DNA from: Methanosarcinales archaeon
GTDB lineage: Archaea; Halobacteriota; Syntropharchaeia; Alkanophagales; Methanospirareceae
Direction of reading: 5' to 3'
Length of the DNA: 46,927 nt
Assembly (NCBI GenBank): GCA_025464585.1
Contig: JAODGL010000092.1
Coordinates: forward strand, 1-46,927
Positions 1 through 46,927 of this stretch are shown one piece after another. How positions within the stretch are numbered: the first letter of the stretch is position 1; every line of letters begins with the position of its first letter. Below the pieces are notes generated by a model. That model did not search any database. It saw only the letters and a program-made list of their open reading frames with translations, and was not told the origin of the DNA. The position numbers were made by a program, and so were the translations under genes.

Positions 1-98
1 ACCTTGGATAGTCCAAGATCGACATTCATGTCGTTGATAAACAACTGCCTGTCCGATTTGTTTACCAACCTCTCCAATTCTTCCTGGTTCATGTACAT
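1..98 (-). CDS. 5' end of an unidentified protein-coding gene running off the left edge (MYMNQEELERLVNKSDRQLFINDMNVDLGLSK...)
   Basis: The reverse complement opens with ATG at 98-96 and stays open to the window edge. It is absent from the ORF track because it is truncated. No recognisable motif in 32 aa. Confidence 0.3.
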   Translation of the reverse strand, partial: MYMNQEELERLVNKSDRQLFINDMNVDLGLSK

Positions 99-133
99 CA
101 CCTTTTTATAGATTTAATGCTATCATGAACCAG

Positions 134-147
134 GTGTCATATGACAC
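134..147. repeat. Perfect 14-bp palindrome GTGTCATATGACAC in an intergenic spacer
   Basis: Read directly. It lies 36-50 nt upstream of the minus-strand ATG at 98 and downstream of trpG. Confidence 0.8.
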
Positions 148-286
148 AAAGGTCAAATATCAAAATCTCAATGTTCAAAACAAACTTTTTCGCTGCTTAC
201 TTTTCGAATTTTGAAATTAGGATTTGGGATTTATTTGTGATTTGATGCTTGTGATTTGGAATTTTTCGAGATAATTTTTTTATGAA

Positions 287-865
287 CTACATATCCACAA
301 AATTACGTATCAACTTAACCCCTTCCTCAGTCAATAACGACTCAGGATGGAACTGCACACCGAAAACATCGTGGTCTCGATGCCTGATTGCCATTATCTC
401 TTTGTCGTCCAAACTTCTCGCTGTTACTTCCAAACAATCTGGCAATGAATCATCAATCACCAGAGAATGGTATCTCACGACGGAGAGAGGATTCTTCAGC
501 CCTTTCAGCACGTTCTCTCCGTTATGCTTCACTAAACTCACCTTCCCATGCCTTATCTCTCTTGCACGCCTTATCCTTGCACCAAAGACATAGCCTATGC
601 ACTGATGCCCCAAACAAACGCCTAAAATCTTCTTGTTTTCATTGCAAAACTTCCTTATCACTTCATTTGAGACACCCGCATCTCCTGGCGTCTTGGGACC
701 CGGCGAAATTATTATGTGCTCTATTTCCTTCGCTCTGACTATTCTCTCTATATAGCTAATATCCACGTTATTCTGCACCACTATCGGCTCGGCACCCAGC
801 ATCCCAACGTATTGCACGATGTTATACACGAATGAATCTATATTATCCACAATTAGCACATTCAT
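287..865 (-). CDS. trpG: Anthranilate (or aminodeoxychorismate) synthase component II, class-I glutamine amidotransferase
   Basis: MNVLIVDNIDSFVYNIVQY..., catalytic GVCLGHQ Cys motif, C-terminal GVQFHPES. Start moved to the ATG at 865, which forms an ATGA overlap with the trpE stop (862-864). The longer track ORF start (913) lies inside trpE. Confidence 0.85.
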   Translation of the reverse strand: MNVLIVDNIDSFVYNIVQYVGMLGAEPIVVQNNVDISYIERIVRAKEIEHIIISPGPKTPGDAGVSNEVIRKFCNENKKILGVCLGHQCIGYVFGARIRRAREIRHGKVSLVKHNGENVLKGLKNPLSVVRYHSLVIDDSLPDCLEVTARSLDDKEIMAIRHRDHDVFGVQFHPESLLTEEGVKLIRNFVDM

Positions 866-2367
866 TTTCTTTTCTTTTCGCCTCCGGAAATGCACTCCAA
901 TAACGCCGCACACTTACTCATCGTCTCTTTATACTCGCGTTCAGGGTCAGAATCCGCAACTATTCCCGCTCCTGCCTGTATATAAACTTTCCCGTGCTCA
1001 AATACCGCGGTTCTTATCGTTATCGCGGTATCCATTGCACGATTAAATGAGAAATAACCTACACATCCTGCATATATCCCCCTTCTTGTTGGCTCTAACT
1101 CTTCTATTATCTCCATCGCTCTTACTTTCGGCGCTCCGGAGACCGTTCCTGCGGGAAATGCCGCTACCAGCGCGTCAAACTCGTCCTTGTCCCTTCTCAG
1201 CTCTCCCACCACATCGGTTACTATGTGCTGTACATGCGAATATTTCTCCGGATACATAAACCTCGTAGCTTTTACGGTCCCAAATTCAGACACTTTTCCT
1301 ACATCGTTCCTTGACAAATCCACGAGCATCAAATGCTCTGCGCGCTCCTTCTCATCGTTCAGCATCTCGCGCTCCAAACGCTTATCCTCCTCTTTATTTG
1401 TACCACGCGGTCTTGTCCCTGCTATCGGACAACTCTCTACTTTCCTGCTTCTTTTACCCGCAGCTTCAACCCTGAGCAGCATCTCTGGACTCGACCCCAC
1501 TATCTTGCGCTCTCCGAAATCGAGTAAATACATGTATGGCGACGGATTCACCTCGCTTAATCGCTTGTAAAACGAAAAAGCACTCTGATTTCCATCGCTG
1601 CTGCCGGAATCAACATCTGCTTCCAACCGCTGTGAAAGAACCACCTGAAAAATATCTCCTGCACGAATATATTCCTTCGCTGCCCTCACGCCCCTCTCGT
1701 ATTCTTCTTCTTCCATATTTGATGTGAACTCCCCGTGCTCCGCTATTTGAACGTCTTCTCTTCTTTTATGCTCGTTATTCTTCGTCAACTCCCTAAACTT
1801 TAGAAAAGCTTGCTCTTGCTCAAAATTCAAACCTTCAAAAGAATCATCATAAAATTCGTTGAATATGAGGAACGCCTTTTTTGCCTTATGGTCCATGATG
1901 ACATTCTTTTTTGTCAGGATGAATTCGCAATCCGGCTGCTTCAGGACATCAGTTGCGCTTCCCCCCACATCCACAAAATAGCGGATGTAATCGTAAGCAA
2001 GATAACCAACGAAACCGCCGATAAATCTTTCTCTTCTCGCACCCTCTATTTTCAGGTCGTTAAGGAGAACTTTAATCATACTTAGCGGATTTTTATTCTC
2101 GCCGTATTCTTTCGCCGCATTGCTCATCTTTTTGGCGAAAAACGAATCATAAGACTTTGTTTTTAATATTCCGTTCTTTACCGAGAATTTGAACGCAGGG
2201 TCGAAGCCTATAATGGAATACCTTGCCAATTTATCGCTCCCTTCTCGTGATTCCAGCAGGTAAGATTCCCTGCCTTCGCTTCCTTCTTCTGTCTTCAAAT
2301 TCAAAATATCGTATAGCAATGAAGGGTTTGCAAACGGGATTTCCTCATAGCTCTGGATAATGAACAT
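862..2367 (-). CDS. trpE: Anthranilate synthase component I family (TrpE/PabB chorismate-binding enzyme)
   Basis: 501 aa with LLESREGS..ARYSIIG N-terminal motif, C-terminal chorismate-binding block (SPEMLLRV, GTRPRG, LMLVDLSRND, FPAGTVSGAPK, RGIYAGCVGYF, IRT). Translationally coupled to trpG. Confidence 0.85.
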   Translation of the reverse strand: MFIIQSYEEIPFANPSLLYDILNLKTEEGSEGRESYLLESREGSDKLARYSIIGFDPAFKFSVKNGILKTKSYDSFFAKKMSNAAKEYGENKNPLSMIKVLLNDLKIEGARRERFIGGFVGYLAYDYIRYFVDVGGSATDVLKQPDCEFILTKKNVIMDHKAKKAFLIFNEFYDDSFEGLNFEQEQAFLKFRELTKNNEHKRREDVQIAEHGEFTSNMEEEEYERGVRAAKEYIRAGDIFQVVLSQRLEADVDSGSSDGNQSAFSFYKRLSEVNPSPYMYLLDFGERKIVGSSPEMLLRVEAAGKRSRKVESCPIAGTRPRGTNKEEDKRLEREMLNDEKERAEHLMLVDLSRNDVGKVSEFGTVKATRFMYPEKYSHVQHIVTDVVGELRRDKDEFDALVAAFPAGTVSGAPKVRAMEIIEELEPTRRGIYAGCVGYFSFNRAMDTAITIRTAVFEHGKVYIQAGAGIVADSDPEREYKETMSKCAALLECISGGEKKRK

Positions 2368-2385
2368 TGTGTATCATATTTAGAT

Positions 2386-2406
2386 TATATTGTATATATA
2401 AATACC
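2386..2406. promoter_or_regulatory. AT-rich TATA-like tract (TATATTGTATATATAAATACC) in the divergent trpE/glnA spacer
   Basis: Archaeal TATA-box-like sequence located between the divergent starts at 2367 (-) and 2513 (+). Assignment to either gene is not resolved. Confidence 0.3.
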
Positions 2407-2512
2407 TTGAGGGACAATTATTTCTCTGAAACTTCTTTGCCTCACGAAAACTTGTAACAAATAAAAATAAGTTCTAAATACGATAACCGACATTTCAAGC
2501 AAGGAATGGCAA

Positions 2513-3856
2513 ATGGAAGAAGCAGAAGAAGCAAAGACGAAGGAAGAAGTATTTGCAGCAGTGGAAGAGCAAGATGTGAAATTCATCGGGCTCTGGTTCA
2601 CCGATATCTTAGGGCGACTAAAGAGCGTTACTATTTCTGTTTCAGAATTGGAAACCGCGTTTGACGAGGGTATGGGCTTTGACGGCTCTTCGATAAAAGG
2701 ATTCGCAAGGATTGACGAGAGCGACATGCTCGCAAAACCTGACCCTGCTACATTCCAGATTGTTCCGTGGAGACAGAAGGAGGATGTAGTTGCGAGGATG
2801 TTCTGTGATATTCTGAATCCAGACGGCAGTCATTATGAAGGCGACCCGAGGTATATATTGAAGCGGAATCTGGAGCGGTTGCGAGTAGAGTATGGCTACA
2901 CGTTTTATCTCGGTCCTGAACTGGAATACTTTTATTTCAGCGATGAGAAAAATCCGGTGGTGCTGGATGAGGGCGGATACTTTGATTTAATGACTCTGAA
3001 TGCGGGAAGCGACTTCCGAAGAGATACTGTCTTAATGCTGGAAGCAATGGGGATAAAAGTAGAAGCCAGCCACCATGAAGTTTCTCCTTCACAGCATGAG
3101 ATAGACCTTCGTTATAAAGATGCGCTTACAATGGCGGACCAGGTGATGACATATCGAATCGTGGTAAAGGAGATAGCCAGGCAGCATGGTTGTTATGCCA
3201 CGTTCATGCCAAAACCCATCTTCGGTGTGAATGGCTCAGGAATGCACGTGCATCAATCGTTATTTAAAGGTGATAAAAACGCATTCTTCGACCTGAATGA
3301 CGAATATCATCTGTCTGATGTAGGTAAGAAGTATATCGCAGGATTGTTAAGACACGCACCGGAGATTACTTCGGTTACCAATCAATGGATAAATTCGTAT
3401 AAGCGGTTAGTTCCTGGTTATGAAGCACCGGTATACATTACATGGGCACGGCGTAACCGCTCTACACTCGTCCGGGTACCGATGTATAAGCCTGTTAAAG
3501 AGAAAGCGACACGTGTGGAATACCGCAGCCCTGATCCGGCATGCAATCCTTATTTAGCGTTTTCCGTGATGCTCGCTGCTGGCTTAGCAGGATTAAGGAA
3601 CAAATATGAATTGCCACCGCCGGTGGAAAAGGATGTTTACCGGCTAAATGAGGAGGAGAGAGCGAAGGAAGGAATAAAAACGCTGCCCGGGAGTTTGATT
3701 GAGGCAATAGCACTGACAAAGCGTAGCGAACTGGTGAGAGAAACCCTTGGCGACCATATCTTTAACAATTTTATCACTTCAAAGCTCGTGGAGTGGGACC
3801 GGTATCGCGTGAACGTAACAGAATGGGAGTTGAAGGAGTATTTATCGGTGCTGTGA
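2513..3856 (+). CDS. glnA: Glutamine synthetase, type I
   Basis: 447 aa. N-terminal beta-grasp (VKFIGLWFTDILGRLKS), catalytic blocks GPELEYF, SHHEVSPSQHEID, KPIFGVNGSGMHVHQSL, NSYKRLVPGYEAP, RVEYRSPDPACNPYL. Confidence 0.95.
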   Translation: MEEAEEAKTKEEVFAAVEEQDVKFIGLWFTDILGRLKSVTISVSELETAFDEGMGFDGSSIKGFARIDESDMLAKPDPATFQIVPWRQKEDVVARMFCDILNPDGSHYEGDPRYILKRNLERLRVEYGYTFYLGPELEYFYFSDEKNPVVLDEGGYFDLMTLNAGSDFRRDTVLMLEAMGIKVEASHHEVSPSQHEIDLRYKDALTMADQVMTYRIVVKEIARQHGCYATFMPKPIFGVNGSGMHVHQSLFKGDKNAFFDLNDEYHLSDVGKKYIAGLLRHAPEITSVTNQWINSYKRLVPGYEAPVYITWARRNRSTLVRVPMYKPVKEKATRVEYRSPDPACNPYLAFSVMLAAGLAGLRNKYELPPPVEKDVYRLNEEERAKEGIKTLPGSLIEAIALTKRSELVRETLGDHIFNNFITSKLVEWDRYRVNVTEWELKEYLSVL

Positions 3857-4085
3857 GCTTGAGCTCATAGCCTTATACCGGATTTGTATTTGTTGGTGAG
3901 AAAAGAGCAAAAGAAAAAGAGGAAATGGCATGCATTGAAAGAAAAGCCGCTCTCAATAGCTCTTAAAAGTCACTTCGCCTAACAGAGCATATCTGGCTTC
4001 ATGCCTTCGGCATTCCGCCCAAATCCTCCTTCGGTGGACTTCAGATGCGCTCGAAACGTTATACGCAATCAGCTTCTGAACGCTT

Positions 4086-4322
4086 TCAAAAACATTTTTC
4101 AAGCATTTCCTTCCACAACTCAATTGTCTTCTTCGCTTCGTGCTCGTCCATTATCTCTATTGCAAAACCCGCATGAACCATTACATAATCGTCTACTTTT
4201 GCATCCACCAGCGATATATCAATCTCACGAGAGATGCCGCCGAAATCTGCTTTTGCCTTTCTCCTTATCCCTTCTTCACTGCCGCTAATCTCCACCACTT
4301 TCGCCGGTATTGCCAAACACAT
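4086..4322 (-). CDS. hypC: [NiFe]-hydrogenase maturation chaperone HypC/HupF
   Basis: 78 aa beginning MCLAIPAKVVEI (invariant Cys2 N-terminus), typical HypC length. Lies 25 nt downstream of hypF. Confidence 0.9.
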   Translation of the reverse strand: MCLAIPAKVVEISGSEEGIRRKAKADFGGISREIDISLVDAKVDDYVMVHAGFAIEIMDEHEAKKTIELWKEMLEKCF

Positions 4323-4347
4323 ATTTCAAAAAACCTCGTTTCTTTGT

Positions 4348-6609
4348 TCAAACTTTTTTTGTGAAAGAAAGTTTGTTTAAATGCCCAACCACAACATTTT
4401 GCCCGATTGAAATCCCTTCATCTCCATTAGGTATCTTATTATGAATTAAAAACTTTAACCCTTTCTCTTTTACCAACTCTTCAGTCATTCTAACTATTGG
4501 CACATCATACGAGACACCACCTGTTATCCCGATACAGGATATGTCATTACCGACACAAGTATCCACTGCAATCCCCACCATTTCCTTAATCAAGGCATAA
4601 ACAAAAGAATATGCGAGGTCTGCCTTCTTCTTTTCCGTGCTTACGCCATTTGCACTGTAATCTGCCAATTGGTCAAACAACGGCAATGTTTTCACAATTT
4701 TACGGTCTTTGGGCTCAACCTCCGTCTCAAATTCATACTTTCGCTCTCCGCGCGCTAAATATCTCTCCAGTTTCATTGCCGGTTCACCATCATAAGTCAT
4801 TCTTTGACAGATGCCGAGATAACAGGACAAAGCATCTAATATTCTGCCGAAACTGCTTGTTTTTGGTGCTTTCTGCATCAGCTTTTCCATTACGTTCGCT
4901 TCCTTTTCATCCACAAAATGCGCCGCAATTGCATCTCTGCCCAGGAGCGAAAAAATTGCAAATACCATCCTTCTTGGGTCTTTTATTGCTGCATCGCCAC
5001 CAATCAGCGGTATCTCCTCCAAAGACCCCTCCCTTTCAAAGCTCGAAAAGAGAGAATGCAGGATTTCTCCTCCCCATACTTTACCATCCGTTCCATATCC
5101 CGTCCCATCCAGGGTCAAAGCAACCACTTCATCCACACCCGCATCGAGCATCAATGAAGCTGCGTGAGCCCAATGATGCTGTACCTCTACCAATCCAGTT
5201 GAAAACTCTTCAGACAGTTCTTTTCCGTATCTTCTCGTTGAATACCGTGGATGCATGTCTACCCCAATCGCATCAATCTCATTCATACTTAAGCCTAAAA
5301 GTTCCATCATTTGCTTCTTGCTCGATGCCAGGAATTCCAAAGTTGGATAATGAGATGTTTTTCCGATATATTGACTCGAATAAAGATTGCCATCTTTTGA
5401 AATGCTGAGTGAAACATTTTCTCCCGCACCTAAGGACAAAACTCTATACTTATACGGAACTTTTATAGCAGTTGGCACAAAACCCCTGGATTTCCGCAAG
5501 AAAAAAATTTTACCCTCGCAACAGCGAACCACAGAGTCATCAATCCTGTTTACTATTTCTCTGTTATGTAAGAGGAAATACTCTGCTTTGAGCTCGAATG
5601 CATCCTCATTACGAATGACCATCGGCTCTCCTGAGACATTTGCAGAGGTCATTATAATCCCATCCGAGTTTAGATAATGGAACAGAACATAATGAAAGCC
5701 AGAATATGGCAAATACACGCCAACATTTCCCAATCCCGGTGAAATATCCTCTAACTCATTTGAAAACGAAGAAGTCTTCTTATCCAAAAGCACAACAGGT
5801 CTTTGTGCGGCTATCATCAACTTTTCTTCCTCTTCTTCTAAACTTGCATATTTTTCTATCGCGCTTAACTCCCTGAACATCACTGCAAATGGCTTTGCCG
5901 GTCTTTTATACAGCTTCCTCAGCCTGTTTGCCTGCCCAAACCCGCATATAATGTGCATTCCTCCCCAACTCTTCGCTATCCCTATCGCACCTTCGTCAAT
6001 TAGCCTTGCAAAACTCGCTATCGGATTCTTATCCCCCAGGAGTACACCCCCTCTTCCATAAAGCATGTATTTCGGACCGCACCTCGGACAGGAAATTGTT
6101 TGCGCATGAAATCTCCTGTCCATTGGATTTGTATATTCAGCGAGGCATTCCTCACACATCTCGAAATCTCGCATTGATGTATTAGCCCGGTCGTAAGGGA
6201 CGTTCTCAATCACTGAGAACCGAGCACCGCAGGAGGTGCAATTGATAAAAGGATATAAATACCTGCGATTATCCTCGTCAAATAGTTCTCTTACGCATTC
6301 ATCACATATCGCGGTGTCCACCGGGATAACAGAACTCCTTTCTCCTTCCGAACTATTTATTATCCTGAAATCATCATACCTGCCAATAGGCTCGTCTTTC
6401 ACTTCTATTTCAGCAATTGACGCAAGTGGAGGCAGTTCTTTCATTAAAGTGTTCAAGAACTCATCCACATTCTCACTTTCTTTGATGCCTACTTCTACGT
6501 TTGAGCCTTTGTTGAGTACATAGCCTCTTAGTCCAAGCGATTTTGCTACTCTATATACCGTAGGGCGGAAACCAACGCCTTGCACTGTTCCCCTGATAAG
6601 CATCTTCAT
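4348..6609 (-). CDS. hypF: [NiFe]-hydrogenase maturation carbamoyltransferase HypF
   Basis: 753 aa. Acylphosphatase N-domain (IRGTVQGVGFRP), two CxxC-x18-CxxC zinc fingers (CDECVREL..CTSCGARF; CEECLAEY..CPRCGPK), YrdC-like and Kae1-like C-terminal domains. Confidence 0.95.
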   Translation of the reverse strand: MKMLIRGTVQGVGFRPTVYRVAKSLGLRGYVLNKGSNVEVGIKESENVDEFLNTLMKELPPLASIAEIEVKDEPIGRYDDFRIINSSEGERSSVIPVDTAICDECVRELFDEDNRRYLYPFINCTSCGARFSVIENVPYDRANTSMRDFEMCEECLAEYTNPMDRRFHAQTISCPRCGPKYMLYGRGGVLLGDKNPIASFARLIDEGAIGIAKSWGGMHIICGFGQANRLRKLYKRPAKPFAVMFRELSAIEKYASLEEEEEKLMIAAQRPVVLLDKKTSSFSNELEDISPGLGNVGVYLPYSGFHYVLFHYLNSDGIIMTSANVSGEPMVIRNEDAFELKAEYFLLHNREIVNRIDDSVVRCCEGKIFFLRKSRGFVPTAIKVPYKYRVLSLGAGENVSLSISKDGNLYSSQYIGKTSHYPTLEFLASSKKQMMELLGLSMNEIDAIGVDMHPRYSTRRYGKELSEEFSTGLVEVQHHWAHAASLMLDAGVDEVVALTLDGTGYGTDGKVWGGEILHSLFSSFEREGSLEEIPLIGGDAAIKDPRRMVFAIFSLLGRDAIAAHFVDEKEANVMEKLMQKAPKTSSFGRILDALSCYLGICQRMTYDGEPAMKLERYLARGERKYEFETEVEPKDRKIVKTLPLFDQLADYSANGVSTEKKKADLAYSFVYALIKEMVGIAVDTCVGNDISCIGITGGVSYDVPIVRMTEELVKEKGLKFLIHNKIPNGDEGISIGQNVVVGHLNKLSFTKKV

Positions 6610-9014
6610 TTTTCAGCAAAATTAGTGGTCCATTCCGGTCGAGCTGGTGGATTCGAACCCAACATCTCCCTCCACTTCTCATCGGTTAGCCTGTCATGCA
6701 TCGGCTGTTTAAATTCGTAATAACTCATTACGGGTCCAGCACCAATTAAAATCCTGCCATCTGGAACTTTGTAAGCGACAACAATCAAATCAACGTAGCC
6801 GACACCTTCTTCCAGAACCTGTCCTGTATTGCCGTCGGTATGAACGTCAGCAATTATTGTTGTCTTTTTTGCCTTTTCATCAACCTCTGCAATCACACCA
6901 TTTAATTCACCACCGAAGTTTTTAATGAACTCATAATCCTCTTCTATCAGCTCTTCATTCTCCAATTCCTTCTCCGACAGTTTAACCAATCTTTCCAGTA
7001 TTTTCTCCAGATTTTCCAATCTATTTCTCGCCGCGCTATCCAGAACGTTCATCTCGTCCAGGCCTCTGTTTGTCATGTTTGTTAAAGCCAGCAACCTGTT
7101 ATAAAACTCTGGAACTGGTTCGATGTAGCCAACGACTGGGTTTTTCGGCGATGGGGGTTTGTAGCTCGTTATTCCCATAGTATAACTCTGCTTCGCATAC
7201 AAAATCGTGTCATGCCTTAATTCAGTCCATGAAGATAGTGCGGTGGTTAATTTTTTGTCCTGCCACGCTTTGGTCTGCATAAATGTCGGATAGCCAGCAC
7301 CATATTCTTTTAGAAGAGGTTTCAAAGTGTGAAGCCATGACCAGTAAAGGTTCTTTTGCCAATCTGCCTCGTCAAACCCATCAAATTCCTGTTTTAATTC
7401 GTTAAACGCGGTTTCGTAGGTTATTTTTTCCCCTTTCTTATCTCTACCTTCGTATTCTGTATCACCCAATTCCCTTAAAAGTTCCCCTGCCCTCTCAGAA
7501 CCCAGCAAAGCCATTACATCCAATCCCCGGGGAAAGCATCTGGCTGGACCGCCATCTGTCAATTCGCAGGTGAAAACCTGCTCGCAATTTTTCCCGGAGT
7601 ACATCCCAACGTGAGGCGAAACTAAATTGGAAAACATGTAAGAATCAGGAATGAATCTCTGTCCCATCAATCTAAATCCTTTTGTAATTCCCAAAACCTC
7701 ATCTGCCTGTTCCGGTGTAAAAGGGGGACCCCAAAGCAAAACCTCCCCCGTACCACCATATATTTCTGGACTTCGGTATTCAGCCAATTTCGCCTTTAAT
7801 TTCCCGATATTCTCTTCTGTTAAATCTTTTGGCTCGAATTTGCCATTAAACACATAATCCAACGCATCCATGTATTCATAAGGTCCTAAATCGTCAGAGA
7901 GACCCACATAGAAAGCCGTTACTGTGTAGATTCTATCCCATTTCTCCCTCAGTTCCGGACTTTCTGCAAATTCAGAAGCTATTAAACTCGCACCTATTGT
8001 TTGTATCTTTGCATCGTGTAAAGAGATGAGGGCTTTGCACGGTGGGAAGTCATTACAGCTCTCTCCTGCTTCGACCTGGTCTGTTCCTTTAAGAAGCATG
8101 CTCATTCTCCCATACCACATAAATGCCCTGAAATAATTCTTTAACTTCTCAGACCGTGTGTAATGCCCGCGAGGAACATATTGGGTGTAATCTTCTCTGT
8201 AAACGAAGATGGGCGATTCAGAAAAACCTTCGTGGTTTTCTATCAGTTCCAATTCCTCTTCGACATCTGATTTAACAAAGTCTGGCATCATGAAGCTATA
8301 TTTTTCTAAGTCTTCCTTTTTGAAATAAGCATCTGTGCATTCGTATTCATATTTACTTTGACAGACCTGCTCTGATTTTGGCTGAAGCAAACGTAAACCA
8401 ACTGCGAAATACGCAACGTTTCTTCTCGATGCTTCTCTTAAATCACCACTGGCATGGTTATAACTCTCTACCGAATCGTTCAGTAACTCCATACTGATTT
8501 CCCAGAGCGCATCGTAAAATTCTCTCTCCTCAATTTGCCTCAGCGTTTCGTCAAATTGGATATGGTAAAGATGTAATAACGAATCAGAAGTGATAAAGAT
8601 GGGTATTTCCCTCTCTTTTAAGGTATTATAAGGCTGCGTGATATATTCTTCTTCCGGATTAAACGGATTACGGATAACTACAAAACCGTTCTTTTCCAGA
8701 AGTTGTATGGCACCCTCGCTTAAAGAGATTTTCGCGGAGAAATCGTCAAAATTGGATATTTTGCGGGTTTGTAAGGGAAGGTTATATTGCGAAACTTGTA
8801 AATCTATGTCTAAAGGGGTTAGGGAATAATATCCTATGAAACTCGTTTTTTCTGGTTGAACTCCGGATAAATCAATTGGTTCTGTTTTCAACTCGGAGTG
8901 TTCTACTTCAGGTGGTGTTTGTGTTGGTTGCTGAATGCATCCACTGAGAAAAATTATTCCCACAACTGCCGATACCAAAATCATCATTCCGTAAATTAAA
9001 GGTTTTGATTTCAT
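6606..9014 (-). CDS. Large secreted lipoprotein of unknown function, possibly DUF3160 family
   Basis: 802 aa. N-terminal signal/TM followed by lipobox-like LSGC (MKSKPLIYGMMILVSAVVGIIFLSGC). No catalytic motif recognised. PRGHYTRSEKLKNYFRAFMWYGR and the overall length recall DUF3160 from memory only. The stop overlaps the hypF start (ATGA). Confidence 0.7.
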   Translation of the reverse strand: MKSKPLIYGMMILVSAVVGIIFLSGCIQQPTQTPPEVEHSELKTEPIDLSGVQPEKTSFIGYYSLTPLDIDLQVSQYNLPLQTRKISNFDDFSAKISLSEGAIQLLEKNGFVVIRNPFNPEEEYITQPYNTLKEREIPIFITSDSLLHLYHIQFDETLRQIEEREFYDALWEISMELLNDSVESYNHASGDLREASRRNVAYFAVGLRLLQPKSEQVCQSKYEYECTDAYFKKEDLEKYSFMMPDFVKSDVEEELELIENHEGFSESPIFVYREDYTQYVPRGHYTRSEKLKNYFRAFMWYGRMSMLLKGTDQVEAGESCNDFPPCKALISLHDAKIQTIGASLIASEFAESPELREKWDRIYTVTAFYVGLSDDLGPYEYMDALDYVFNGKFEPKDLTEENIGKLKAKLAEYRSPEIYGGTGEVLLWGPPFTPEQADEVLGITKGFRLMGQRFIPDSYMFSNLVSPHVGMYSGKNCEQVFTCELTDGGPARCFPRGLDVMALLGSERAGELLRELGDTEYEGRDKKGEKITYETAFNELKQEFDGFDEADWQKNLYWSWLHTLKPLLKEYGAGYPTFMQTKAWQDKKLTTALSSWTELRHDTILYAKQSYTMGITSYKPPSPKNPVVGYIEPVPEFYNRLLALTNMTNRGLDEMNVLDSAARNRLENLEKILERLVKLSEKELENEELIEEDYEFIKNFGGELNGVIAEVDEKAKKTTIIADVHTDGNTGQVLEEGVGYVDLIVVAYKVPDGRILIGAGPVMSYYEFKQPMHDRLTDEKWREMLGSNPPARPEWTTNFAEK

Positions 9015-9073
9015 TATAATTACCTAATCTTCGGAGTATAAAAACTTATCGCAGAATGTGCTGTGTTGCATAA

Positions 9074-9712
9074 TTAAACTTTCTTCGCTATATGATCATC
9101 TTTCTCACGTTCAAGCGCAAACGTCTTCTCCATATCCGCTGAACACTGCATTATCACATCTCCCATCCCCCCGCCTATCCGTGATGCCTGAACCACTAAA
9201 TATGTGTATTTCTCGATTAACTCGCTTTTAAGCCGTTTCGCAAGCTCGGACATCCCCTCCTCGAACGTCAGCCCCCACTTCAGTTGCTTTGCTAAGAGGT
9301 CAATATGCGGCGCAAGTGACTCCATTCTTCTATACACTTCCGGCGTTGCTGATGATGCCAGTTCTATCACACCCGCTACCGGGTCAAGCCCGCCCCTTAA
9401 GAGCTCCGAAAGCTCAAATAAGAACCGGGCAAACTCACGCTCATATCTTATCCGCCTGCGCTTATCCACATACACGTAGAACCCATAAGGTGCAAGCGCA
9501 ATGAGCATCGCAATCACGGCAATCTTCTCCATTGGATTTGCACTCTTATCCACAGAAGGTTTTGCAGGATGCACAGTTTCTTCGCTCTCCGGCACTGGAG
9601 AAGGCGAGGTTTGTGGCGTTGGAACGACAGTAGCTGGTTCTACCTGACCGGGGACAAAGAAGACGGCACCAAAAATGAGAAACAGTATAGCAACCACTGC
9701 TGGAACAAGCAC
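9074..9712 (-). CDS. Membrane protein with a single type II secretion system F (GspF/TadC/FlaJ-like) cytoplasmic domain; apparently incomplete
   Basis: 212 aa. TM helix, then a P/S/T-rich linker, then a second TM, then a helical bundle (REFARFLFELSELLRGGLDPVAGV...LTFEEGMSELAKR...YLVVQASRIGGG) typical of T2SSF domains. The trailing TM helices of a complete domain are missing. The start is a GTG and is uncertain. Confidence 0.5.
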   Translation of the reverse strand: MLVPAVVAILFLIFGAVFFVPGQVEPATVVPTPQTSPSPVPESEETVHPAKPSVDKSANPMEKIAVIAMLIALAPYGFYVYVDKRRRIRYEREFARFLFELSELLRGGLDPVAGVIELASSATPEVYRRMESLAPHIDLLAKQLKWGLTFEEGMSELAKRLKSELIEKYTYLVVQASRIGGGMGDVIMQCSADMEKTFALEREKDDHIAKKV

Positions 9713-10006
9713 GATGAGATATTCTATCCTGATACCACTTCTTATCCTCTCCTTCCTGATAAATTCTCCTCGTCACCGATTGAATCCAGTTATCATGCGG
9801 TTTGAAGCTGGAGGAGCATGGTAGTCTGTGGGCTTTCATTAATATACTTGCAATGGAGAGCAGAGACCGCGACATTATTGGATTGTTTCATGTGGCAAAT
9901 GGATTGCATAAAAAGGAGAGGTATGGTTTTACTACTGATGAGAAAGGCATTGTCAGGAGAACTTGCCTACGTGGATATTGCGATTTGATAATTTATTATG
10001 CCCAAC

Positions 10007-11212
10007 TTAACGTTCTGACTTCATCAATTTATTGATGCTCCCTGTAATTGCCTTGCCAATTCTATCGCCGTGTTTGGCGAAGCCCGAACCCACGATTGAA
10101 AGAATGATTACATAAGCAACGATGAGCGAAACCAATAGCTCATAATTGCCCGTTCGCGTTCCGATTACCACAGCCAGCAGCACAATTGAAAACTCGCCCC
10201 TTGGCGTTGTATATGCCCCGACTCTTAACCCTGTTTCCAGCGAGCCGTGCAGTCGCTTTCCAATAAGTGCGCCGCTGATAAACTTCCCAGAGACAGACAG
10301 AGTTATGAGCGCGAAGAGTACGAGGATAAAATATGCTGAGAACAATGTTGCAAATTGGAATTGGAACATCATACCAAAGGAGAAGAAGAAAATGGTGAGG
10401 AACAAGTTCTTAAATGAAATGGTGGCTTCAAAGAGCTTCCTGGAGGACTTGACACCTGAGAGTGCAGAACCGAGGAAAAATGCAATAATCACTTCAGAGA
10501 TATGGCAAGGTAGCAAAATACTTAAGAGGTATGCGATTGCCGAAAATCCGAATATTAGTGCGAAAATAAGCAGTATCGGTATTTCATCGTCTCGCTCAAA
10601 TAGAGGTGAGATGAAGTTGCTCAGCCTTTTGATGAGAATAAAGGTGAATACAATGAGCAGCAAAGTCGTGGCTAAGCACACGGGAATCATGGCGAGGCTG
10701 CCAGCCATAATGGAAGTCAGCACCACGAGCAGGATTGCCAGTATTATGTCCTCGAAGACCATCAGCCACACCACAGTCTCTGCTTCCGGGTATATCAACC
10801 TCTTGTTCTCTATCAGCGAGGAGATGACTATTGCAGAACTGCTGATATAAACTGCGGATGCGAGTATAAACGTCTCTATCAGGCTCATGCCAATGAGGAG
10901 CCCCAGCGCAAATCCCGCGATGAAGTTCACTCCGAAGTCCGTGCAACCCGCAAATAACCTCCCCGGCTCTTTTATGCCCTTGAAATTGAACTCATACCCT
11001 ATATAGAACATCAGGAGGATTACACCGACCCTACCCAGCCACTGGATGAACTCGTATGACGCTTCAGAAGATATTAAGTCGAAGCCGCTCTTTCCGAGAA
11101 TTATTCCTGCAATTATGTACGCAGGAATCGCGGTTTGCCTCAGATATTTCGATGCCAGTCCAAGAACCAAGCAAGAGACCGTTACACTAGCTAAGTCCAC
11201 CAGAAAGGTCAT
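10007..11212 (-). CDS. Cation:proton antiporter, CPA2 family (KhtU/Kef-like membrane subunit)
   Basis: 401 aa, about 11-12 predicted TM helices, with an N-terminal GIILGKSGFDL motif typical of the Na+/H+ exchanger family. Lies 4 nt downstream of the KhtT-like gene. Confidence 0.85.
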   Translation of the reverse strand: MTFLVDLASVTVSCLVLGLASKYLRQTAIPAYIIAGIILGKSGFDLISSEASYEFIQWLGRVGVILLMFYIGYEFNFKGIKEPGRLFAGCTDFGVNFIAGFALGLLIGMSLIETFILASAVYISSSAIVISSLIENKRLIYPEAETVVWLMVFEDIILAILLVVLTSIMAGSLAMIPVCLATTLLLIVFTFILIKRLSNFISPLFERDDEIPILLIFALIFGFSAIAYLLSILLPCHISEVIIAFFLGSALSGVKSSRKLFEATISFKNLFLTIFFFSFGMMFQFQFATLFSAYFILVLFALITLSVSGKFISGALIGKRLHGSLETGLRVGAYTTPRGEFSIVLLAVVIGTRTGNYELLVSLIVAYVIILSIVGSGFAKHGDRIGKAITGSINKLMKSER

Positions 11213-11216
11213 CTAT

Positions 11217-11699
11217 CTAAACCTGTCCCAGAATCTCCCTCGCACATGCCTTTATTTGCTCTCGCTCACCCAGTGCCACTATCAGGTCTCCCTCTTCGAA
11301 GACCGTTTCCGGTGGCGGACTGATGATACTCTGCCCCTTTCTCGATAGAGCTATTATCGTGACGCCTGTCCTCTTTCTGATTGCCAAATCCTCGATGCTC
11401 TTTCCTACCATACCCTTTGTTACCGGACACACATGGATGTTTATTCTGAGGTCAGAAATATCGGAGAACGAGACCTCAACGTCCTCATGCTCTATTGTGA
11501 GTAACGCTCCGGTCAGAACGCTGCCGACACGTCGTGCTTCCTCCGGGGTCAGTCTTGTAACCGAGGGCTTCTCAGCTCCGGCTTCTAAAACATACAGTTC
11601 TATCTCACCGGTCGTTAAAAATATGACCGCTACTTTATCCCCTTTGGGACTTTCTATCTCATACTTCGTGCCTATTTCCGGAAGTTCAGAGATTCGCAT
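11217..11699 (-). CDS. Antiporter regulatory subunit, KhtT-like N-domain plus TrkA-C (RCK_C) domain
   Basis: 160 aa. MRISELPEIGTKYEIESPKGDKVAVIFLTTGEIELYV resembles the KhtT N-terminus. The C-terminal half (GKSIEDLAIRKRTGVTIIALSRKGQSI..PPPETVFEEGDLIVALG) is a TrkA-C fold. Confidence 0.8.
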   Translation of the reverse strand: MRISELPEIGTKYEIESPKGDKVAVIFLTTGEIELYVLEAGAEKPSVTRLTPEEARRVGSVLTGALLTIEHEDVEVSFSDISDLRINIHVCPVTKGMVGKSIEDLAIRKRTGVTIIALSRKGQSIISPPPETVFEEGDLIVALGEREQIKACAREILGQV

Positions 11700-11798
11700 T
11701 TATAACACCTGTTTTTATTTAAATATCATGGGCAAAGGATATATTTTTAAGTTAACAGTTATATTTAGTGAAAAAGAGGGTTTGCATCAAGAATAAAA

Positions 11799-13034
11799 AT
11801 GACGAAGAACACGATATACATCATTGACGTCACGAACAGGGATGGAGTGCAGACATCGAGATTGGGATTGGCGAAGTTAGAGAAGACGTTGCTGAACCTT
11901 TACCTGGATGAGGCAGGCATCTTCCAGAGTGAATTCGGTTTTCCGGTCACGAGACACGAAACGAACTATTTGAATGCTAATCTGGCGTTAGCCGAGATAG
12001 GAGCTCTGAAACGCATTCGCCTCAGCGGGTGGTTGAGAGCAATAAAGGGAGATGTAGAAGAAGCTTTTCGATTGGTGCCGAAACTGAAACACGTTAATTT
12101 GAGTATATCCACCTCCAAACAGATGATAGAGGGCAAATTCATGGGCAAATTCAACTGGGAGGACATAATAAAAGAGATGTGTGAGGCGGTTGATGCAGCG
12201 AGAGCATACGGAGCAGAGACTATTGGTGTCAATGCAGAAGATGCTTCGAGAACAGAACTTGAACGGCTGATAGAATTTGCCAAAGCAGCAAAACAGCATG
12301 GAGCAGACCGGATAAGATACTGTGACACACTCGGTTATGACGACCCGTTCACCATCTATGAGCGAGTAAAAAAACTCGCGGAGGCGGTGTGTATTCCCAT
12401 CGAACTGCACTGCCATAATGATTTAGGGATGGCGGTTGCATGCTCAGTTGCAGGAGCAAAAGCAGCAATAGACGTAGGTGTTGACACGTACATCAACACT
12501 ACGATTAACGGAATGGGCGAGCGAGCCGGCAATGCAGACCTGGTCTCCACAATACTTGCGATAAAGAAAGCGAGTGGTTTTAAAGACAAATACCAATTAC
12601 AGGATATTGATTTAAGCCAGGCGTGGAAGATATGCAAATACGCTTCTCTCTCTTTTAGAGTCCCTATTCCAGTAAACCAGCCTGCGATCGGTGATAACGC
12701 CTTTGCGCATGAATCCGGAATACACGCTGACGGCACGTTGAAGGACAGCAGAAATTATGAACTGTATGATTATACCGAGGTCGGCAGGGGACATATCGAG
12801 CAGATTGAGACTGGCAGGCTGATAACAACGGGTGAATACTCGGGAATAAAAGGGTTCAAGAACGTGGCAGGAAAATATAAGCTGAAATTTCGCGATGATG
12901 CAGAAGCTCGTAAGATATTGGAACTCGTTAGGTATGCGAACGTACACACGCAGAAGCCAGTTACTGAGGACGAGATGAAGTTCATTGCAAAATATCCTGA
13001 ATATGCAAGGAGAATTATGTCGGTAGAACCATAA
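11799..13034 (+). CDS. HMGL-like / DRE-TIM acyl-CoA:2-oxoacid condensing enzyme (homocitrate / isopropylmalate / citramalate synthase family)
   Basis: 411 aa. N-terminal IIDVTNRDGVQTS (a variant of the canonical DTTLRDGEQ), HCHNDLGMAVA, INGMGERAGNADL, AFAHESGIHADG. Specificity cannot be read from the sequence. Confidence 0.75.
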   Translation: MTKNTIYIIDVTNRDGVQTSRLGLAKLEKTLLNLYLDEAGIFQSEFGFPVTRHETNYLNANLALAEIGALKRIRLSGWLRAIKGDVEEAFRLVPKLKHVNLSISTSKQMIEGKFMGKFNWEDIIKEMCEAVDAARAYGAETIGVNAEDASRTELERLIEFAKAAKQHGADRIRYCDTLGYDDPFTIYERVKKLAEAVCIPIELHCHNDLGMAVACSVAGAKAAIDVGVDTYINTTINGMGERAGNADLVSTILAIKKASGFKDKYQLQDIDLSQAWKICKYASLSFRVPIPVNQPAIGDNAFAHESGIHADGTLKDSRNYELYDYTEVGRGHIEQIETGRLITTGEYSGIKGFKNVAGKYKLKFRDDAEARKILELVRYANVHTQKPVTEDEMKFIAKYPEYARRIMSVEP

Positions 13035-13040
13035 ACGAAT

Positions 13041-14084
13041 ATGCCCAGGTACAACATCAACTGGAACATTACGCGCGAGTGTAATCTGCGCTGTAAACAC
13101 TGCTACTACGAAGCAGGCACGTCGTTAGAGGATGAGCTCAGCACAGATGAATCCCTTGCACTCATAGACGAAATAGCGAACGTATTTGGCGACAAAGCGA
13201 GCATCACATTTGGCGGTGGAGAAGCATTACTGAGAAAGGACTTATTTGACCTCCTTTCTTATGGTAAAGAGCGAGGTTTGCACCTCGTGCTCGCATCAAA
13301 CGGAACATTGCTCAACGAAGAAGTCGCTGCTCGTTTAAAAAACGTGGGTGTCGAAGATGTCATAATACCAATTGACGGCACTCAAAAGACACATGACGCA
13401 ATAAGAGGAGAAGGCGTCTTTGAGAAGGCGACCAAAAGCGCAAGAGCGGTTAGAAATGCGGGATTGAGCCTGGTGATTGACCCCTGTATAATGAAACAGA
13501 ACGAAGGAGAGATTGGGAAGATTATTGACATAGCTGAGAATCTGGGTGCGAGGCAGTGCAGGTTCTTTCATTACGTCTCGATGGGCAGGGGAAAGGAAGT
13601 AATGCCAGATAGTGAACTCGGCAGTGTCCAATACGCAGAAAACATGATGCAGCTATATGAAGAACAGAACAAAAGAAGAGCACTCGAAATCTGCACGACT
13701 CAGGCATGCCAGTACTGGGTGGTACTGAAAAGGAAAGAAGAAGAAGGGCTCTTCGTTCCCGATTTCTTTTATACCGAGACTCCCGGCTGTCGAGCTGCTA
13801 TCGGTATGCTTTCTATCAAGCCGAATGGCGATGTCGTGCCGTGTCCGCTGTTAGAAGTAAAAGCAGGAAATGTCCGTGAGATGAGTCTTCGTGAGTTACT
13901 GAACTCGAAAGTCTTTCTTGAACTGAGAAATCGTGAGGTGAAGGGCAAGTGTGCAGAGTGCAAATATAAAGATATTTGTGGTGGATGCCGTGTAAGGGCA
14001 TATCTCCATTCCGGCGATTATATGGCAGAAGACCCTTTATGCAGCGAGTTCTTTTTTGAAAGAGCATTCTTGAATAGCGAATAG
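13041..14084 (+). CDS. Radical SAM enzyme with C-terminal SPASM domain (AhbD/NirJ-like)
   Basis: 347 aa. CNLRCKHC (CX3CX2C) at the N-terminus, GGEALL, C-terminal Cys cluster (GCRAA..VVPCP..CAECKYKDICGGCRVRA..DPLC). Starts 6 nt after the HMGL-like gene. Confidence 0.85.
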   Translation: MPRYNINWNITRECNLRCKHCYYEAGTSLEDELSTDESLALIDEIANVFGDKASITFGGGEALLRKDLFDLLSYGKERGLHLVLASNGTLLNEEVAARLKNVGVEDVIIPIDGTQKTHDAIRGEGVFEKATKSARAVRNAGLSLVIDPCIMKQNEGEIGKIIDIAENLGARQCRFFHYVSMGRGKEVMPDSELGSVQYAENMMQLYEEQNKRRALEICTTQACQYWVVLKRKEEEGLFVPDFFYTETPGCRAAIGMLSIKPNGDVVPCPLLEVKAGNVREMSLRELLNSKVFLELRNREVKGKCAECKYKDICGGCRVRAYLHSGDYMAEDPLCSEFFFERAFLNSE

Positions 14085-14090
14085 CGTAAC

Positions 14091-14105
14091 TTATATATTT
14101 AAATA
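14091..14105 (+). promoter_or_regulatory. TATA-box-like element (TTATATATTTAAATA) upstream of the three-gene tubulin-like module
   Basis: Lies about 60-70 nt upstream of the ATG at 14164. A purine-rich GAGAGAGAGG Shine-Dalgarno-like stretch sits at 14146-14155. Confidence 0.3.
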
Positions 14106-14163
14106 CTCCGAAATTTAATAACTCATAGAAATAAATATTTTAAAAGAGAGAGAGGTATCAGAT

Positions 14164-14604
14164 ATGGAACCCTCGAGCATAGGGATATTGATTATTGCTA
14201 TATTGCTAATCATAGAAGTAGTGGTGATGCTGACAAAGTTAAAAGTGGACAAGATGCTTCTTCTTATGCCCGTCATCGGTGTAATATTCGCCGTTATCTC
14301 CTTTGCGTTGAATGAATACCGGGATAAGATTCTTTCCTCTTTATCTGATTCTGCTTCTTACGCCGTGATATATATTACAATAGCAGTAGGAGTTGTATTT
14401 GGATTATTTGGTGTCTCAGTGTGGTTCAAAGGAGAGAAAGAAGCAAGAAGGCTTGCTTCAGCGGCAAAAAGCATAGATAGCACGGTTGCGGGGATTGAAA
14501 GCGATATAAGAGGGAGCGGGATGGAATTAGAGCATTTTGATGATGAGATGAGCGGTATTAAAAAGAAGGTAGAAGATTACGAATCGAAAGAGAAGGGGGT
14601 ATAA
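14164..14604 (+). CDS. Small polytopic membrane protein (3 TM helices) with a charged helical C-terminal tail
   Basis: 146 aa. Hydrophobic segments at about residues 5-24, 31-49 and 65-87, followed by KGEKEARRLASAAKSIDSTVAGIESDIRGSGMELEHFDDEMSGIKKKVEDYESKEKGV. First gene of the module. No homology recognised. Confidence 0.6.
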   Translation: MEPSSIGILIIAILLIIEVVVMLTKLKVDKMLLLMPVIGVIFAVISFALNEYRDKILSSLSDSASYAVIYITIAVGVVFGLFGVSVWFKGEKEARRLASAAKSIDSTVAGIESDIRGSGMELEHFDDEMSGIKKKVEDYESKEKGV

Positions 14605-14654
14605 ACATGAAAATCAAGGTATTGATCAATTACAGGAGGCATGTTGTTTGAGGT

Positions 14655-17357
14655 ATGGAAAAAGGAGAAGATACGGTAAATCGGATTGTAATTGGCATTG
14701 GGGGGCAGGGAAGTATTATTGTAAATAATATATTGCGAATGCTGAAGTTCAAAACAGGGAAAGTGCCGAAGAACGAGGAGTTCCTGATTATAGATACTGA
14801 CCAGGCATCTGCAAACGCATGCAGCGAAGTAGAAGAGAGAAAAAAGATAATTCTCAACAGACCGGATACGATTTTGATGCGGAACACCAATAGATGGCTT
14901 CCTGACCCTTATCTCTCGGCTGCCGGTGCTGGATGTGGACAACATCGAATATATGGCAGAGCGATGTACAATGTGCATCGAGAGAGGATATTCAGTGCGA
15001 TAGGTTCTTCGGCGTCAGAATTGAGAAACAGAACAGGAGGTAAGGACTTTTTCATTCTGATGGTGTGCGCATTCGGGGGGGGAACGGGGTCGAGTATGCT
15101 CCTCGATGTTGCCATTGACATACGCGATTGGATATCGAAACAGTTTGGGTCTGAGCCGGTGATGTTTGGAATTGGAATTCTACCCTCGAGCAAAGAATCC
15201 GTGCTTCCTACGGGTAATGCCCTCGGTGCGATGAAAGAACTTCATTTCCTTATGTCCCATACTGAAGACATCATAATAGATGACAAGAATTATTCTAATC
15301 CATTCAAATTATTCTTCCTTTTAGGCAGAGACCTTCAAGGGCAGAACCGGGATGAGGAACTGGAAAGGGCGATACCGAGGTTCCTTCTCGACCTCGGATT
15401 CCTGCCTGGTGGAACGGTAGAAACGAAAGGTAAGTGGCTCGACCTCAATGACCTTCAGAACAGAGCGAGGGGTTACGAAAACAGGTTTGATTCCCTTGGT
15501 TACTACGAGTGCGTTTTTCCTACTGAGAAATTGTTTTTGTACTATGATATTGAGGATGAGATACCGCGGGTAAGACAGCGATTGGTAGAGATAGAGGCAA
15601 AAATATCGGATATAAGGGGGAAAATAGACTCACAAAGGGGGGAATTGGAAAGGTTTGAGGGGAGGATAAAGGACGTTCAGCGAGAGATAGATAGTTACGA
15701 ATCGTCAGCAGGAATGTTTTCTCACGTGAATGCTGCTTTAACTGCGGATGCAAAGGCGAAACTGGATAGGGCGAGGAAGAAATTATCTGGCTTGAAGGAG
15801 GAGGTGTACGACCTTGAGATAAGGGCAAGCGACGCAGAGGAGGAGAAAAGACTGGCAGAGCGTAATTTAGAACGTCTTGAAGCGCTTAAGAACAAGCTCT
15901 TCCGGGAGATAACTTCGCCGCTGAACACCAGGAGTTATCACCAGATAGAACTATCAGAAGAGGAGATAAGAAGCTTGAAGCGAAGCAGAGAAGACCTGAA
16001 AAATCTTTCCTTCTTTGAGATTATGAAAAAACTCGACCGTGAAGAAGAGTACTTCCGGTGGACGCATTCACCGATTAATGAAGGCGACATCATATTCAAT
16101 CCGATGGTGAACTACCGTCATTCGATAGGGAATGCCATGGAGTCAAAATATATAGACATCCTTCATGATTACGGATTCCTGTCGCTGGATACACAGGGGA
16201 ACGTGGTGAACGAGGAGGAGAAGTTCGGGCACTTCATCGCGGTGTTGAGCACAAGGGCGGACAATTTTGATGACGCGAGGCTTGGCGGGGGGGCATTTAA
16301 GAGCATGGTGACAGAAAGATTTACAAAGGATGCAGACGTCCTGAAACTGGATACACCAGCACGTGCACACAGCTTTGCCATGTACACGCTTATGATTGGC
16401 GTTCAACCATGGGCGCCTGGTCCGGGTCTTCCGCCACGACTGCGTGAATTGGAATGGCTTGAGCGTGCGTATAATGCGAGCGATTTCTCTAAACTGCCGC
16501 GGCACCATTCCCTTTTCTACGGAACCCCAAAGCCATTCTCAATCATCACTGGGATACCATACATACCGGGTGCAGAGGAAAAAAACAGGGATATGGTAAC
16601 GAATTACTGGAAGGATTACGAGATAATTGAGCCTGAAGCAATATGGAACAATGTCCCCATCGTGCTTGCACAGTGTCTGAAGATGTTCGATGATTTACTA
16701 ACGGGTCTGGATATGGCAGAGGACATAAAAAATGTCCGAATCCCGGACCCGGATAGCTACTCAATAGCAAATCTTACAATGCTGGTTCACGGGCTTGAAA
16801 ACGCGAGTAAAAGCATGGCAAAGGTGACGCGATGGACCAGAGAGGCAGAGAGAGGATTTACGCTATTGAAAAACGAGCTTGATGAATTGATATTTAAATT
16901 AAAAGGGATGGAGGGGGTACCATCAAAAGATAAAGCAGCGAAAATGTTGAGGATGATAGATGACTCATCAAGAAATATGGAGATATTGCTTGACCGGATT
17001 GAAGACCTATCGAACAGGTTTGGTAATGATATAAAATCAGTCATAGAAAAAGCGATGGTTTTCTTAGGCAGAATACCTTCTGAAGAGACCACCTCAAGCG
17101 TGATAAGACATCTAACGAAGGCAGAATCAGAGATTTCGAAGCTAAGAGAAGACAGTATGAAGGCGGCAAAGGGGATAAAAGAGATGGGCGGACCACTCGC
17201 AGCGATGTTATCCTCGCTGAAAGAATTGAAAAAGATAACGGAATCAGGTGAATCAGAAGCTGAGGCAGAAGCTGGTGCGGAGAGGAAAGAGAAGATGAAG
17301 AATGTGGAGCTGCCTGATTTATCACTGAATATTGGAAGGGGAGAAGAAGGAGAATGA
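14655..17357 (+). CDS. Tubulin/FtsZ-superfamily GTPase domain protein with long coiled-coil C-terminal extension
   Basis: 900 aa. T1 loop VIGIGGQGS (residues 12-20), LIIDTD, GAGCGQHRIYGRA, tubulin signature AFGGGTGSS (residues 139-147, nt 15075-15095 for GGGTGSS), GIGILPSSKES..GNALGAMKEL, T7-like WLDLNDL (nt 15435-15455). Residues about 300-445 and 705-860 are heptad-like and E/K/R-rich. Confidence 0.85.
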   Translation: MEKGEDTVNRIVIGIGGQGSIIVNNILRMLKFKTGKVPKNEEFLIIDTDQASANACSEVEERKKIILNRPDTILMRNTNRWLPDPYLSAAGAGCGQHRIYGRAMYNVHRERIFSAIGSSASELRNRTGGKDFFILMVCAFGGGTGSSMLLDVAIDIRDWISKQFGSEPVMFGIGILPSSKESVLPTGNALGAMKELHFLMSHTEDIIIDDKNYSNPFKLFFLLGRDLQGQNRDEELERAIPRFLLDLGFLPGGTVETKGKWLDLNDLQNRARGYENRFDSLGYYECVFPTEKLFLYYDIEDEIPRVRQRLVEIEAKISDIRGKIDSQRGELERFEGRIKDVQREIDSYESSAGMFSHVNAALTADAKAKLDRARKKLSGLKEEVYDLEIRASDAEEEKRLAERNLERLEALKNKLFREITSPLNTRSYHQIELSEEEIRSLKRSREDLKNLSFFEIMKKLDREEEYFRWTHSPINEGDIIFNPMVNYRHSIGNAMESKYIDILHDYGFLSLDTQGNVVNEEEKFGHFIAVLSTRADNFDDARLGGGAFKSMVTERFTKDADVLKLDTPARAHSFAMYTLMIGVQPWAPGPGLPPRLRELEWLERAYNASDFSKLPRHHSLFYGTPKPFSIITGIPYIPGAEEKNRDMVTNYWKDYEIIEPEAIWNNVPIVLAQCLKMFDDLLTGLDMAEDIKNVRIPDPDSYSIANLTMLVHGLENASKSMAKVTRWTREAERGFTLLKNELDELIFKLKGMEGVPSKDKAAKMLRMIDDSSRNMEILLDRIEDLSNRFGNDIKSVIEKAMVFLGRIPSEETTSSVIRHLTKAESEISKLREDSMKAAKGIKEMGGPLAAMLSSLKELKKITESGESEAEAEAGAERKEKMKNVELPDLSLNIGRGEEGE

Positions 17358-18409
17358 GACGTTTATTTTATGCTTCACTTGTTGTTCTGGTACTCGCACT
17401 ATTAATTTTATCCGCAGGAATTGCATCAGCTCAGCAGGATGTGCTGAGGCTGAATGCAGACAAATCATATGTCATCAATTTAGATACCGGTGGTACTAAG
17501 ACATACTATATAGATTTTTTGAATACCGACCAATTTGAGGGCCATAAACTCGAATTCACCATTTATGTGAACAAGGTCGAGAAGGCATATATTCCGGATG
17601 AATATGTGTTGAAACTGGAGACAAACATGGAGAATCCGGAATGGAAGTTCGGTGATGAGATTCTCTCTGCGGCAGAGTGGATAGTGTGGAAGGGGAAGGA
17701 GGAGCATGAGTATGAGCGCATGACAATCTTAGTAACAGGGGAGGTCCCAAAGCCAATAATTCCGGTAGAAGAGCCGGGATTCGAGGCATACAAAGAAACA
17801 AAAGGAATTGGAAAGCGAGAAGTGTATGTCAAATTAACGGTGGGAACGACGAAGGATGGAGCGACATTAGAGAGGATTATACAGCCGTTGGAGCCTTCAA
17901 TGAAGTTCTTCTCGACGAGTGAAGGGATTCAGGATGCGAAGACCGAAATGGATAAAAATTTGGAAGAGGCAAGGGGTAAGATTGGTGGAACCGATTTGGA
18001 AGAGGATATACGCAAGCTCTATGAAGGAGGGCATCCGGGTTGGGCATCAAAGTTATCAGAACATTATAAGGAGCTATCTGTCGCGGCTGAGCCGCCTCCT
18101 ATCACTCTTTATGTCATCCTGTCGGTGATATTAGGTTTGATACTGGGTTCGGCATTCGTATATGTGTATGTATCAAGAGGAGGAGGAAAAGGAGTGGACG
18201 TGAGTCAGATTTCAGCGGAGTTGGATGAGACTTCGGGTCGAATAGAGGAGAAATCGAGTTCAATCAATGCAATATCAACGCGGTTTGCGAGGAGTGAGGA
18301 TGAAGAGAAGAGGGGTGTTGCAAGAGAGCTGATACGGATAAGGGCGAGTTTGAATGAGATTTCGAATGAGATAAGGACGATTGCAGATAGGATTAAGGGT
18401 TCACGGTAA
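17354..18409 (+). CDS. Bitopic membrane protein: signal peptide, ~220-aa extracellular domain, TM helix, cytoplasmic coiled-coil tail
   Basis: 351 aa. MRRLFYASLVVLVLALLILSAGIASA|QQ signal-like N-terminus. TM at residues 249-273 (nt 18098-18172). C-terminal SQISAELDETSGRIEEK...ARELIRIRASLNEISNEIRTIADRIKG. ATGA overlap with the stop of the 900-aa gene. Confidence 0.8.
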   Translation: MRRLFYASLVVLVLALLILSAGIASAQQDVLRLNADKSYVINLDTGGTKTYYIDFLNTDQFEGHKLEFTIYVNKVEKAYIPDEYVLKLETNMENPEWKFGDEILSAAEWIVWKGKEEHEYERMTILVTGEVPKPIIPVEEPGFEAYKETKGIGKREVYVKLTVGTTKDGATLERIIQPLEPSMKFFSTSEGIQDAKTEMDKNLEEARGKIGGTDLEEDIRKLYEGGHPGWASKLSEHYKELSVAAEPPPITLYVILSVILGLILGSAFVYVYVSRGGGKGVDVSQISAELDETSGRIEEKSSSINAISTRFARSEDEEKRGVARELIRIRASLNEISNEIRTIADRIKGSR

Positions 18410-18632
18410 ACCCGTTCTGATTTATTGAGTCATTAAAACAGATAAGAGTGGATATAAGAAGCTCTAAAGAAAAATTGGGTAACTTTTAACCCCCGACGAT
18501 AAACTTGATGTTTGTTTGACTGTTCTTAAACAACTAGAATCACAAATTAGAGCGGACTATACAGAATACATCAATGTAGGCGATTATTCAGACCAAGAAT
18601 TTGGCGTTTGGGTCATATAACACGGAAGGATG

Positions 18633-19091
18633 TCACATAAATTTAAGCTCTATACCTGCCCTCTTCAAATATTCCAACCCTTCCTTATCGCTGTAATCCC
18701 CGGACATCACCACTCTTTTTATCCCTGCATTTATTATCAGCTTTGCGCATATCTTGCAAGGGTATGCGTTCACGTACAGCGTAGCACCTTCAGCATCTCT
18801 ACCCGCCTGTAACAGTGCATTTTGCTCTGCGTGGACACCCACACACTCCTCATGCCTTTCTCCTGATGCGATATTCAATTTATCTCGCCGACATCCAACG
18901 TCAAGGCAATGAGGGAATCCTCTCGGTGCACCGTTATATCCGGTTGATATTATCACCTTATTTTTAACCACCAGGGCACCTATTTGCCTTCTCAGGCATG
19001 TTGAACGTTCCGCCACGTCGCGTACTATATTCATCCAGTATTCGTCCCAGGGTATTCTCTTCGTTTTCTCCTTCTCTTCGCTTGGGTTCAT
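18633..19091 (-). CDS. Deoxycytidylate (dCMP) deaminase, ComEB-type
   Basis: 152 aa. Zinc motifs HAEQNA and PCKICAKLIINAGIKRV. N-terminal WDEYWM typical of dCMP deaminases. Confidence 0.9.
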   Translation of the reverse strand: MNPSEEKEKTKRIPWDEYWMNIVRDVAERSTCLRRQIGALVVKNKVIISTGYNGAPRGFPHCLDVGCRRDKLNIASGERHEECVGVHAEQNALLQAGRDAEGATLYVNAYPCKICAKLIINAGIKRVVMSGDYSDKEGLEYLKRAGIELKFM

Positions 19092-19144
19092 TTACGCGTT
19101 TCCAATGTAATAAAAAGTTTTATGATTATGAATGACTTGATATC

Positions 19145-19720
19145 ATGTCACGAGAAGAAGAGATGGAAAAACTGGAAGAAGAGATAAAAGAATGTCGGCG
19201 TTGCGAATTATGGCAAACGAGGACCAATCCTGTTGCTGGCGAAGGCTCGTTATCCGCGAAAGTAATGTTCATAGGCGAAGCCCCGGGTTACTACGAAGAT
19301 TTAAAAGGCAGACCATTTGTGGGTAAAGCGGGAAAGATACTTGATGAATTGTTGTGGTCAGTAGGGTTAGAGAGAAGTGAGGTTTATATAGCCAATGTGC
19401 TAAAATGCCGACCACCGGGGAATAGAAATCCAACAACCACAGAGATAAAAGCATGTACTCCTTACCTGGATGCACAAATAGAAATCATTGAACCCGGAGT
19501 TATCGCTACACTTGGGAACTTTTCGTTGGGTTATATCTTCGATAAATTCTGTATAAAGAAGGATAAAATAAGTAGAATACATGGTAAAGTCTTTAAGGTA
19601 GGCACGATTGTGGGTATTAAAAATGTGGTCGCTTTGTATCATCCGGCAGTTGCCACCTACAATCCGGGGATGAAAGAGGTATTGGTTAAGGATTTTAAGG
19701 CGCTGGCGAATTGCTTTTAA
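19145..19720 (+). CDS. udg: Uracil-DNA glycosylase, family 4 (Fe-S type)
   Basis: 191 aa. CRRCEL..., GEAPGYYED motif A, CRPPGNR, C..YL, LYHPA motif B. Confidence 0.9.
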   Translation: MSREEEMEKLEEEIKECRRCELWQTRTNPVAGEGSLSAKVMFIGEAPGYYEDLKGRPFVGKAGKILDELLWSVGLERSEVYIANVLKCRPPGNRNPTTTEIKACTPYLDAQIEIIEPGVIATLGNFSLGYIFDKFCIKKDKISRIHGKVFKVGTIVGIKNVVALYHPAVATYNPGMKEVLVKDFKALANCF

Positions 19721-19734
19721 ATTTTAAATTCAAA

Positions 19735-20508
19735 TTAAACAATCTGTTTCACTATCCTTCTCACAGCAGCAACAGAGGGTGCATCGTCGGGTAAATTCAC
19801 AATTGGGATGCCTTTTAAGTCATATTCCGGGATTAACGGATCAAAAGGTACTATTTCCTCTATTTCAAGGTCATGTTTCTTCGCTTCTTCTATTATCAGC
19901 TCCTCACTGCCCTCCGGTATCTTATTCGCTACATTCATCATCTTCTTCACGTCAGCATCTATCTCCTCTGCAACCTTTCTTAGCCGCAATGCTGTTTTCA
20001 TGCTCTTCACTGTTGTATCCAGCACCACAAGCATGACATCCACGTCCCTCGTGGTTCTTCTGCTGAGATGCTCCAGACCTGCTTCGCAATCTATCACCGT
20101 GTAATCGTAGTTCTTGGTCAACGTATCGAGGATCATTCTTATTATATGATTTACCGGGCAGTAGCAACCCGGTCCCTCAGGGCGCCCCATAACCAGCAGG
20201 TCATACTGGTCCTCCTCCACTATTATCTCAGCTATTTTACCCTCAAATTCTGACCTCACGTCTAATGTCACGTCCCGATGCTTGTCTTCCAGCAAACTCT
20301 CTCTTATATCGCCTGTGGTCTTATCATAGGATATACCGAGTGCATCAGGCAAATTTGAATCCGCGTCTGCATCTATGGCTAAAATGCAGATGTCGTCTTG
20401 GGCTTTATACTTCAGTATTTCCCTGATTAACAGAGCTGCGATAGCTGTTTTCCCGGTACCACCTTTGCCAGATACGCTTACTACTTTGCCCTTTCTCATA
20501 AGATTCAC
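19735..20508 (-). CDS. cooC: CooC/AcsF-type nickel-insertion ATPase (MinD/ParA family) for CO dehydrogenase/acetyl-CoA synthase maturation
   Basis: 257 aa. Deviant Walker A SGKGGTGKT and the CooC-specific GCYCPVNH (CxC nickel site). Confidence 0.8.
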   Translation of the reverse strand: MNLMRKGKVVSVSGKGGTGKTAIAALLIREILKYKAQDDICILAIDADADSNLPDALGISYDKTTGDIRESLLEDKHRDVTLDVRSEFEGKIAEIIVEEDQYDLLVMGRPEGPGCYCPVNHIIRMILDTLTKNYDYTVIDCEAGLEHLSRRTTRDVDVMLVVLDTTVKSMKTALRLRKVAEEIDADVKKMMNVANKIPEGSEELIIEEAKKHDLEIEEIVPFDPLIPEYDLKGIPIVNLPDDAPSVAAVRRIVKQIV

Positions 20509-20553
20509 CTTGTTTGGACCAAAATTCAGATAAATAGGGAAAAAATAAATCTT

Positions 20554-20799
20554 TCACCTCTTTGTTAACGCTCCACCCAGAATAGCACCTAAAAATGCAC
20601 CCGCGCCTGCGGCAATCAAAGGTAATGCAAGCGTCAATATTGCATTAGCACGAGCTGCCCTTCTTTTCTTTTCCTCCTCACGAACTCTTCGCAGTCTCTC
20701 TTCTTCAACGTAATCTATGGTTCTTTCTAAACGATTGAAAAACTCCTCTGATGTTATATCTCCAAGTGTAGTATCTCCCCACTTCATCTCTCTTCTCAT
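20554..20799 (-). CDS. Small tail-anchored membrane protein, unknown function
   Basis: 81 aa. Charged helical N-part (EEERLRRVREEEKKRRAARA) followed by a Gly/Ala-rich TM (ILTLALPLIAAGAGAFLGAILGG). Lies 45 nt upstream of cooC on the same strand. No homology recognised. Confidence 0.35.
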   Translation of the reverse strand: MRREMKWGDTTLGDITSEEFFNRLERTIDYVEEERLRRVREEEKKRRAARANAILTLALPLIAAGAGAFLGAILGGALTKR

Positions 20800-20999
20800 T
20801 AATATACTTACCTCTTACTTCTATATAACTTTTTCATCTGCTTATTTGCGTCATATGCGTGACACTTCTGAATTTGCAGTTGAAGGTATCAGGCAATGGT
20901 GGAAAGTATCGGGAAAAAAGTACCAGATAAGCCCAGAAGCAGCATGCAGAGATATATGACCACAGAGAAGGGGAAAAAAAATGATGGAGGAGGCAGGGT

Positions 21000-21665
21000 A
21001 TGGGGGTTGAGATTATAAAGCAGGCTGGGTATACAGAATTCCTCAACGAACTGAAAGAGCGCATCCGAATCGCCCAGACTAAAGCGGTTTTGAGCGTAAA
21101 TAGGGAATTAATTTCTCTTTACTGGGATATCGGTAAACGTATAGTTGTGAAACAGAAGGAGATGGGCTGGGGCAAGGGTGTAGTTGAGCAGTTAGCCACA
21201 GACCTGCGGCGAGAGTTTCCGGATGTAAAGGGGTTCTCGGCCAGGAACCTGTAGGATATGCGACGCTTTTACCTATCCTACAAAGACCATCCAAATCTGC
21301 GACAGGCTGTCGCAGAAATTCCATGGGGGCATAATCTTGCCATCATAAATAAGGTAAAAGACCAGTCTCAAAGGGAATGGTATATTCACCAAACAGTAGA
21401 AAATGGTTGGTCGAGGAACATCCTTATCCATCAGATAGAAAGCGACCTTTATGGGAGGCAGGCATCTGCACTCAAAACCACCAATTTCCCAGAGACGCTC
21501 CCATCTCCACAATCTGAACTGGTGGAACAGGCTATCAAAGATCCATACATTTTTGATTTTATCATGATCGAAAAAGATGCAAAGGAGCGGGAACTGGAAA
21601 AGGCGTTGACAGAAAAAACAATTCCAATTATATCCCATGCTTTTTGTTCATTGTTACAAACTTAA
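21000..21665 (+). pseudogene. DUF1016 / YhcG-family (PDDEXK nuclease) gene, interrupted by an in-frame TAG and 3'-truncated
   Basis: The two track ORFs (21000-21254 and 21258-21665) are one reading frame split by TAG at 21252-21254 (..GFSARNL*DMRRFYLSY..). N-terminal family motifs are present (NRELISLYWDIGKRIV, PWGHNLAIINKV, REWYIHQTVENGWSRNIL, PYIFDF). The sequence diverges after ELEKAL, so the C-terminal nuclease core is missing. Confidence 0.75.
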
Positions 21666-21927
21666 GCTGTGGATATTCTTTTTTGAAATAATAAATACCG
21701 AAAAGGTTTTTATATGCTTTGACTATTATATCTTTGAGGTGAGTGACGCAGAAATCCTTCTTCGCTGCGTCATGAGGGAGGCATAGATAGAGACTGCGTG
21801 CATAGATTTTCAGCGGAGATGGTCAGGGCTTCGACCGCCCCGTTTTTAGCAGCGGGTTTAATTCCCGCAAGAGCGGCGGCTCTTTTTCGCACTATGAGAG
21901 GAAGCAGAAAGTAAATAGGAGGCATAA

Positions 21928-22374
21928 ATGATGAATGATGCTGCCCAAAAATATTTGGAGGAAATATTGCAGAAAGTTCAACAAGGAAATGTGGTATTTT
22001 TTCTCGGAGCCGGCGCTTCTCATGCTGCAGGAGGACCAACTGGGAAAAAACTCACCGAGATGATAAAAGAGAGATTCCCTAAAATTAATTGGGCATCCAT
22101 TTTTACCACAAACTTTGATGACCTCATAGAACTTGCTTATCGTATATCTCCTCATGTATTTAAAATAATGGGCTCTATGACTGCCCTAGAGGGCGAAACT
22201 GGTTCTATGGTGCTATCTCGAGCCGATTACCATCAGTCACTTATAAGGCGCAGAAAATATTTAGAATTACTCTCCGATTTTATCAAAACGGGAACCATGA
22301 TTTTTGTTGGGTATAGTTTCCGAGACCGCTCATCATCGAATTATCGCAGAAAAAACAGTACAGTTTTTCTTTAG
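21928..22374 (+). pseudogene. SIR2-like (SIR2_2-type) domain remnant
   Basis: 148 aa carrying compressed family motifs: VVFFLGAGASHAAGGPTG, IFTTNFDDLIELAY, KIMGS, LSRADY, IFVGYSFRD. The spacers between motifs are much shorter than in intact proteins, and the ORF stops right after the last motif with no effector or C-terminal domain. Confidence 0.55.
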
Positions 22375-22508
22375 AGATCCTGAAATGCAGAAGAATAATT
22401 TCCTAGAAATTTTTTAAGAGGCAAATTCAATGTTAATGGGCAGATTAAATTGATGGAAAAGACAGAAACAATCATACTATTAAATGATTCATAAAGATAC
22501 AGCCGATT

Positions 22509-22526
22509 TAAAAAAGAAAATAAAAG
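22509..22526 (-). terminator. Oligo-T tract downstream of hdrA (minus strand reads GGGCTTTTATTTTCTTTTTT)
   Basis: T-rich run beginning about 17 nt after the hdrA stop (22543-22545), consistent with archaeal oligo-T termination signals. Confidence 0.4.
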
Positions 22527-22542
22527 CCCAGTGGACTGCGTA

Positions 22543-25260
22543 TCACACCGCAAAATCCAACTGAGCATACACCTGTCGGTCCTTAAAGCACCGCAACGAC
22601 ATCGCACCCGAAGGGCAATAAGAAGCGCAGCTTCCACAACCTATGCAGCCATCACCGACCTTCGCAACCTTCTTCGTCCCCCCTACCACCGTCGCCACAC
22701 CGAAAGTAACCACCGGGACCGGTTCCTCCGTCAGCTCTATCGCCTCAACCGGACACATATCCACACACACGCCGCACCCTGAACATATTAGCTCATCCAC
22801 CACTGAAGTCACCGCAGGTGTTTCGAGGAAATCCTTCGCCAGCAGCACGCACGCCCTCGACGCCGCTGCACTGCTCATCGCTAAGCACTCGTCTATCATT
22901 GCGGGATAAACCGCAGAACCACAGATGAACACGCCCTCATTCACCGTGTCAACCGGTGTTAATACCATCTTCGGGCGCTCCTGCTCCTCCATAAAGAATC
23001 CATTTTTCAAAGGAATCATAAACATCCTGCTCAGTCGCTCGTTCTCCTCCGCAGGCATTGTCGGTGTGCTGAGCACCACCAAATCCGGCTTTATCTGTAT
23101 CTCATCGTTGAATATCACGTCATAGACCGAAACAATCCCGGCTTCGTATTTCGGCGGCTTATCCTTATCGTATCTGAGGAATATCACGCCTTTTTCCCTC
23201 GCTTCTTTATACAGCACTTCCCACTTTCCGTATGTTTTTATGTCCTGATACAGCACGAATACATTCGCATCCTGGTTCTTCTCTTTCGCTCTTAACGCAC
23301 CATCCACCACTTCAATCCCGCTGTACTTTGCATCTACCCCTTCCCCGGGTACATCTTGAATCAGCACGATTGTATTGGCATCCACTTTACCTGTTAGCAT
23401 GCGTCCAAATTCGCTCACCGTTACCACGTTCTTCTCTTTTCCATATCCATAGTATCCTTCATCAGGCACGAATTCCCTTGCTCCCGTTGCGATTACACAG
23501 GCGCCAAATTCTATCTCTTCATCCACTCCTTCTCCGGTTATCCTCGCTTTGAATGACCCCGCCCTTCCACGAATATCCTCTTCCTTTGCATTCGTGTACA
23601 CTTTTATTCGCTCGTTACTCGTTACTTTCTCAACAAACTCATTCAAAACGTCTGCCGCCTGCTCTCCACTTTGTAACTCCGGGATTGCTCTCAAACCACC
23701 GCCCAGCTCAGGTTCTTTCTCCACTAAATATACTTCATACCCCGCATCTGCAATCCCAAGCGCAGCATTCATCCCGGATACACCGCCGCCGATGACCAGT
23801 GCCTTCGGTATCACCGGATATCTCTCAACAGATATCTCTTCGAGATACTTCGCGCGTTCTACCGCCATTCTTAGCATATCCACCGCGGCTTCTGTTGCTC
23901 TTTTCGGCTCGTTCACCCACGCACATTGTTCGCGCAGATTCACGAACTCAAGTAAATAAGGGTTTAAACCTGCCCTCGCGCATGCATCCCTGACCATATC
24001 TTCATACTCTCGCGGTGAACATCCTGCAAATACTATCCTGTTCAAACCCTGGTCCACTATTCCACTTTCCAGCGCTTCCACCGCCTCTTTCATCGTGTTC
24101 GTCTCGCTGTTCACAAAAACGACTTCTTTCAGTTCTTTCACTTGCTCCGCAACCGCAGGTATATCCATCGCTTTCGATACTTCGCCATCACAGCCACAGA
24201 TAAAAATGCCTATCTTTGGCTCTTCACCCACTTCAATAAATTTATACTCCGCCTGCCCGGGAATTGGTTCCGTGCGCTGTGAAAGCCCAGCAGCCTTTAA
24301 TGCTGCACCACTCGCCTGTGCAACGCTCTCCCTTACCTTCATCGGTGCCGTTGCCGTTCCAGAAGCGAAAATCCCCGGAACACTCGTTTCCAGTGGGTTC
24401 GTGATGCTCGTCTCGATATATCCATATTTATCGGTTTTCACGCCCGTTATCTCTGCAAGCTTGCTTAACGTTTTCGATGGCAGCAAACCCATTGCGAGAA
24501 CCACCATATCAAGGTCTAATTGTTCTATCGTGCCTTTCTCAAGGTTCTCATACTTAACCGTCAGGGCTCCTTCTTCCGGAATCACCTCTGGAACTCGTGA
24601 CCTTATATATTTTACACCGTATTTGTCCTTTAACTCCGCCACCAATTCTTCATCTTTCCCAAATACCCTTATATCCATGTAGAAGATGTAAACCTCCGTG
24701 TCAGGGAATCTCTCTTTCACTACCCACGCCTCTTTCGCCGTGTAAGCACAGCACGCCGTAGAGCATATCTCGTTCTCCTGGCATCTTGACCCAACGCACT
24801 GGATGAATCCAATCCTTTTCACTCGCTTTCCATCCGATGGTCTTAGCAGTTCCCCTGTCTCACTCGCAGTAGCAGCCCTGAGAATGCCTTCAAAATCCAA
24901 AGAAGAAACGACATCCGGACTCCCAAATCCATAACTCTTCGCTACTTCGGGAATATCGTAACCTGGCGCTAACACCACGCTCTCCACTTCTACTTCCTTA
25001 CCCGAGGACACTTTCAGCTTGAAATTACCGGCTGAGCCTGATAAACCCTCTAACTCGCTTGACAGCATCAGTTCTATGTTTGGATGATTCTTCACCTTAA
25101 CCACGTATGGCGATAGCCCGGTCCTGCATTCTGCAAGCTCCGCCATCTTTCCTCCCAGCTCTGCGTTCTTCTCTATCAAATGTACTTTATAACCCGAATC
25201 TGCAAGGTCAAGAGCTGCTGTAATGCCTGCAACTCCTCCTCCAACAACTGCTATTCCCAT
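22543..25260 (-). CDS. hdrA: Heterodisulfide reductase subunit A, atypical tandem (two FAD/TrxR-like modules in one 905-aa chain)
   Basis: Module 1 (residues 1-325): VVGGGVAGITAALDLA, QCVGSRCQENEICSTACCAY, YMDIRVFGK, VAQASGAA. HdrA N-domain-like segment (345-475): KIGIFICGCDG, NRIVFAGCSP, NLREQCAWV. Module 2 (485-810): LVIGGGVSGMNAALGIA, but no CVGSR..CC cluster motif. C-terminal 2x[4Fe-4S] ferredoxin: CSGCGVCVDMCP, CIGCGSCASYCP. Confidence 0.9.
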   Translation of the reverse strand: MGIAVVGGGVAGITAALDLADSGYKVHLIEKNAELGGKMAELAECRTGLSPYVVKVKNHPNIELMLSSELEGLSGSAGNFKLKVSSGKEVEVESVVLAPGYDIPEVAKSYGFGSPDVVSSLDFEGILRAATASETGELLRPSDGKRVKRIGFIQCVGSRCQENEICSTACCAYTAKEAWVVKERFPDTEVYIFYMDIRVFGKDEELVAELKDKYGVKYIRSRVPEVIPEEGALTVKYENLEKGTIEQLDLDMVVLAMGLLPSKTLSKLAEITGVKTDKYGYIETSITNPLETSVPGIFASGTATAPMKVRESVAQASGAALKAAGLSQRTEPIPGQAEYKFIEVGEEPKIGIFICGCDGEVSKAMDIPAVAEQVKELKEVVFVNSETNTMKEAVEALESGIVDQGLNRIVFAGCSPREYEDMVRDACARAGLNPYLLEFVNLREQCAWVNEPKRATEAAVDMLRMAVERAKYLEEISVERYPVIPKALVIGGGVSGMNAALGIADAGYEVYLVEKEPELGGGLRAIPELQSGEQAADVLNEFVEKVTSNERIKVYTNAKEEDIRGRAGSFKARITGEGVDEEIEFGACVIATGAREFVPDEGYYGYGKEKNVVTVSEFGRMLTGKVDANTIVLIQDVPGEGVDAKYSGIEVVDGALRAKEKNQDANVFVLYQDIKTYGKWEVLYKEAREKGVIFLRYDKDKPPKYEAGIVSVYDVIFNDEIQIKPDLVVLSTPTMPAEENERLSRMFMIPLKNGFFMEEQERPKMVLTPVDTVNEGVFICGSAVYPAMIDECLAMSSAAASRACVLLAKDFLETPAVTSVVDELICSGCGVCVDMCPVEAIELTEEPVPVVTFGVATVVGGTKKVAKVGDGCIGCGSCASYCPSGAMSLRCFKDRQVYAQLDFAV

Positions 25261-25263
25261 TTC

Positions 25264-26139
25264 TCACACCACCTTCCCAACTATTTCTTTCGTATCTACG
25301 GCAGCTTTATCCAAACCGAGCTTTTTCGAGTCTATTCCCAGCGCGAGACCCAACAACTGCGTGATATAAATAACCGGCATGCCTATCTTGATATTTAATG
25401 CTTTTTCTATATCTGGCTGCTTCGCATCCAGCATCATGCCACACAGTGGACAGGCGAGTACAATACAATCTGCACCTGCACGTTTCGCCGCTTCCAATAC
25501 ATTCTTCGCCATCTCAAATGCTATGTCCGCTCTCGTCATCATCAGCGGACCGCCACAGCACTTTGTCTTCATGTAGCTAAAATCCACACATTCTCCACCT
25601 ATCAGCTCTATCAACTGGTCCATCAAAATCGGGTCGTCAGGGTCATCAAAAGCTGTTACCGGCGGTCTTCCTAGATAGCAGCCATAATACGGCGCTACTT
25701 TTACGTTCACTTTCTTCTCTATTTTTCTCTTCAATTCCTCCATTCCTATTTCATTTACGAACACATCCAGTACATGTCTTGCCTTTATCCCACCTTTATA
25801 GTCCAGCGAGCCATCTATGTCACGCATCTTTGCACGTAAACTCTCATCATTCTTTAGTGCTATGTTGCTCCTCTCTAAATTGTAATAACATATACTGCAC
25901 GGCGTTACGATGTCCAGACCCTCTTTCTCGGCAATCGCAAGATTTCTCGCATTTAACGCGTAAACCAGTATTGGATTCTCGGCTTCCGCAGCACCGCAAC
26001 AGTTCCAGTCTTCCACTTCCGCCAGTTCAATCCCTAATTTCTCGAACACTGCCCTTGTTGACATATCCTGATCCACTGCGGTACCAGCCGAAGGACAGCC
26101 AGGATAGTATGCCAATTTTTTCCCGTTCATTTCAATCAC
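25264..26139 (-). CDS. hdrB: Heterodisulfide reductase subunit B (two CCG domains)
   Basis: 291 aa. AYYPGC..., NCCGA and KCCGGP CCG-domain motifs, ACPLCG. Confidence 0.92.
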   Translation of the reverse strand: MIEMNGKKLAYYPGCPSAGTAVDQDMSTRAVFEKLGIELAEVEDWNCCGAAEAENPILVYALNARNLAIAEKEGLDIVTPCSICYYNLERSNIALKNDESLRAKMRDIDGSLDYKGGIKARHVLDVFVNEIGMEELKRKIEKKVNVKVAPYYGCYLGRPPVTAFDDPDDPILMDQLIELIGGECVDFSYMKTKCCGGPLMMTRADIAFEMAKNVLEAAKRAGADCIVLACPLCGMMLDAKQPDIEKALNIKIGMPVIYITQLLGLALGIDSKKLGLDKAAVDTKEIVGKVV

Positions 26140-26728
26140 CTATTTTCTCAAATATCTTCTTCACTTCGTCAGTTCTCTTTATCTTCTCCGGGAACATTGC
26201 TTTCGGTCCCATCTTCCTCTTCTTAAACATCCGCATCCCGAAATCCTTGTAATCTTTCATCATTGCGCGCATACCCTTGATAAAAGACCCTTCCTTCTTC
26301 GGGTAATACTCCTTCGCCAGTCCTATATCATAGAGCCGCCCGTACTTTTCCAACTGATGCAGAAAAGCCTTATCAAAGAGTGGTCTGGGACTCTCTATCT
26401 TCAATTTGCCCGCTTCTTCTTCTTTCTCCGCTATCCGCCTTATCGCACTCAGCACATCGCTAACCACTACATCTTGCGGGCATCGAGCCGTGCACGTTTG
26501 ACAGATAAGACAAACCCACAGGTCCGGATTTGACAATACTTCCTCTCGCATGCCCAATAAACTCATCTGGATAATCTTCCTCGGATTGTAACTCGAAACG
26601 ATTTCCGTGATCGGGCATCCCAACGTACAGGTACTGCACTGGAAACATGCCGCAAGGTGCTCCCCTCCAGGCTCATTCATTATCTCGTTCCTGAAGTTCG
26701 GGTCCAACTCCCATGTTTTTATCGGCAT
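26132..26728 (-). CDS. hdrC: Heterodisulfide reductase subunit C (2x[4Fe-4S])
   Basis: 198 aa. CFQCSTCTLGCP and CLICQTCTARCP. 8-nt overlap with hdrB. Confidence 0.9.
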   Translation of the reverse strand: MPIKTWELDPNFRNEIMNEPGGEHLAACFQCSTCTLGCPITEIVSSYNPRKIIQMSLLGMREEVLSNPDLWVCLICQTCTARCPQDVVVSDVLSAIRRIAEKEEEAGKLKIESPRPLFDKAFLHQLEKYGRLYDIGLAKEYYPKKEGSFIKGMRAMMKDYKDFGMRMFKKRKMGPKAMFPEKIKRTDEVKKIFEKIGD

Positions 26729-26746
26729 TTTATTTTGTTCTTGTAC

Positions 26747-27811
26747 TTACCTTAATTTGTCTTCTAACTCCTCCTCTTCGTAAGTAACGAACGGCAGTGG
26801 CTCTTCAACATCCTTCCCAGGCACGTACTCGAAAATTTCCTGCACCTTCTTCGCAATCACCGGATAAAATCTCGTCAATGGGATGTCCTTCGGACAGGCA
26901 TCCTCGCAGGCACCACACCCAACACATGTCGTGCTGACATGGTAAACGCGCGTGAGATGGTACATTAATTGATTTGTAGGCACCGCTATTGCACCTCTTA
27001 GCTCGGCTAAGTTCAATAAATCACCGCTAACCGGGTTTCCTAAGGGCTGGTCGAAGAAACATTCCTTGCAGTAGCATACCGGACACATATCCCGGCAGTT
27101 CTTGCATACGATGCAATCCCTCAAAAACTCCTCTAACTCTTCCACGCTACTTGCCTTTGGCAATTCCTCCTCCTTCTTTTTCGCATCCGCTGCAATTTTC
27201 TCTTTCTCCTCTTCCCTCTCTATCTCCTTATCTTCCAGCGATAGTTCCAACGCAGACAATGCCTCTACGCCCATATCCGTTATTCCCGCAACCAGCACTT
27301 TCTCGCCGTCCACTCTCGCAATACCGATGTCTCCAACGTCTGCAAACCGGTTGTCACATATCTCGCAAGCTTCTCTTCTCGCAATCCCTTTCCCTTTCAG
27401 TTCCTCTATCTTCGCACTGTCCACCCAGTCGCCTATCTCCCCATAGTGGTCTGCATAATCCTGATTCTTGTACGTACCAGAACAATCCACGCTTATCAGA
27501 AGCACACTCTCCTTGTCCATCTGTTTCAACTTTATCAATTCTACCGCTGCTCTTATCTCACATGGCTTTGCCACAATTCCTATTTTCTCCGGTATCGTCC
27601 ATCCCTTTACGATATTCGCGGCATTCACACCGAATGAAGGAGCAAATATAGCAGGCACTGGCGGTTCTATCCTGTCCTTGTCTGTTGCCATCATATATGC
27701 CACATTATTTCCTACCTTATGTGGCAGAATCAGGCAATCCACAGCTTTCTTATCGAGCAATCCCTTAAATAACCCTTCCAAATCCTCATATTTTAACTCT
27801 GTTCCTTTCAT
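26747..27811 (-). CDS. Iron-sulfur subunit, AsrA / sulfhydrogenase-beta / FlxB-like (alternatively FrhB/FdhB-like)
   Basis: 354 aa. N-terminal domain with IGIVAKPCEIRAAVEL. C-terminal cysteine motifs CIVCKNCRDMCPVCYCKECFFD and CVGCGACEDACPKDIP. ATGA overlap with mvhD. Family assignment made by motif pattern only. Confidence 0.7.
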   Translation of the reverse strand: MKGTELKYEDLEGLFKGLLDKKAVDCLILPHKVGNNVAYMMATDKDRIEPPVPAIFAPSFGVNAANIVKGWTIPEKIGIVAKPCEIRAAVELIKLKQMDKESVLLISVDCSGTYKNQDYADHYGEIGDWVDSAKIEELKGKGIARREACEICDNRFADVGDIGIARVDGEKVLVAGITDMGVEALSALELSLEDKEIEREEEKEKIAADAKKKEEELPKASSVEELEEFLRDCIVCKNCRDMCPVCYCKECFFDQPLGNPVSGDLLNLAELRGAIAVPTNQLMYHLTRVYHVSTTCVGCGACEDACPKDIPLTRFYPVIAKKVQEIFEYVPGKDVEEPLPFVTYEEEELEDKLR

Positions 27812-28239
27812 AGTATCTTACCTCTCATTGGATTAGGCCCCAATTTCTTTATGTCCTCCGCCATTTCCTTCATAACCCTTGCAAACTTATCCCCCTCGGA
27901 TGCGCTAATCCACTCTGCTCTAACCCGGTTATCCAGCCCGAACTGCTTCAGAATCGTCCTTATTGCCGCTATCCTGCGTCTGGCATAGAAGTTCCCCTTT
28001 ATATAATGACACTCCCCTGGATGACAACCCCCAATGAACACTGCGTCTGCACCATTTAACAGCACTTTGAGCACAAACATCGGATCTAACCTCCCTGAGC
28101 ACATAAGTCTTATTAGCCGAACATTCGGCGGGTATTTCTTACGTGATGTCCCTGCAAGGTCTGCGCCGGCATAAGTACACCAATTACAGGTAAGTCCGAT
28201 TATTTTCGGCTCAAATTCCCCCTTCGCTTCTTCTCCCAT
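27808..28239 (-). CDS. mvhD: MvhD / FlxD-type [2Fe-2S] electron-transfer subunit
   Basis: 143 aa. IIGLTCNWCTYAGADLAG, IRLMCSGR, FIGGCHPGECHY, which are hallmark MvhD motifs. Confidence 0.9.
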   Translation of the reverse strand: MGEEAKGEFEPKIIGLTCNWCTYAGADLAGTSRKKYPPNVRLIRLMCSGRLDPMFVLKVLLNGADAVFIGGCHPGECHYIKGNFYARRRIAAIRTILKQFGLDNRVRAEWISASEGDKFARVMKEMAEDIKKLGPNPMRGKIL

Positions 28240-28311
28240 TTTTCCTTTTTCACTCCCTTATTTTCTTTGAATTTCTCTACCTCTAATAATATTCCCCTTT
28301 CTCTTTTTTCC

Positions 28312-28327
28312 ATATATAAATTTTTCG
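28312..28327 (-). promoter_or_regulatory. BRE/TATA-like element for the mvhD-hdr operon (minus strand reads CGAAAAATTTATATAT)
   Basis: Lies about 73-88 nt upstream of the mvhD ATG (28239). A purine-rich AAGGGAGTGA sits just before the start codon. Confidence 0.35.
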
Positions 28328-28335
28328 ATATTTTC

Positions 28336-28710
28336 ATGATTGTTAAGGAAGAGCTAATCAAGAACGTTGGAATAATGAATAGAAACTGGCTGGGAGTTGA
28401 CGACCGCGAAATCAAAGACAGATTCGATTTAGTCGTCTGTTCTCATTTCCTGTGGCAGGTGCACGACCTCGAAAAGCACTTGAAGAAGATGGAGAACGCT
28501 TCACGGAAATATTGTGCTGTGATTCAACCTGCGGGAAGGGACGGGATAGTGAAGGAGATGTGGACAAAAATAACAGGGGAAAAATATAGAGGCGAGTTTG
28601 ACCCTGACGCCGATTATTTCGCTTATCCAGTACTGCGACAGTGGGGAATGCTGGTAAATGTAAAAATAATGAATTACAGCATAGGACGGAACTTCGGGCA
28701 GGAGGTAAGA
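28336..28710 (+). pseudogene. 5'-truncated class I SAM-dependent methyltransferase remnant
   Basis: The recognisable part starts at FDLVVCSHFLWQV (post-motif-I region) and continues ..KYCAVIQPAG..FDPDADYF... The N-terminal SAM-binding motif I (GxGxG) is absent, because the upstream DNA is the mvhD promoter region. Beyond about 28710 the frame reads as Cys-rich nonsense across the next gene. Confidence 0.5.
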
Positions 28711-28714
28711 ACTG

Positions 28715-29044
28715 GTGATCGCATCGGCAGCTTTTGCACTTTTCATCTTGTGTCCGAGGATGGCTGGAATGACGAGTGTCATATCAAACGCAAGTCATGT
28801 GGATTTGGTCAAAGTGGTGGTATTTGGAACCCTCCTTGCGCTTCCGCTGATAATTGCTATGGCTCTTATTTTTCAGCGATATGGACTTGTTGTGGCGCTG
28901 GCGTTTTGTGTAATCACCGATTTTGCCGCAGCGCTCGCAATGCGTGAGATAAGCATGAAAGCGGGGATGGAAACGCTTATAATCGCTTTGTTTGTGATTA
29001 TGGGTGTTAAAGCTGCTTCGATGGTCTCGGGATGGGTGAGTTGA
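28715..29044 (+). CDS. Small hydrophobic membrane protein (3-4 TM), unknown function
   Basis: 109 aa. GTG start preceded by GGAGGT about 8 nt upstream. Strongly hydrophobic throughout. Confidence 0.4.
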   Translation: MIASAAFALFILCPRMAGMTSVISNASHVDLVKVVVFGTLLALPLIIAMALIFQRYGLVVALAFCVITDFAAALAMREISMKAGMETLIIALFVIMGVKAASMVSGWVS

Positions 29045-29466
29045 GAAATTAAACGCAAAATACCTTCAATCTAATGCAATTATTATGTGCGGCGTTGAAG
29101 GTGAGGAGCGATCTTTTTCCTTTTGAGTTGTATTATATCAAGGTGTACGATCGTTATAAAGCGGTGAGGGCGGTTATTCGCAAATGTATGAAGGAATATC
29201 CCGCCGATGACTGGTATAAACAGGCGTTACGCAATTTAGAGCGAATATTGGCTTCTGTGATCAACGATGACGTGATAAAGAACCGGTTAAAAACGATTCT
29301 GCATTCGGGGCTAATTTGCCACACGATAAGCACATTGGCAAGCTTGCTTTTTTCCTGCTTGGCGTTTATCCTTTGTACGTAGCTCCGAGAAGCCCGTGGA
29401 ACAACGAGGAAGGATTTAACAGCGTCTTCTCAAAGAAATTCTGGAATAAACTGAAATCTTAAATAT

Positions 29467-29799
29467 TTGGATAGCGCCTTTCCACCGGAGATGAAACTCG
29501 TGATAACGCTCGAGAACCATTCAGCGCATACATCCAAAGAGACCAAGGAATTTATTAACGGCCCGAATCGCTTCTCTTTTGTATTCACGTCAAAACATGC
29601 ATCCTGGCTCAATATTATTGAGTGCCTTTTTAGCAAAATGGCAAGAAGTTTTCTTAGAGGCATACGAGTTGCATCAAAAAAGGAACTCAAAGAACGTATT
29701 CTCAAATATTTTGATGAGCTAAATCAAATGCCCGTGGTTTTCAAATGGAGATATAAAATGGACGAGATTCCTGGTGGGGTGGTGTCGAATGTTTATTGA
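29467..29799 (+). mobile_element. IS630-family transposase C-terminal fragment (DDE_3 region), no intact element
   Basis: LVITLENHSAHTSKETKEF (second-D region, with D replaced by E) and ASWLNIIECLFSKM (catalytic E region), then the typical C-terminal tail. The N-terminal two thirds are missing, with stops in all frames upstream. No terminal inverted repeats identified. Confidence 0.7.
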
Positions 29800-29851
29800 T
29801 ATGATAAATAGGAAACGTTGCACTAGCATCACATTTCAAAGTTCCTGCCAC

Positions 29852-30811
29852 TCAAATCTTCATCCCTGCACCAGGTCTCCACACCAGCTCCCTTTCTCTC
29901 GTTCTTAGACCACTATAATCGCCTTCTAAACACTTCTTCGTCACGTTTATCAAATCTTCAGTGCCCGATTGGAGATAATCCCTCGCAACCTCATAAATAG
30001 CCTCCTCACTTTTAGTTATCGCACCAACATATTCCTCCAATGTTTTTCTATACGTACTCACGAATCCGCTCTTGAACTCCACTTTTCTCCCTGTTATCCT
30101 CTTTATTTCTTCCATAACTTCAGAATTAGGTGGTAAAAACAGTGGCACGCCTAACAATCCATACCATTCGGAATCGCGCTCATAATACTTCCGCAAGAAA
30201 GCATTGAGAGCAAATCTTTGCATTCTCCTTGCTAACATCTCCTCTTTCTCCTCGATATAAATAGGCGCCGTGAACTTCAGCGGAACTTTCTTTATTTTCC
30301 TCCTCACTGATGGTTCTTTCTTTTTTATTTGCTCCTTCGTTTTATCCACGAGCTCCGGGAACAAAGCTGAATATTCGGTCTTATGAACATGCGAATGCGT
30401 ATCTTCATGCACTGCTCTGGTGACCATAAATCGCGAAACCGTGAAGTTATACGCTTGATACTTACTTCCCATTATCCACAACACCTTTATCTTTGCCAGC
30501 TCATAATTCTCTATCAAAATGTAAGCCGTATCAGACCTTATCTCGAACTCTGAAAAATACATCTTCTTTAGATGGTTTTCGACTGTTGTTCGCCCTGCCT
30601 TGACCGCTTCATTCAACCTTTCCCCTATCCAGTTTCTTGCTCCTCTCATCCCAATTGCCTCCTCAAACTCTGGAATAAAACTTTCAATCTCCTTTAGCAG
30701 TGCTAAAAAGGAATTAACTGAGATACCATTCGCATAGTTAATGGAGTATAATGGTTCTTCGTATGCTTTTTCAAACATCGCCTTTGACTCTTCGGTTAAT
30801 CTTAACTCCAT
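29852..30811 (-). CDS. Hypothetical protein immediately downstream of sufS
   Basis: 319 aa from the first in-frame ATG (MELRLTEESKAMFEK...); the track ORF starts at a TTG at 30835. Long open frame with normal composition. His-rich patch HEDTHSHVH. No family recognised. Confidence 0.65.
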   Translation of the reverse strand: MELRLTEESKAMFEKAYEEPLYSINYANGISVNSFLALLKEIESFIPEFEEAIGMRGARNWIGERLNEAVKAGRTTVENHLKKMYFSEFEIRSDTAYILIENYELAKIKVLWIMGSKYQAYNFTVSRFMVTRAVHEDTHSHVHKTEYSALFPELVDKTKEQIKKKEPSVRRKIKKVPLKFTAPIYIEEKEEMLARRMQRFALNAFLRKYYERDSEWYGLLGVPLFLPPNSEVMEEIKRITGRKVEFKSGFVSTYRKTLEEYVGAITKSEEAIYEVARDYLQSGTEDLINVTKKCLEGDYSGLRTRERELVWRPGAGMKI

Positions 30812-30813
30812 GA

Positions 30814-30834
30814 TTTTGCATTTTGCATTTTGCA
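30814..30834. repeat. Three tandem heptamers TTTTGCA (minus strand TGCAAAA x3) in the sufS / downstream-gene spacer
   Basis: Read directly: gaTTTTGCATTTTGCATTTTGCAa. Fills the 24 nt between the sufS stop (30836-30838) and the ATG at 30811. Confidence 0.9.
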
Positions 30835-30835
30835 A

Positions 30836-32065
30836 TTATCCCTTACCTATCTTCTCAACAACCTCCAAAAAACGCTCTACCTCCGCCTCTGTATTATACA
30901 AATACACCGAAGCCCTGACCGTTCCTTCTGCATCCAAGCCAAGATATTTCATCAATGGTATGCAGCAGTGATGCCCCGACCTCACAATTATACCTGCTTC
31001 GCGGTCCAACCTTATTGCAACATCATTGGAATTCATCCCCTGCACAGTGAAAGAGACCGTTCCTATCCTCCTACCCAACTCAAAGGCTTCACTGCCATAG
31101 CCATAAATTTCGATCTGGTCCATCTCCTGTAATCCTTCTATGAGCTGCTTGCCCAGTTTCTCCTCCCGTGCTTTTACCTTTTCCATCCCTATCTTCTCTA
31201 AATATTCCACCGCTGCACCGAGACCTAATGCCCCCGCTATATTTGGCGTGCCACATTCAAATCTCTCATACGTCCCTGTCAAACTATAATCAACAAACGA
31301 AGCATCTTCTACCGCACCTCCTCCAACCGTAAGTGGTTCAATTTCTTCCATAAGTTCCTCTTTGACTGCTAAGCCACCGGTTCCGGTAGGACCGAGCATT
31401 TTATGCCCTGAAAACGCAAGAAAATCACAGCCTAAATCGTTGACATCCACTGGCATGTGAGGTACTGACTGAGCGGCGTCAACAAGTAAAAGAGTGTTGT
31501 TCTCCCTGCACAGTCTCGATATTTCTCTTACCGGAAGCATTACACCAAGCGCATTGGAGACGTGCGTTATCGCTACTATTTTCGTCCTTTCATCTATTAC
31601 TTCTTCGAAATCCGATACTTCGAGCTCGCATCTGGTCTTATCCTTGCCTTCAATGGGTTTCACCACTTCCAATTCCACACCAAACTTGTTCTTTGCTCGT
31701 ATCCAGGGCAAAAGGTTGGAATGGTGTTCCCATAGACTAAATACGACTTTATCTCCTTTCTTCAGTCCAATTCCAGATGCTACTATATTTATCCCTTCTG
31801 TGGTATTCTTAGTGAAAATGATTTCTTGTGGCTTGGCTCCAATGAACTTTGCTACCTTCCTGTGTGCGTCCTCGTATTTCTGCGATGCTATCTGCGTTAA
31901 TCTATGCACGCCACGACCTACATTCGCATTGTAATTCCTGTAATATTCCTGAACTGCGTTCAAAACAGGCTCTGGCGTCAAACTCGTCGCTGCACTGTCC
32001 ATGTATATTATCCCGCTATCCAAAATCGGAAAATCTTTTCTTATCTCTTCGATACTGATGGTCAT
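30836..32065 (-). CDS. sufS: Cysteine desulfurase, class V aminotransferase, group II (SufS/CsdA-like)
   Basis: 409 aa. FPILDSGIIYMDSAATS, HHSNLLPW, AFSGHKMLGPTG (PLP lysine), RSGHHCCIPLM (active-site Cys loop). Confidence 0.9.
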   Translation of the reverse strand: MTISIEEIRKDFPILDSGIIYMDSAATSLTPEPVLNAVQEYYRNYNANVGRGVHRLTQIASQKYEDAHRKVAKFIGAKPQEIIFTKNTTEGINIVASGIGLKKGDKVVFSLWEHHSNLLPWIRAKNKFGVELEVVKPIEGKDKTRCELEVSDFEEVIDERTKIVAITHVSNALGVMLPVREISRLCRENNTLLLVDAAQSVPHMPVDVNDLGCDFLAFSGHKMLGPTGTGGLAVKEELMEEIEPLTVGGGAVEDASFVDYSLTGTYERFECGTPNIAGALGLGAAVEYLEKIGMEKVKAREEKLGKQLIEGLQEMDQIEIYGYGSEAFELGRRIGTVSFTVQGMNSNDVAIRLDREAGIIVRSGHHCCIPLMKYLGLDAEGTVRASVYLYNTEAEVERFLEVVEKIGKG

Positions 32066-32146
32066 TTAGCACTCAAAAATAGAAGTGCAACAAACCTATA
32101 AATCTATTACATACCCAAGTTCTCTTGTGAGACTCTGTGGTAAAAA

Positions 32147-32992
32147 ATGAAAAAAGACAGACATATCTTTGAAACCATGGGAAAAGCAAGAGTGGTGGTA
32201 GAAAACGGTAAAGTAGTTGAGGTAGGGAAACCTCTGCTCAAATATTGCCCGTTATGGGCTAAAATACGTGGAATAAGAGAGCTGAACGAAAAAGCGATAA
32301 AGAAGAATATAGAATTCAGGATACAAGATTTCGGGATGTGTACTGCGGATAGAGAAGTAGAATTAGAGGTCTTTGTTGGGTTTGGCGCTTCTGAGACGTT
32401 CATGACCGCACTTCGCCGAGGTTTGCTCGATGCCGCCGTAACGGTTTGTGAAGGTGCAGGCACTGTAATCACTTCCGACCCGAGATTGGTGCAGGGAATA
32501 GGAGCAAGGTTAAGTGGTGTAATTAAGACCACACCCGTTGAGGGAATAATAGAAAAAATTAAAGATAAGGGCGGGAAGATACTTGACCCGCCTGGGATAG
32601 ACCAGGTAGCGGGGTTGCGGTTAGCTCTTGAGCTGGGATACGAAAGAGTAGGGGTTACCGTGTGCGCACTGGCAGATGCTGAGCGATGTAGAGCTATCAG
32701 CAGAGAAGCAGTGATATTCGGTGTGCACCTAACAGGCATCTCCATGGAAGAGGCTGAGGAGTTCTGCGAATTCGCAGACCTTATTACTGCCTGTGCTTCG
32801 CCGCACATAAGAGAACTGGCAAAAGAAAAAGCTCTGTTACAGGCTGGCACCGCAATTCCGATTTTTGCTCTCACATCTGCGGGCAAGGAATTGCTTTTAG
32901 AACGTGCCAGAGAGGTCGGAGATACGTTGTTGTTGAATACCATGCGATTGCCGGTGCTCCCGGAAGAGAAGCAGCCGGAACCGCTGGTGTGA
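32147..32992 (+). CDS. Methanogenesis marker 8-like protein (DUF2099)
   Basis: 281 aa. N-terminal HIFETMGKARVVVENGKVVEVGKPLLKYCPLW and a central CEGAGTVI pattern match my recollection of this family. Needs an HMM check. Confidence 0.55.
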   Translation: MKKDRHIFETMGKARVVVENGKVVEVGKPLLKYCPLWAKIRGIRELNEKAIKKNIEFRIQDFGMCTADREVELEVFVGFGASETFMTALRRGLLDAAVTVCEGAGTVITSDPRLVQGIGARLSGVIKTTPVEGIIEKIKDKGGKILDPPGIDQVAGLRLALELGYERVGVTVCALADAERCRAISREAVIFGVHLTGISMEEAEEFCEFADLITACASPHIRELAKEKALLQAGTAIPIFALTSAGKELLLERAREVGDTLLLNTMRLPVLPEEKQPEPLV

Positions 32993-33025
32993 CTTCTAAA
33001 CCGTAAGTGTTTAGCAGTAAAAATT

Positions 33026-33742
33026 TTATGCTTGGGATTTGGGATTTTCCCCCGATTCATAGACATACTCAGTAGGGTCTTCCACACCCGCTTCTTTGAA
33101 CCCCCTTCTTCTGTGTAAACAGGACTCGCAAATCCCACAATGCTTCTCGCCACCCAGATAACATGAATAAGTCAAATGCAATGGCGCTTCTACTTCAATC
33201 CCTTTTATTATTATGTCAGGCTTAAACAAATCCACTAAAGGCGCTTTTACTGTCGGTGTACGAGAAAAAGAAGCCACCGCTTTCTCCAGCACCGCATTAT
33301 ACCGCTCGACAAATTCCTTCTCGTTGTCGGGATACGCTCTCGCCTCTTCCGCATTGAACCCCACGAAAAGAGCATCTGCGGAGACGACTTCGGCATAAGC
33401 ACTTGCAGTGGCTAAAAGAACCAAATTCCGGCAGGGCACCCATGTAGATGGTGTCCCCCTTTGTTTATCCAAATTTACTTCTTTAGCTACGGGAACTTCT
33501 CTCGCGATGTCCGTCAGAGCTGACCCGCCAAGCTCCTTCAAGAACGGTATTTCTACGAACTTCAATTCTTTTGCATCTAAATAAGCTGCTATTTTATCTA
33601 CTGCTTCTTTCTCCCTCTTCTCCGCTCGCTGTCCGTAGGAAGCGTGAAATAAATGCAATTCGTAGCCTCCTTGCGATGCGATTGTCGCTGCGACCGTGGA
33701 GTCTATTCCGCCGGAGCATATACAAACTGCGATTTTGGTCAT
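33026..33742 (-). CDS. queC: 7-cyano-7-deazaguanine synthase
   Basis: 238 aa. SGGIDSTV PP-loop, VPCRN, C-terminal zinc cluster SCY..CGICESCLHR. Confidence 0.9.
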   Translation of the reverse strand: MTKIAVCICSGGIDSTVAATIASQGGYELHLFHASYGQRAEKREKEAVDKIAAYLDAKELKFVEIPFLKELGGSALTDIAREVPVAKEVNLDKQRGTPSTWVPCRNLVLLATASAYAEVVSADALFVGFNAEEARAYPDNEKEFVERYNAVLEKAVASFSRTPTVKAPLVDLFKPDIIIKGIEVEAPLHLTYSCYLGGEKHCGICESCLHRRRGFKEAGVEDPTEYVYESGENPKSQA

Positions 33743-33935
33743 TTTATTTAGTTTCTATTTCGATTTATGCGACTAAAAAAGTTGCTGCATGGCACCCAGA
33801 CACCCCTGCATTTCCGGTGGAAGTTGCATCCTTCGCTGACTTGTGCCTCCTTATTTCTATCTTTTCAAAAAGAAGCATCGCATTTCTTCTCGTTTGCTTT
33901 TTAACGCCTGAACATATATATAAATCCATCGCAAC

Positions 33936-35216
33936 ATGACTAAACTACAAATCCCCTACGGCTCCAAGCTGATAGATATAGACATAGAAGGTAAACTATT
34001 AGCCCTTGAGGACAATAGAAGCAAAGCTAATCCAAAAAATCAGGACATGATAATAAGACATGCCCTTCAAAACCCTATCGGCACAAAAAGATTGAGAGAA
34101 ATAGTAAACGCAAGAAAAAACGCTACAATAATAATTGTTGTTGATGACCATACACGAGAAGCACCTACTGAGAAGATACTCGATGCTTTAACCGAAGAAA
34201 TAGGAGAAGAGAAGAAAAACCAAATCACACTGCTCGTTGCTTGCGGCACTCACGCACCACCAGCAGAAGAAGAATTGAAGAGAATACTTGGTAAATACTT
34301 CGCCCACTACAACTTCGAGCTCCATGATTGTGACGCGACACAAGATTTGGTCTTCGTTGGTACGACAAATAGAGGAACGCACGTGATGCTAAATAGAAGG
34401 TACGTGGAAGCCGATATAAAAATTCTAACCGGCGATATAACTTTGCATTACTATGCCGGGTTTGGAGGCGGGAGGAAGAGCATCCTACCGGGAATATCCT
34501 CACGGGAAACGATAAAGATGAATCATGCACTTCTTGTGGATGAACGCGCGAGGACCACAAATATAGAGAATAACCCTGTTCATCTGGACATGTCTGAAGC
34601 CGCATCTTTTGCACCACCTGATTTCGTGATAAATACCGTCTCTGATGCCTCGGGCAATCTGGTGGATGCATACGCAGGTGAGATGAACGCCGTGTTTCTT
34701 AAGGGTGCTGAGGTTGCAAAGGGATTGTTTTCTCTTGAAACTGATTTGTTTGACATCCTGCTGGTAAGTGCCGGCGGTTTCCCAAAGGACAGAAATTTGT
34801 ATCAAGCTACGAAGGCGATAGACAATTGTTATCGTGCGGTAGTTCCGGGTGGTAAGCTGATATTGGTTGCTGAATGCCGGGAAGGAATTGGTGACCCTTA
34901 TTTCGAGGACTGGATGAACGAATATGCCACCTATGAAGAAGCAACATCTGCAATCAAAGCAAATTTTGTGCTTGGGGGGCATAAGGCGTTTTATGTAAGG
35001 AAAGCAATGACCCGAGTACACCTGTCTATTGTCTCTGAGCTCGATACTCACTTGCTGAATAAATGGGGAATAAATGCTTATAAGTCGGTTTGGGAAGCGT
35101 ATGAAGCAGAAGTGGAGGAGGAGTACAGGCACGTAACCGAAATGAAAAACAAAGTTAAAATAGGTATAGTTAAAAATGGTTTGGATACTTTATTAGTGCC
35201 TGTGACGATAAATTAG
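33936..35216 (+). CDS. larA: LarA-family nickel-pincer-dependent racemase/epimerase (DUF2088)
   Basis: 426 aa. DDHTR, CGTHA, HYYAGFGGGRKSILPG (cofactor-tethering Lys region), GGHKAF near the C-terminus. Confidence 0.8.
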   Translation: MTKLQIPYGSKLIDIDIEGKLLALEDNRSKANPKNQDMIIRHALQNPIGTKRLREIVNARKNATIIIVVDDHTREAPTEKILDALTEEIGEEKKNQITLLVACGTHAPPAEEELKRILGKYFAHYNFELHDCDATQDLVFVGTTNRGTHVMLNRRYVEADIKILTGDITLHYYAGFGGGRKSILPGISSRETIKMNHALLVDERARTTNIENNPVHLDMSEAASFAPPDFVINTVSDASGNLVDAYAGEMNAVFLKGAEVAKGLFSLETDLFDILLVSAGGFPKDRNLYQATKAIDNCYRAVVPGGKLILVAECREGIGDPYFEDWMNEYATYEEATSAIKANFVLGGHKAFYVRKAMTRVHLSIVSELDTHLLNKWGINAYKSVWEAYEAEVEEEYRHVTEMKNKVKIGIVKNGLDTLLVPVTIN

Positions 35217-35243
35217 ATAAGGAGGAACAAAGGAGAAGTAGCA

Positions 35244-35699
35244 ATGGCTGATCTCGCAAAACAGAAAAGGATAGCAGCAGAGGTGATGAAAGTCGGCAAG
35301 GGACGTGTGTGGATAGACCCTGAAGCTACTGAAGATGTTACGGGAGCGATAACAAGAGAGGATATTCGAGGCTTGGTAGAAGAAGGTATCATAAAAAAGA
35401 AGCAGAAGAAAGGTGTGAGCCGGGGAAGGGCGAGGGAAAGAGCGATCAAAAAGGCGCAGGGGCGCAGGAAGGGACAAGGTTCCAGAAAGGGTGCAAAAGG
35501 CGCGAGGAGAGGGAAGAAAAGGTTATGGATGACCAAGATCAGGGGCTTACGCAGACGATTAAAAGAGCTACGGGACATAGAGCATATTGACAGAACTACA
35601 TATCGAAAATTATATAATAAAGCGAAGGCAGGGGAAATCCGAAACATCGCGCATTTAAATGACTTAATAAAATCGAGTGGAGTAACGAAAGAGGGATAG
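35244..35699 (+). CDS. rpl19e: 50S ribosomal protein L19e
   Basis: 151 aa. KRIAAEVMKVGKGRVWIDP, highly basic central region. Confidence 0.95.
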   Translation: MADLAKQKRIAAEVMKVGKGRVWIDPEATEDVTGAITREDIRGLVEEGIIKKKQKKGVSRGRARERAIKKAQGRRKGQGSRKGAKGARRGKKRLWMTKIRGLRRRLKELRDIEHIDRTTYRKLYNKAKAGEIRNIAHLNDLIKSSGVTKEG

Positions 35700-35702
35700 A
35701 AA

Positions 35703-36245
35703 ATGGCTAAAGGACCGACATATCATGTTCGCTTCAGAAGGAGGAGAGAAGGTAAGACCGACTATCGAAAGAGGCTAAAGCTATTGCTTAGCAGAAAGCC
35801 CAGGGTTGTAGTGAGAAAAAGCAATAAATACCTCAGAATACAACTTGTTTTGGCTGATAAGCTCGGAGATAAGACTGTTGTCTCTGTTATCTCTTCTGAA
35901 CTGAACAGATATAACTACACAGGAGGTGGGTGTAATACACCAGCAGCTTATTTGACCGGGTTGTTATTTGGCAAGCGCGCAAAAGAGGCGGGATTTCACG
36001 AAGCTATCCTCGATATTGGACTGCATACCCCAACCTATGGTTCTAAAGTGTACGCAGCTTTAAAAGGTGTCAGTGATTCCGGTATGGAAGTTGCACATGA
36101 CTCTTCTGTTTTTCCCTCTGATGAGCGCATAAACGGGAAACATATTGCTGATTTTTTACACACTTCTTCTATATTGGACAACTTCAAAGAAACAAGAGAA
36201 AAAATAATAACTGCGTATGAGGAGAAGAGAGTGGTGGGGTCATGA
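35703..36245 (+). CDS. rpl18: 50S ribosomal protein L18 (uL18)
   Basis: 180 aa. [36 protein letters not shown]. Confidence 0.95.
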
Positions 36246-36871
36246 GAAAAGAAGCGGAGAGAAAGATGGCTGAGGAAGAGAATTGGATACCCATAACAAG
36301 ATTGGGTCTGCTGGTACAAAGTGGCGAAATAAAAAGTATAGAAGAAGCTCTTCGGTCAAGATACCCGTTAAAAGAATATCAAATTGTGGAATCCCTTCTA
36401 CCCGACCTTAGTGAGGAGGTTTTAGATATAAACATGGTGCAAAGGATGACCGATTCAGGCAGGAGAGTGAAGTTTAGAGTATGCGTAATCGTTGGTAATC
36501 GAGATGGATATCTTGGCATAGGGCTGGGTAAAGATGCTCTTGTCCGCAACAGCATTACGAAGGCAATAAGAGCTGCTGAATTGGATTTAACATATATTGA
36601 GAGAGGTTGCGGCTCATGGGAATGTGGATGTAACGAGAAACATTCTATTCCGTTCAAGGTGACGGGGAAATCGGGAGGTGTTGAAATAACATTGAAACCT
36701 GCTCCGAAGGGTTTGGGGCTCGCTGCTGGTGATATATCCAAAAAAGTACTGGAGTTCGCAGGTATCAAGGATATCTGGGCTAAAACGAAAGGAGCAACAC
36801 GAACAACATTTAATCTCGCACTGGCAACTTATGATGCGCTAAAAAAAACAGCTTCAATGAAAACTTTTTAG
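36242..36871 (+). CDS. rps5: 30S ribosomal protein S5 (uS5)
   Basis: 209 aa. [46 protein letters not shown] overlap with rpl18. Confidence 0.95.
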
Positions 36872-36881
36872 AAAAAGCGTT

Positions 36882-37349
36882 ATGGAAGCGATAATAAAGC
36901 TAAGGGGAAGCGTAGGAATAAGACCGGAGATAAAGCATACGTTAAGGCTTCTGCGTTTGCATAAGGTGAATCACTGCGCTATTGTGGAAGAGAATGATTA
37001 TTATAAGGGAATGATAAAGAAAGTGAAGGATTACATTGCCTGGGGAGAGATTTCCGAGGATATGCTTGAGCTTTTATTGAAAAATAGAGGTAGATTAGAA
37101 GGCGGTAAACGATTAGCCGAGCAGTATCTACGCGAGAATACTCCCTACGGGTCTTTCAAAGAACTTGCCCATGCTTTGTATGTAGGCGAAGTAGGGATGA
37201 AGGATTTGATGGAATACAAAATCAAACCTGTTTTCAGGCTGCATCCGCCAAGGAAAGGGCATAAGGGGATAAAAAGAAGTGTTAAGGAAGGTGGAGAACT
37301 CGGCTATCACGGCGATAAGATAAATGAGTTGTTGTATAAGATGCGGTGA
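36882..37349 (+). CDS. rpl30: 50S ribosomal protein L30 (uL30)
   Basis: 155 aa. IKLRGSVGIRPEIKHTLRLLRLHKVNHC, archaeal-type C-terminal extension. Confidence 0.95.
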   Translation: MEAIIKLRGSVGIRPEIKHTLRLLRLHKVNHCAIVEENDYYKGMIKKVKDYIAWGEISEDMLELLLKNRGRLEGGKRLAEQYLRENTPYGSFKELAHALYVGEVGMKDLMEYKIKPVFRLHPPRKGHKGIKRSVKEGGELGYHGDKINELLYKMR

Positions 37350-37353
37350 TACA

Positions 37354-37548
37354 ATGTTTTTGATAGGATTATTCTCCTCAAAAGCTATGGTAGCTGTGGG
37401 AATCTTATCAGGTTTAGCTATGGGGGCTTTAGGGTTGGTGCTAGACCCGTTTAAGGTTGATGAAGAAAAAAGCGTACGTATAGTAGAAGTAGGTGAAGGG
37501 AAGAAGGAGATTTGGGAAAGAGATTTGGGTGATAATAAAGGTAGATAA
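37354..37548 (+). CDS. Possible small membrane protein following rpl30
   Basis: 64 aa from the ATG at 37354 (MFLIGLFSSKAMVAVGILSGLAMGALGLVL...), then a charged tail. Occupies the position where rpl15/secY normally follow. No homology recognised. Confidence 0.3.
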   Translation: MFLIGLFSSKAMVAVGILSGLAMGALGLVLDPFKVDEEKSVRIVEVGEGKKEIWERDLGDNKGR

Positions 37549-37599
37549 TGAGCTCATCATCCCTTGTCTCCGGTTCTTCTTCCCAAAAATCCAGCTCTT

Positions 37600-37821
37600 T
37601 TAATTCCTTGAAGAAATCTCCGCCATGCCGTATAATCTGAAAATATCCAGAGCCACAAAAATATGGTCTATCCCCTTCCCTGGGTCTTCCTCAAAATGCT
37701 CGATTATCTCTTTCATTTGCTCACGTTCGCCCAGTGGAGCATAATAGTGGAGCAGGTAATAGTCATAATACGGATAATTTACTTTCTTCTTTTTCTTTTT
37801 CCCCTTCTTCTTTTTACTCAT
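37600..37821 (-). CDS. Possible small protein with poly-Lys N-terminus and Tyr-rich segment
   Basis: 73 aa: MSKKKKGKKKKKKVNYPYYDYYLLHYY... The open frame is the only evidence. Confidence 0.25.
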   Translation of the reverse strand: MSKKKKGKKKKKKVNYPYYDYYLLHYYAPLGEREQMKEIIEHFEEDPGKGIDHIFVALDIFRLYGMAEISSRN

Positions 37822-37889
37822 ACTTTAGTCAAAGAAACTGTTATTTTTAGTAAAGGTTTTTGCGTAGCAAAAAAGTTTATCTAAAAACG

Positions 37890-38573
37890 ATGCTCATGAA
37901 AGAAAAACCATGGAAAAATTGGGAACACATAACTAAGCTCGATCCGGACAAACATATCTCGAAAGACAATTTAAAAACCATCGTGGAAAGCGGAACAGAC
38001 GCAATAATGATCTCTGGCACACAAAACATCACTGGCAAGAACGTATCCCTGCTAATATCCATGCTGAAAGATTATGAAATACCAAAAATATTAGAGCCTG
38101 CAACTCCTGAAGCCGTCATGTATGAGCACATAGATTATATTTTTGTGCCTCTTGTTCTCAATTCCACAGATTTAGATTGGATTGTAGGCAAGCATAAGGA
38201 TTGGATAATGAACCAAACAATAGACTGGAAGAAGGTCATACCCGAGGCATATATAGTCCTGAATCCATTATCCGCAGTAGCTAAACTGACCAAATCAAAG
38301 ACCGACTTAACCTCAGATGAGGTCATCGCGTACGCGCTATACGCGGAGAAATATCTCCATCTCCCCATCATCTACATAGAATATAGTGGGACCTACGGCG
38401 ATCCTCAATTGGTAAAGCAACTGAGTGAATCACTAAGTGAAGCATCTCTGTTCTACGGTGGTGGGATAGACACAAAGGAGAAAGCAGCAGAGATGAAGAG
38501 ATATGTTGATGTTATCGTAGTTGGAAATGTAGTGTACACCAACATGGAAAAGTTTCTGAGAACCATTCCTTAA
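37890..38573 (+). CDS. Geranylgeranylglyceryl phosphate synthase (PcrB/GGGPS family)
   Basis: WEHITKLDPDK N-terminal motif, ISGTQ, YIEYSGTYGD, FYGGGI, VVGN. Start set at the ATG at 37890 (MLMKEKPW) rather than the upstream TTG of the track ORF. Confidence 0.9.
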   Translation: MLMKEKPWKNWEHITKLDPDKHISKDNLKTIVESGTDAIMISGTQNITGKNVSLLISMLKDYEIPKILEPATPEAVMYEHIDYIFVPLVLNSTDLDWIVGKHKDWIMNQTIDWKKVIPEAYIVLNPLSAVAKLTKSKTDLTSDEVIAYALYAEKYLHLPIIYIEYSGTYGDPQLVKQLSESLSEASLFYGGGIDTKEKAAEMKRYVDVIVVGNVVYTNMEKFLRTIP

Positions 38574-38589
38574 TGTTCATATTTTTTTC

Positions 38590-39033
38590 TCATTTAGCTA
38601 ATGAACGTGCTAGAATATATCCAATGAACGCTCCGATTCCAGTAGAAATTATAAAATTGTCAAACTTATCCCCTCTTTCTTCACTCAAGTCCTTTTTTAA
38701 TAATGCCTCTAACGCATCCGCATCATTTTGATTAATTTCATAGCTCTTCGCTTTATTTAAAAGCATGATTAATTTCTCCCGCTCTGCTTCTGTTAATGGA
38801 TTTGCTCTATGAGTAACTCTCTCTAAAAGTGCAGAAATTCCCTGGCGTACCAGCTCATCACCTACTTTATTCGTTAGAATTGAAATTTCAACGATTGATT
38901 TTCTTATCTCACATACGTCACTGCCCAGATTTCCCACCTTTTTCCCTAAATAGAATGACGATGCTAAGAGACCACTTGCTATTGAAAGTCCAGCCAGTGC
39001 GATTCCAAGTCCTGTGCTTATCTCAAGAACCAT
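38590..39033 (-). CDS. Hypothetical membrane protein (N- and C-terminal TM helices flanking a helical soluble region)
   Basis: 147 aa. GLGIALAGLSIASGLLASSFYL and IISTGIGAFIGYILA hydrophobic ends. No homology recognised. Confidence 0.5.
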   Translation of the reverse strand: MVLEISTGLGIALAGLSIASGLLASSFYLGKKVGNLGSDVCEIRKSIVEISILTNKVGDELVRQGISALLERVTHRANPLTEAEREKLIMLLNKAKSYEINQNDADALEALLKKDLSEERGDKFDNFIISTGIGAFIGYILARSLAK

Positions 39034-39135
39034 TTTATCTCTGATTTTAAATTTAATTATAACTGAAAGTATATAAAAACATTATCGAGTTCTAACAAAA
39101 AGCAATCTCCAGTGGAAACACAGGGGTGTGTCGGG

Positions 39136-40032
39136 TTAAAATATCCCACCAGTCACGGCTTCAGTTTGTATCTTCACCAGATAGCCTTCATATAAAGATT
39201 TTTTTATCTCAGAAATCTCTGATAGCTTCCTCTTCCCTATCTCTATATCCCTTACCCTACCTTCATCCCCCTCTTCTATCTTCACTCGTAATCCATCTAA
39301 GTGGATCACAACTGGGAACTCCTCACCTGCTTTTGGAGGCAGAGTCATCTCTATCATCTCTTTTATGAACAAAGGGGAAGCAGCCAAAGGGTCCTCTTCT
39401 ATCTCTTCTATCTTCTCATTCAAAACCTCCTTGAATGCTGCAGCCATCTCTTCTAATTTATCTATGTCCGATTTCCGGTTCATCCTGCGCGTCCTTCTGC
39501 CCACGCCACCAACATAATGTGGTATGTCAAGGTCTGGTGGACCGCCAACAATCATATAAGGCACCTCTAATGGCTCGCACAGTTTCGGCGCCTTCTCCTC
39601 TATGCACTCTTTAAAATCGCCAAATACAAATACAGCGGCGTCACATTCCTCTATTATCGCCTTCTCTTGCACGGTCATCTGTGCTATCCTCTTCCCTACT
39701 CCTCTCGCTAAACCCATCATATTTGTAATCGCACCTTTCCTGCGTAAAAACTCCGCTATGTCACACATCGGATAAACAGCATGGTGATTACCCAGAGAAG
39801 GAACTACTATCATTATTTCTGCACCTGCCAACGGCAAATCCTTTAACTTACCCCCCAAATCCTTCGCTTTATTCCGGATTCTCCGCTCTTCCTCCTCCGG
39901 AAATGCCAGATGCATCATTGTCTCCGTCTGCATCACCATCTCTTGTAATACAAAACCCCCTATATCCTCTATTGTCTCTTTTAACTCATGGAACTTATAC
40001 ACGCCGCCTGTGAACATCATTATTTTATACAT
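39136..40032 (-). CDS. Methanogenesis marker 7-like protein (MCR activation-associated)
   Basis: 298 aa. N-terminal FTGGVYKFHELKETIEDIGGFVLQE plus its length and position after a marker-17-like gene match my recollection of the family. Requires an HMM check (TIGR03274). Confidence 0.55.
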   Translation of the reverse strand: MYKIMMFTGGVYKFHELKETIEDIGGFVLQEMVMQTETMMHLAFPEEEERRIRNKAKDLGGKLKDLPLAGAEIMIVVPSLGNHHAVYPMCDIAEFLRRKGAITNMMGLARGVGKRIAQMTVQEKAIIEECDAAVFVFGDFKECIEEKAPKLCEPLEVPYMIVGGPPDLDIPHYVGGVGRRTRRMNRKSDIDKLEEMAAAFKEVLNEKIEEIEEDPLAASPLFIKEMIEMTLPPKAGEEFPVVIHLDGLRVKIEEGDEGRVRDIEIGKRKLSEISEIKKSLYEGYLVKIQTEAVTGGIF

Positions 40033-40033
40033 C

Positions 40034-40597
40034 TCATGTACCTCCTTTGCTTGAAGCCATCTTTCTCATTATCTCTTTCGCTTTTTCCTTCCACTCCTCC
40101 GCTATGGGATTCTCTGAAGCGATAATGGTTATTCCTGCGGTGGAAGGCATAGGATACCGTACCCGGGCACCCTCTGGCAGTATCCTATCTATTCCATCTA
40201 ATACCCTCGAGTTTAAATCCTCTCTGGGGTCATATACAATCAAATTCATAACTTCTGCTATTTCCTCATCCTTCAATTCAAGTCCTATCACTAATCTGCT
40301 TATTTGTTGAACGCGCTCCCCGTATTTATCCCACAGCAGAGCAAGCAATTTAGGAGCATATTTCTCGTCTGTGATCCTTAACTTATCCCCTTCTCGCTGC
40401 GTTACATCCCATACCTTTACAGGGCTTGGCACCCTGCCTATCTCGACAGAGAGTATAAAAACGTGTTCCGCAGCATTACAATACATGTATACCTGCTCTA
40501 TGTTACTTCTCAGTCCTATGTCCCTGAATGTATCATCGCATATCTTCTCATAACTCGCGTTTGCAAACTCATCTCCCCCCTCTACTTTTACTTCCAT
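40034..40597 (-). CDS. Methanogenesis marker 17-like protein
   Basis: 187 aa, tightly packed (1-nt gaps) between the ASKHA-type gene and the marker-7-like gene. Length and context fit TIGR03291. No motif known to me for confirmation. Confidence 0.5.
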   Translation of the reverse strand: MEVKVEGGDEFANASYEKICDDTFRDIGLRSNIEQVYMYCNAAEHVFILSVEIGRVPSPVKVWDVTQREGDKLRITDEKYAPKLLALLWDKYGERVQQISRLVIGLELKDEEIAEVMNLIVYDPREDLNSRVLDGIDRILPEGARVRYPMPSTAGITIIASENPIAEEWKEKAKEIMRKMASSKGGT

Positions 40598-40598
40598 C

Positions 40599-42038
40599 TC
40601 AAAGACCTCCCTTCTGCCTCTTTACTCTTTTCCCATATACACACCCACGACCTTGAACGCCACCTATGGGGTTCTCCGGTGTGCCAAACTGGTGCATGCA
40701 CCTGCCAAGAACTGCTGCACCCCTCGCCAGGGCATCATCCGCAAATATCACTTCCGTATCCATTCTCCTTCCAAATAATCTGCTCAACTTTTCCAGTATT
40801 ATCTCAGGCTTCCGCCCCGTTATCCCTGCTCTACCCGTTATTCCTATTTTTGTGTTAGGTAATAATAAACCTTCCGCTTTTGCGATCCCTACTAATTCTT
40901 CCACCACACACGCTGATAGCTCATCTATTACGGGTAAAATATAATGTTCTCCTTCCTCTTTTGCAAGCTCTACGCCGATATCCGCTATTTTAGGTAGCTC
41001 AGAGAGGTTATGTCCAGCATCCACGCCAATTAACACTACCCCATTCCTCTCCGCTGCTTCTACATTCACGGGAACGCCGCCTACTCTGTGACCACTTTTT
41101 ACTTTTTCTATCCGCACATGTTTGAGAATATTTTCTGTATATTCTGTCACTACATCCTTTTTTATCCGCCCCTTCTTTTTCTGTAAATCAAGTACAGAAG
41201 GGAAATCAACGGGCACAATTTTTGATACCACTGCGTCAGGGATTGCACCAGCTAAACCGCAAAAGTTACCTATAACACGAGCATACGGCAACCCATCATC
41301 TGTTATTCGACCTGCGAGCGTGGTACCGAAATCCAAAGATAGAACGGGGTTACGGTAATCAACATCGAGCCATTTAGCGGCTTCCTTAAGTCCAGCGGTT
41401 ACAAGCTCCCCTTCCATCTCGTTCCCCACTATCGACTCCCCTGCGGGAGGCATGTTCCCGGTTACAGCCCCGTCAAAATGAGTCTTTTCCATTCTTGAAA
41501 ACGCCCTCAGTTCTGGTGCGATATTTTCTACCGTCATGGGGGAAATCATCTTCCTCGGGGGCACACCAGCGAGCATACATCCTTTTGCTAACGCTTTTAT
41601 TACGCCTTCAACCTCCTCAATTTTTGAGAAACATGCCGTTACACCTGTGGAGCGAACAACGAAATGCAAGTCTGGGATAGTAATGCCTGCGGATTTCGCG
41701 CAGTCCTGCAATGTCCTTTTTACCAAATCTGCTATGGACTCTTCGGAAAGGTCCACCAAGCTTAACGTGTGGCAGAACGAATCATGGTCAGACCGAGCCT
41801 CTCTGGTCATCTTAACTGCTTTGTCAAGGATATAAGTCTTTCCGCTTTTTAAATCCGTAGCGGTCAATATAGATTTGGTGGTGCTGTTCCCAAGCTCAAC
41901 GCTTGCAGCAATAAAAATGGGTCTTAACGTAAGGTCGCCTCTGGAAAGGCGTAATATAAAAAACAAATCCGCGTAACTGATCTTCTTGGTCCTAAGCAAT
42001 CTTGGCTGATACTTCTTCCCAAATATGCCCATTACCAT
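40599..42038 (-). CDS. ASKHA-fold (BadF/BcrA/HgdC-like) ATPase, methanogenesis marker 14/15-type
   Basis: 479 aa. Phosphate-1-like ELGNSTTKSIL and a later IGVDAGHN. First gene of a three-gene minus-strand operon divergent from mtr. About 45 aa of N-terminal extension before the ATPase core. Confidence 0.55.
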   Translation of the reverse strand: MVMGIFGKKYQPRLLRTKKISYADLFFILRLSRGDLTLRPIFIAASVELGNSTTKSILTATDLKSGKTYILDKAVKMTREARSDHDSFCHTLSLVDLSEESIADLVKRTLQDCAKSAGITIPDLHFVVRSTGVTACFSKIEEVEGVIKALAKGCMLAGVPPRKMISPMTVENIAPELRAFSRMEKTHFDGAVTGNMPPAGESIVGNEMEGELVTAGLKEAAKWLDVDYRNPVLSLDFGTTLAGRITDDGLPYARVIGNFCGLAGAIPDAVVSKIVPVDFPSVLDLQKKKGRIKKDVVTEYTENILKHVRIEKVKSGHRVGGVPVNVEAAERNGVVLIGVDAGHNLSELPKIADIGVELAKEEGEHYILPVIDELSACVVEELVGIAKAEGLLLPNTKIGITGRAGITGRKPEIILEKLSRLFGRRMDTEVIFADDALARGAAVLGRCMHQFGTPENPIGGVQGRGCVYGKRVKRQKGGL

Positions 42039-42236
42039 TTTTTCCTTTCTTTAACAACTATCGTGTGTATGGTATAAAAGTATCATCGGAATAAATATCT
42101 TGTCTATTTTTGCAGTCAACTTCTCATTATCATCATGTCCAGGTGTTTGTTACCCGCTCGGATAGTGGTTCTAACCCAAAACAAAAGTTATTTATGTTTC
42201 CCCTTTCTTGCTTACAAAATCTTGTGAGAAAAAAAT

Positions 42237-42250
42237 AGAAAACTTTATAT
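42237..42250 (+). promoter_or_regulatory. BRE/TATA-like element AGAAAACTTTATAT upstream of mtrE
   Basis: Ends 24 nt before the mtrE ATG (42274), which has no Shine-Dalgarno sequence. This would imply a leaderless or near-leaderless transcript. Speculative. Confidence 0.25.
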
Positions 42251-42273
42251 GGTGTTATTCAAAATTTTTCATC

Positions 42274-43230
42274 ATGCCAGTAATAAGTTTGTTTGCATGG
42301 CTGTTGGTGATAGTGTTTCTAGCGTTCATAGCGTGCATGTTCGAGGACTTGGAGTCTGACGTTGGGTCGCAGAGTAATCCGAACTCGCAAGTGCAGTTGG
42401 CACCAGAGATGGGGTATATACACCGGTACTACAATAAAGCGATATCGGGAGAAGGGCTATCATATGCGCTGGCGTGCACCATAGCAGGAACTATCGCATT
42501 ACTGCTGTTGTTAAAGTTTGAGCCTACTTACGGACCAAGAGCAGCGATATTAGCGATACCCGTAGGTGCAGCAGTGGGGTCTATTTCGCACATGATTCGT
42601 GCCTCTGTCTGTTATCCGGGGAGAGAATCAGCGCATAAAAGGTTTGAGCAGCCTATTTATCTCGATGTCTTCTACGGGCACTTAGTTCCTATCGCAACCC
42701 ACAACTTCATTGCAGTGATATGCATTACGGGGATTGCATATATACAGAGCAATCTAACAGTGCTTTCTGGTGTGTCGGGAGCGTCGAATCCGTTTCCGCT
42801 TCCCTTGCTTTGCCTTATCTGGGGAATAACAGTCGGCGCAATCGGTTCTTCTACCGGGGATATCCACTATGGTACGGAGAGAGAGTTTCAGGATAGACCT
42901 TTTGGAGAGGGTAGGCGAGTAGTTTACCACGGGCAAATATGCAGGTATGGGGATTGCGGTATAAGGACGTCAAAGGATATAGTAGCGTTCTGCGCTAAAT
43001 ACGGCGGTCCTGCTACGGGTTTGACCTTCGGGCTGATCGTTCTATTCGAGAACTGGAGAACAGTGATAGGAATGATGCTCGGTGGATTGGCTGGAGCAGC
43101 TTGGAACCCCGGTATAGCAGCGGTGAGTGGTATTGGACTGGGAATAGCAGTTGCGATAGTGTTGATAGTGCTGAACACATGGCTCGTGAGATGGGCAAGG
43201 AAGAAGTTCGGACCTTTTGTAGGTGAGTAG
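42274..43230 (+). CDS. mtrE: Tetrahydromethanopterin S-methyltransferase subunit E
   Basis: FEDLESDVGSQSNPNSQVQLAPEMG hallmark motif. Polytopic. Start set at the ATG at 42274 (MPVISLF...). Confidence 0.95.
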   Translation: MPVISLFAWLLVIVFLAFIACMFEDLESDVGSQSNPNSQVQLAPEMGYIHRYYNKAISGEGLSYALACTIAGTIALLLLLKFEPTYGPRAAILAIPVGAAVGSISHMIRASVCYPGRESAHKRFEQPIYLDVFYGHLVPIATHNFIAVICITGIAYIQSNLTVLSGVSGASNPFPLPLLCLIWGITVGAIGSSTGDIHYGTEREFQDRPFGEGRRVVYHGQICRYGDCGIRTSKDIVAFCAKYGGPATGLTFGLIVLFENWRTVIGMMLGGLAGAAWNPGIAAVSGIGLGIAVAIVLIVLNTWLVRWARKKFGPFVGE

Positions 43231-43270
43231 AGTAGAGAAAAAAGGAGGAAAGAAAAAAAGGAGAGAAAAA

Positions 43271-44005
43271 ATGGAACCAATAATCTTGGCGATAATATTG
43301 GTATGTATAATAATAGGAGGAATGCTGGGGTCGCTGGGAGTTCATCTATTACCTGTGGGTGGTGCACCCGCAGCGATGGCTACTGCCACGGGAATCGCGA
43401 CAGGATGCGTAATGCTAATGACCGGTTCAGCAGTGACGGGCTTGTTCACAGCATCCACGGTAGCGGCATTTTGGGAATCAAACCCAAGTGTATTGCTCGT
43501 TTCCCTGTCCGGAGGTGTGGGAGCGATGTTGATGATGGGCTTTACAATGCTCATAGCAAATCTGATATACATCTTTGGAGCAGGTGTCGTTCCCGTATCT
43601 GGTAGAGCAGCAGTGGACCCGATAACAAAAGAATCGCAGACGGAATACAAGACGCCTCGAACCGATGGTCACGGAGTTCCAAATGTGTGCTTCTATTCAG
43701 GCATGATAGGGGGACTTGCAGGGGGATTCGGCGGTGCGCTTATTTACGTGGTGTTGGAATCGGATGTTTATGCGAACTTCCCGGTAGCAATTGCAGCGGT
43801 CGTAGCATTGGGGATATTTATAGCCAACGCTATTATGGCTGCGTACAACATAGGAGGAACCATAGAAGGGTTCCACGACCCGAAGTTCAAAGAGCGCATT
43901 GTTACAGGGCTTACCTGTGCTTTTGTCATTTCCCTGATGTGTGGAATCATCGTAGTGATAGCTATTGAGACCGGTGTGCTGGAAGCAGTGGGAGGTGTGT
44001 TGTAA
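43271..44005 (+). CDS. mtrD: Tetrahydromethanopterin S-methyltransferase subunit D
   Basis: LLPVGGAPAAMATATGIATG motif. Polytopic. Start set at the ATG at 43271 (MEPIILA...). Confidence 0.95.
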   Translation: MEPIILAIILVCIIIGGMLGSLGVHLLPVGGAPAAMATATGIATGCVMLMTGSAVTGLFTASTVAAFWESNPSVLLVSLSGGVGAMLMMGFTMLIANLIYIFGAGVVPVSGRAAVDPITKESQTEYKTPRTDGHGVPNVCFYSGMIGGLAGGFGGALIYVVLESDVYANFPVAIAAVVALGIFIANAIMAAYNIGGTIEGFHDPKFKERIVTGLTCAFVISLMCGIIVVIAIETGVLEAVGGVL

Positions 44006-44006
44006 G

Positions 44007-44900
44007 ATGACCGTTACACCAGCAGTAGAGGAAGAAGAGAAGAAGGAGGAGGAGGAGAAACCAAAAGAGAAGTTCGAGTTCTCTTTTGACTACTTCAACG
44101 AGTCAAGACTGGGGCTATTTGCACTTATCGTGGGAGCGATAATAGCAGTTGCGTCATTTTTCCCTCCCTTGCCCGCATTCGTAAAGGGGATAGGTGCTAT
44201 GCTTGTCATCGTTTGGGGCGCGGATTCCGTGCGTAAAACAGCGAGATACGGATTGGGAACGGGTGTTCCGTCTATTGGCGTGCTTGCAGTAGGATTCGGA
44301 CTCGCAGGTGCAATAACTGGAATGGCAATTGGGTCAGAGATATATCACTATTTCGGGATAATAGGCATATTGGGGATTTTAGCAGGAGTGGCATTTATGG
44401 CTGTTGTTGGTTATGTCTCGGGTGTGCTTGCAAATAACGAGAAGTTCATCGGTATGAAGATACCAGGTCTGGAGCGAGGGATGGCGGAATTAGCTATGGC
44501 AGGAACATTGGCAATCACACTTGAAAGCTCAATAGTGGCAGGCACGTGGTACAGTGCGGCTATAATGAGTCCTATAAAAGGATATGATGTCACGCCAGCG
44601 GCTTTCTTTGCGGTTATATTCATCCTGTCAGGGTTCGGAATGCTGCAGCCTTACAATTCATGCCTCGGTGCTGATGAGCGTAGAGGGAGAACACTGCTCA
44701 TGGCTATTGAGATCGGAGGGATAAACTGCATCATCTTAGGTGCTGTTGCTACTATGAGTTTAGGTGCAGTTCAGGGTGTTCCCTTGATTGTGTTAGGGGC
44801 AATCGTCTGGGTGGTCTATTATAGAGCATACATGAAAGCATGTATGGCTGAGGCATACGGAACCCCGGGTACGGGGTTGATAAAAACCTTAGGAGGATAG
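44007..44900 (+). CDS. mtrC: Tetrahydromethanopterin S-methyltransferase subunit C
   Basis: VWGADSVRKTARYGLGTGVPSIGVLA motif. Start set at the ATG at 44007, 1 nt after the mtrD stop. Confidence 0.92.
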   Translation: MTVTPAVEEEEKKEEEEKPKEKFEFSFDYFNESRLGLFALIVGAIIAVASFFPPLPAFVKGIGAMLVIVWGADSVRKTARYGLGTGVPSIGVLAVGFGLAGAITGMAIGSEIYHYFGIIGILGILAGVAFMAVVGYVSGVLANNEKFIGMKIPGLERGMAELAMAGTLAITLESSIVAGTWYSAAIMSPIKGYDVTPAAFFAVIFILSGFGMLQPYNSCLGADERRGRTLLMAIEIGGINCIILGAVATMSLGAVQGVPLIVLGAIVWVVYYRAYMKACMAEAYGTPGTGLIKTLGG

Positions 44901-44914
44901 AGAAGCGAGAAAAA

Positions 44915-45223
44915 ATGGTAGTAATAATAAATGAAAAACTCGGGGTTGTTTTGGACGATGCAACGCTAACAGTGGGAGAAGCGAAACCAGGTGTGTATAA
45001 AGTGTGCTTAGGACCGATAGAAGACCAGTTGGATATTTTGGAAGGGGCGGTAGACGAGCTTTTTGACATCCTCTCTCCTACAACTACCTACAAAATGGCA
45101 CAGCCTAACCGGGAGGGGATAACAAATACAGCAGGTTTTATCACGATGCTAATGCTTGGTTTGACGTTCGGGGTACTGGTAATAGCGATTGTATTGTATG
45201 GCATAGGATTAGGAGGTGCATGA
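44915..45223 (+). CDS. mtrB: Tetrahydromethanopterin S-methyltransferase subunit B
   Basis: 102 aa with a C-terminal TM, in the canonical position between mtrC and mtrA. Confidence 0.9.
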   Translation: MVVIINEKLGVVLDDATLTVGEAKPGVYKVCLGPIEDQLDILEGAVDELFDILSPTTTYKMAQPNREGITNTAGFITMLMLGLTFGVLVIAIVLYGIGLGGA

Positions 45224-45229
45224 ACAAGA

Positions 45230-45988
45230 ATGGCAGAGAAGAAAGAACCGGCAAAGGGATGGCCCGTTGCGAGTGGTGATTATACGGTGGGGGATCCAAA
45301 TAATCCTGTTGCGGTATCCTCATCCGGCGGGCATTTTAAAGACGATGTTGCTGCGGACTTTATCAGTGCAGGTGCAGCGATAGTAGGGTCTTGTAAAACG
45401 GAGAACATCGGGTTGGAGAAACAGATAGCGAATATTATCAGCAATCCAAATATAAGGTTCTATATCCTTTCAGGACCTGAAGTTCCGGGGCATGTATGCG
45501 GTGGTTCGTTGAAGAAACTGCATGAAAAAGGTGTGGACCCAGAATCGCATAAGATAATAGATGCGCCGGGTGCAATACCGTTCATCGAGAACGTGCCACA
45601 CGAAGCAGTCGAGAGATTCAGACAGCAGGTGGAGCTGATTGACATGCTTGGCGTAGAGGATCCGGGAGCGATAAAAGCGAAGATACAGGAGTGTATGACA
45701 AAAGACCCGGGTGCTTTTCCTGAAGACCCGATGGTGGTGAAGGTCGGGGAAGAGGAGGAAGTAGCAGCAGAGATAGAGCTACCCTTAGCTATGCCCGCAG
45801 ACCCCTTCATGGGCGTGATAAATGATTCGGTCGAAGGTATAAGATACAAATCGCAGATGTTAGCTCGTGACTACAAGTTGTCCATGGCAATCTCAAAGAA
45901 TTCAATCACGGGATTAATAGCAGGGTTTATACTCGCTTTTCTGTTCCTTCTACCGTTTATTTACTGGGCTTTAACGGGGGTGATATAG
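45230..45988 (+). CDS. mtrA: Tetrahydromethanopterin S-methyltransferase subunit A (corrinoid-binding)
   Basis: 252 aa. GWPVASGDYTVGDP, SGPEVPGHVCGGSL (region of the His corrinoid ligand), C-terminal TM anchor. Confidence 0.95.
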   Translation: MAEKKEPAKGWPVASGDYTVGDPNNPVAVSSSGGHFKDDVAADFISAGAAIVGSCKTENIGLEKQIANIISNPNIRFYILSGPEVPGHVCGGSLKKLHEKGVDPESHKIIDAPGAIPFIENVPHEAVERFRQQVELIDMLGVEDPGAIKAKIQECMTKDPGAFPEDPMVVKVGEEEEVAAEIELPLAMPADPFMGVINDSVEGIRYKSQMLARDYKLSMAISKNSITGLIAGFILAFLFLLPFIYWALTGVI

Positions 45989-46195
45989 ATGCCACCACAG
46001 AAAGTAGAGCAACAGACACCTGAAACATCGGTAATAACGGCAAGAATAGAAGACCTGAAGAAACTGGTAACAGTAATAGGAAAAGATTCGAGATTCGCCG
46101 CGGGGCTCTGGGTAGGTTTTGTAAAAGGAGTTGCATTAGGCGTCCTGTTGAGTATGGTACTTGCCGGCTTGAAAATCGTGTTGGCAGGTGTATAA
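45989..46195 (+). CDS. mtrF: Tetrahydromethanopterin S-methyltransferase subunit F
   Basis: 68 aa with a single C-terminal TM. Its ATG directly abuts the mtrA stop. Canonical operon position. Confidence 0.85.
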   Translation: MPPQKVEQQTPETSVITARIEDLKKLVTVIGKDSRFAAGLWVGFVKGVALGVLLSMVLAGLKIVLAGV

Positions 46196-46229
46196 GAGGT
46201 AAGAATAAAAAAGGAAGAGGGAGAGAATA

Positions 46230-46526
46230 ATGTCAGAAGAGGGAAAAAAGAAAGAGGAGCCAGAGAAGGAGATAGACGCTGAGGTAGAAGAGGAAGTGAT
46301 GGAGAAAGTGGAAGAGGAACTGAAGGAGTTGATCGTTCCTGTTCCAATTGCGCTCACACCACCGGAGCATACGAAATTGCTGGACAGATTAAGAGTGATG
46401 GACGAGAAAGTGGAGTTTGTGGCTGGTGAACTCGCGCAGAAACAGGGAGAGAAATTGGGGTTTGCAATAGGGACTTTATACGGCGTGGTGATAGGAATAT
46501 TAATATATGTTCTATTTGTAATATAA
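46230..46526 (+). CDS. mtrG: Tetrahydromethanopterin S-methyltransferase subunit G
   Basis: 98 aa. LDRLRVMDEKVEFVAGELAQKQGEKLG followed by a TM helix. Acidic N-terminal extension. Confidence 0.9.
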   Translation: MSEEGKKKEEPEKEIDAEVEEEVMEKVEEELKELIVPVPIALTPPEHTKLLDRLRVMDEKVEFVAGELAQKQGEKLGFAIGTLYGVVIGILIYVLFVI

Positions 46527-46553
46527 AATAAAGAAAGGAGGCAAGAGGTAAAA

Positions 46554-46927
46554 ATGTTTGTATTTGATAGGAAACAGGATATATATGAAATAGGGAAGAC
46601 AAGGGTAGGAGGTCAGCCGGGAGAGGTAGCAACTGTTCTCGCAGGCACGATATTCTATGCGAAACACGACATCGTTGAGGACGCGGATAAAGGTATATTT
46701 GACAAGAAGCGCGCGGAGGATGCAATAAACAAACAGGATGAGATGTCGGATATAACCGGGAACCCATGCTGGATACAGATATTCTCGGAATCGGAAGAGG
46801 CAATGGTGAAAGAGATAGAGTTCTGTACAAAAATAAGCGATAGCCCTTTCTTGATTGATTCCACCGTTGCGGAAGCGAAGATGGCAGGAGCTAAATATTG
46901 CGATGAAGTGGGACTGGCAGATAAGGC
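46554..46927 (+). CDS. mtrH: Tetrahydromethanopterin S-methyltransferase subunit H, 5' part (runs off the right edge)
   Basis: My own translation from the ATG at 46554: MFVFDRKQDIYEIGKTRVGGQPGEVATVLAGTIFY..., typical MtrH N-terminus. GGAGG lies 14 nt upstream. Absent from the ORF track because it is truncated. Confidence 0.9.
   Translation, partial: MFVFDRKQDIYEIGKTRVGGQPGEVATVLAGTIFYAKHDIVEDADKGIFDKKRAEDAINKQDEMSDITGNPCWIQIFSESEEAMVKEIEFCTKISDSPFLIDSTVAEAKMAGAKYCDEVGLADK

Follow-up and report, generated by a model that had tools for sequence, protein, structure and literature searches.

FtsZl1 (Tubulin_2) proteins were predicted by Makarova and Koonin to form membrane-associated complexes that remodel membranes (Makarova & Koonin, 2010; PMC2875224). 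Archaeal FtsZl1 genes have a small membrane protein, A2, upstream and other membrane proteins around them, in the order A2, FtsZl1, membrane-associated P-loop GTPase, and A1, and in bacteria the operons also include genes for vWA, OmpA, and kinases (PMC2875224). The family was not alignable beyond helix H5, filament formation was left doubtful, and the neighborhood of an ANME-1 orthologue (GI 268325165) that was already part of the 2010 alignment was not tabulated (PMC2875224). Bacterial loci in which a tubulin occurs together with GTPases, vWA proteins, and coiled coils were later proposed to be conflict systems (Kaur, Burroughs, Iyer & Aravind, 2020; PMC7159879); the GAP1-N2-type conflict systems are mostly found in firmicutes and actinobacteria (PMC7159879).

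The window analyzed here (the whole stretch of 46,927 nucleotides) comes from a methane-oxidizing ANME-1 archaeon and contains three consecutive genes on the plus strand, as are all features given below: g1 (14164–14604, 146 aa), g2 (14655–17357, 900 aa), and g3 (17354–18409, 351 aa). The g2 protein belongs to the FtsZl1 family and is not a new kind of protein; the aligned N-terminal blocks of the ANME-1 orthologue from 2010 are nearly identical to it. The original prediction that no archaeal system with this architecture had been described was thus too strong, as the family, the ANME-1 orthologue, and the prediction of a membrane complex were all published in 2010. What is new here is the partnership of FtsZl1 with g1 and g3, not the g2 family.

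The trio shares with the archaeal operons of 2010 a small membrane protein encoded upstream, a proposed membrane-associated remodeling role and, in g2, the defining architecture, in which an FtsZ-like GTPase bearing GGGTGS is combined with a coiled coil of extended length and a C-terminal alpha-helical domain. It differs from them in having no second GTPase, vWA, or kinase, in having g3, a type I membrane protein with an Ig-like ectodomain, follow g2 via a 4-nt overlap, and in a second tubulin domain, which the AlphaFold model of g2 indicates and the sequence analysis of 2010 did not detect. The GAP1-N2-type systems likewise place an FtsZl1-type tubulin with a coiled coil or alpha-helical C-terminal domain beside membrane proteins, but their defining components are GAP1 or DO-GTPases, vWA, and FNIII-repeat proteins, none of which belongs to the trio, and the related DO-GTPase systems possess HSP70, also absent here (PMC7159879). 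CetZ, the best structural match of g2, is an archaeal tubulin-superfamily protein with a membrane and envelope role, but at ~360–400 aa it is much shorter than g2, which adds a hairpin of 130 residues and a helical domain of 200 residues. TubZ and PhuZ are, like g2, divergent prokaryotic tubulins with C-terminal extensions and are among its structural matches; unlike them, the trio is chromosomal, has membrane partners, and comes without TubR, a centromere, or plasmid and viral homologues. Our working model of a cytoplasmic nucleotide-dependent polymer tied to dedicated membrane proteins resembles FtsZ with its anchors (FtsA, ZipA, SepF) and MreB with RodZ, and g3, like RodZ, is a single-pass protein joining a cytoplasmic to an extracytoplasmic domain. 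However, neither g1 nor g3 is homologous to FtsA, ZipA, SepF, or RodZ, the putative anchors share the operon of g2 with probable translational coupling, and nothing points to a role in division or elongation.

Organization and conservation of the locus

All three reading frames, the ATGA overlap of the g2 stop with the g3 start (17354–17357), and the TATA-like element upstream were found where the original prediction had placed them. The AT-rich upstream element reads cttatatatttaaatactc (14090–14108) and has as its core TATTTAAATACTC (14096–14108), which recurs ~55–70 nt 5' of g1 in seven other ANME-1 loci, the upstream genes of which differ or are unrelated; this recurrence, and the onset of synteny here, point to TATTTAAATACTC as a putative promoter element. 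A Shine–Dalgarno-like GAGAGGT (14150–14156) lies 7 nt 5' of the g1 ATG, and (A)GAGGT is kept at the same position in most loci. The g1–g2 spacer (14605–14654) is 50 nt long, compared with ~10 nt in most relatives, and contains GGAGG at 14635–14639. Almost all related loci share the 4-nt overlap of g2 and g3, those of ANME-2, Methanoperedens, and Nanoarchaeia among them. Over the g3 stop lies a hairpin followed by a T-rich run (18397–18423), a candidate terminator at which the synteny with relatives ends.

The borders of the module are sharp: in eight of the nine ANME-1 loci compared, DNA similarity to the window sets in at 14090–14135 and ends at 18395–18412, so that the synteny breaks coincide exactly with the module borders. 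The ninth locus is near-identical to the window and is collinear already from 10045. The genomic context of the module varies among ANME-1 genomes. In the window it adjoins genes for a radical SAM/SPASM enzyme, a dCMP deaminase, and a UDG; apart from the module, the window carries housekeeping genes of chromosomal type (glutamine synthetase, anthranilate synthase, HypF, Hdr-like).

Among species-representative genomes, the order g1-g2-g3 is kept in all of the ~45 ANME-1 and Syntrophoarchaeum loci, and homologues were found together in every genome examined, which speaks for the original hypothesis. In ANME-2, Methanoperedens, Altiarchaeales, and Nanoarchaeia, g3 directly follows g2, nearly always with the 4-nt overlap, and the same adjacency was seen in four individually inspected loci and in every informative metagenome locus. 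The three genes represent a conserved, co-oriented, and probably co-translated unit. The module had also been called self-contained, which is true only in part: where enough upstream sequence is available, most loci of ANME-1 and Syntrophoarchaeum carry two more genes directly 5' of it, one for a small, degenerate tubulin and one for a coiled-coil membrane protein. Both are absent from the window, and because most relatives have them the trio may be functionally incomplete.

The FtsZl1 protein g2

The g2 protein scored 73.6 bits against Pfam Tubulin_2 (PF13809; cut-off 27) and 26.3 bits, below the cut-off of 33, against PF00091 (match over aa 11–196), and a homologue search found 81 sequences. 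Sequences of g2 within ANME-1 are 74–95% identical, and for the Syntrophoarchaeum lineage identity is 66%. Residues 9–289 (14679–15521) comprise the GTPase domain together with the beginning of the second tubulin domain, as judged from invariant columns, PF00091, hhalign, and the order of secondary structure elements in the model. They contain the nucleotide-binding loops T1 (GIGGQGS, aa 14–20), T3 (GAG, aa 91–93), and T4 (GGGTGSS, aa 141–147), which are invariant across the family, as well as a candidate T7/H8 motif, WLDLNDL (aa 261–267). In an alignment of 34 sequences, down to 28% identity, the invariant residues are G14/G16/G17/G19, G91/G93, G141–G145, E181, N188, D263, and D266. Comparison with tubulin-like paralogues in hhalign gave homology over aa 129–196 only (95% probability).

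The AlphaFold model (pLDDT 86, pTM 0.78) was compared with known structures in Foldseek, where CetZ1 (4b46) was the best match (E 2e-9; TM-score 0.70 over 606 columns, normalized to the 330-residue CetZ1), followed by FtsZ, TubZ, tubulin, and BtubA. The CetZ matches 4b46 and 3zid range from E 2e-9 to 1e-8, and the alignments to CetZ1, FtsZ, TubZ, and tubulin extend over 590–710 columns. Between the two tubulin domains the model places an antiparallel coiled-coil hairpin of ~130 residues (aa 290–420, 15522–15914; helices 290–350 and 356–420) with weak matches to SMC-type and other coiled coils. The globular alpha/beta region that follows (aa 421–659, 15915–16631; conservation 84% within ANME-1 but 34% when distant relatives are compared) would complete the tubulin/FtsZ C-terminal domain according to Foldseek. 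One AlphaFold model and the Foldseek summary scores thus indicate that g2 has both tubulin/FtsZ domains. The first description of g2 as a tubulin-like GTPase with coiled coils is borne out. Some databases label orthologues as "CetZ" or "Smc"; calling g2 a CetZ is an over-call. The structural alignment with CetZ has ~10% identity.

The C-terminal domain is modeled as five long helices (aa 660–865, 16632–17249) and is followed by a predicted disordered acidic linker and C-terminal peptide (aa 866–900, 17250–17354; pLDDT <50). Although the linker is variable, ELP[DE]LS is present in 45 of 45 distinct full-length ANME-1 g2 sequences (ELPDLSL in the window, aa 885–891, 17307–17327) and absent from g2 relatives outside ANME-1. 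The combination of a variable linker and a conserved C-terminal peptide resembles that of FtsZ.

The membrane partners g1 and g3

Hydropathy analysis gave three hydrophobic segments in g1 (aa 6–24, 31–49, and 68–86). The K-rich loop between the first two (aa 25–30) points to an N-out/C-in orientation by positive-inside analysis, which places the charged helical tail of 59 residues (aa 88–146, 14425–14601) in the cytoplasm. Homologues of g1, which has no family match in Pfam or NCBIfam, are confined to ANME-1 and Syntrophoarchaeum and always lie directly 5' of g2. Wherever checked in the ANME-2, Methanoperedens, Altiarchaeales, and Nanoarchaeia lineages, g2 is likewise preceded by a polytopic membrane protein whose helical tail is charged, even where that protein has no detectable homology to g1; non-homologous proteins of this kind were seen in four loci.

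In g3, a predicted signal peptide (aa 1–26) with a hydrophobic stretch ending in ASA|QQ is followed by an Ig-like beta sandwich (aa 31–188; model, pLDDT 78), a three-helix subdomain with an (almost) invariant GHPGWA motif (aa 190–244), one TM helix (aa ~249–273, 18098–18172), and, after SRGGGK, a helix-turn-helix cytoplasmic tail of 78 residues (aa 274–351, 18173–18406). The topology analysis thus agrees with the original prediction for the signal peptide, TM helix, and tail; the ectodomain, expected to be beta-rich, is not purely beta, as it combines the sandwich with the three-helix subdomain. With this architecture the Ig-like and helical domains of g3 lie on the extracytoplasmic side of the membrane. 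Foldseek returned only generic Ig-like folds, and no sequence match was found in Pfam, NCBIfam, or PDB. The family is tiny (35 representatives among 1.84 billion proteins), and its members always lie directly 3' of an FtsZl1 gene.

The helical tails of g1 and g3 are both inside the cell by hydropathy and positive-inside analysis, and both are conserved at least as well as the rest of each protein (77.5% vs 71% for the TM region in g1; 80% vs 62% for the ectodomain in g3). A common S/E/I/R-rich composition had been proposed for the tails and the C-terminal region of g2. Ranked among the window proteins, the g3 tail (55%) stands at the 99.8th percentile and the g1 tail (39%) at the 96th, whereas the g2 region (31%) is at the 73rd; the proposal applies to both tails but not to the g2 region. 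No homology among the three was found by hhalign, and no co-variation was found between the tails and g2. Docking of the g1 and g3 tails on g2 is pure conjecture.

Proposed function and alternatives

We consider it somewhat better than an even bet that the trio is one operon for a membrane-anchored FtsZl1 complex, a GTP-dependent polymer linked to the envelope, with g1 and g3 probably anchoring g2 at the membrane. In this model g2 would bind GTP and, as other members of the tubulin superfamily do, polymerize head to tail, with D263 and D266 of WLDLNDL providing the catalytic T7 loop. The hairpin and C-terminal helical domain would project from the polymer and bind the g1 and g3 tails, and in ANME-1 ELPDLSL may serve as a docking peptide, by analogy to the C-terminal peptide of FtsZ. 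This would keep the polymer at the cytoplasmic side of the membrane and relay its position or dynamics to the g3 ectodomain beneath the S-layer, and the module may organize or remodel membrane and envelope, as do its possible analogues MreB–RodZ and FtsZ with ZipA/SepF. Whether this concerns shape, envelope, or vesicles is a guess. No experimental studies of any FtsZl1 protein were found in the literature, and polymerization of g2 is therefore an extrapolation.

Instead of a filament, g2 could form dimers or small oligomers via its coiled coils and act with dynamin- or SMC-style mechanochemistry as a GTP-regulated membrane scaffold or switch; together with g1 and g3 it would then serve in the fusion or fission of membranes, in forming vesicles, or in signaling across the membrane. 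The large hairpin and five-helix domain could block canonical longitudinal contacts, and sequence profiles back only part of the GTPase domain; the g2 model nevertheless matches both domains of CetZ, FtsZ, and TubZ, and an invariant D-x-x-D sits at the expected place of T7, which is required only for hydrolysis across a polymer interface. To our knowledge, the characterized tubulin-superfamily GTPases all polymerize, and we regard the non-filamentous reading as unlikely. A part in FtsZ-based cell division or in TubZ/PhuZ-like DNA segregation seems very improbable: TubZ structures are among the Foldseek matches and orthologues carry the "CetZ" and "Smc" labels, but g1 and g3 are both membrane proteins, the genes adjoin neither a TubR-like DNA-binding partner nor a repeat centromere, no plasmid or viral homologues were found, and division genes are linked in no locus examined. 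Moreover, FtsZl1 was argued to co-occur with canonical FtsZ and to be an unlikely player in division (PMC2875224).

The main rival to the favored model is an anti-virus conflict system, in which infection would trigger g2 to act as a platform for NTP-dependent assembly, with the membrane proteins as sensor and effector. FtsZl1-type bacterial neighborhoods have been reread as GTPase-centric conflict systems (PMC7159879), and the variable contexts with sharp synteny breaks, the faster evolution of the g3 ectodomain relative to the rest of g3, and Tubulin_2 genes on Borg elements of Methanoperedens would all fit. Yet vWA, GAP1 or DO-GTPase, HSP70, and effector domains are absent from the window and all related loci scanned, PADLOC gave nothing but coiled-coil noise, the window neighbors are housekeeping genes, and viral or plasmid copies were not found. 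The presence of the trio in ~45 ANME-1 and Syntrophoarchaeum genomes, at the g2 identities given above, also resembles that of a core gene more than that of a patchy defense island, and we hold a conflict role to be quite doubtful. Under the favored reading of a membrane-anchored FtsZl1 complex, the trio of this methane-oxidizing ANME-1 archaeon is a compact candidate for learning the role of the FtsZl1 family.

Family membership and predicted fold of the tubulin-like protein

The source organism of the window is an ANME-1 (Methanophagales) archaeon, and the three plus-strand ORFs of the module were found where they had been proposed: g1 (14164–14604), encoding a 146-aa membrane protein, g2 (14655–17357), encoding a 900-aa tubulin-like protein, and g3 (17354–18409), encoding a 351-aa membrane protein. 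The g2 protein is a member of the FtsZ-like 1 family (FtsZl1; Pfam Tubulin_2, PF13809), and all four of the defining features tested were found in it. It matches PF13809 over aa 11–238 with 73.6 bits (cut-off 27, E 2.4e-20) and scores 26.3 bits against canonical Tubulin (PF00091, aa 11–196), below the cut-off of 33. PF13809 is also present in all its full-length homologues. The FtsZ-like signature GGGTG(S/T)G takes the form GGGTGSS (aa 141–147) in the N-terminal nucleotide-binding domain, with invariant glycines at G141–G145 and, in the T1 loop, at G14/16/17/19. Homologues are 74–95% identical in ANME-1 MAGs, 64–66% in Syntrophoarchaeum, about 31–38% in ANME-2, Methanoperedens and Nanoarchaeia loci, and 30–35% in Altiarchaeales, Thermoplasmatota and other archaea; no relatives were found in the viral contigs and plasmids searched. 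Tubulin_2 proteins with added tandem-repeat regions have been described on Borg extrachromosomal elements of Methanoperedens (PMC9879509). Orthologues of g2 are named “Tubulin-like protein CetZ”, “Chromosome partition protein Smc” or hypothetical in public records, and the CetZ and Smc labels have no support in the domain evidence.

The supplementary alignment of Makarova and Koonin (2010; PMC2875224) includes a sequence from an “uncultured archaeon” (GI 268325165) reading TVNRVAIGIGGQGSSIVNNILRTL...RNEEFLIIDTDP, and g2 reads TVNRIVIGIGGQGSIIVNNILRML...KNEEFLIIDTDQ at the same blocks, so that the aligned N-terminal blocks are nearly identical. The family and orthologous group of g2 have thus been on record since 2010. 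GI 268325165 clusters with Methanospirillum Mhun_0728, outside the Methanosarcina/Pyrococcus/haloarchaeal clade, and its gene neighbourhood has no entry in the tables of that study.

An AlphaFold2 model of g2 built on 34 homologues (pLDDT 86, pTM 0.78) places the strands and helices of a Rossmann-like GTPase domain at aa 9–246, followed by a loop, a short helix (264–271) and a strand (278–287). Two helices of ~60 residues (290–350 and 356–420), for which coiled-coil matches were also obtained, form an antiparallel hairpin; an alpha/beta region (421–659), five long helices (660–879) and a disordered end complete the model. The coiled coil and helical C-terminal part expected of FtsZl1 are therefore both present, with aa 421–659 as an extra region between them. 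Foldseek against the PDB returned CetZ1 (4b46; 606 columns, E 2e-9 and a TM-score of 0.70 when normalised to the target length of 330 residues), then CetZ (3zid), tubulins, FtsZ, TubZ and BtubA. Matches in the same list that cover the N-terminal domain alone span ~300 columns with TM-scores of 0.4–0.5, so alignments of 590–710 columns must extend past the hairpin, with aa 421 to ~600 serving as a second tubulin domain. We infer from the model that the tubulin fold is interrupted after strand S7, where the hairpin has been inserted, and that the motif WLDLNDL (aa 261–267), in which D263 and D266 are invariant in 34 of 34 sequences, takes the place of T7/H8, which in FtsZ reads NxDxxD.

In the 2010 analysis, T6-H7 and the C-terminal domain of FtsZl1 were not identifiable (PMC2875224). 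The predicted second tubulin domain and T7-like acidic motif, with the hairpin between them, would revise the view that the family lacks these elements. When g2 was compared by hhalign with tubulin-like paralogues of related loci, only aa 129–196 aligned (95% probability) and neither the T7 region nor aa 421–659 gave a signal; the complete fold accordingly rests on the AlphaFold prediction and the Foldseek summary scores. Searched by sequence against solved structures, the g2 profile gave coiled-coil matches only, apart from a weak CetZ match at the GGGTGS region.

The last residues of g2 (aa 866–900, window 17250–17354) comprise a disordered, variable acidic linker followed by ELPDLSL (17307–17327). 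Every one of the 45 distinct full-length g2 sequences from ANME-1 carries ELP(D/E)LS at this end, a motif that sequences from outside ANME-1 lack. FtsZ likewise has a linker and a C-terminal peptide, which recruits membrane anchors, and the layout in g2 may be analogous.

Two membrane proteins with conserved cytoplasmic tails

Hydropathy and charge analysis assigned three TM segments to g1 (residues 6–24, 31–49 and 68–86), the K-rich first loop pointing to an N-out/C-in orientation with a 59-aa tail in the cytoplasm. By the same analysis g3 has an N-terminal signal ending ASA|QQ, a TM helix at ~250–273, the sequence SRGGGK and a 78-aa tail. Its ectodomain had been predicted to be beta-rich, a description that holds for one part of it: the structural model (pLDDT 78) consists of an Ig-like sandwich (31–188), a three-helix subdomain containing an almost invariant GHPGWA motif, the TM helix and a helix-turn-helix tail. 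Foldseek of this model retrieved generic Ig-like folds only, the best being RhoGDI (E ~1e-4). Neither g1 nor g3 had a match in Pfam, NCBIfam, PADLOC or, by sequence, the PDB. Homologues of g1 are restricted to ANME-1 and Syntrophoarchaeum, and an exhaustive HMMER search of 1.84 billion proteins placed the relatives of g3 in only 35 representative clusters, of which 29 reached E ≤ 1e-10.

Within ANME-1, identity in g3 is 80% for the tail and 94% for the juxtamembrane linker against 62% for the ectodomain, and in g1 the tail is 77.5% conserved against 71% for the TM region, as would be predicted for tails that bind a particular partner in the cytoplasm. The original prediction also held that both tails and the C-terminal region of g2 share an S/E/I/R-rich composition. 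This is true of the tails of g3 (55%, 99.8th percentile) and g1 (39%, 96th percentile), whereas the C-terminal region of g2 is ordinary (31%, 73rd percentile). No homology was detected by hhalign among the two tails, the C-terminal domain of g2 and the S409 coiled coil, and we therefore reject the idea that the tails are related modules.

Some relatives carry variations on these proteins. The g3 ectodomain is found fused inside giant secreted proteins that are rich in N/S repeats and beta-helix-like (P0317, 1219 aa; P0320, 835 aa) at two loci, L086 and L087, neither of which has an adjoining FtsZl1 gene; unless these fusions are assembly chimeras, the ectodomain is a reusable cell-surface module. 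In some ANME-1 loci a second g1-like gene stands in tandem upstream of g1 (L070 and L073), and some g1-like proteins (P0309, P0311) have an N-terminal zinc-ribbon domain (PF13240/PF13248).

Borders and conservation of the three-gene unit

The g2 stop and g3 start overlap as ATGA at 17354–17357, as had been described, and this 4-nt overlap is conserved in almost all loci, very distant ones included. The AT-rich upstream element of the original prediction is also present (cttatatatttaaatactc, 14090–14108), and GAGAGGT lies 7 nt 5′ of the g1 ATG. The core of the element, TATTTAAATACTC, recurs ~55–70 nt 5′ of g1 in loci with different upstream genes. In eight of the nine ANME-1 loci compared, DNA similarity to the window starts at 14090–14135 and stops at 18395–18412, limits that coincide exactly with the borders of the module; the ninth, the near-identical twin L006, is collinear from 10045. 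Together, these limits, the recurring core and the kept overlap argue that the trio is more than a chance arrangement. A sigma-70 promoter scan, which uses a bacterial consensus not relevant to an archaeon, gave matches at chance level, and an Rfam search of the whole window returned no RNA family.

The surroundings of the module in the window are chromosomal housekeeping genes. The flanking genes are those originally named, a radical SAM/SPASM enzyme upstream and a convergent dCMP deaminase downstream, followed by UDG. The radical SAM/SPASM gene (13041–14084) lies immediately 5′ of g1, and a 35%-identical gene is found 5′ of the trio in another ANME-1 clade (adjacent at L045:2662–3849 and 2.4 kb away at L027:3954–5126), a proximity that may be coincidence or a loose association. 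On the minus strand, 1.3 kb downstream of the trio, a gene at 19735–20508 encodes a ParA/MinD-type P-loop ATPase (CbiA/AAA_31 domains; GKGGTGKT); none of the other compared loci has such a gene near the trio, and it is probably unrelated.

Gene neighbourhoods were compared across 49 loci from species-representative genomes and 35 metagenome loci reached through distant g3 relatives, the metagenome search for g3 using a four-sequence alignment. The co-localisation expected of a genuine module was borne out: the order g1-g2-g3 was found in every ANME-1/Syntrophoarchaeum locus with room for all three genes. Farther afield, a g3 homologue lies directly 3′ of g2 in Altiarchaeales (L003), Methanoperedens (L050), ANME-2 (L051) and Nanoarchaeia (L053), and likewise in the distant metagenome loci L055–L059 and L082. 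The g3-like sequences without an adjoining g2 are contig-end cases, the two beta-helix fusions and one 476-aa ORF on a short contig (L081). Upstream of g2, distant lineages have a polytopic membrane protein with a charged helical tail of ~55–60 aa (Alt_213 in Altiarchaeales; 207 aa in ANME-2, 174 aa in L055, 219 aa in L082) that is non-homologous to g1. In hhalign comparisons g1 showed no homology to its upstream counterparts from Altiarchaeales, ANME-2 and Thermoplasmatota, and we regard these membrane proteins as analogues in position and architecture only. The Thermoplasmatota relative (L004:1037–4756) has a small TM protein upstream of FtsZl1 and, in place of g3, two 95-aa proteins with helical tails, one with a clear TM helix and the other with a weakly hydrophobic N-terminus. 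The conserved theme is thus a tailed membrane protein, FtsZl1 and a second tailed membrane protein. The two 95-aa proteins look like anchors without an ectodomain. Two genes 5′ of the FtsZl1 gene of L055, and cut by the contig start, a coiled-coil protein (L055:3–1151) ends in an SMC/Rad50-like ABC signature (LSQGTKDQL ... LLFDESF).

The trio had further been called self-contained, which applies only in part. It stands alone, behind its own TATA-like element, in the window, in the twin L006 and in at least two separate ANME-1 clades (L007/L072 and L027/L028/L045). Where sufficient upstream sequence is available, most ANME-1/Syntrophoarchaeum loci have two further genes in the same orientation immediately 5′ of g1, forming a five-gene cluster (L010:5305–7517, L001:3392–5520 and ~25 others) that is not found in the window. 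One extra gene encodes a tubulin-like protein of ~300 aa, of which the Syntrophoarchaeum copy passes PF00091 at 38 bits and the ANME-1 copy, no longer having the GGGTG signature loop, resembles a pseudo-tubulin; the other encodes a protein of ~425 aa that combines a TM helix at its N-terminus with a long coiled coil. In the ANME-2 locus (L051:2770–11656) the trio adjoins two intact PF00091 paralogues of 404 and 424 aa. This locus also contains two more signal/TM coiled-coil proteins, making it a multi-tubulin island. The existence of trio-only loci indicates that the trio is the universal core and that the other genes are lineage-specific additions.

A candidate membrane-tethered polymer and its alternatives

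On balance, we favour the reading that the trio is an operon whose product is an FtsZl1 polymer that depends on GTP and is tethered to the membrane. Its observed support is the family membership of g2, the conserved nucleotide-binding loops, the conserved cytoplasmic tails, the ancient tight linkage of the genes and their housekeeping surroundings, to which the complete tubulin fold predicted for g2 may be added. In such an operon, g2 would polymerise with T7-type hydrolysis, the tails of g1 and g3 would bind the hairpin and/or the C-terminal helical domain of g2, the position of the polymer would be passed to the g3 ectodomain beneath the S-layer, and the module would organise or remodel membrane and envelope. 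The functional idea of the original prediction, a membrane-tethered GTP-driven filament coupling a surface domain to the cytoplasm, corresponds in essence to what had been predicted for FtsZl1 in 2010 (PMC2875224).

Two incompatible roles have been proposed so far for FtsZl1, membrane remodelling and immune conflict. The latter was put forward by Kaur et al. (2020; PMC7159879) for bacterial loci with tubulin, vWA proteins and GTPases, and for the present trio it seems improbable. Its defining partners and effectors are absent, as no vWA protein, GAP1 or DO-GTPase/TRAFAC GTPase, HSP70 or recognised effector was found among the scanned window ORFs or the neighbours in related loci; PADLOC defence models returned coiled-coil noise only; and in their conservation the genes resemble core genes. 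A membrane scaffold that is regulated by GTP but forms no filaments is somewhat easier to entertain, though still unlikely, and a role in division or DNA segregation is very improbable.

The published archaeal operon type (PMC2875224) has the order A2 - FtsZl1 - membrane-associated P-loop GTPase - A1. The g1 protein resembles A2 (e.g. MA2710) in its upstream position and its character as a small membrane protein, the two features compared. The trio is nevertheless not of this type, for the gene that follows FtsZl1 is g3 where the published operon has the GTPase, and no GTPase was seen in ANME-1, ANME-2, Altiarchaeales or Nanoarchaeia loci. A1, at the 3′ end of the published operon, is a mixed alpha/beta protein of 408–821 aa, and g3, compared with it in size only, is smaller at 351 aa but may be homologous. 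CetZ proteins exceed the PF00091 cut-off, have ~360–400 aa and lack a coiled-coil insertion, whereas g2 falls below that cut-off and, at 900 aa, contains both a hairpin and a helical domain; we reject assignment to CetZ, the likeness being structural only at ~10% identity. TubZ-type systems have an adjoining TubR-like DNA-binding adaptor and a plasmid or phage location, whereas the trio's tubulin gene is flanked by membrane-protein genes and has no plasmid or viral homologues, which rules out a TubZ system.

A bolder extension of the polymer reading is possible, if doubtful: the trio may be the minimal core of an ancient machine for transmembrane coupling that is shared across the archaea. This would comprise a filament class with a hairpin-split two-domain tubulin fold, tethered by dedicated co-translated membrane proteins, with g3 relaying position or force to a sub-S-layer Ig-like domain, and would by analogy be a tubulin-based archaeal counterpart of MreB-RodZ. 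If true, it would assign a function to FtsZl1, which has been uncharacterised since 2010.

Three points appear to be new relative to the searched literature: the specific g1/g3 partnership, which several archaeal lineages conserve; how rare g3 is and how it is built; and the predicted split tubulin fold of g2. Few branches of the tubulin superfamily are as divergent as FtsZl1/Tubulin_2, which is widespread in bacteria and archaea, and the searched literature yielded no experimentally characterised member and no experimental work on FtsZl1 or ANME-1 tubulins. Bacterial FtsZl1 loci are large and heterogeneous, whereas the archaeal form is a compact three-gene unit with a tiny dedicated g3 family and a conserved overlap, which makes it tractable for reconstitution. 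Such work could address whether g2 polymerises, whether the tails recruit it to membranes and what the ectodomain binds, and the predicted split fold and T7-like motif provide concrete mutants. ANME-1 are uncultured archaea that play a key part in methane oxidation and whose cells are unusual, sheathed rods, and a module conserved in these sheathed rods may bear on how ANME-1 cells build their envelope.

What the first reader, a model, noticed from the sequence alone, without database searches (positions are those of the whole stretch)
14655..17357. 900-aa protein with a genuine tubulin/FtsZ GTPase core fused to ~600 aa of coiled coil and unassigned domains
The first ~290 residues carry the full set of FtsZ/tubulin nucleotide-binding elements in the right order:
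- T1 loop VIGIGGQGS (residues 12-20).
- LIIDTD (residues 44-49).
- GAGCGQHRIYGRA (residues 90-102, compare FtsZ GAGANPEVG).
- Signature AFGGGTGSS (residues 139-147; GGGTGSS = nt 15075-15095, last Gly replaced by Ser).
- GIGILPSSKES..GNALGAMKEL.
- T7-like WLDLNDL (residues 261-267, nt 15435-15455), which aligns position by position with FtsZ NVDFADV and keeps both Asp. This would allow polymerisation-activated GTP hydrolysis.

The protein is more than twice the size of FtsZ/CetZ/TubZ. About 30 residues after T7 it enters a heptad-like E/K/R-rich stretch (residues 300-445). A globular region follows (450-700), then a second helical region (705-860) and an acidic tail. Residues ~520-590 (HFIAVLSTRADNFDD...HSFAMYTLMIGVQPW) could be the displaced FtsZ C-terminal subdomain. 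In that case the first coiled coil would be an insertion. Divergent FtsZ-like families and the Pfam 'Tubulin_2' family exist in the literature, but none has, to my knowledge, a defined cellular role. I cannot place this protein in any of them from sequence alone.
Basis: partly seen in the sequence, partly recalled or inferred. Interest (0 to 1): 0.85.

Follow-up and report, generated by a model that had tools for sequence, protein, structure and literature searches.

The report
Archaeal FtsZ-like-1 (Tubulin_2) membrane-tethered GTPase
The 900-residue protein is a real but very divergent tubulin/FtsZ relative from a methane-oxidising archaeon (ANME-1); it belongs to the 'FtsZ-like 1 / Tubulin_2' family described in 2010, whose function is still untested, and it is encoded next to two membrane proteins that probably anchor it to the cell membrane.

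Summary
The ORF (14655-17357, +) and all the listed motifs are real; two motif positions are off by one residue. The N-domain hits Pfam Tubulin_2 (PF13809) at 73.6 bits against a cut-off of 27. The canonical Tubulin model scores below its cut-off. This places the protein in the FtsZl1 family of Makarova & Koonin (2010), whose defining layout is an FtsZ-like N-domain, a coiled coil and a helical C-region. It is therefore a new member of a known, uncharacterised kind, not a new kind.

An AlphaFold2 model (pLDDT 84, pTM 0.73) matches CetZ, TubZ, FtsZ and tubulin in Foldseek (E down to 5e-9). Alignments about 590-630 columns long raise the target TM-score from about 0.50 to 0.61-0.71. The T7-like DxxD is kept in 41-42 of 47 diverse relatives.

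The gene sits between a small 3-TM protein and a translationally coupled single-pass membrane protein, an arrangement conserved across archaeal phyla. In an Acidilobus homologue and related metagenomic sequences a 3-TM module is fused to the tubulin domain.

Most likely it is a membrane-tethered, polymerising GTPase. No experiment exists. Interest is moderate.

The parts
14164..14604 (+). Upstream gene: 146-aa membrane protein with about 3 hydrophobic helices and a charged helical C-terminal tail. It is the probable membrane anchor or partner.
   Evidence: ORF. Hydropathy segments at 1-29, 26-52 and 63-90, followed by a charged tail. Orthologues sit directly upstream in L004, L008 and L009. 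A small multi-TM protein, in most loci with a charged helical C-terminal tail, precedes the gene in every locus examined. The same 3-TM-plus-helix module is fused to the N-terminus of the tubulin domain in P0234, P0235, P0239, P0240, P0241 and P0252.
14655..17357 (+). The 900-aa FtsZl1 / Tubulin_2 family protein (whole gene, including the stop codon).
14679..15392 (+). Nucleotide-binding (N-terminal) tubulin/FtsZ domain through the core helix, residues 9-246.
   Evidence: Pfam Tubulin_2 covers residues 11-238. The model shows alternating strands and helices: S1 9-15, H1 16-34, S2 41-47, H 98-127, S4 132-139, H 149-164, S5 169-176, H 183-200, S6 219-224, H 233-246. Foldseek matches CetZ, FtsZ and TubZ.
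14688..14714 (+). T1 loop VIGIGGQGS (residues 12-20).
   Evidence: G14, G16 and G19 are kept in 46-47 of 47 family representatives. It aligns to FtsZ VIGVGGGGG.
15069..15095 (+). T4 signature AFGGGTGSS (residues 139-147).
   Evidence: GGTGS (residues 142-146) is kept in 46-47 of 47 representatives; G141 in 43 of 47. It aligns to FtsZ GMGGGTGTG.
15435..15455 (+). T7-like / start of H8: WLDLNDL (residues 261-267), carrying the acidic pair D263 and D266.
   Evidence: D263 is kept in 42 of 47 (plus 3 E) and D266 in 41 of 47 (plus 4 N) representatives. It lies at the end of loop 247-263 and the start of helix 264-271. A low-confidence hhalign alignment pairs it with FtsZ NVDFADV.
15486..15515 (+). 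Strand 278-287, probably S7, the first strand of the C-terminal (activation) subdomain.
   Evidence: Model secondary structure. It aligns with FtsZ GYAMMGSG, at low confidence.
15522..15914 (+). Antiparallel coiled-coil hairpin (helices 290-350 and 356-420), read as an insertion into the C-terminal subdomain.
   Evidence: pLDDT is mostly 83-96, falling to ~57 only at the hairpin turn (residues ~351-360). Heptad z-scores are 6.7 and 3.6. Only coiled-coil noise hits to SMC, Rad50 and JetC. Foldseek alignments skip about 300 residues here.
16224..16403 (+). Strand-helix-strand-strand unit (524-533, 545-555, 557-566, 573-583), probably S8-H10-S9-S10, completing the tubulin/FtsZ C-terminal subdomain.
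   Evidence: Secondary structure from the model. The gain in Foldseek TMt with the ~590-630-column alignments. N537 kept in 46 of 47, S532 in 39, Y577 in 43 and G582 in 44. Sequence-only comparison is not significant (E = 0.37).
16446..17294 (+). Helical C-terminal region (residues 598-880), including five long helices 660-880. It is specific to this subfamily.
   Evidence: for the helices. Heptad periodicity. Y606 is kept in 47 of 47, H618 in 46 and W652 in 42. There is no Pfam or PDB match beyond coiled-coil noise.
17253..17354 (+). Disordered acidic tail (residues 867-900) ending in a short conserved motif, ELPDLS.
   Evidence: pLDDT is below 50 for 867-900. The motif is conserved in ANME-1 sequences and P0070 and absent in other lineages (alignment A1).
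17354..18409 (+). Downstream gene: 351-aa single-pass membrane protein. It has a signal peptide, an extracellular beta-sandwich plus three helices, a TM helix at ~250-274 and a cytoplasmic helical hairpin at 283-349. Its start overlaps the stop codon of the tubulin-like gene by 4 nt.
   Evidence: for the ORF and sequence. Hydropathy. Model m34cc1cdeca84, pLDDT 69.6. No PDB fold match with E below 1e-3. A homologue sits directly downstream in L004, L001, L005, L006, L008 and L009. There are 125 homologues and no Pfam domain.

Best explanation
The gene encodes an archaeal member of the FtsZ-like 1 (FtsZl1, Pfam Tubulin_2) branch of the tubulin/FtsZ superfamily.

**Shown here.**
- It has an intact GTP-binding domain with the T1-T4 motifs.
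- It has a conserved acidic pair at the position of the T7 catalytic loop.
- In the predicted structure it has a complete two-domain tubulin fold. The C-terminal (activation) subdomain is interrupted after its first strand by a ~130-residue coiled-coil hairpin and a ~100-residue insert.
- A ~280-residue helical region follows.

**Inferred.**
- Subunits assemble head to tail like FtsZ, CetZ and TubZ.
- The T7 aspartates of one subunit complete the GTPase site of the next, so hydrolysis is coupled to polymerisation.
- The coiled-coil hairpin and the C-terminal helices project sideways from the filament. They bind the cytoplasmic helical tails of the two co-transcribed membrane proteins: the 3-TM protein upstream and the translationally coupled single-pass beta-sandwich protein downstream.
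- The result would be a GTP-driven filament or lattice held at the inner face of the membrane and linked to an extracellular domain. It would serve membrane/envelope organisation or remodelling rather than chromosome or plasmid partition.
For: **Family and fold.**
- Pfam Tubulin_2 scores 73.6 bits against a cut-off of 27.
- The AlphaFold2 model has pLDDT 84.2 and pTM 0.73.
- Foldseek top hits are CetZ1 4b46 (E = 4.9e-9, TMt 0.71), CetZ2, TubZ, FtsZ, BtubA and tubulin, plus viral FtsZ/tubulin.

**Complete fold with an insertion.** For the same target protein, long alignments raise TMt from ~0.50 to 0.61-0.66. The element order is S7, hairpin, S8-H10-S9-S10.

**Catalytic competence.** Across 47 representatives of the clade, GGTGS (residues 142-146) is kept in 46-47 (G141 in 43), R98, N188 and E195 in 47, D263 in 42 and D266 in 41.

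**Membrane link.**
- The downstream membrane protein is homologous and adjacent in Syntrophoarchaeum, Altiarchaeales, two ANME-1 relatives and two further metagenomic loci. In the window and in several of these loci its start overlaps the stop codon of the tubulin-like gene by 4 nt.
- A small multi-TM protein, usually with a charged helical tail, precedes the gene in every locus.
- The same 3-TM-plus-helix module is fused to the N-terminus of the tubulin domain in six representatives, including Acidilobus saccharovorans ASAC_1500.
- In close relatives the cluster also holds four more proteins, three of them membrane proteins and one a second short tubulin.

**Agreement with the literature.** Makarova & Koonin predicted a membrane-associated complex for FtsZl1 (PMC2875224).
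Against: - No experiment exists for any FtsZl1 protein in the literature I could search.
- Polymerisation is inferred only from conservation of the T7-like pair and from the fold.
- The T7 loop is long (247-263) and partly low-confidence (pLDDT below 50 for residues 254-258).
- Beyond T4-H5, similarity to FtsZ is not detectable by sequence. Makarova & Koonin could not identify T6-H7 or a C-domain in the family.
- I could not view the superposition, so the C-subdomain assignment rests on Foldseek summary numbers and on the order of secondary-structure elements.
- Binding to the membrane partners is inferred from gene order and one type of fusion. No complex prediction was possible.
- A large insertion near the lower subunit face could block longitudinal contacts.
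Confidence: 0.5

Rival explanations
1. It is a non-filamentous GTPase switch. The protein forms a coiled-coil-mediated dimer or small oligomer at the membrane. GTP binding and hydrolysis toggle the conformation of the stalk and regulate the partner membrane proteins, without any cytoskeletal polymer.
For: - The FtsZl1 family was noted as possibly not forming filaments, or doing so by a novel mechanism (PMC2875224).
- A very large insertion lies inside the activation domain, and the T7 loop is long and poorly modelled.
- Several clade members replace D266 with N or T, or D263 with E or N.
Against: - The acidic pair sits at the T7/H8 position, where it acts in trans in all characterised tubulin/FtsZ proteins, and it is conserved.
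- The whole two-domain fold that builds longitudinal contacts appears to be retained.
Confidence: 0.22
2. It is a component of cell division proper. It would act as a membrane-anchored FtsZ paralogue or substitute in ANME-1 and its relatives.
For: - It belongs to the tubulin/FtsZ superfamily and has predicted membrane anchors.
- Its disordered C-terminal linker plus short conserved terminal motif resembles the FtsZ C-terminal tail.
Against: - No divisome genes (sepF, other cell-division genes) lie near it in the window or in the loci examined.
- FtsZl1 genes typically coexist with canonical FtsZ (PMC2875224).
- The clade occurs in Acidilobus, and Crenarchaeota use an ESCRT-III-based (Cdv) division mechanism (PMC2875224; that this applies to Acidilobus is my own inference).
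- The terminal motif is lineage-specific.
Confidence: 0.1
3. It is part of a conflict/defence system or a mobile-element system: an NTPase with a coiled coil plus membrane effectors that kill or arrest the cell on infection.
For: - In the wider FtsZl1 family, operons contain vWA proteins, protein kinases and extra GTPases.
- A vWA gene lies near the homologue in L005.
- The flanking genes differ between genomes (window, L008 and L009).
- The upstream small protein gives a marginal PADLOC '2TM effector' hit (E = 0.047).
Against: - There is no significant PADLOC hit. All hits to the main protein are coiled-coil noise against JetC or LmuB.
- The gene is present across ANME-1, at 74-100% identity in the ANME-1/Methanophagales-type sequences, and in sister lineages with conserved partners, which looks vertical.
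- The neighbouring genes in the window are housekeeping genes. No integrase or transposase was seen among the 29 ORFs scanned against Pfam (two of them, the 351-aa partner and a 146-aa ORF, had no hit above Pfam's cut-off; the remaining ORFs of the window were not scanned).
Confidence: 0.08
4. It is a TubZ-like DNA segregation motor for a chromosome or plasmid.
For: TubZ structures are among the good Foldseek matches (4ei7, 2xkb, 2xka; E of about 1e-7 to 1e-5).
Against: - No TubR-like DNA-binding gene or repeat centromere lies next to it.
- Both conserved neighbours are membrane proteins.
- The context is chromosomal, with housekeeping genes.
Confidence: 0.04

Closest known systems
FtsZ-like 1 (FtsZl1) family = Pfam Tubulin_2 (PF13809); Makarova & Koonin 2010, Biol Direct 5:33
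   Same: - The Pfam model hits above its cut-off.
- The layout is the same: an FtsZ-like N-domain with T1 and T4 motifs and family-specific inserts between them, then an extended coiled coil, then a mostly helical C-region (~900-1000 aa).
- Neighbouring genes encode membrane proteins.
- No function has been tested.
- An N-terminal TM variant exists, as noted for Sulfolobus SSO1376. It was seen here in Acidilobus ASAC_1500.
   Different: - This clade is a discrete subfamily. About 35-40 representatives at 50% identity match over the full length, whereas thousands of other Tubulin_2 proteins match only profile positions ~10-200.
- Its partners are two dedicated membrane proteins, not the vWA, GTPase, kinase or OmpA proteins typical of the family.
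- Here a T7-like DxxD and a split C-terminal subdomain are predicted, which the 2010 sequence analysis could not find.
CetZ (archaeal tubulin/FtsZ-like cell-shape proteins; PDB 4b46, 4b45, 3zid)
   Same: - Best structural match: E = 4.9e-9, TMt 0.71 over both domains.
- Both are archaeal.
- Some databases label the ANME-1 homologues 'CetZ'.
   Different: - Only ~10% identity.
- The Pfam Tubulin model scores below its cut-off (26.3 against 33).
- CetZ structures are ~330-395 residues long, with no coiled-coil insertion or long helical C-region.
- The 'CetZ' label is an annotation transfer, not a membership.
FtsZ
   Same: - The T1, T2 (DTD), T3 (GAGxG) and T4 (GGGTGS) motifs are colinear.
- A DxxD lies at the T7/H8 position.
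- A disordered C-terminal linker is followed by a short terminal motif in the ANME-1 forms.
- Membrane tethering through partner proteins is inferred here. For FtsZ it is established (FtsA, ZipA, SepF; general knowledge).
   Different: - The protein is 2.5 times larger.
- No FtsZ_C domain is found by sequence.
- The C-subdomain is interrupted by ~235 residues.
- The partners are unrelated.
- There is no division-gene context.
TubZ / PhuZ (plasmid and phage tubulins)
   Same: Both are divergent tubulin folds with extra C-terminal helices, and the Foldseek matches are significant.
   Different: There is no adaptor or centromere partner, the context is chromosomal, and the neighbours are membrane proteins.

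Membership tests
FtsZl1 / Pfam Tubulin_2 (PF13809) | The family profile matches above the curated cut-off. | tested here: met
   73.6 bits against 27, E = 2.4e-20, residues 11-238 on profile positions 1-282 of 356. Homologues carry a precomputed PF13809 hit.
FtsZl1 / Pfam Tubulin_2 (PF13809) | Architecture: N-terminal FtsZ-like domain, extended coiled coil, mostly alpha-helical C-terminal region (PMC2875224). | tested here: met
   The AlphaFold2 model gives an N-domain at 9-246, a helical hairpin at 290-420 and long helices at 598-880. Heptad periodicity is confirmed.
FtsZl1 / Pfam Tubulin_2 (PF13809) | Conserved T1 and T4 (GGGTG[ST]) GTP-binding loops, with family-specific inserts between T1 and T4. 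| tested here: met
   GIGGQG and GGGTGS are conserved. hhalign to FtsZ needs gaps between residues ~33-41 and ~70-90.
FtsZl1 / Pfam Tubulin_2 (PF13809) | Typical (not obligatory) operon partners: vWA protein, divergent P-loop GTPase, Ser/Thr kinase, OmpA-like protein. | tested here: not met
   The window neighbours are a 3-TM protein and a single-pass membrane protein with no Pfam domain. A vWA gene was seen only near the L005 homologue. Membrane-protein partners are also described for the family.
Canonical FtsZ | Pfam Tubulin (PF00091) and FtsZ_C domains, ~350-400 aa plus C-terminal peptide, division-gene context. | tested here: not met
   PF00091 scores 26.3 bits, below the 33 cut-off. There is no FtsZ_C hit. 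The protein is 900 aa, and no division genes lie nearby.
CetZ | Sequence membership of the archaeal CetZ clade; a compact two-domain protein of ~330-395 residues. | tested here: not met
   The match is structural only, at 10-12% identity. The profile against PDB gives E = 0.0014-0.0078 over ~50-70 residues around T4. No phylogeny was built.
Tubulin/FtsZ superfamily (fold level) | A two-domain fold: a Rossmann-like GTPase domain, a core helix, a T7 loop, and a C-terminal beta-sheet domain. | tested here: met
   The top 50 Foldseek PDB hits are all superfamily members, with TMt up to 0.71. The C-domain part is inferred from alignment length, the gain in TMt and the order of elements. It was not visually verified.
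Tubulin/FtsZ superfamily (function level) | GTP-dependent polymerisation with T7-activated hydrolysis. | not testable with these tools
   Only conservation of D263 and D266 bears on this.
TubZ-type segregation system | An adjacent TubR-like DNA-binding adaptor and centromeric repeats. | tested here: not met
   Both neighbours are membrane proteins without DNA-binding domains. I did not run a dedicated repeat search on the flanks.
SMC (label given by one database to a homologue) | The SMC profile matches at the equivalog cut-off; ABC-type head domains and a hinge are present. | tested here: not met
   TIGR02169 scores 19.8 bits against a cut-off of 729, over coiled-coil residues 300-447 only.

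The most novel reading that the evidence does not exclude
This archaeal FtsZl1 clade is a complete tubulin whose activation domain is split by a coiled-coil stalk. It would work together with its dedicated membrane partners. In close relatives these also include a second, degenerate short tubulin, a 2-TM helical protein and large Ig-like surface proteins. Together they would form a trans-envelope, GTP-driven cytoskeletal machine of a kind not yet described, coupling a cytoplasmic filament to extracellular domains, for example for envelope shaping or cell-cell contact in syntrophic consortia.
Probability: 0.3. Interest if true: 0.75.

Novelty: new member of a known kind. Interest (0 to 1): 0.45.

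Why it matters
**Why the family matters.** FtsZl1/Tubulin_2 is one of the largest branches of the tubulin superfamily with no known function. A profile of this clade finds 3,968 representatives at 50% identity with E ≤ 1e-3. An unknown share of the weakest may be coiled-coil matches.

**What this locus adds.**
- A testable structural reading: the fold is complete, the T7 aspartates are retained, and the coiled coil is an insertion. This revises the 2010 sequence-based view that the family lacks T7 and the C-domain.
- A concrete set of conserved membrane partners, supported by gene fusion, that points to how the protein is anchored.

**Limits.** ANME-1 is uncultured. The same clade occurs in Acidilobus, which has been isolated in culture, so that homologue is at least open to biochemical study.

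**If confirmed.** It would add a membrane-integrated tubulin system to the archaeal cytoskeleton repertoire.

Tried and rejected
- **PADLOC defence models.** Only coiled-coil noise.
- **Sequence searches against PDB.** The single sequence gave nothing, and the profile gave coiled-coil noise plus weak CetZ hits around T4.
- **hhalign of the family profile to E. coli FtsZ.** Only T1-T4 align with confidence.
- **hhalign with the insertion removed (residues 293-518 deleted).** The alignment extends colinearly through T7, S7 and the C-domain, but at low confidence.
- **C-subdomain alone (270-292 plus 519-600).** Not significant against FtsZ or the neighbouring canonical tubulins (E = 0.37-0.38). 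Sequence therefore cannot confirm the C-domain assignment.
- **Second word-indexed homologue search with the alignment.** It added only three distant N-domain matches.
- **Downstream membrane protein.** No Pfam, NCBIfam or PADLOC family. Its model gave no PDB fold match with E below 1e-3, only generic beta-sandwiches.
- **Split-paralogue idea.** I tested whether the short tubulin plus the ~420-aa protein in related loci is a split paralogue of the 900-aa protein. The ~420-aa proteins do not hit the family HMM.
- **Search of the window for those upstream cluster genes.** They are absent.
- **tRNA and Rfam scans of the window.** Nothing found.
- **Database labels 'CetZ' and 'Smc' for homologues.** Rejected.
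- **Archaeal promoter and terminator elements.** Not scanned with a tool. I only noted AT-rich TATA-like stretches at ~14090-14150 by eye.

Full report
**1. Observation**

The ORF at 14655-17357 (+) exists, starts with ATG and encodes 900 residues. Two are shifted by one residue: GAGCGQHRIYGRA is at 91-103 and HSFAMYTLMIGVQPW at 572-586.

The window is a chromosomal fragment of an ANME-1 (Methanophagales) archaeon. The protein is 100% identical to an NCBI metagenome protein. In the first search the full-length matches at 74-95% identity that carry a source name are mostly labelled Methanophagales/ANME-1 (a few are labelled more broadly), and most matches are unnamed. Further full-length homologues were found at these identities:
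- Syntrophoarchaeum, 66%
- Altiarchaeales, 35%
- Thermoplasmatota, 33%

This is a real, conserved gene.

**2. Family**

The N-terminal 240 residues match Pfam Tubulin_2 (PF13809) at 73.6 bits, against a cut-off of 27. They match the canonical Tubulin/FtsZ GTPase model at only 26.3 bits, below its cut-off of 33.

Tubulin_2 corresponds to the 'FtsZ-like 1' (FtsZl1) family defined by Makarova & Koonin in 2010. [quoted passage not shown] They found it in bacteria and archaea, in operons rich in membrane proteins, vWA proteins, kinases and GTPases. They predicted a role in membrane remodelling but tested nothing (PMC2875224).

A 2023 survey of the superfamily set these 'FtsZ-like (Tubulin_2)' proteins aside as divergent, with N- or C-terminal extensions (PMC9871819). 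I found no paper that characterises any member experimentally.

**3. Position within the family**

I searched a profile of 18 full-length homologues (alignment A1) against 1.84 billion representative proteins:

| E-value threshold | Hits |
|---|---|
| ≤ 1e-3 | 3,968 |
| ≤ 1e-10 | 726 |
| ≤ 1e-30 | 57 |

About 35-40 representatives of 845-1,055 aa match over the whole length. Nearly all the rest match only profile positions ~10-200, inside proteins of 700-1,200 aa. The window protein therefore belongs to a discrete archaeal subfamily of FtsZl1 with its own C-terminal two-thirds.

One member is ASAC_1500 of the crenarchaeon Acidilobus saccharovorans.

**4. Structure**

AlphaFold2 on alignment A1 gave a confident model, with mean pLDDT 84.2 and pTM 0.73. 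The order of elements is:
- an alternating strand/helix N-domain (9-224)
- a helix at 233-246
- a long loop at 247-263
- a short helix at 264-271
- a strand at 278-287
- two ~60-residue helices (290-350 and 356-420) forming a hairpin
- a small mixed region (428-520)
- strand 524-533, helix 545-555, strand 557-566, strand 573-583
- helices to residue 880
- a disordered acidic tail

Foldseek against the PDB returned only tubulin-superfamily proteins among its top 50 hits. CetZ1 (4b46) was best, at E = 4.9e-9 and a target-normalised TM-score of 0.71. CetZ2, TubZ, FtsZ, BtubA and tubulins followed. The viral library gave only phage FtsZ/tubulins.

The alignments fall into two classes. For S. aureus FtsZ (~305 residues), alignments of ~290 columns cover the N-domain only and give TMt of about 0.50. 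Alignments of ~590 columns give 0.61-0.66. The extra score must come from target residues matched after a gap of about 300 residues in the query, in the same rigid-body frame.

Residues ~524-583 complete the FtsZ C-terminal subdomain, and the first coiled coil is an insertion, roughly in place of helix H9.

I could not obtain coordinates or residue-level alignments, so this remains an inference from summary numbers. Sequence methods do not see the relationship. hhalign of the family profile to E. coli FtsZ is confident only for T1-T4. The isolated C-region scores E = 0.37. That agrees with the 2010 authors' failure to find T6-H7 or a C-domain.

**5. Catalytic elements**

I aligned 47 sequences: A1 plus 29 diverse representatives.

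| Residue or motif | Conserved in (of 47) |
|---|---|
| GGTGS (T4, residues 142-146; G141 43) | 46-47 |
| G14, G16, G19 (T1) | 46-47 |
| R98, N188, E195, Y606 | 47 |
| N537, H618 | 46 |
| D263 | 42 (3 more are E) |
| D266 | 41 (4 more are N) |

With the insertion deleted, a permissive hhalign run pairs WLDLNDL with FtsZ NVDFADV and SLGYYECV with the FtsZ S7 strand GYAMMGSG. The confidence is low, but the pairing is colinear with the model.

The heptad pattern of the long helices is significant against shuffles, with z between 3.0 and 6.7.

**6. Gene neighbourhood**

*In the window.* The gene is preceded at a 50-nt gap by a 146-aa protein with about three TM helices and a charged helical tail. 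It is followed by a 351-aa protein whose start overlaps its stop codon by 4 nt. The next gene downstream is on the other strand. Upstream of the 146-aa gene is an 80-nt AT-rich spacer. The three genes therefore look like one transcription unit, but this is inferred.

*The 351-aa protein.* It has a signal peptide, a beta-sandwich plus three-helix ectodomain, one TM helix and a ~70-residue cytoplasmic helical hairpin. It has no Pfam family and no significant fold match.

*Conservation of the partners.*
- A homologue of the 351-aa protein lies immediately downstream of the tubulin-like gene in Syntrophoarchaeum (L004), Altiarchaeales (L001), two further metagenomic lineages (L005, L006) and two ANME-1 relatives (L008, L009).
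- A small multi-TM protein, in most loci with a charged helical tail, precedes the gene in every locus.
- Six representatives, including Acidilobus ASAC_1500, carry a ~190-residue N-terminal extension of three TM helices plus a charged helix, fused to the tubulin domain. This is the same module, in the same order, as the separate upstream gene. Profile similarity between the two is weak (hhalign probability 78%; hmmsearch E of 5e-8 to 6e-6 in a database of 8 sequences). Makarova & Koonin noted N-terminal TM helices in Sulfolobus SSO1376, which is probably the same variant; that link is my inference.

*Wider cluster in relatives.* In the ANME-1 relatives and Syntrophoarchaeum the trio is part of a seven-gene cluster. 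The four additional genes encode:
- a large Ig-like surface protein with a C-terminal TM helix
- a 325-aa membrane protein
- a short (~300 aa) tubulin with a degenerate T4 loop
- a ~420-aa protein with two TM helices and a long helical region

These four are absent from the window. There, a homocitrate-synthase-like gene and an AhbD-like radical-SAM gene lie upstream.

**7. Mechanism**

Best supported, at about 0.5 confidence: a membrane-tethered, polymerising tubulin-family GTPase.
- Shown: family membership, intact nucleotide-binding motifs, a conserved T7-like acidic pair, a predicted complete fold with an inserted coiled coil, and conserved, sometimes fused, membrane partners.
- Inferred: head-to-tail assembly with trans-activation of GTP hydrolysis; sideways projection of the stalk; docking of the partners' cytoplasmic helices on the stalk or the C-terminal helices; and a role in membrane or envelope organisation.

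Rivals:
- A non-filamentous GTPase switch (0.22).
- A true division protein (0.10). There is no division-gene context, and the clade is present in a Cdv-type crenarchaeon.
- A conflict or defence system (0.08). There is no PADLOC support, and the distribution looks vertical.
- A TubZ-like segregation motor (0.04). There is no adaptor, and the neighbours are membrane proteins.

**8. Comparison and verdict**

The protein works most like FtsZ or CetZ held at the membrane by adaptor proteins. By every test I could run, it is a member of FtsZl1/Tubulin_2. It is not a member of FtsZ, CetZ, TubZ or SMC, and the last two database labels on homologues are annotation artefacts.

The claim of unusual architecture does not make it new, because the family and its layout were published in 2010, and NCBI already names homologues 'tubulin-like domain-containing protein'.

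This analysis adds:
- the subfamily definition
- the predicted split C-domain and retained T7
- the conserved membrane partners with fusion support

Novelty: new member of a known kind. Interest: moderate (0.45).

Noticed in passing
L008:3633-13746, L009:3818-13770, L004:2042-11611 (related loci); absent from the window: In two ANME-1 relatives and in Syntrophoarchaeum the three-gene unit is part of a conserved seven-gene cluster. The cluster also encodes a large Ig-like surface protein with a C-terminal TM helix, a ~325-aa membrane protein, a short (~300 aa) PF00091 tubulin with a degenerate T4 loop (GLGDSN), and a ~420-aa protein with 2 TM helices and a long helical region. The window genome has only the last three genes at this site. 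Canonical-length tubulin genes (400-490 aa) also lie within a few kb in L001, L005, L006 and L007.
   Followed up: partly
Proteins P0234, P0235, P0239, P0240 (Acidilobus saccharovorans ASAC_1500), P0241, P0252: Family members from Acidilobus and from metagenomes of unknown origin carry an N-terminal extension of ~190 residues, with three TM helices plus a charged helix, fused to the tubulin domain. It mirrors the separate upstream small membrane gene of the window. This is a likely gene fusion, indicating that the two proteins act together.
   Followed up: partly
window 17253-17354 (residues 867-900): The protein ends in a disordered acidic linker followed by a short motif (V/L-E-L-P-D/E-L-S). 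The motif is conserved in ANME-1 sequences and one other lineage but missing in Syntrophoarchaeum and the more distant homologues. It is reminiscent of the FtsZ C-terminal linker plus docking peptide.
   Followed up: no
window 22543-27811 (-): A run of redox genes: a 905-aa HdrA-like flavoprotein with two pyridine-nucleotide-disulphide oxidoreductase regions and ferredoxin domains, a CCG-domain (HdrB-like) protein, a 4Fe-4S protein, and an FrhB-like protein. This is typical of methanogen or ANME energy metabolism.
   Followed up: no
window 6606-9014 (-): An 802-aa protein matches DUF3160 over its full length (E = 5.9e-220), next to HypF (4348-6609). Its function is unknown.
   Followed up: no
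window 11799-14084 (+): A homocitrate/isopropylmalate-synthase-like gene and a radical-SAM/SPASM gene lie directly upstream of the unit. Both score well below the NCBIfam equivalog cut-offs (NifV 264 against 463; AhbD 279 against 500), so their exact functions are uncertain. Radical-SAM genes also lie near the homologue in L006.
   Followed up: no
window 18633-19720: A dCMP/ComEB-type deaminase (-) and a family-4 uracil-DNA glycosylase (+) are transcribed divergently just downstream of the unit. The flanks of the cluster differ in every genome examined.
   Followed up: no
window 1-46927: The whole window contains no tRNA genes and no Rfam family above its gathering score.
   Followed up: yes
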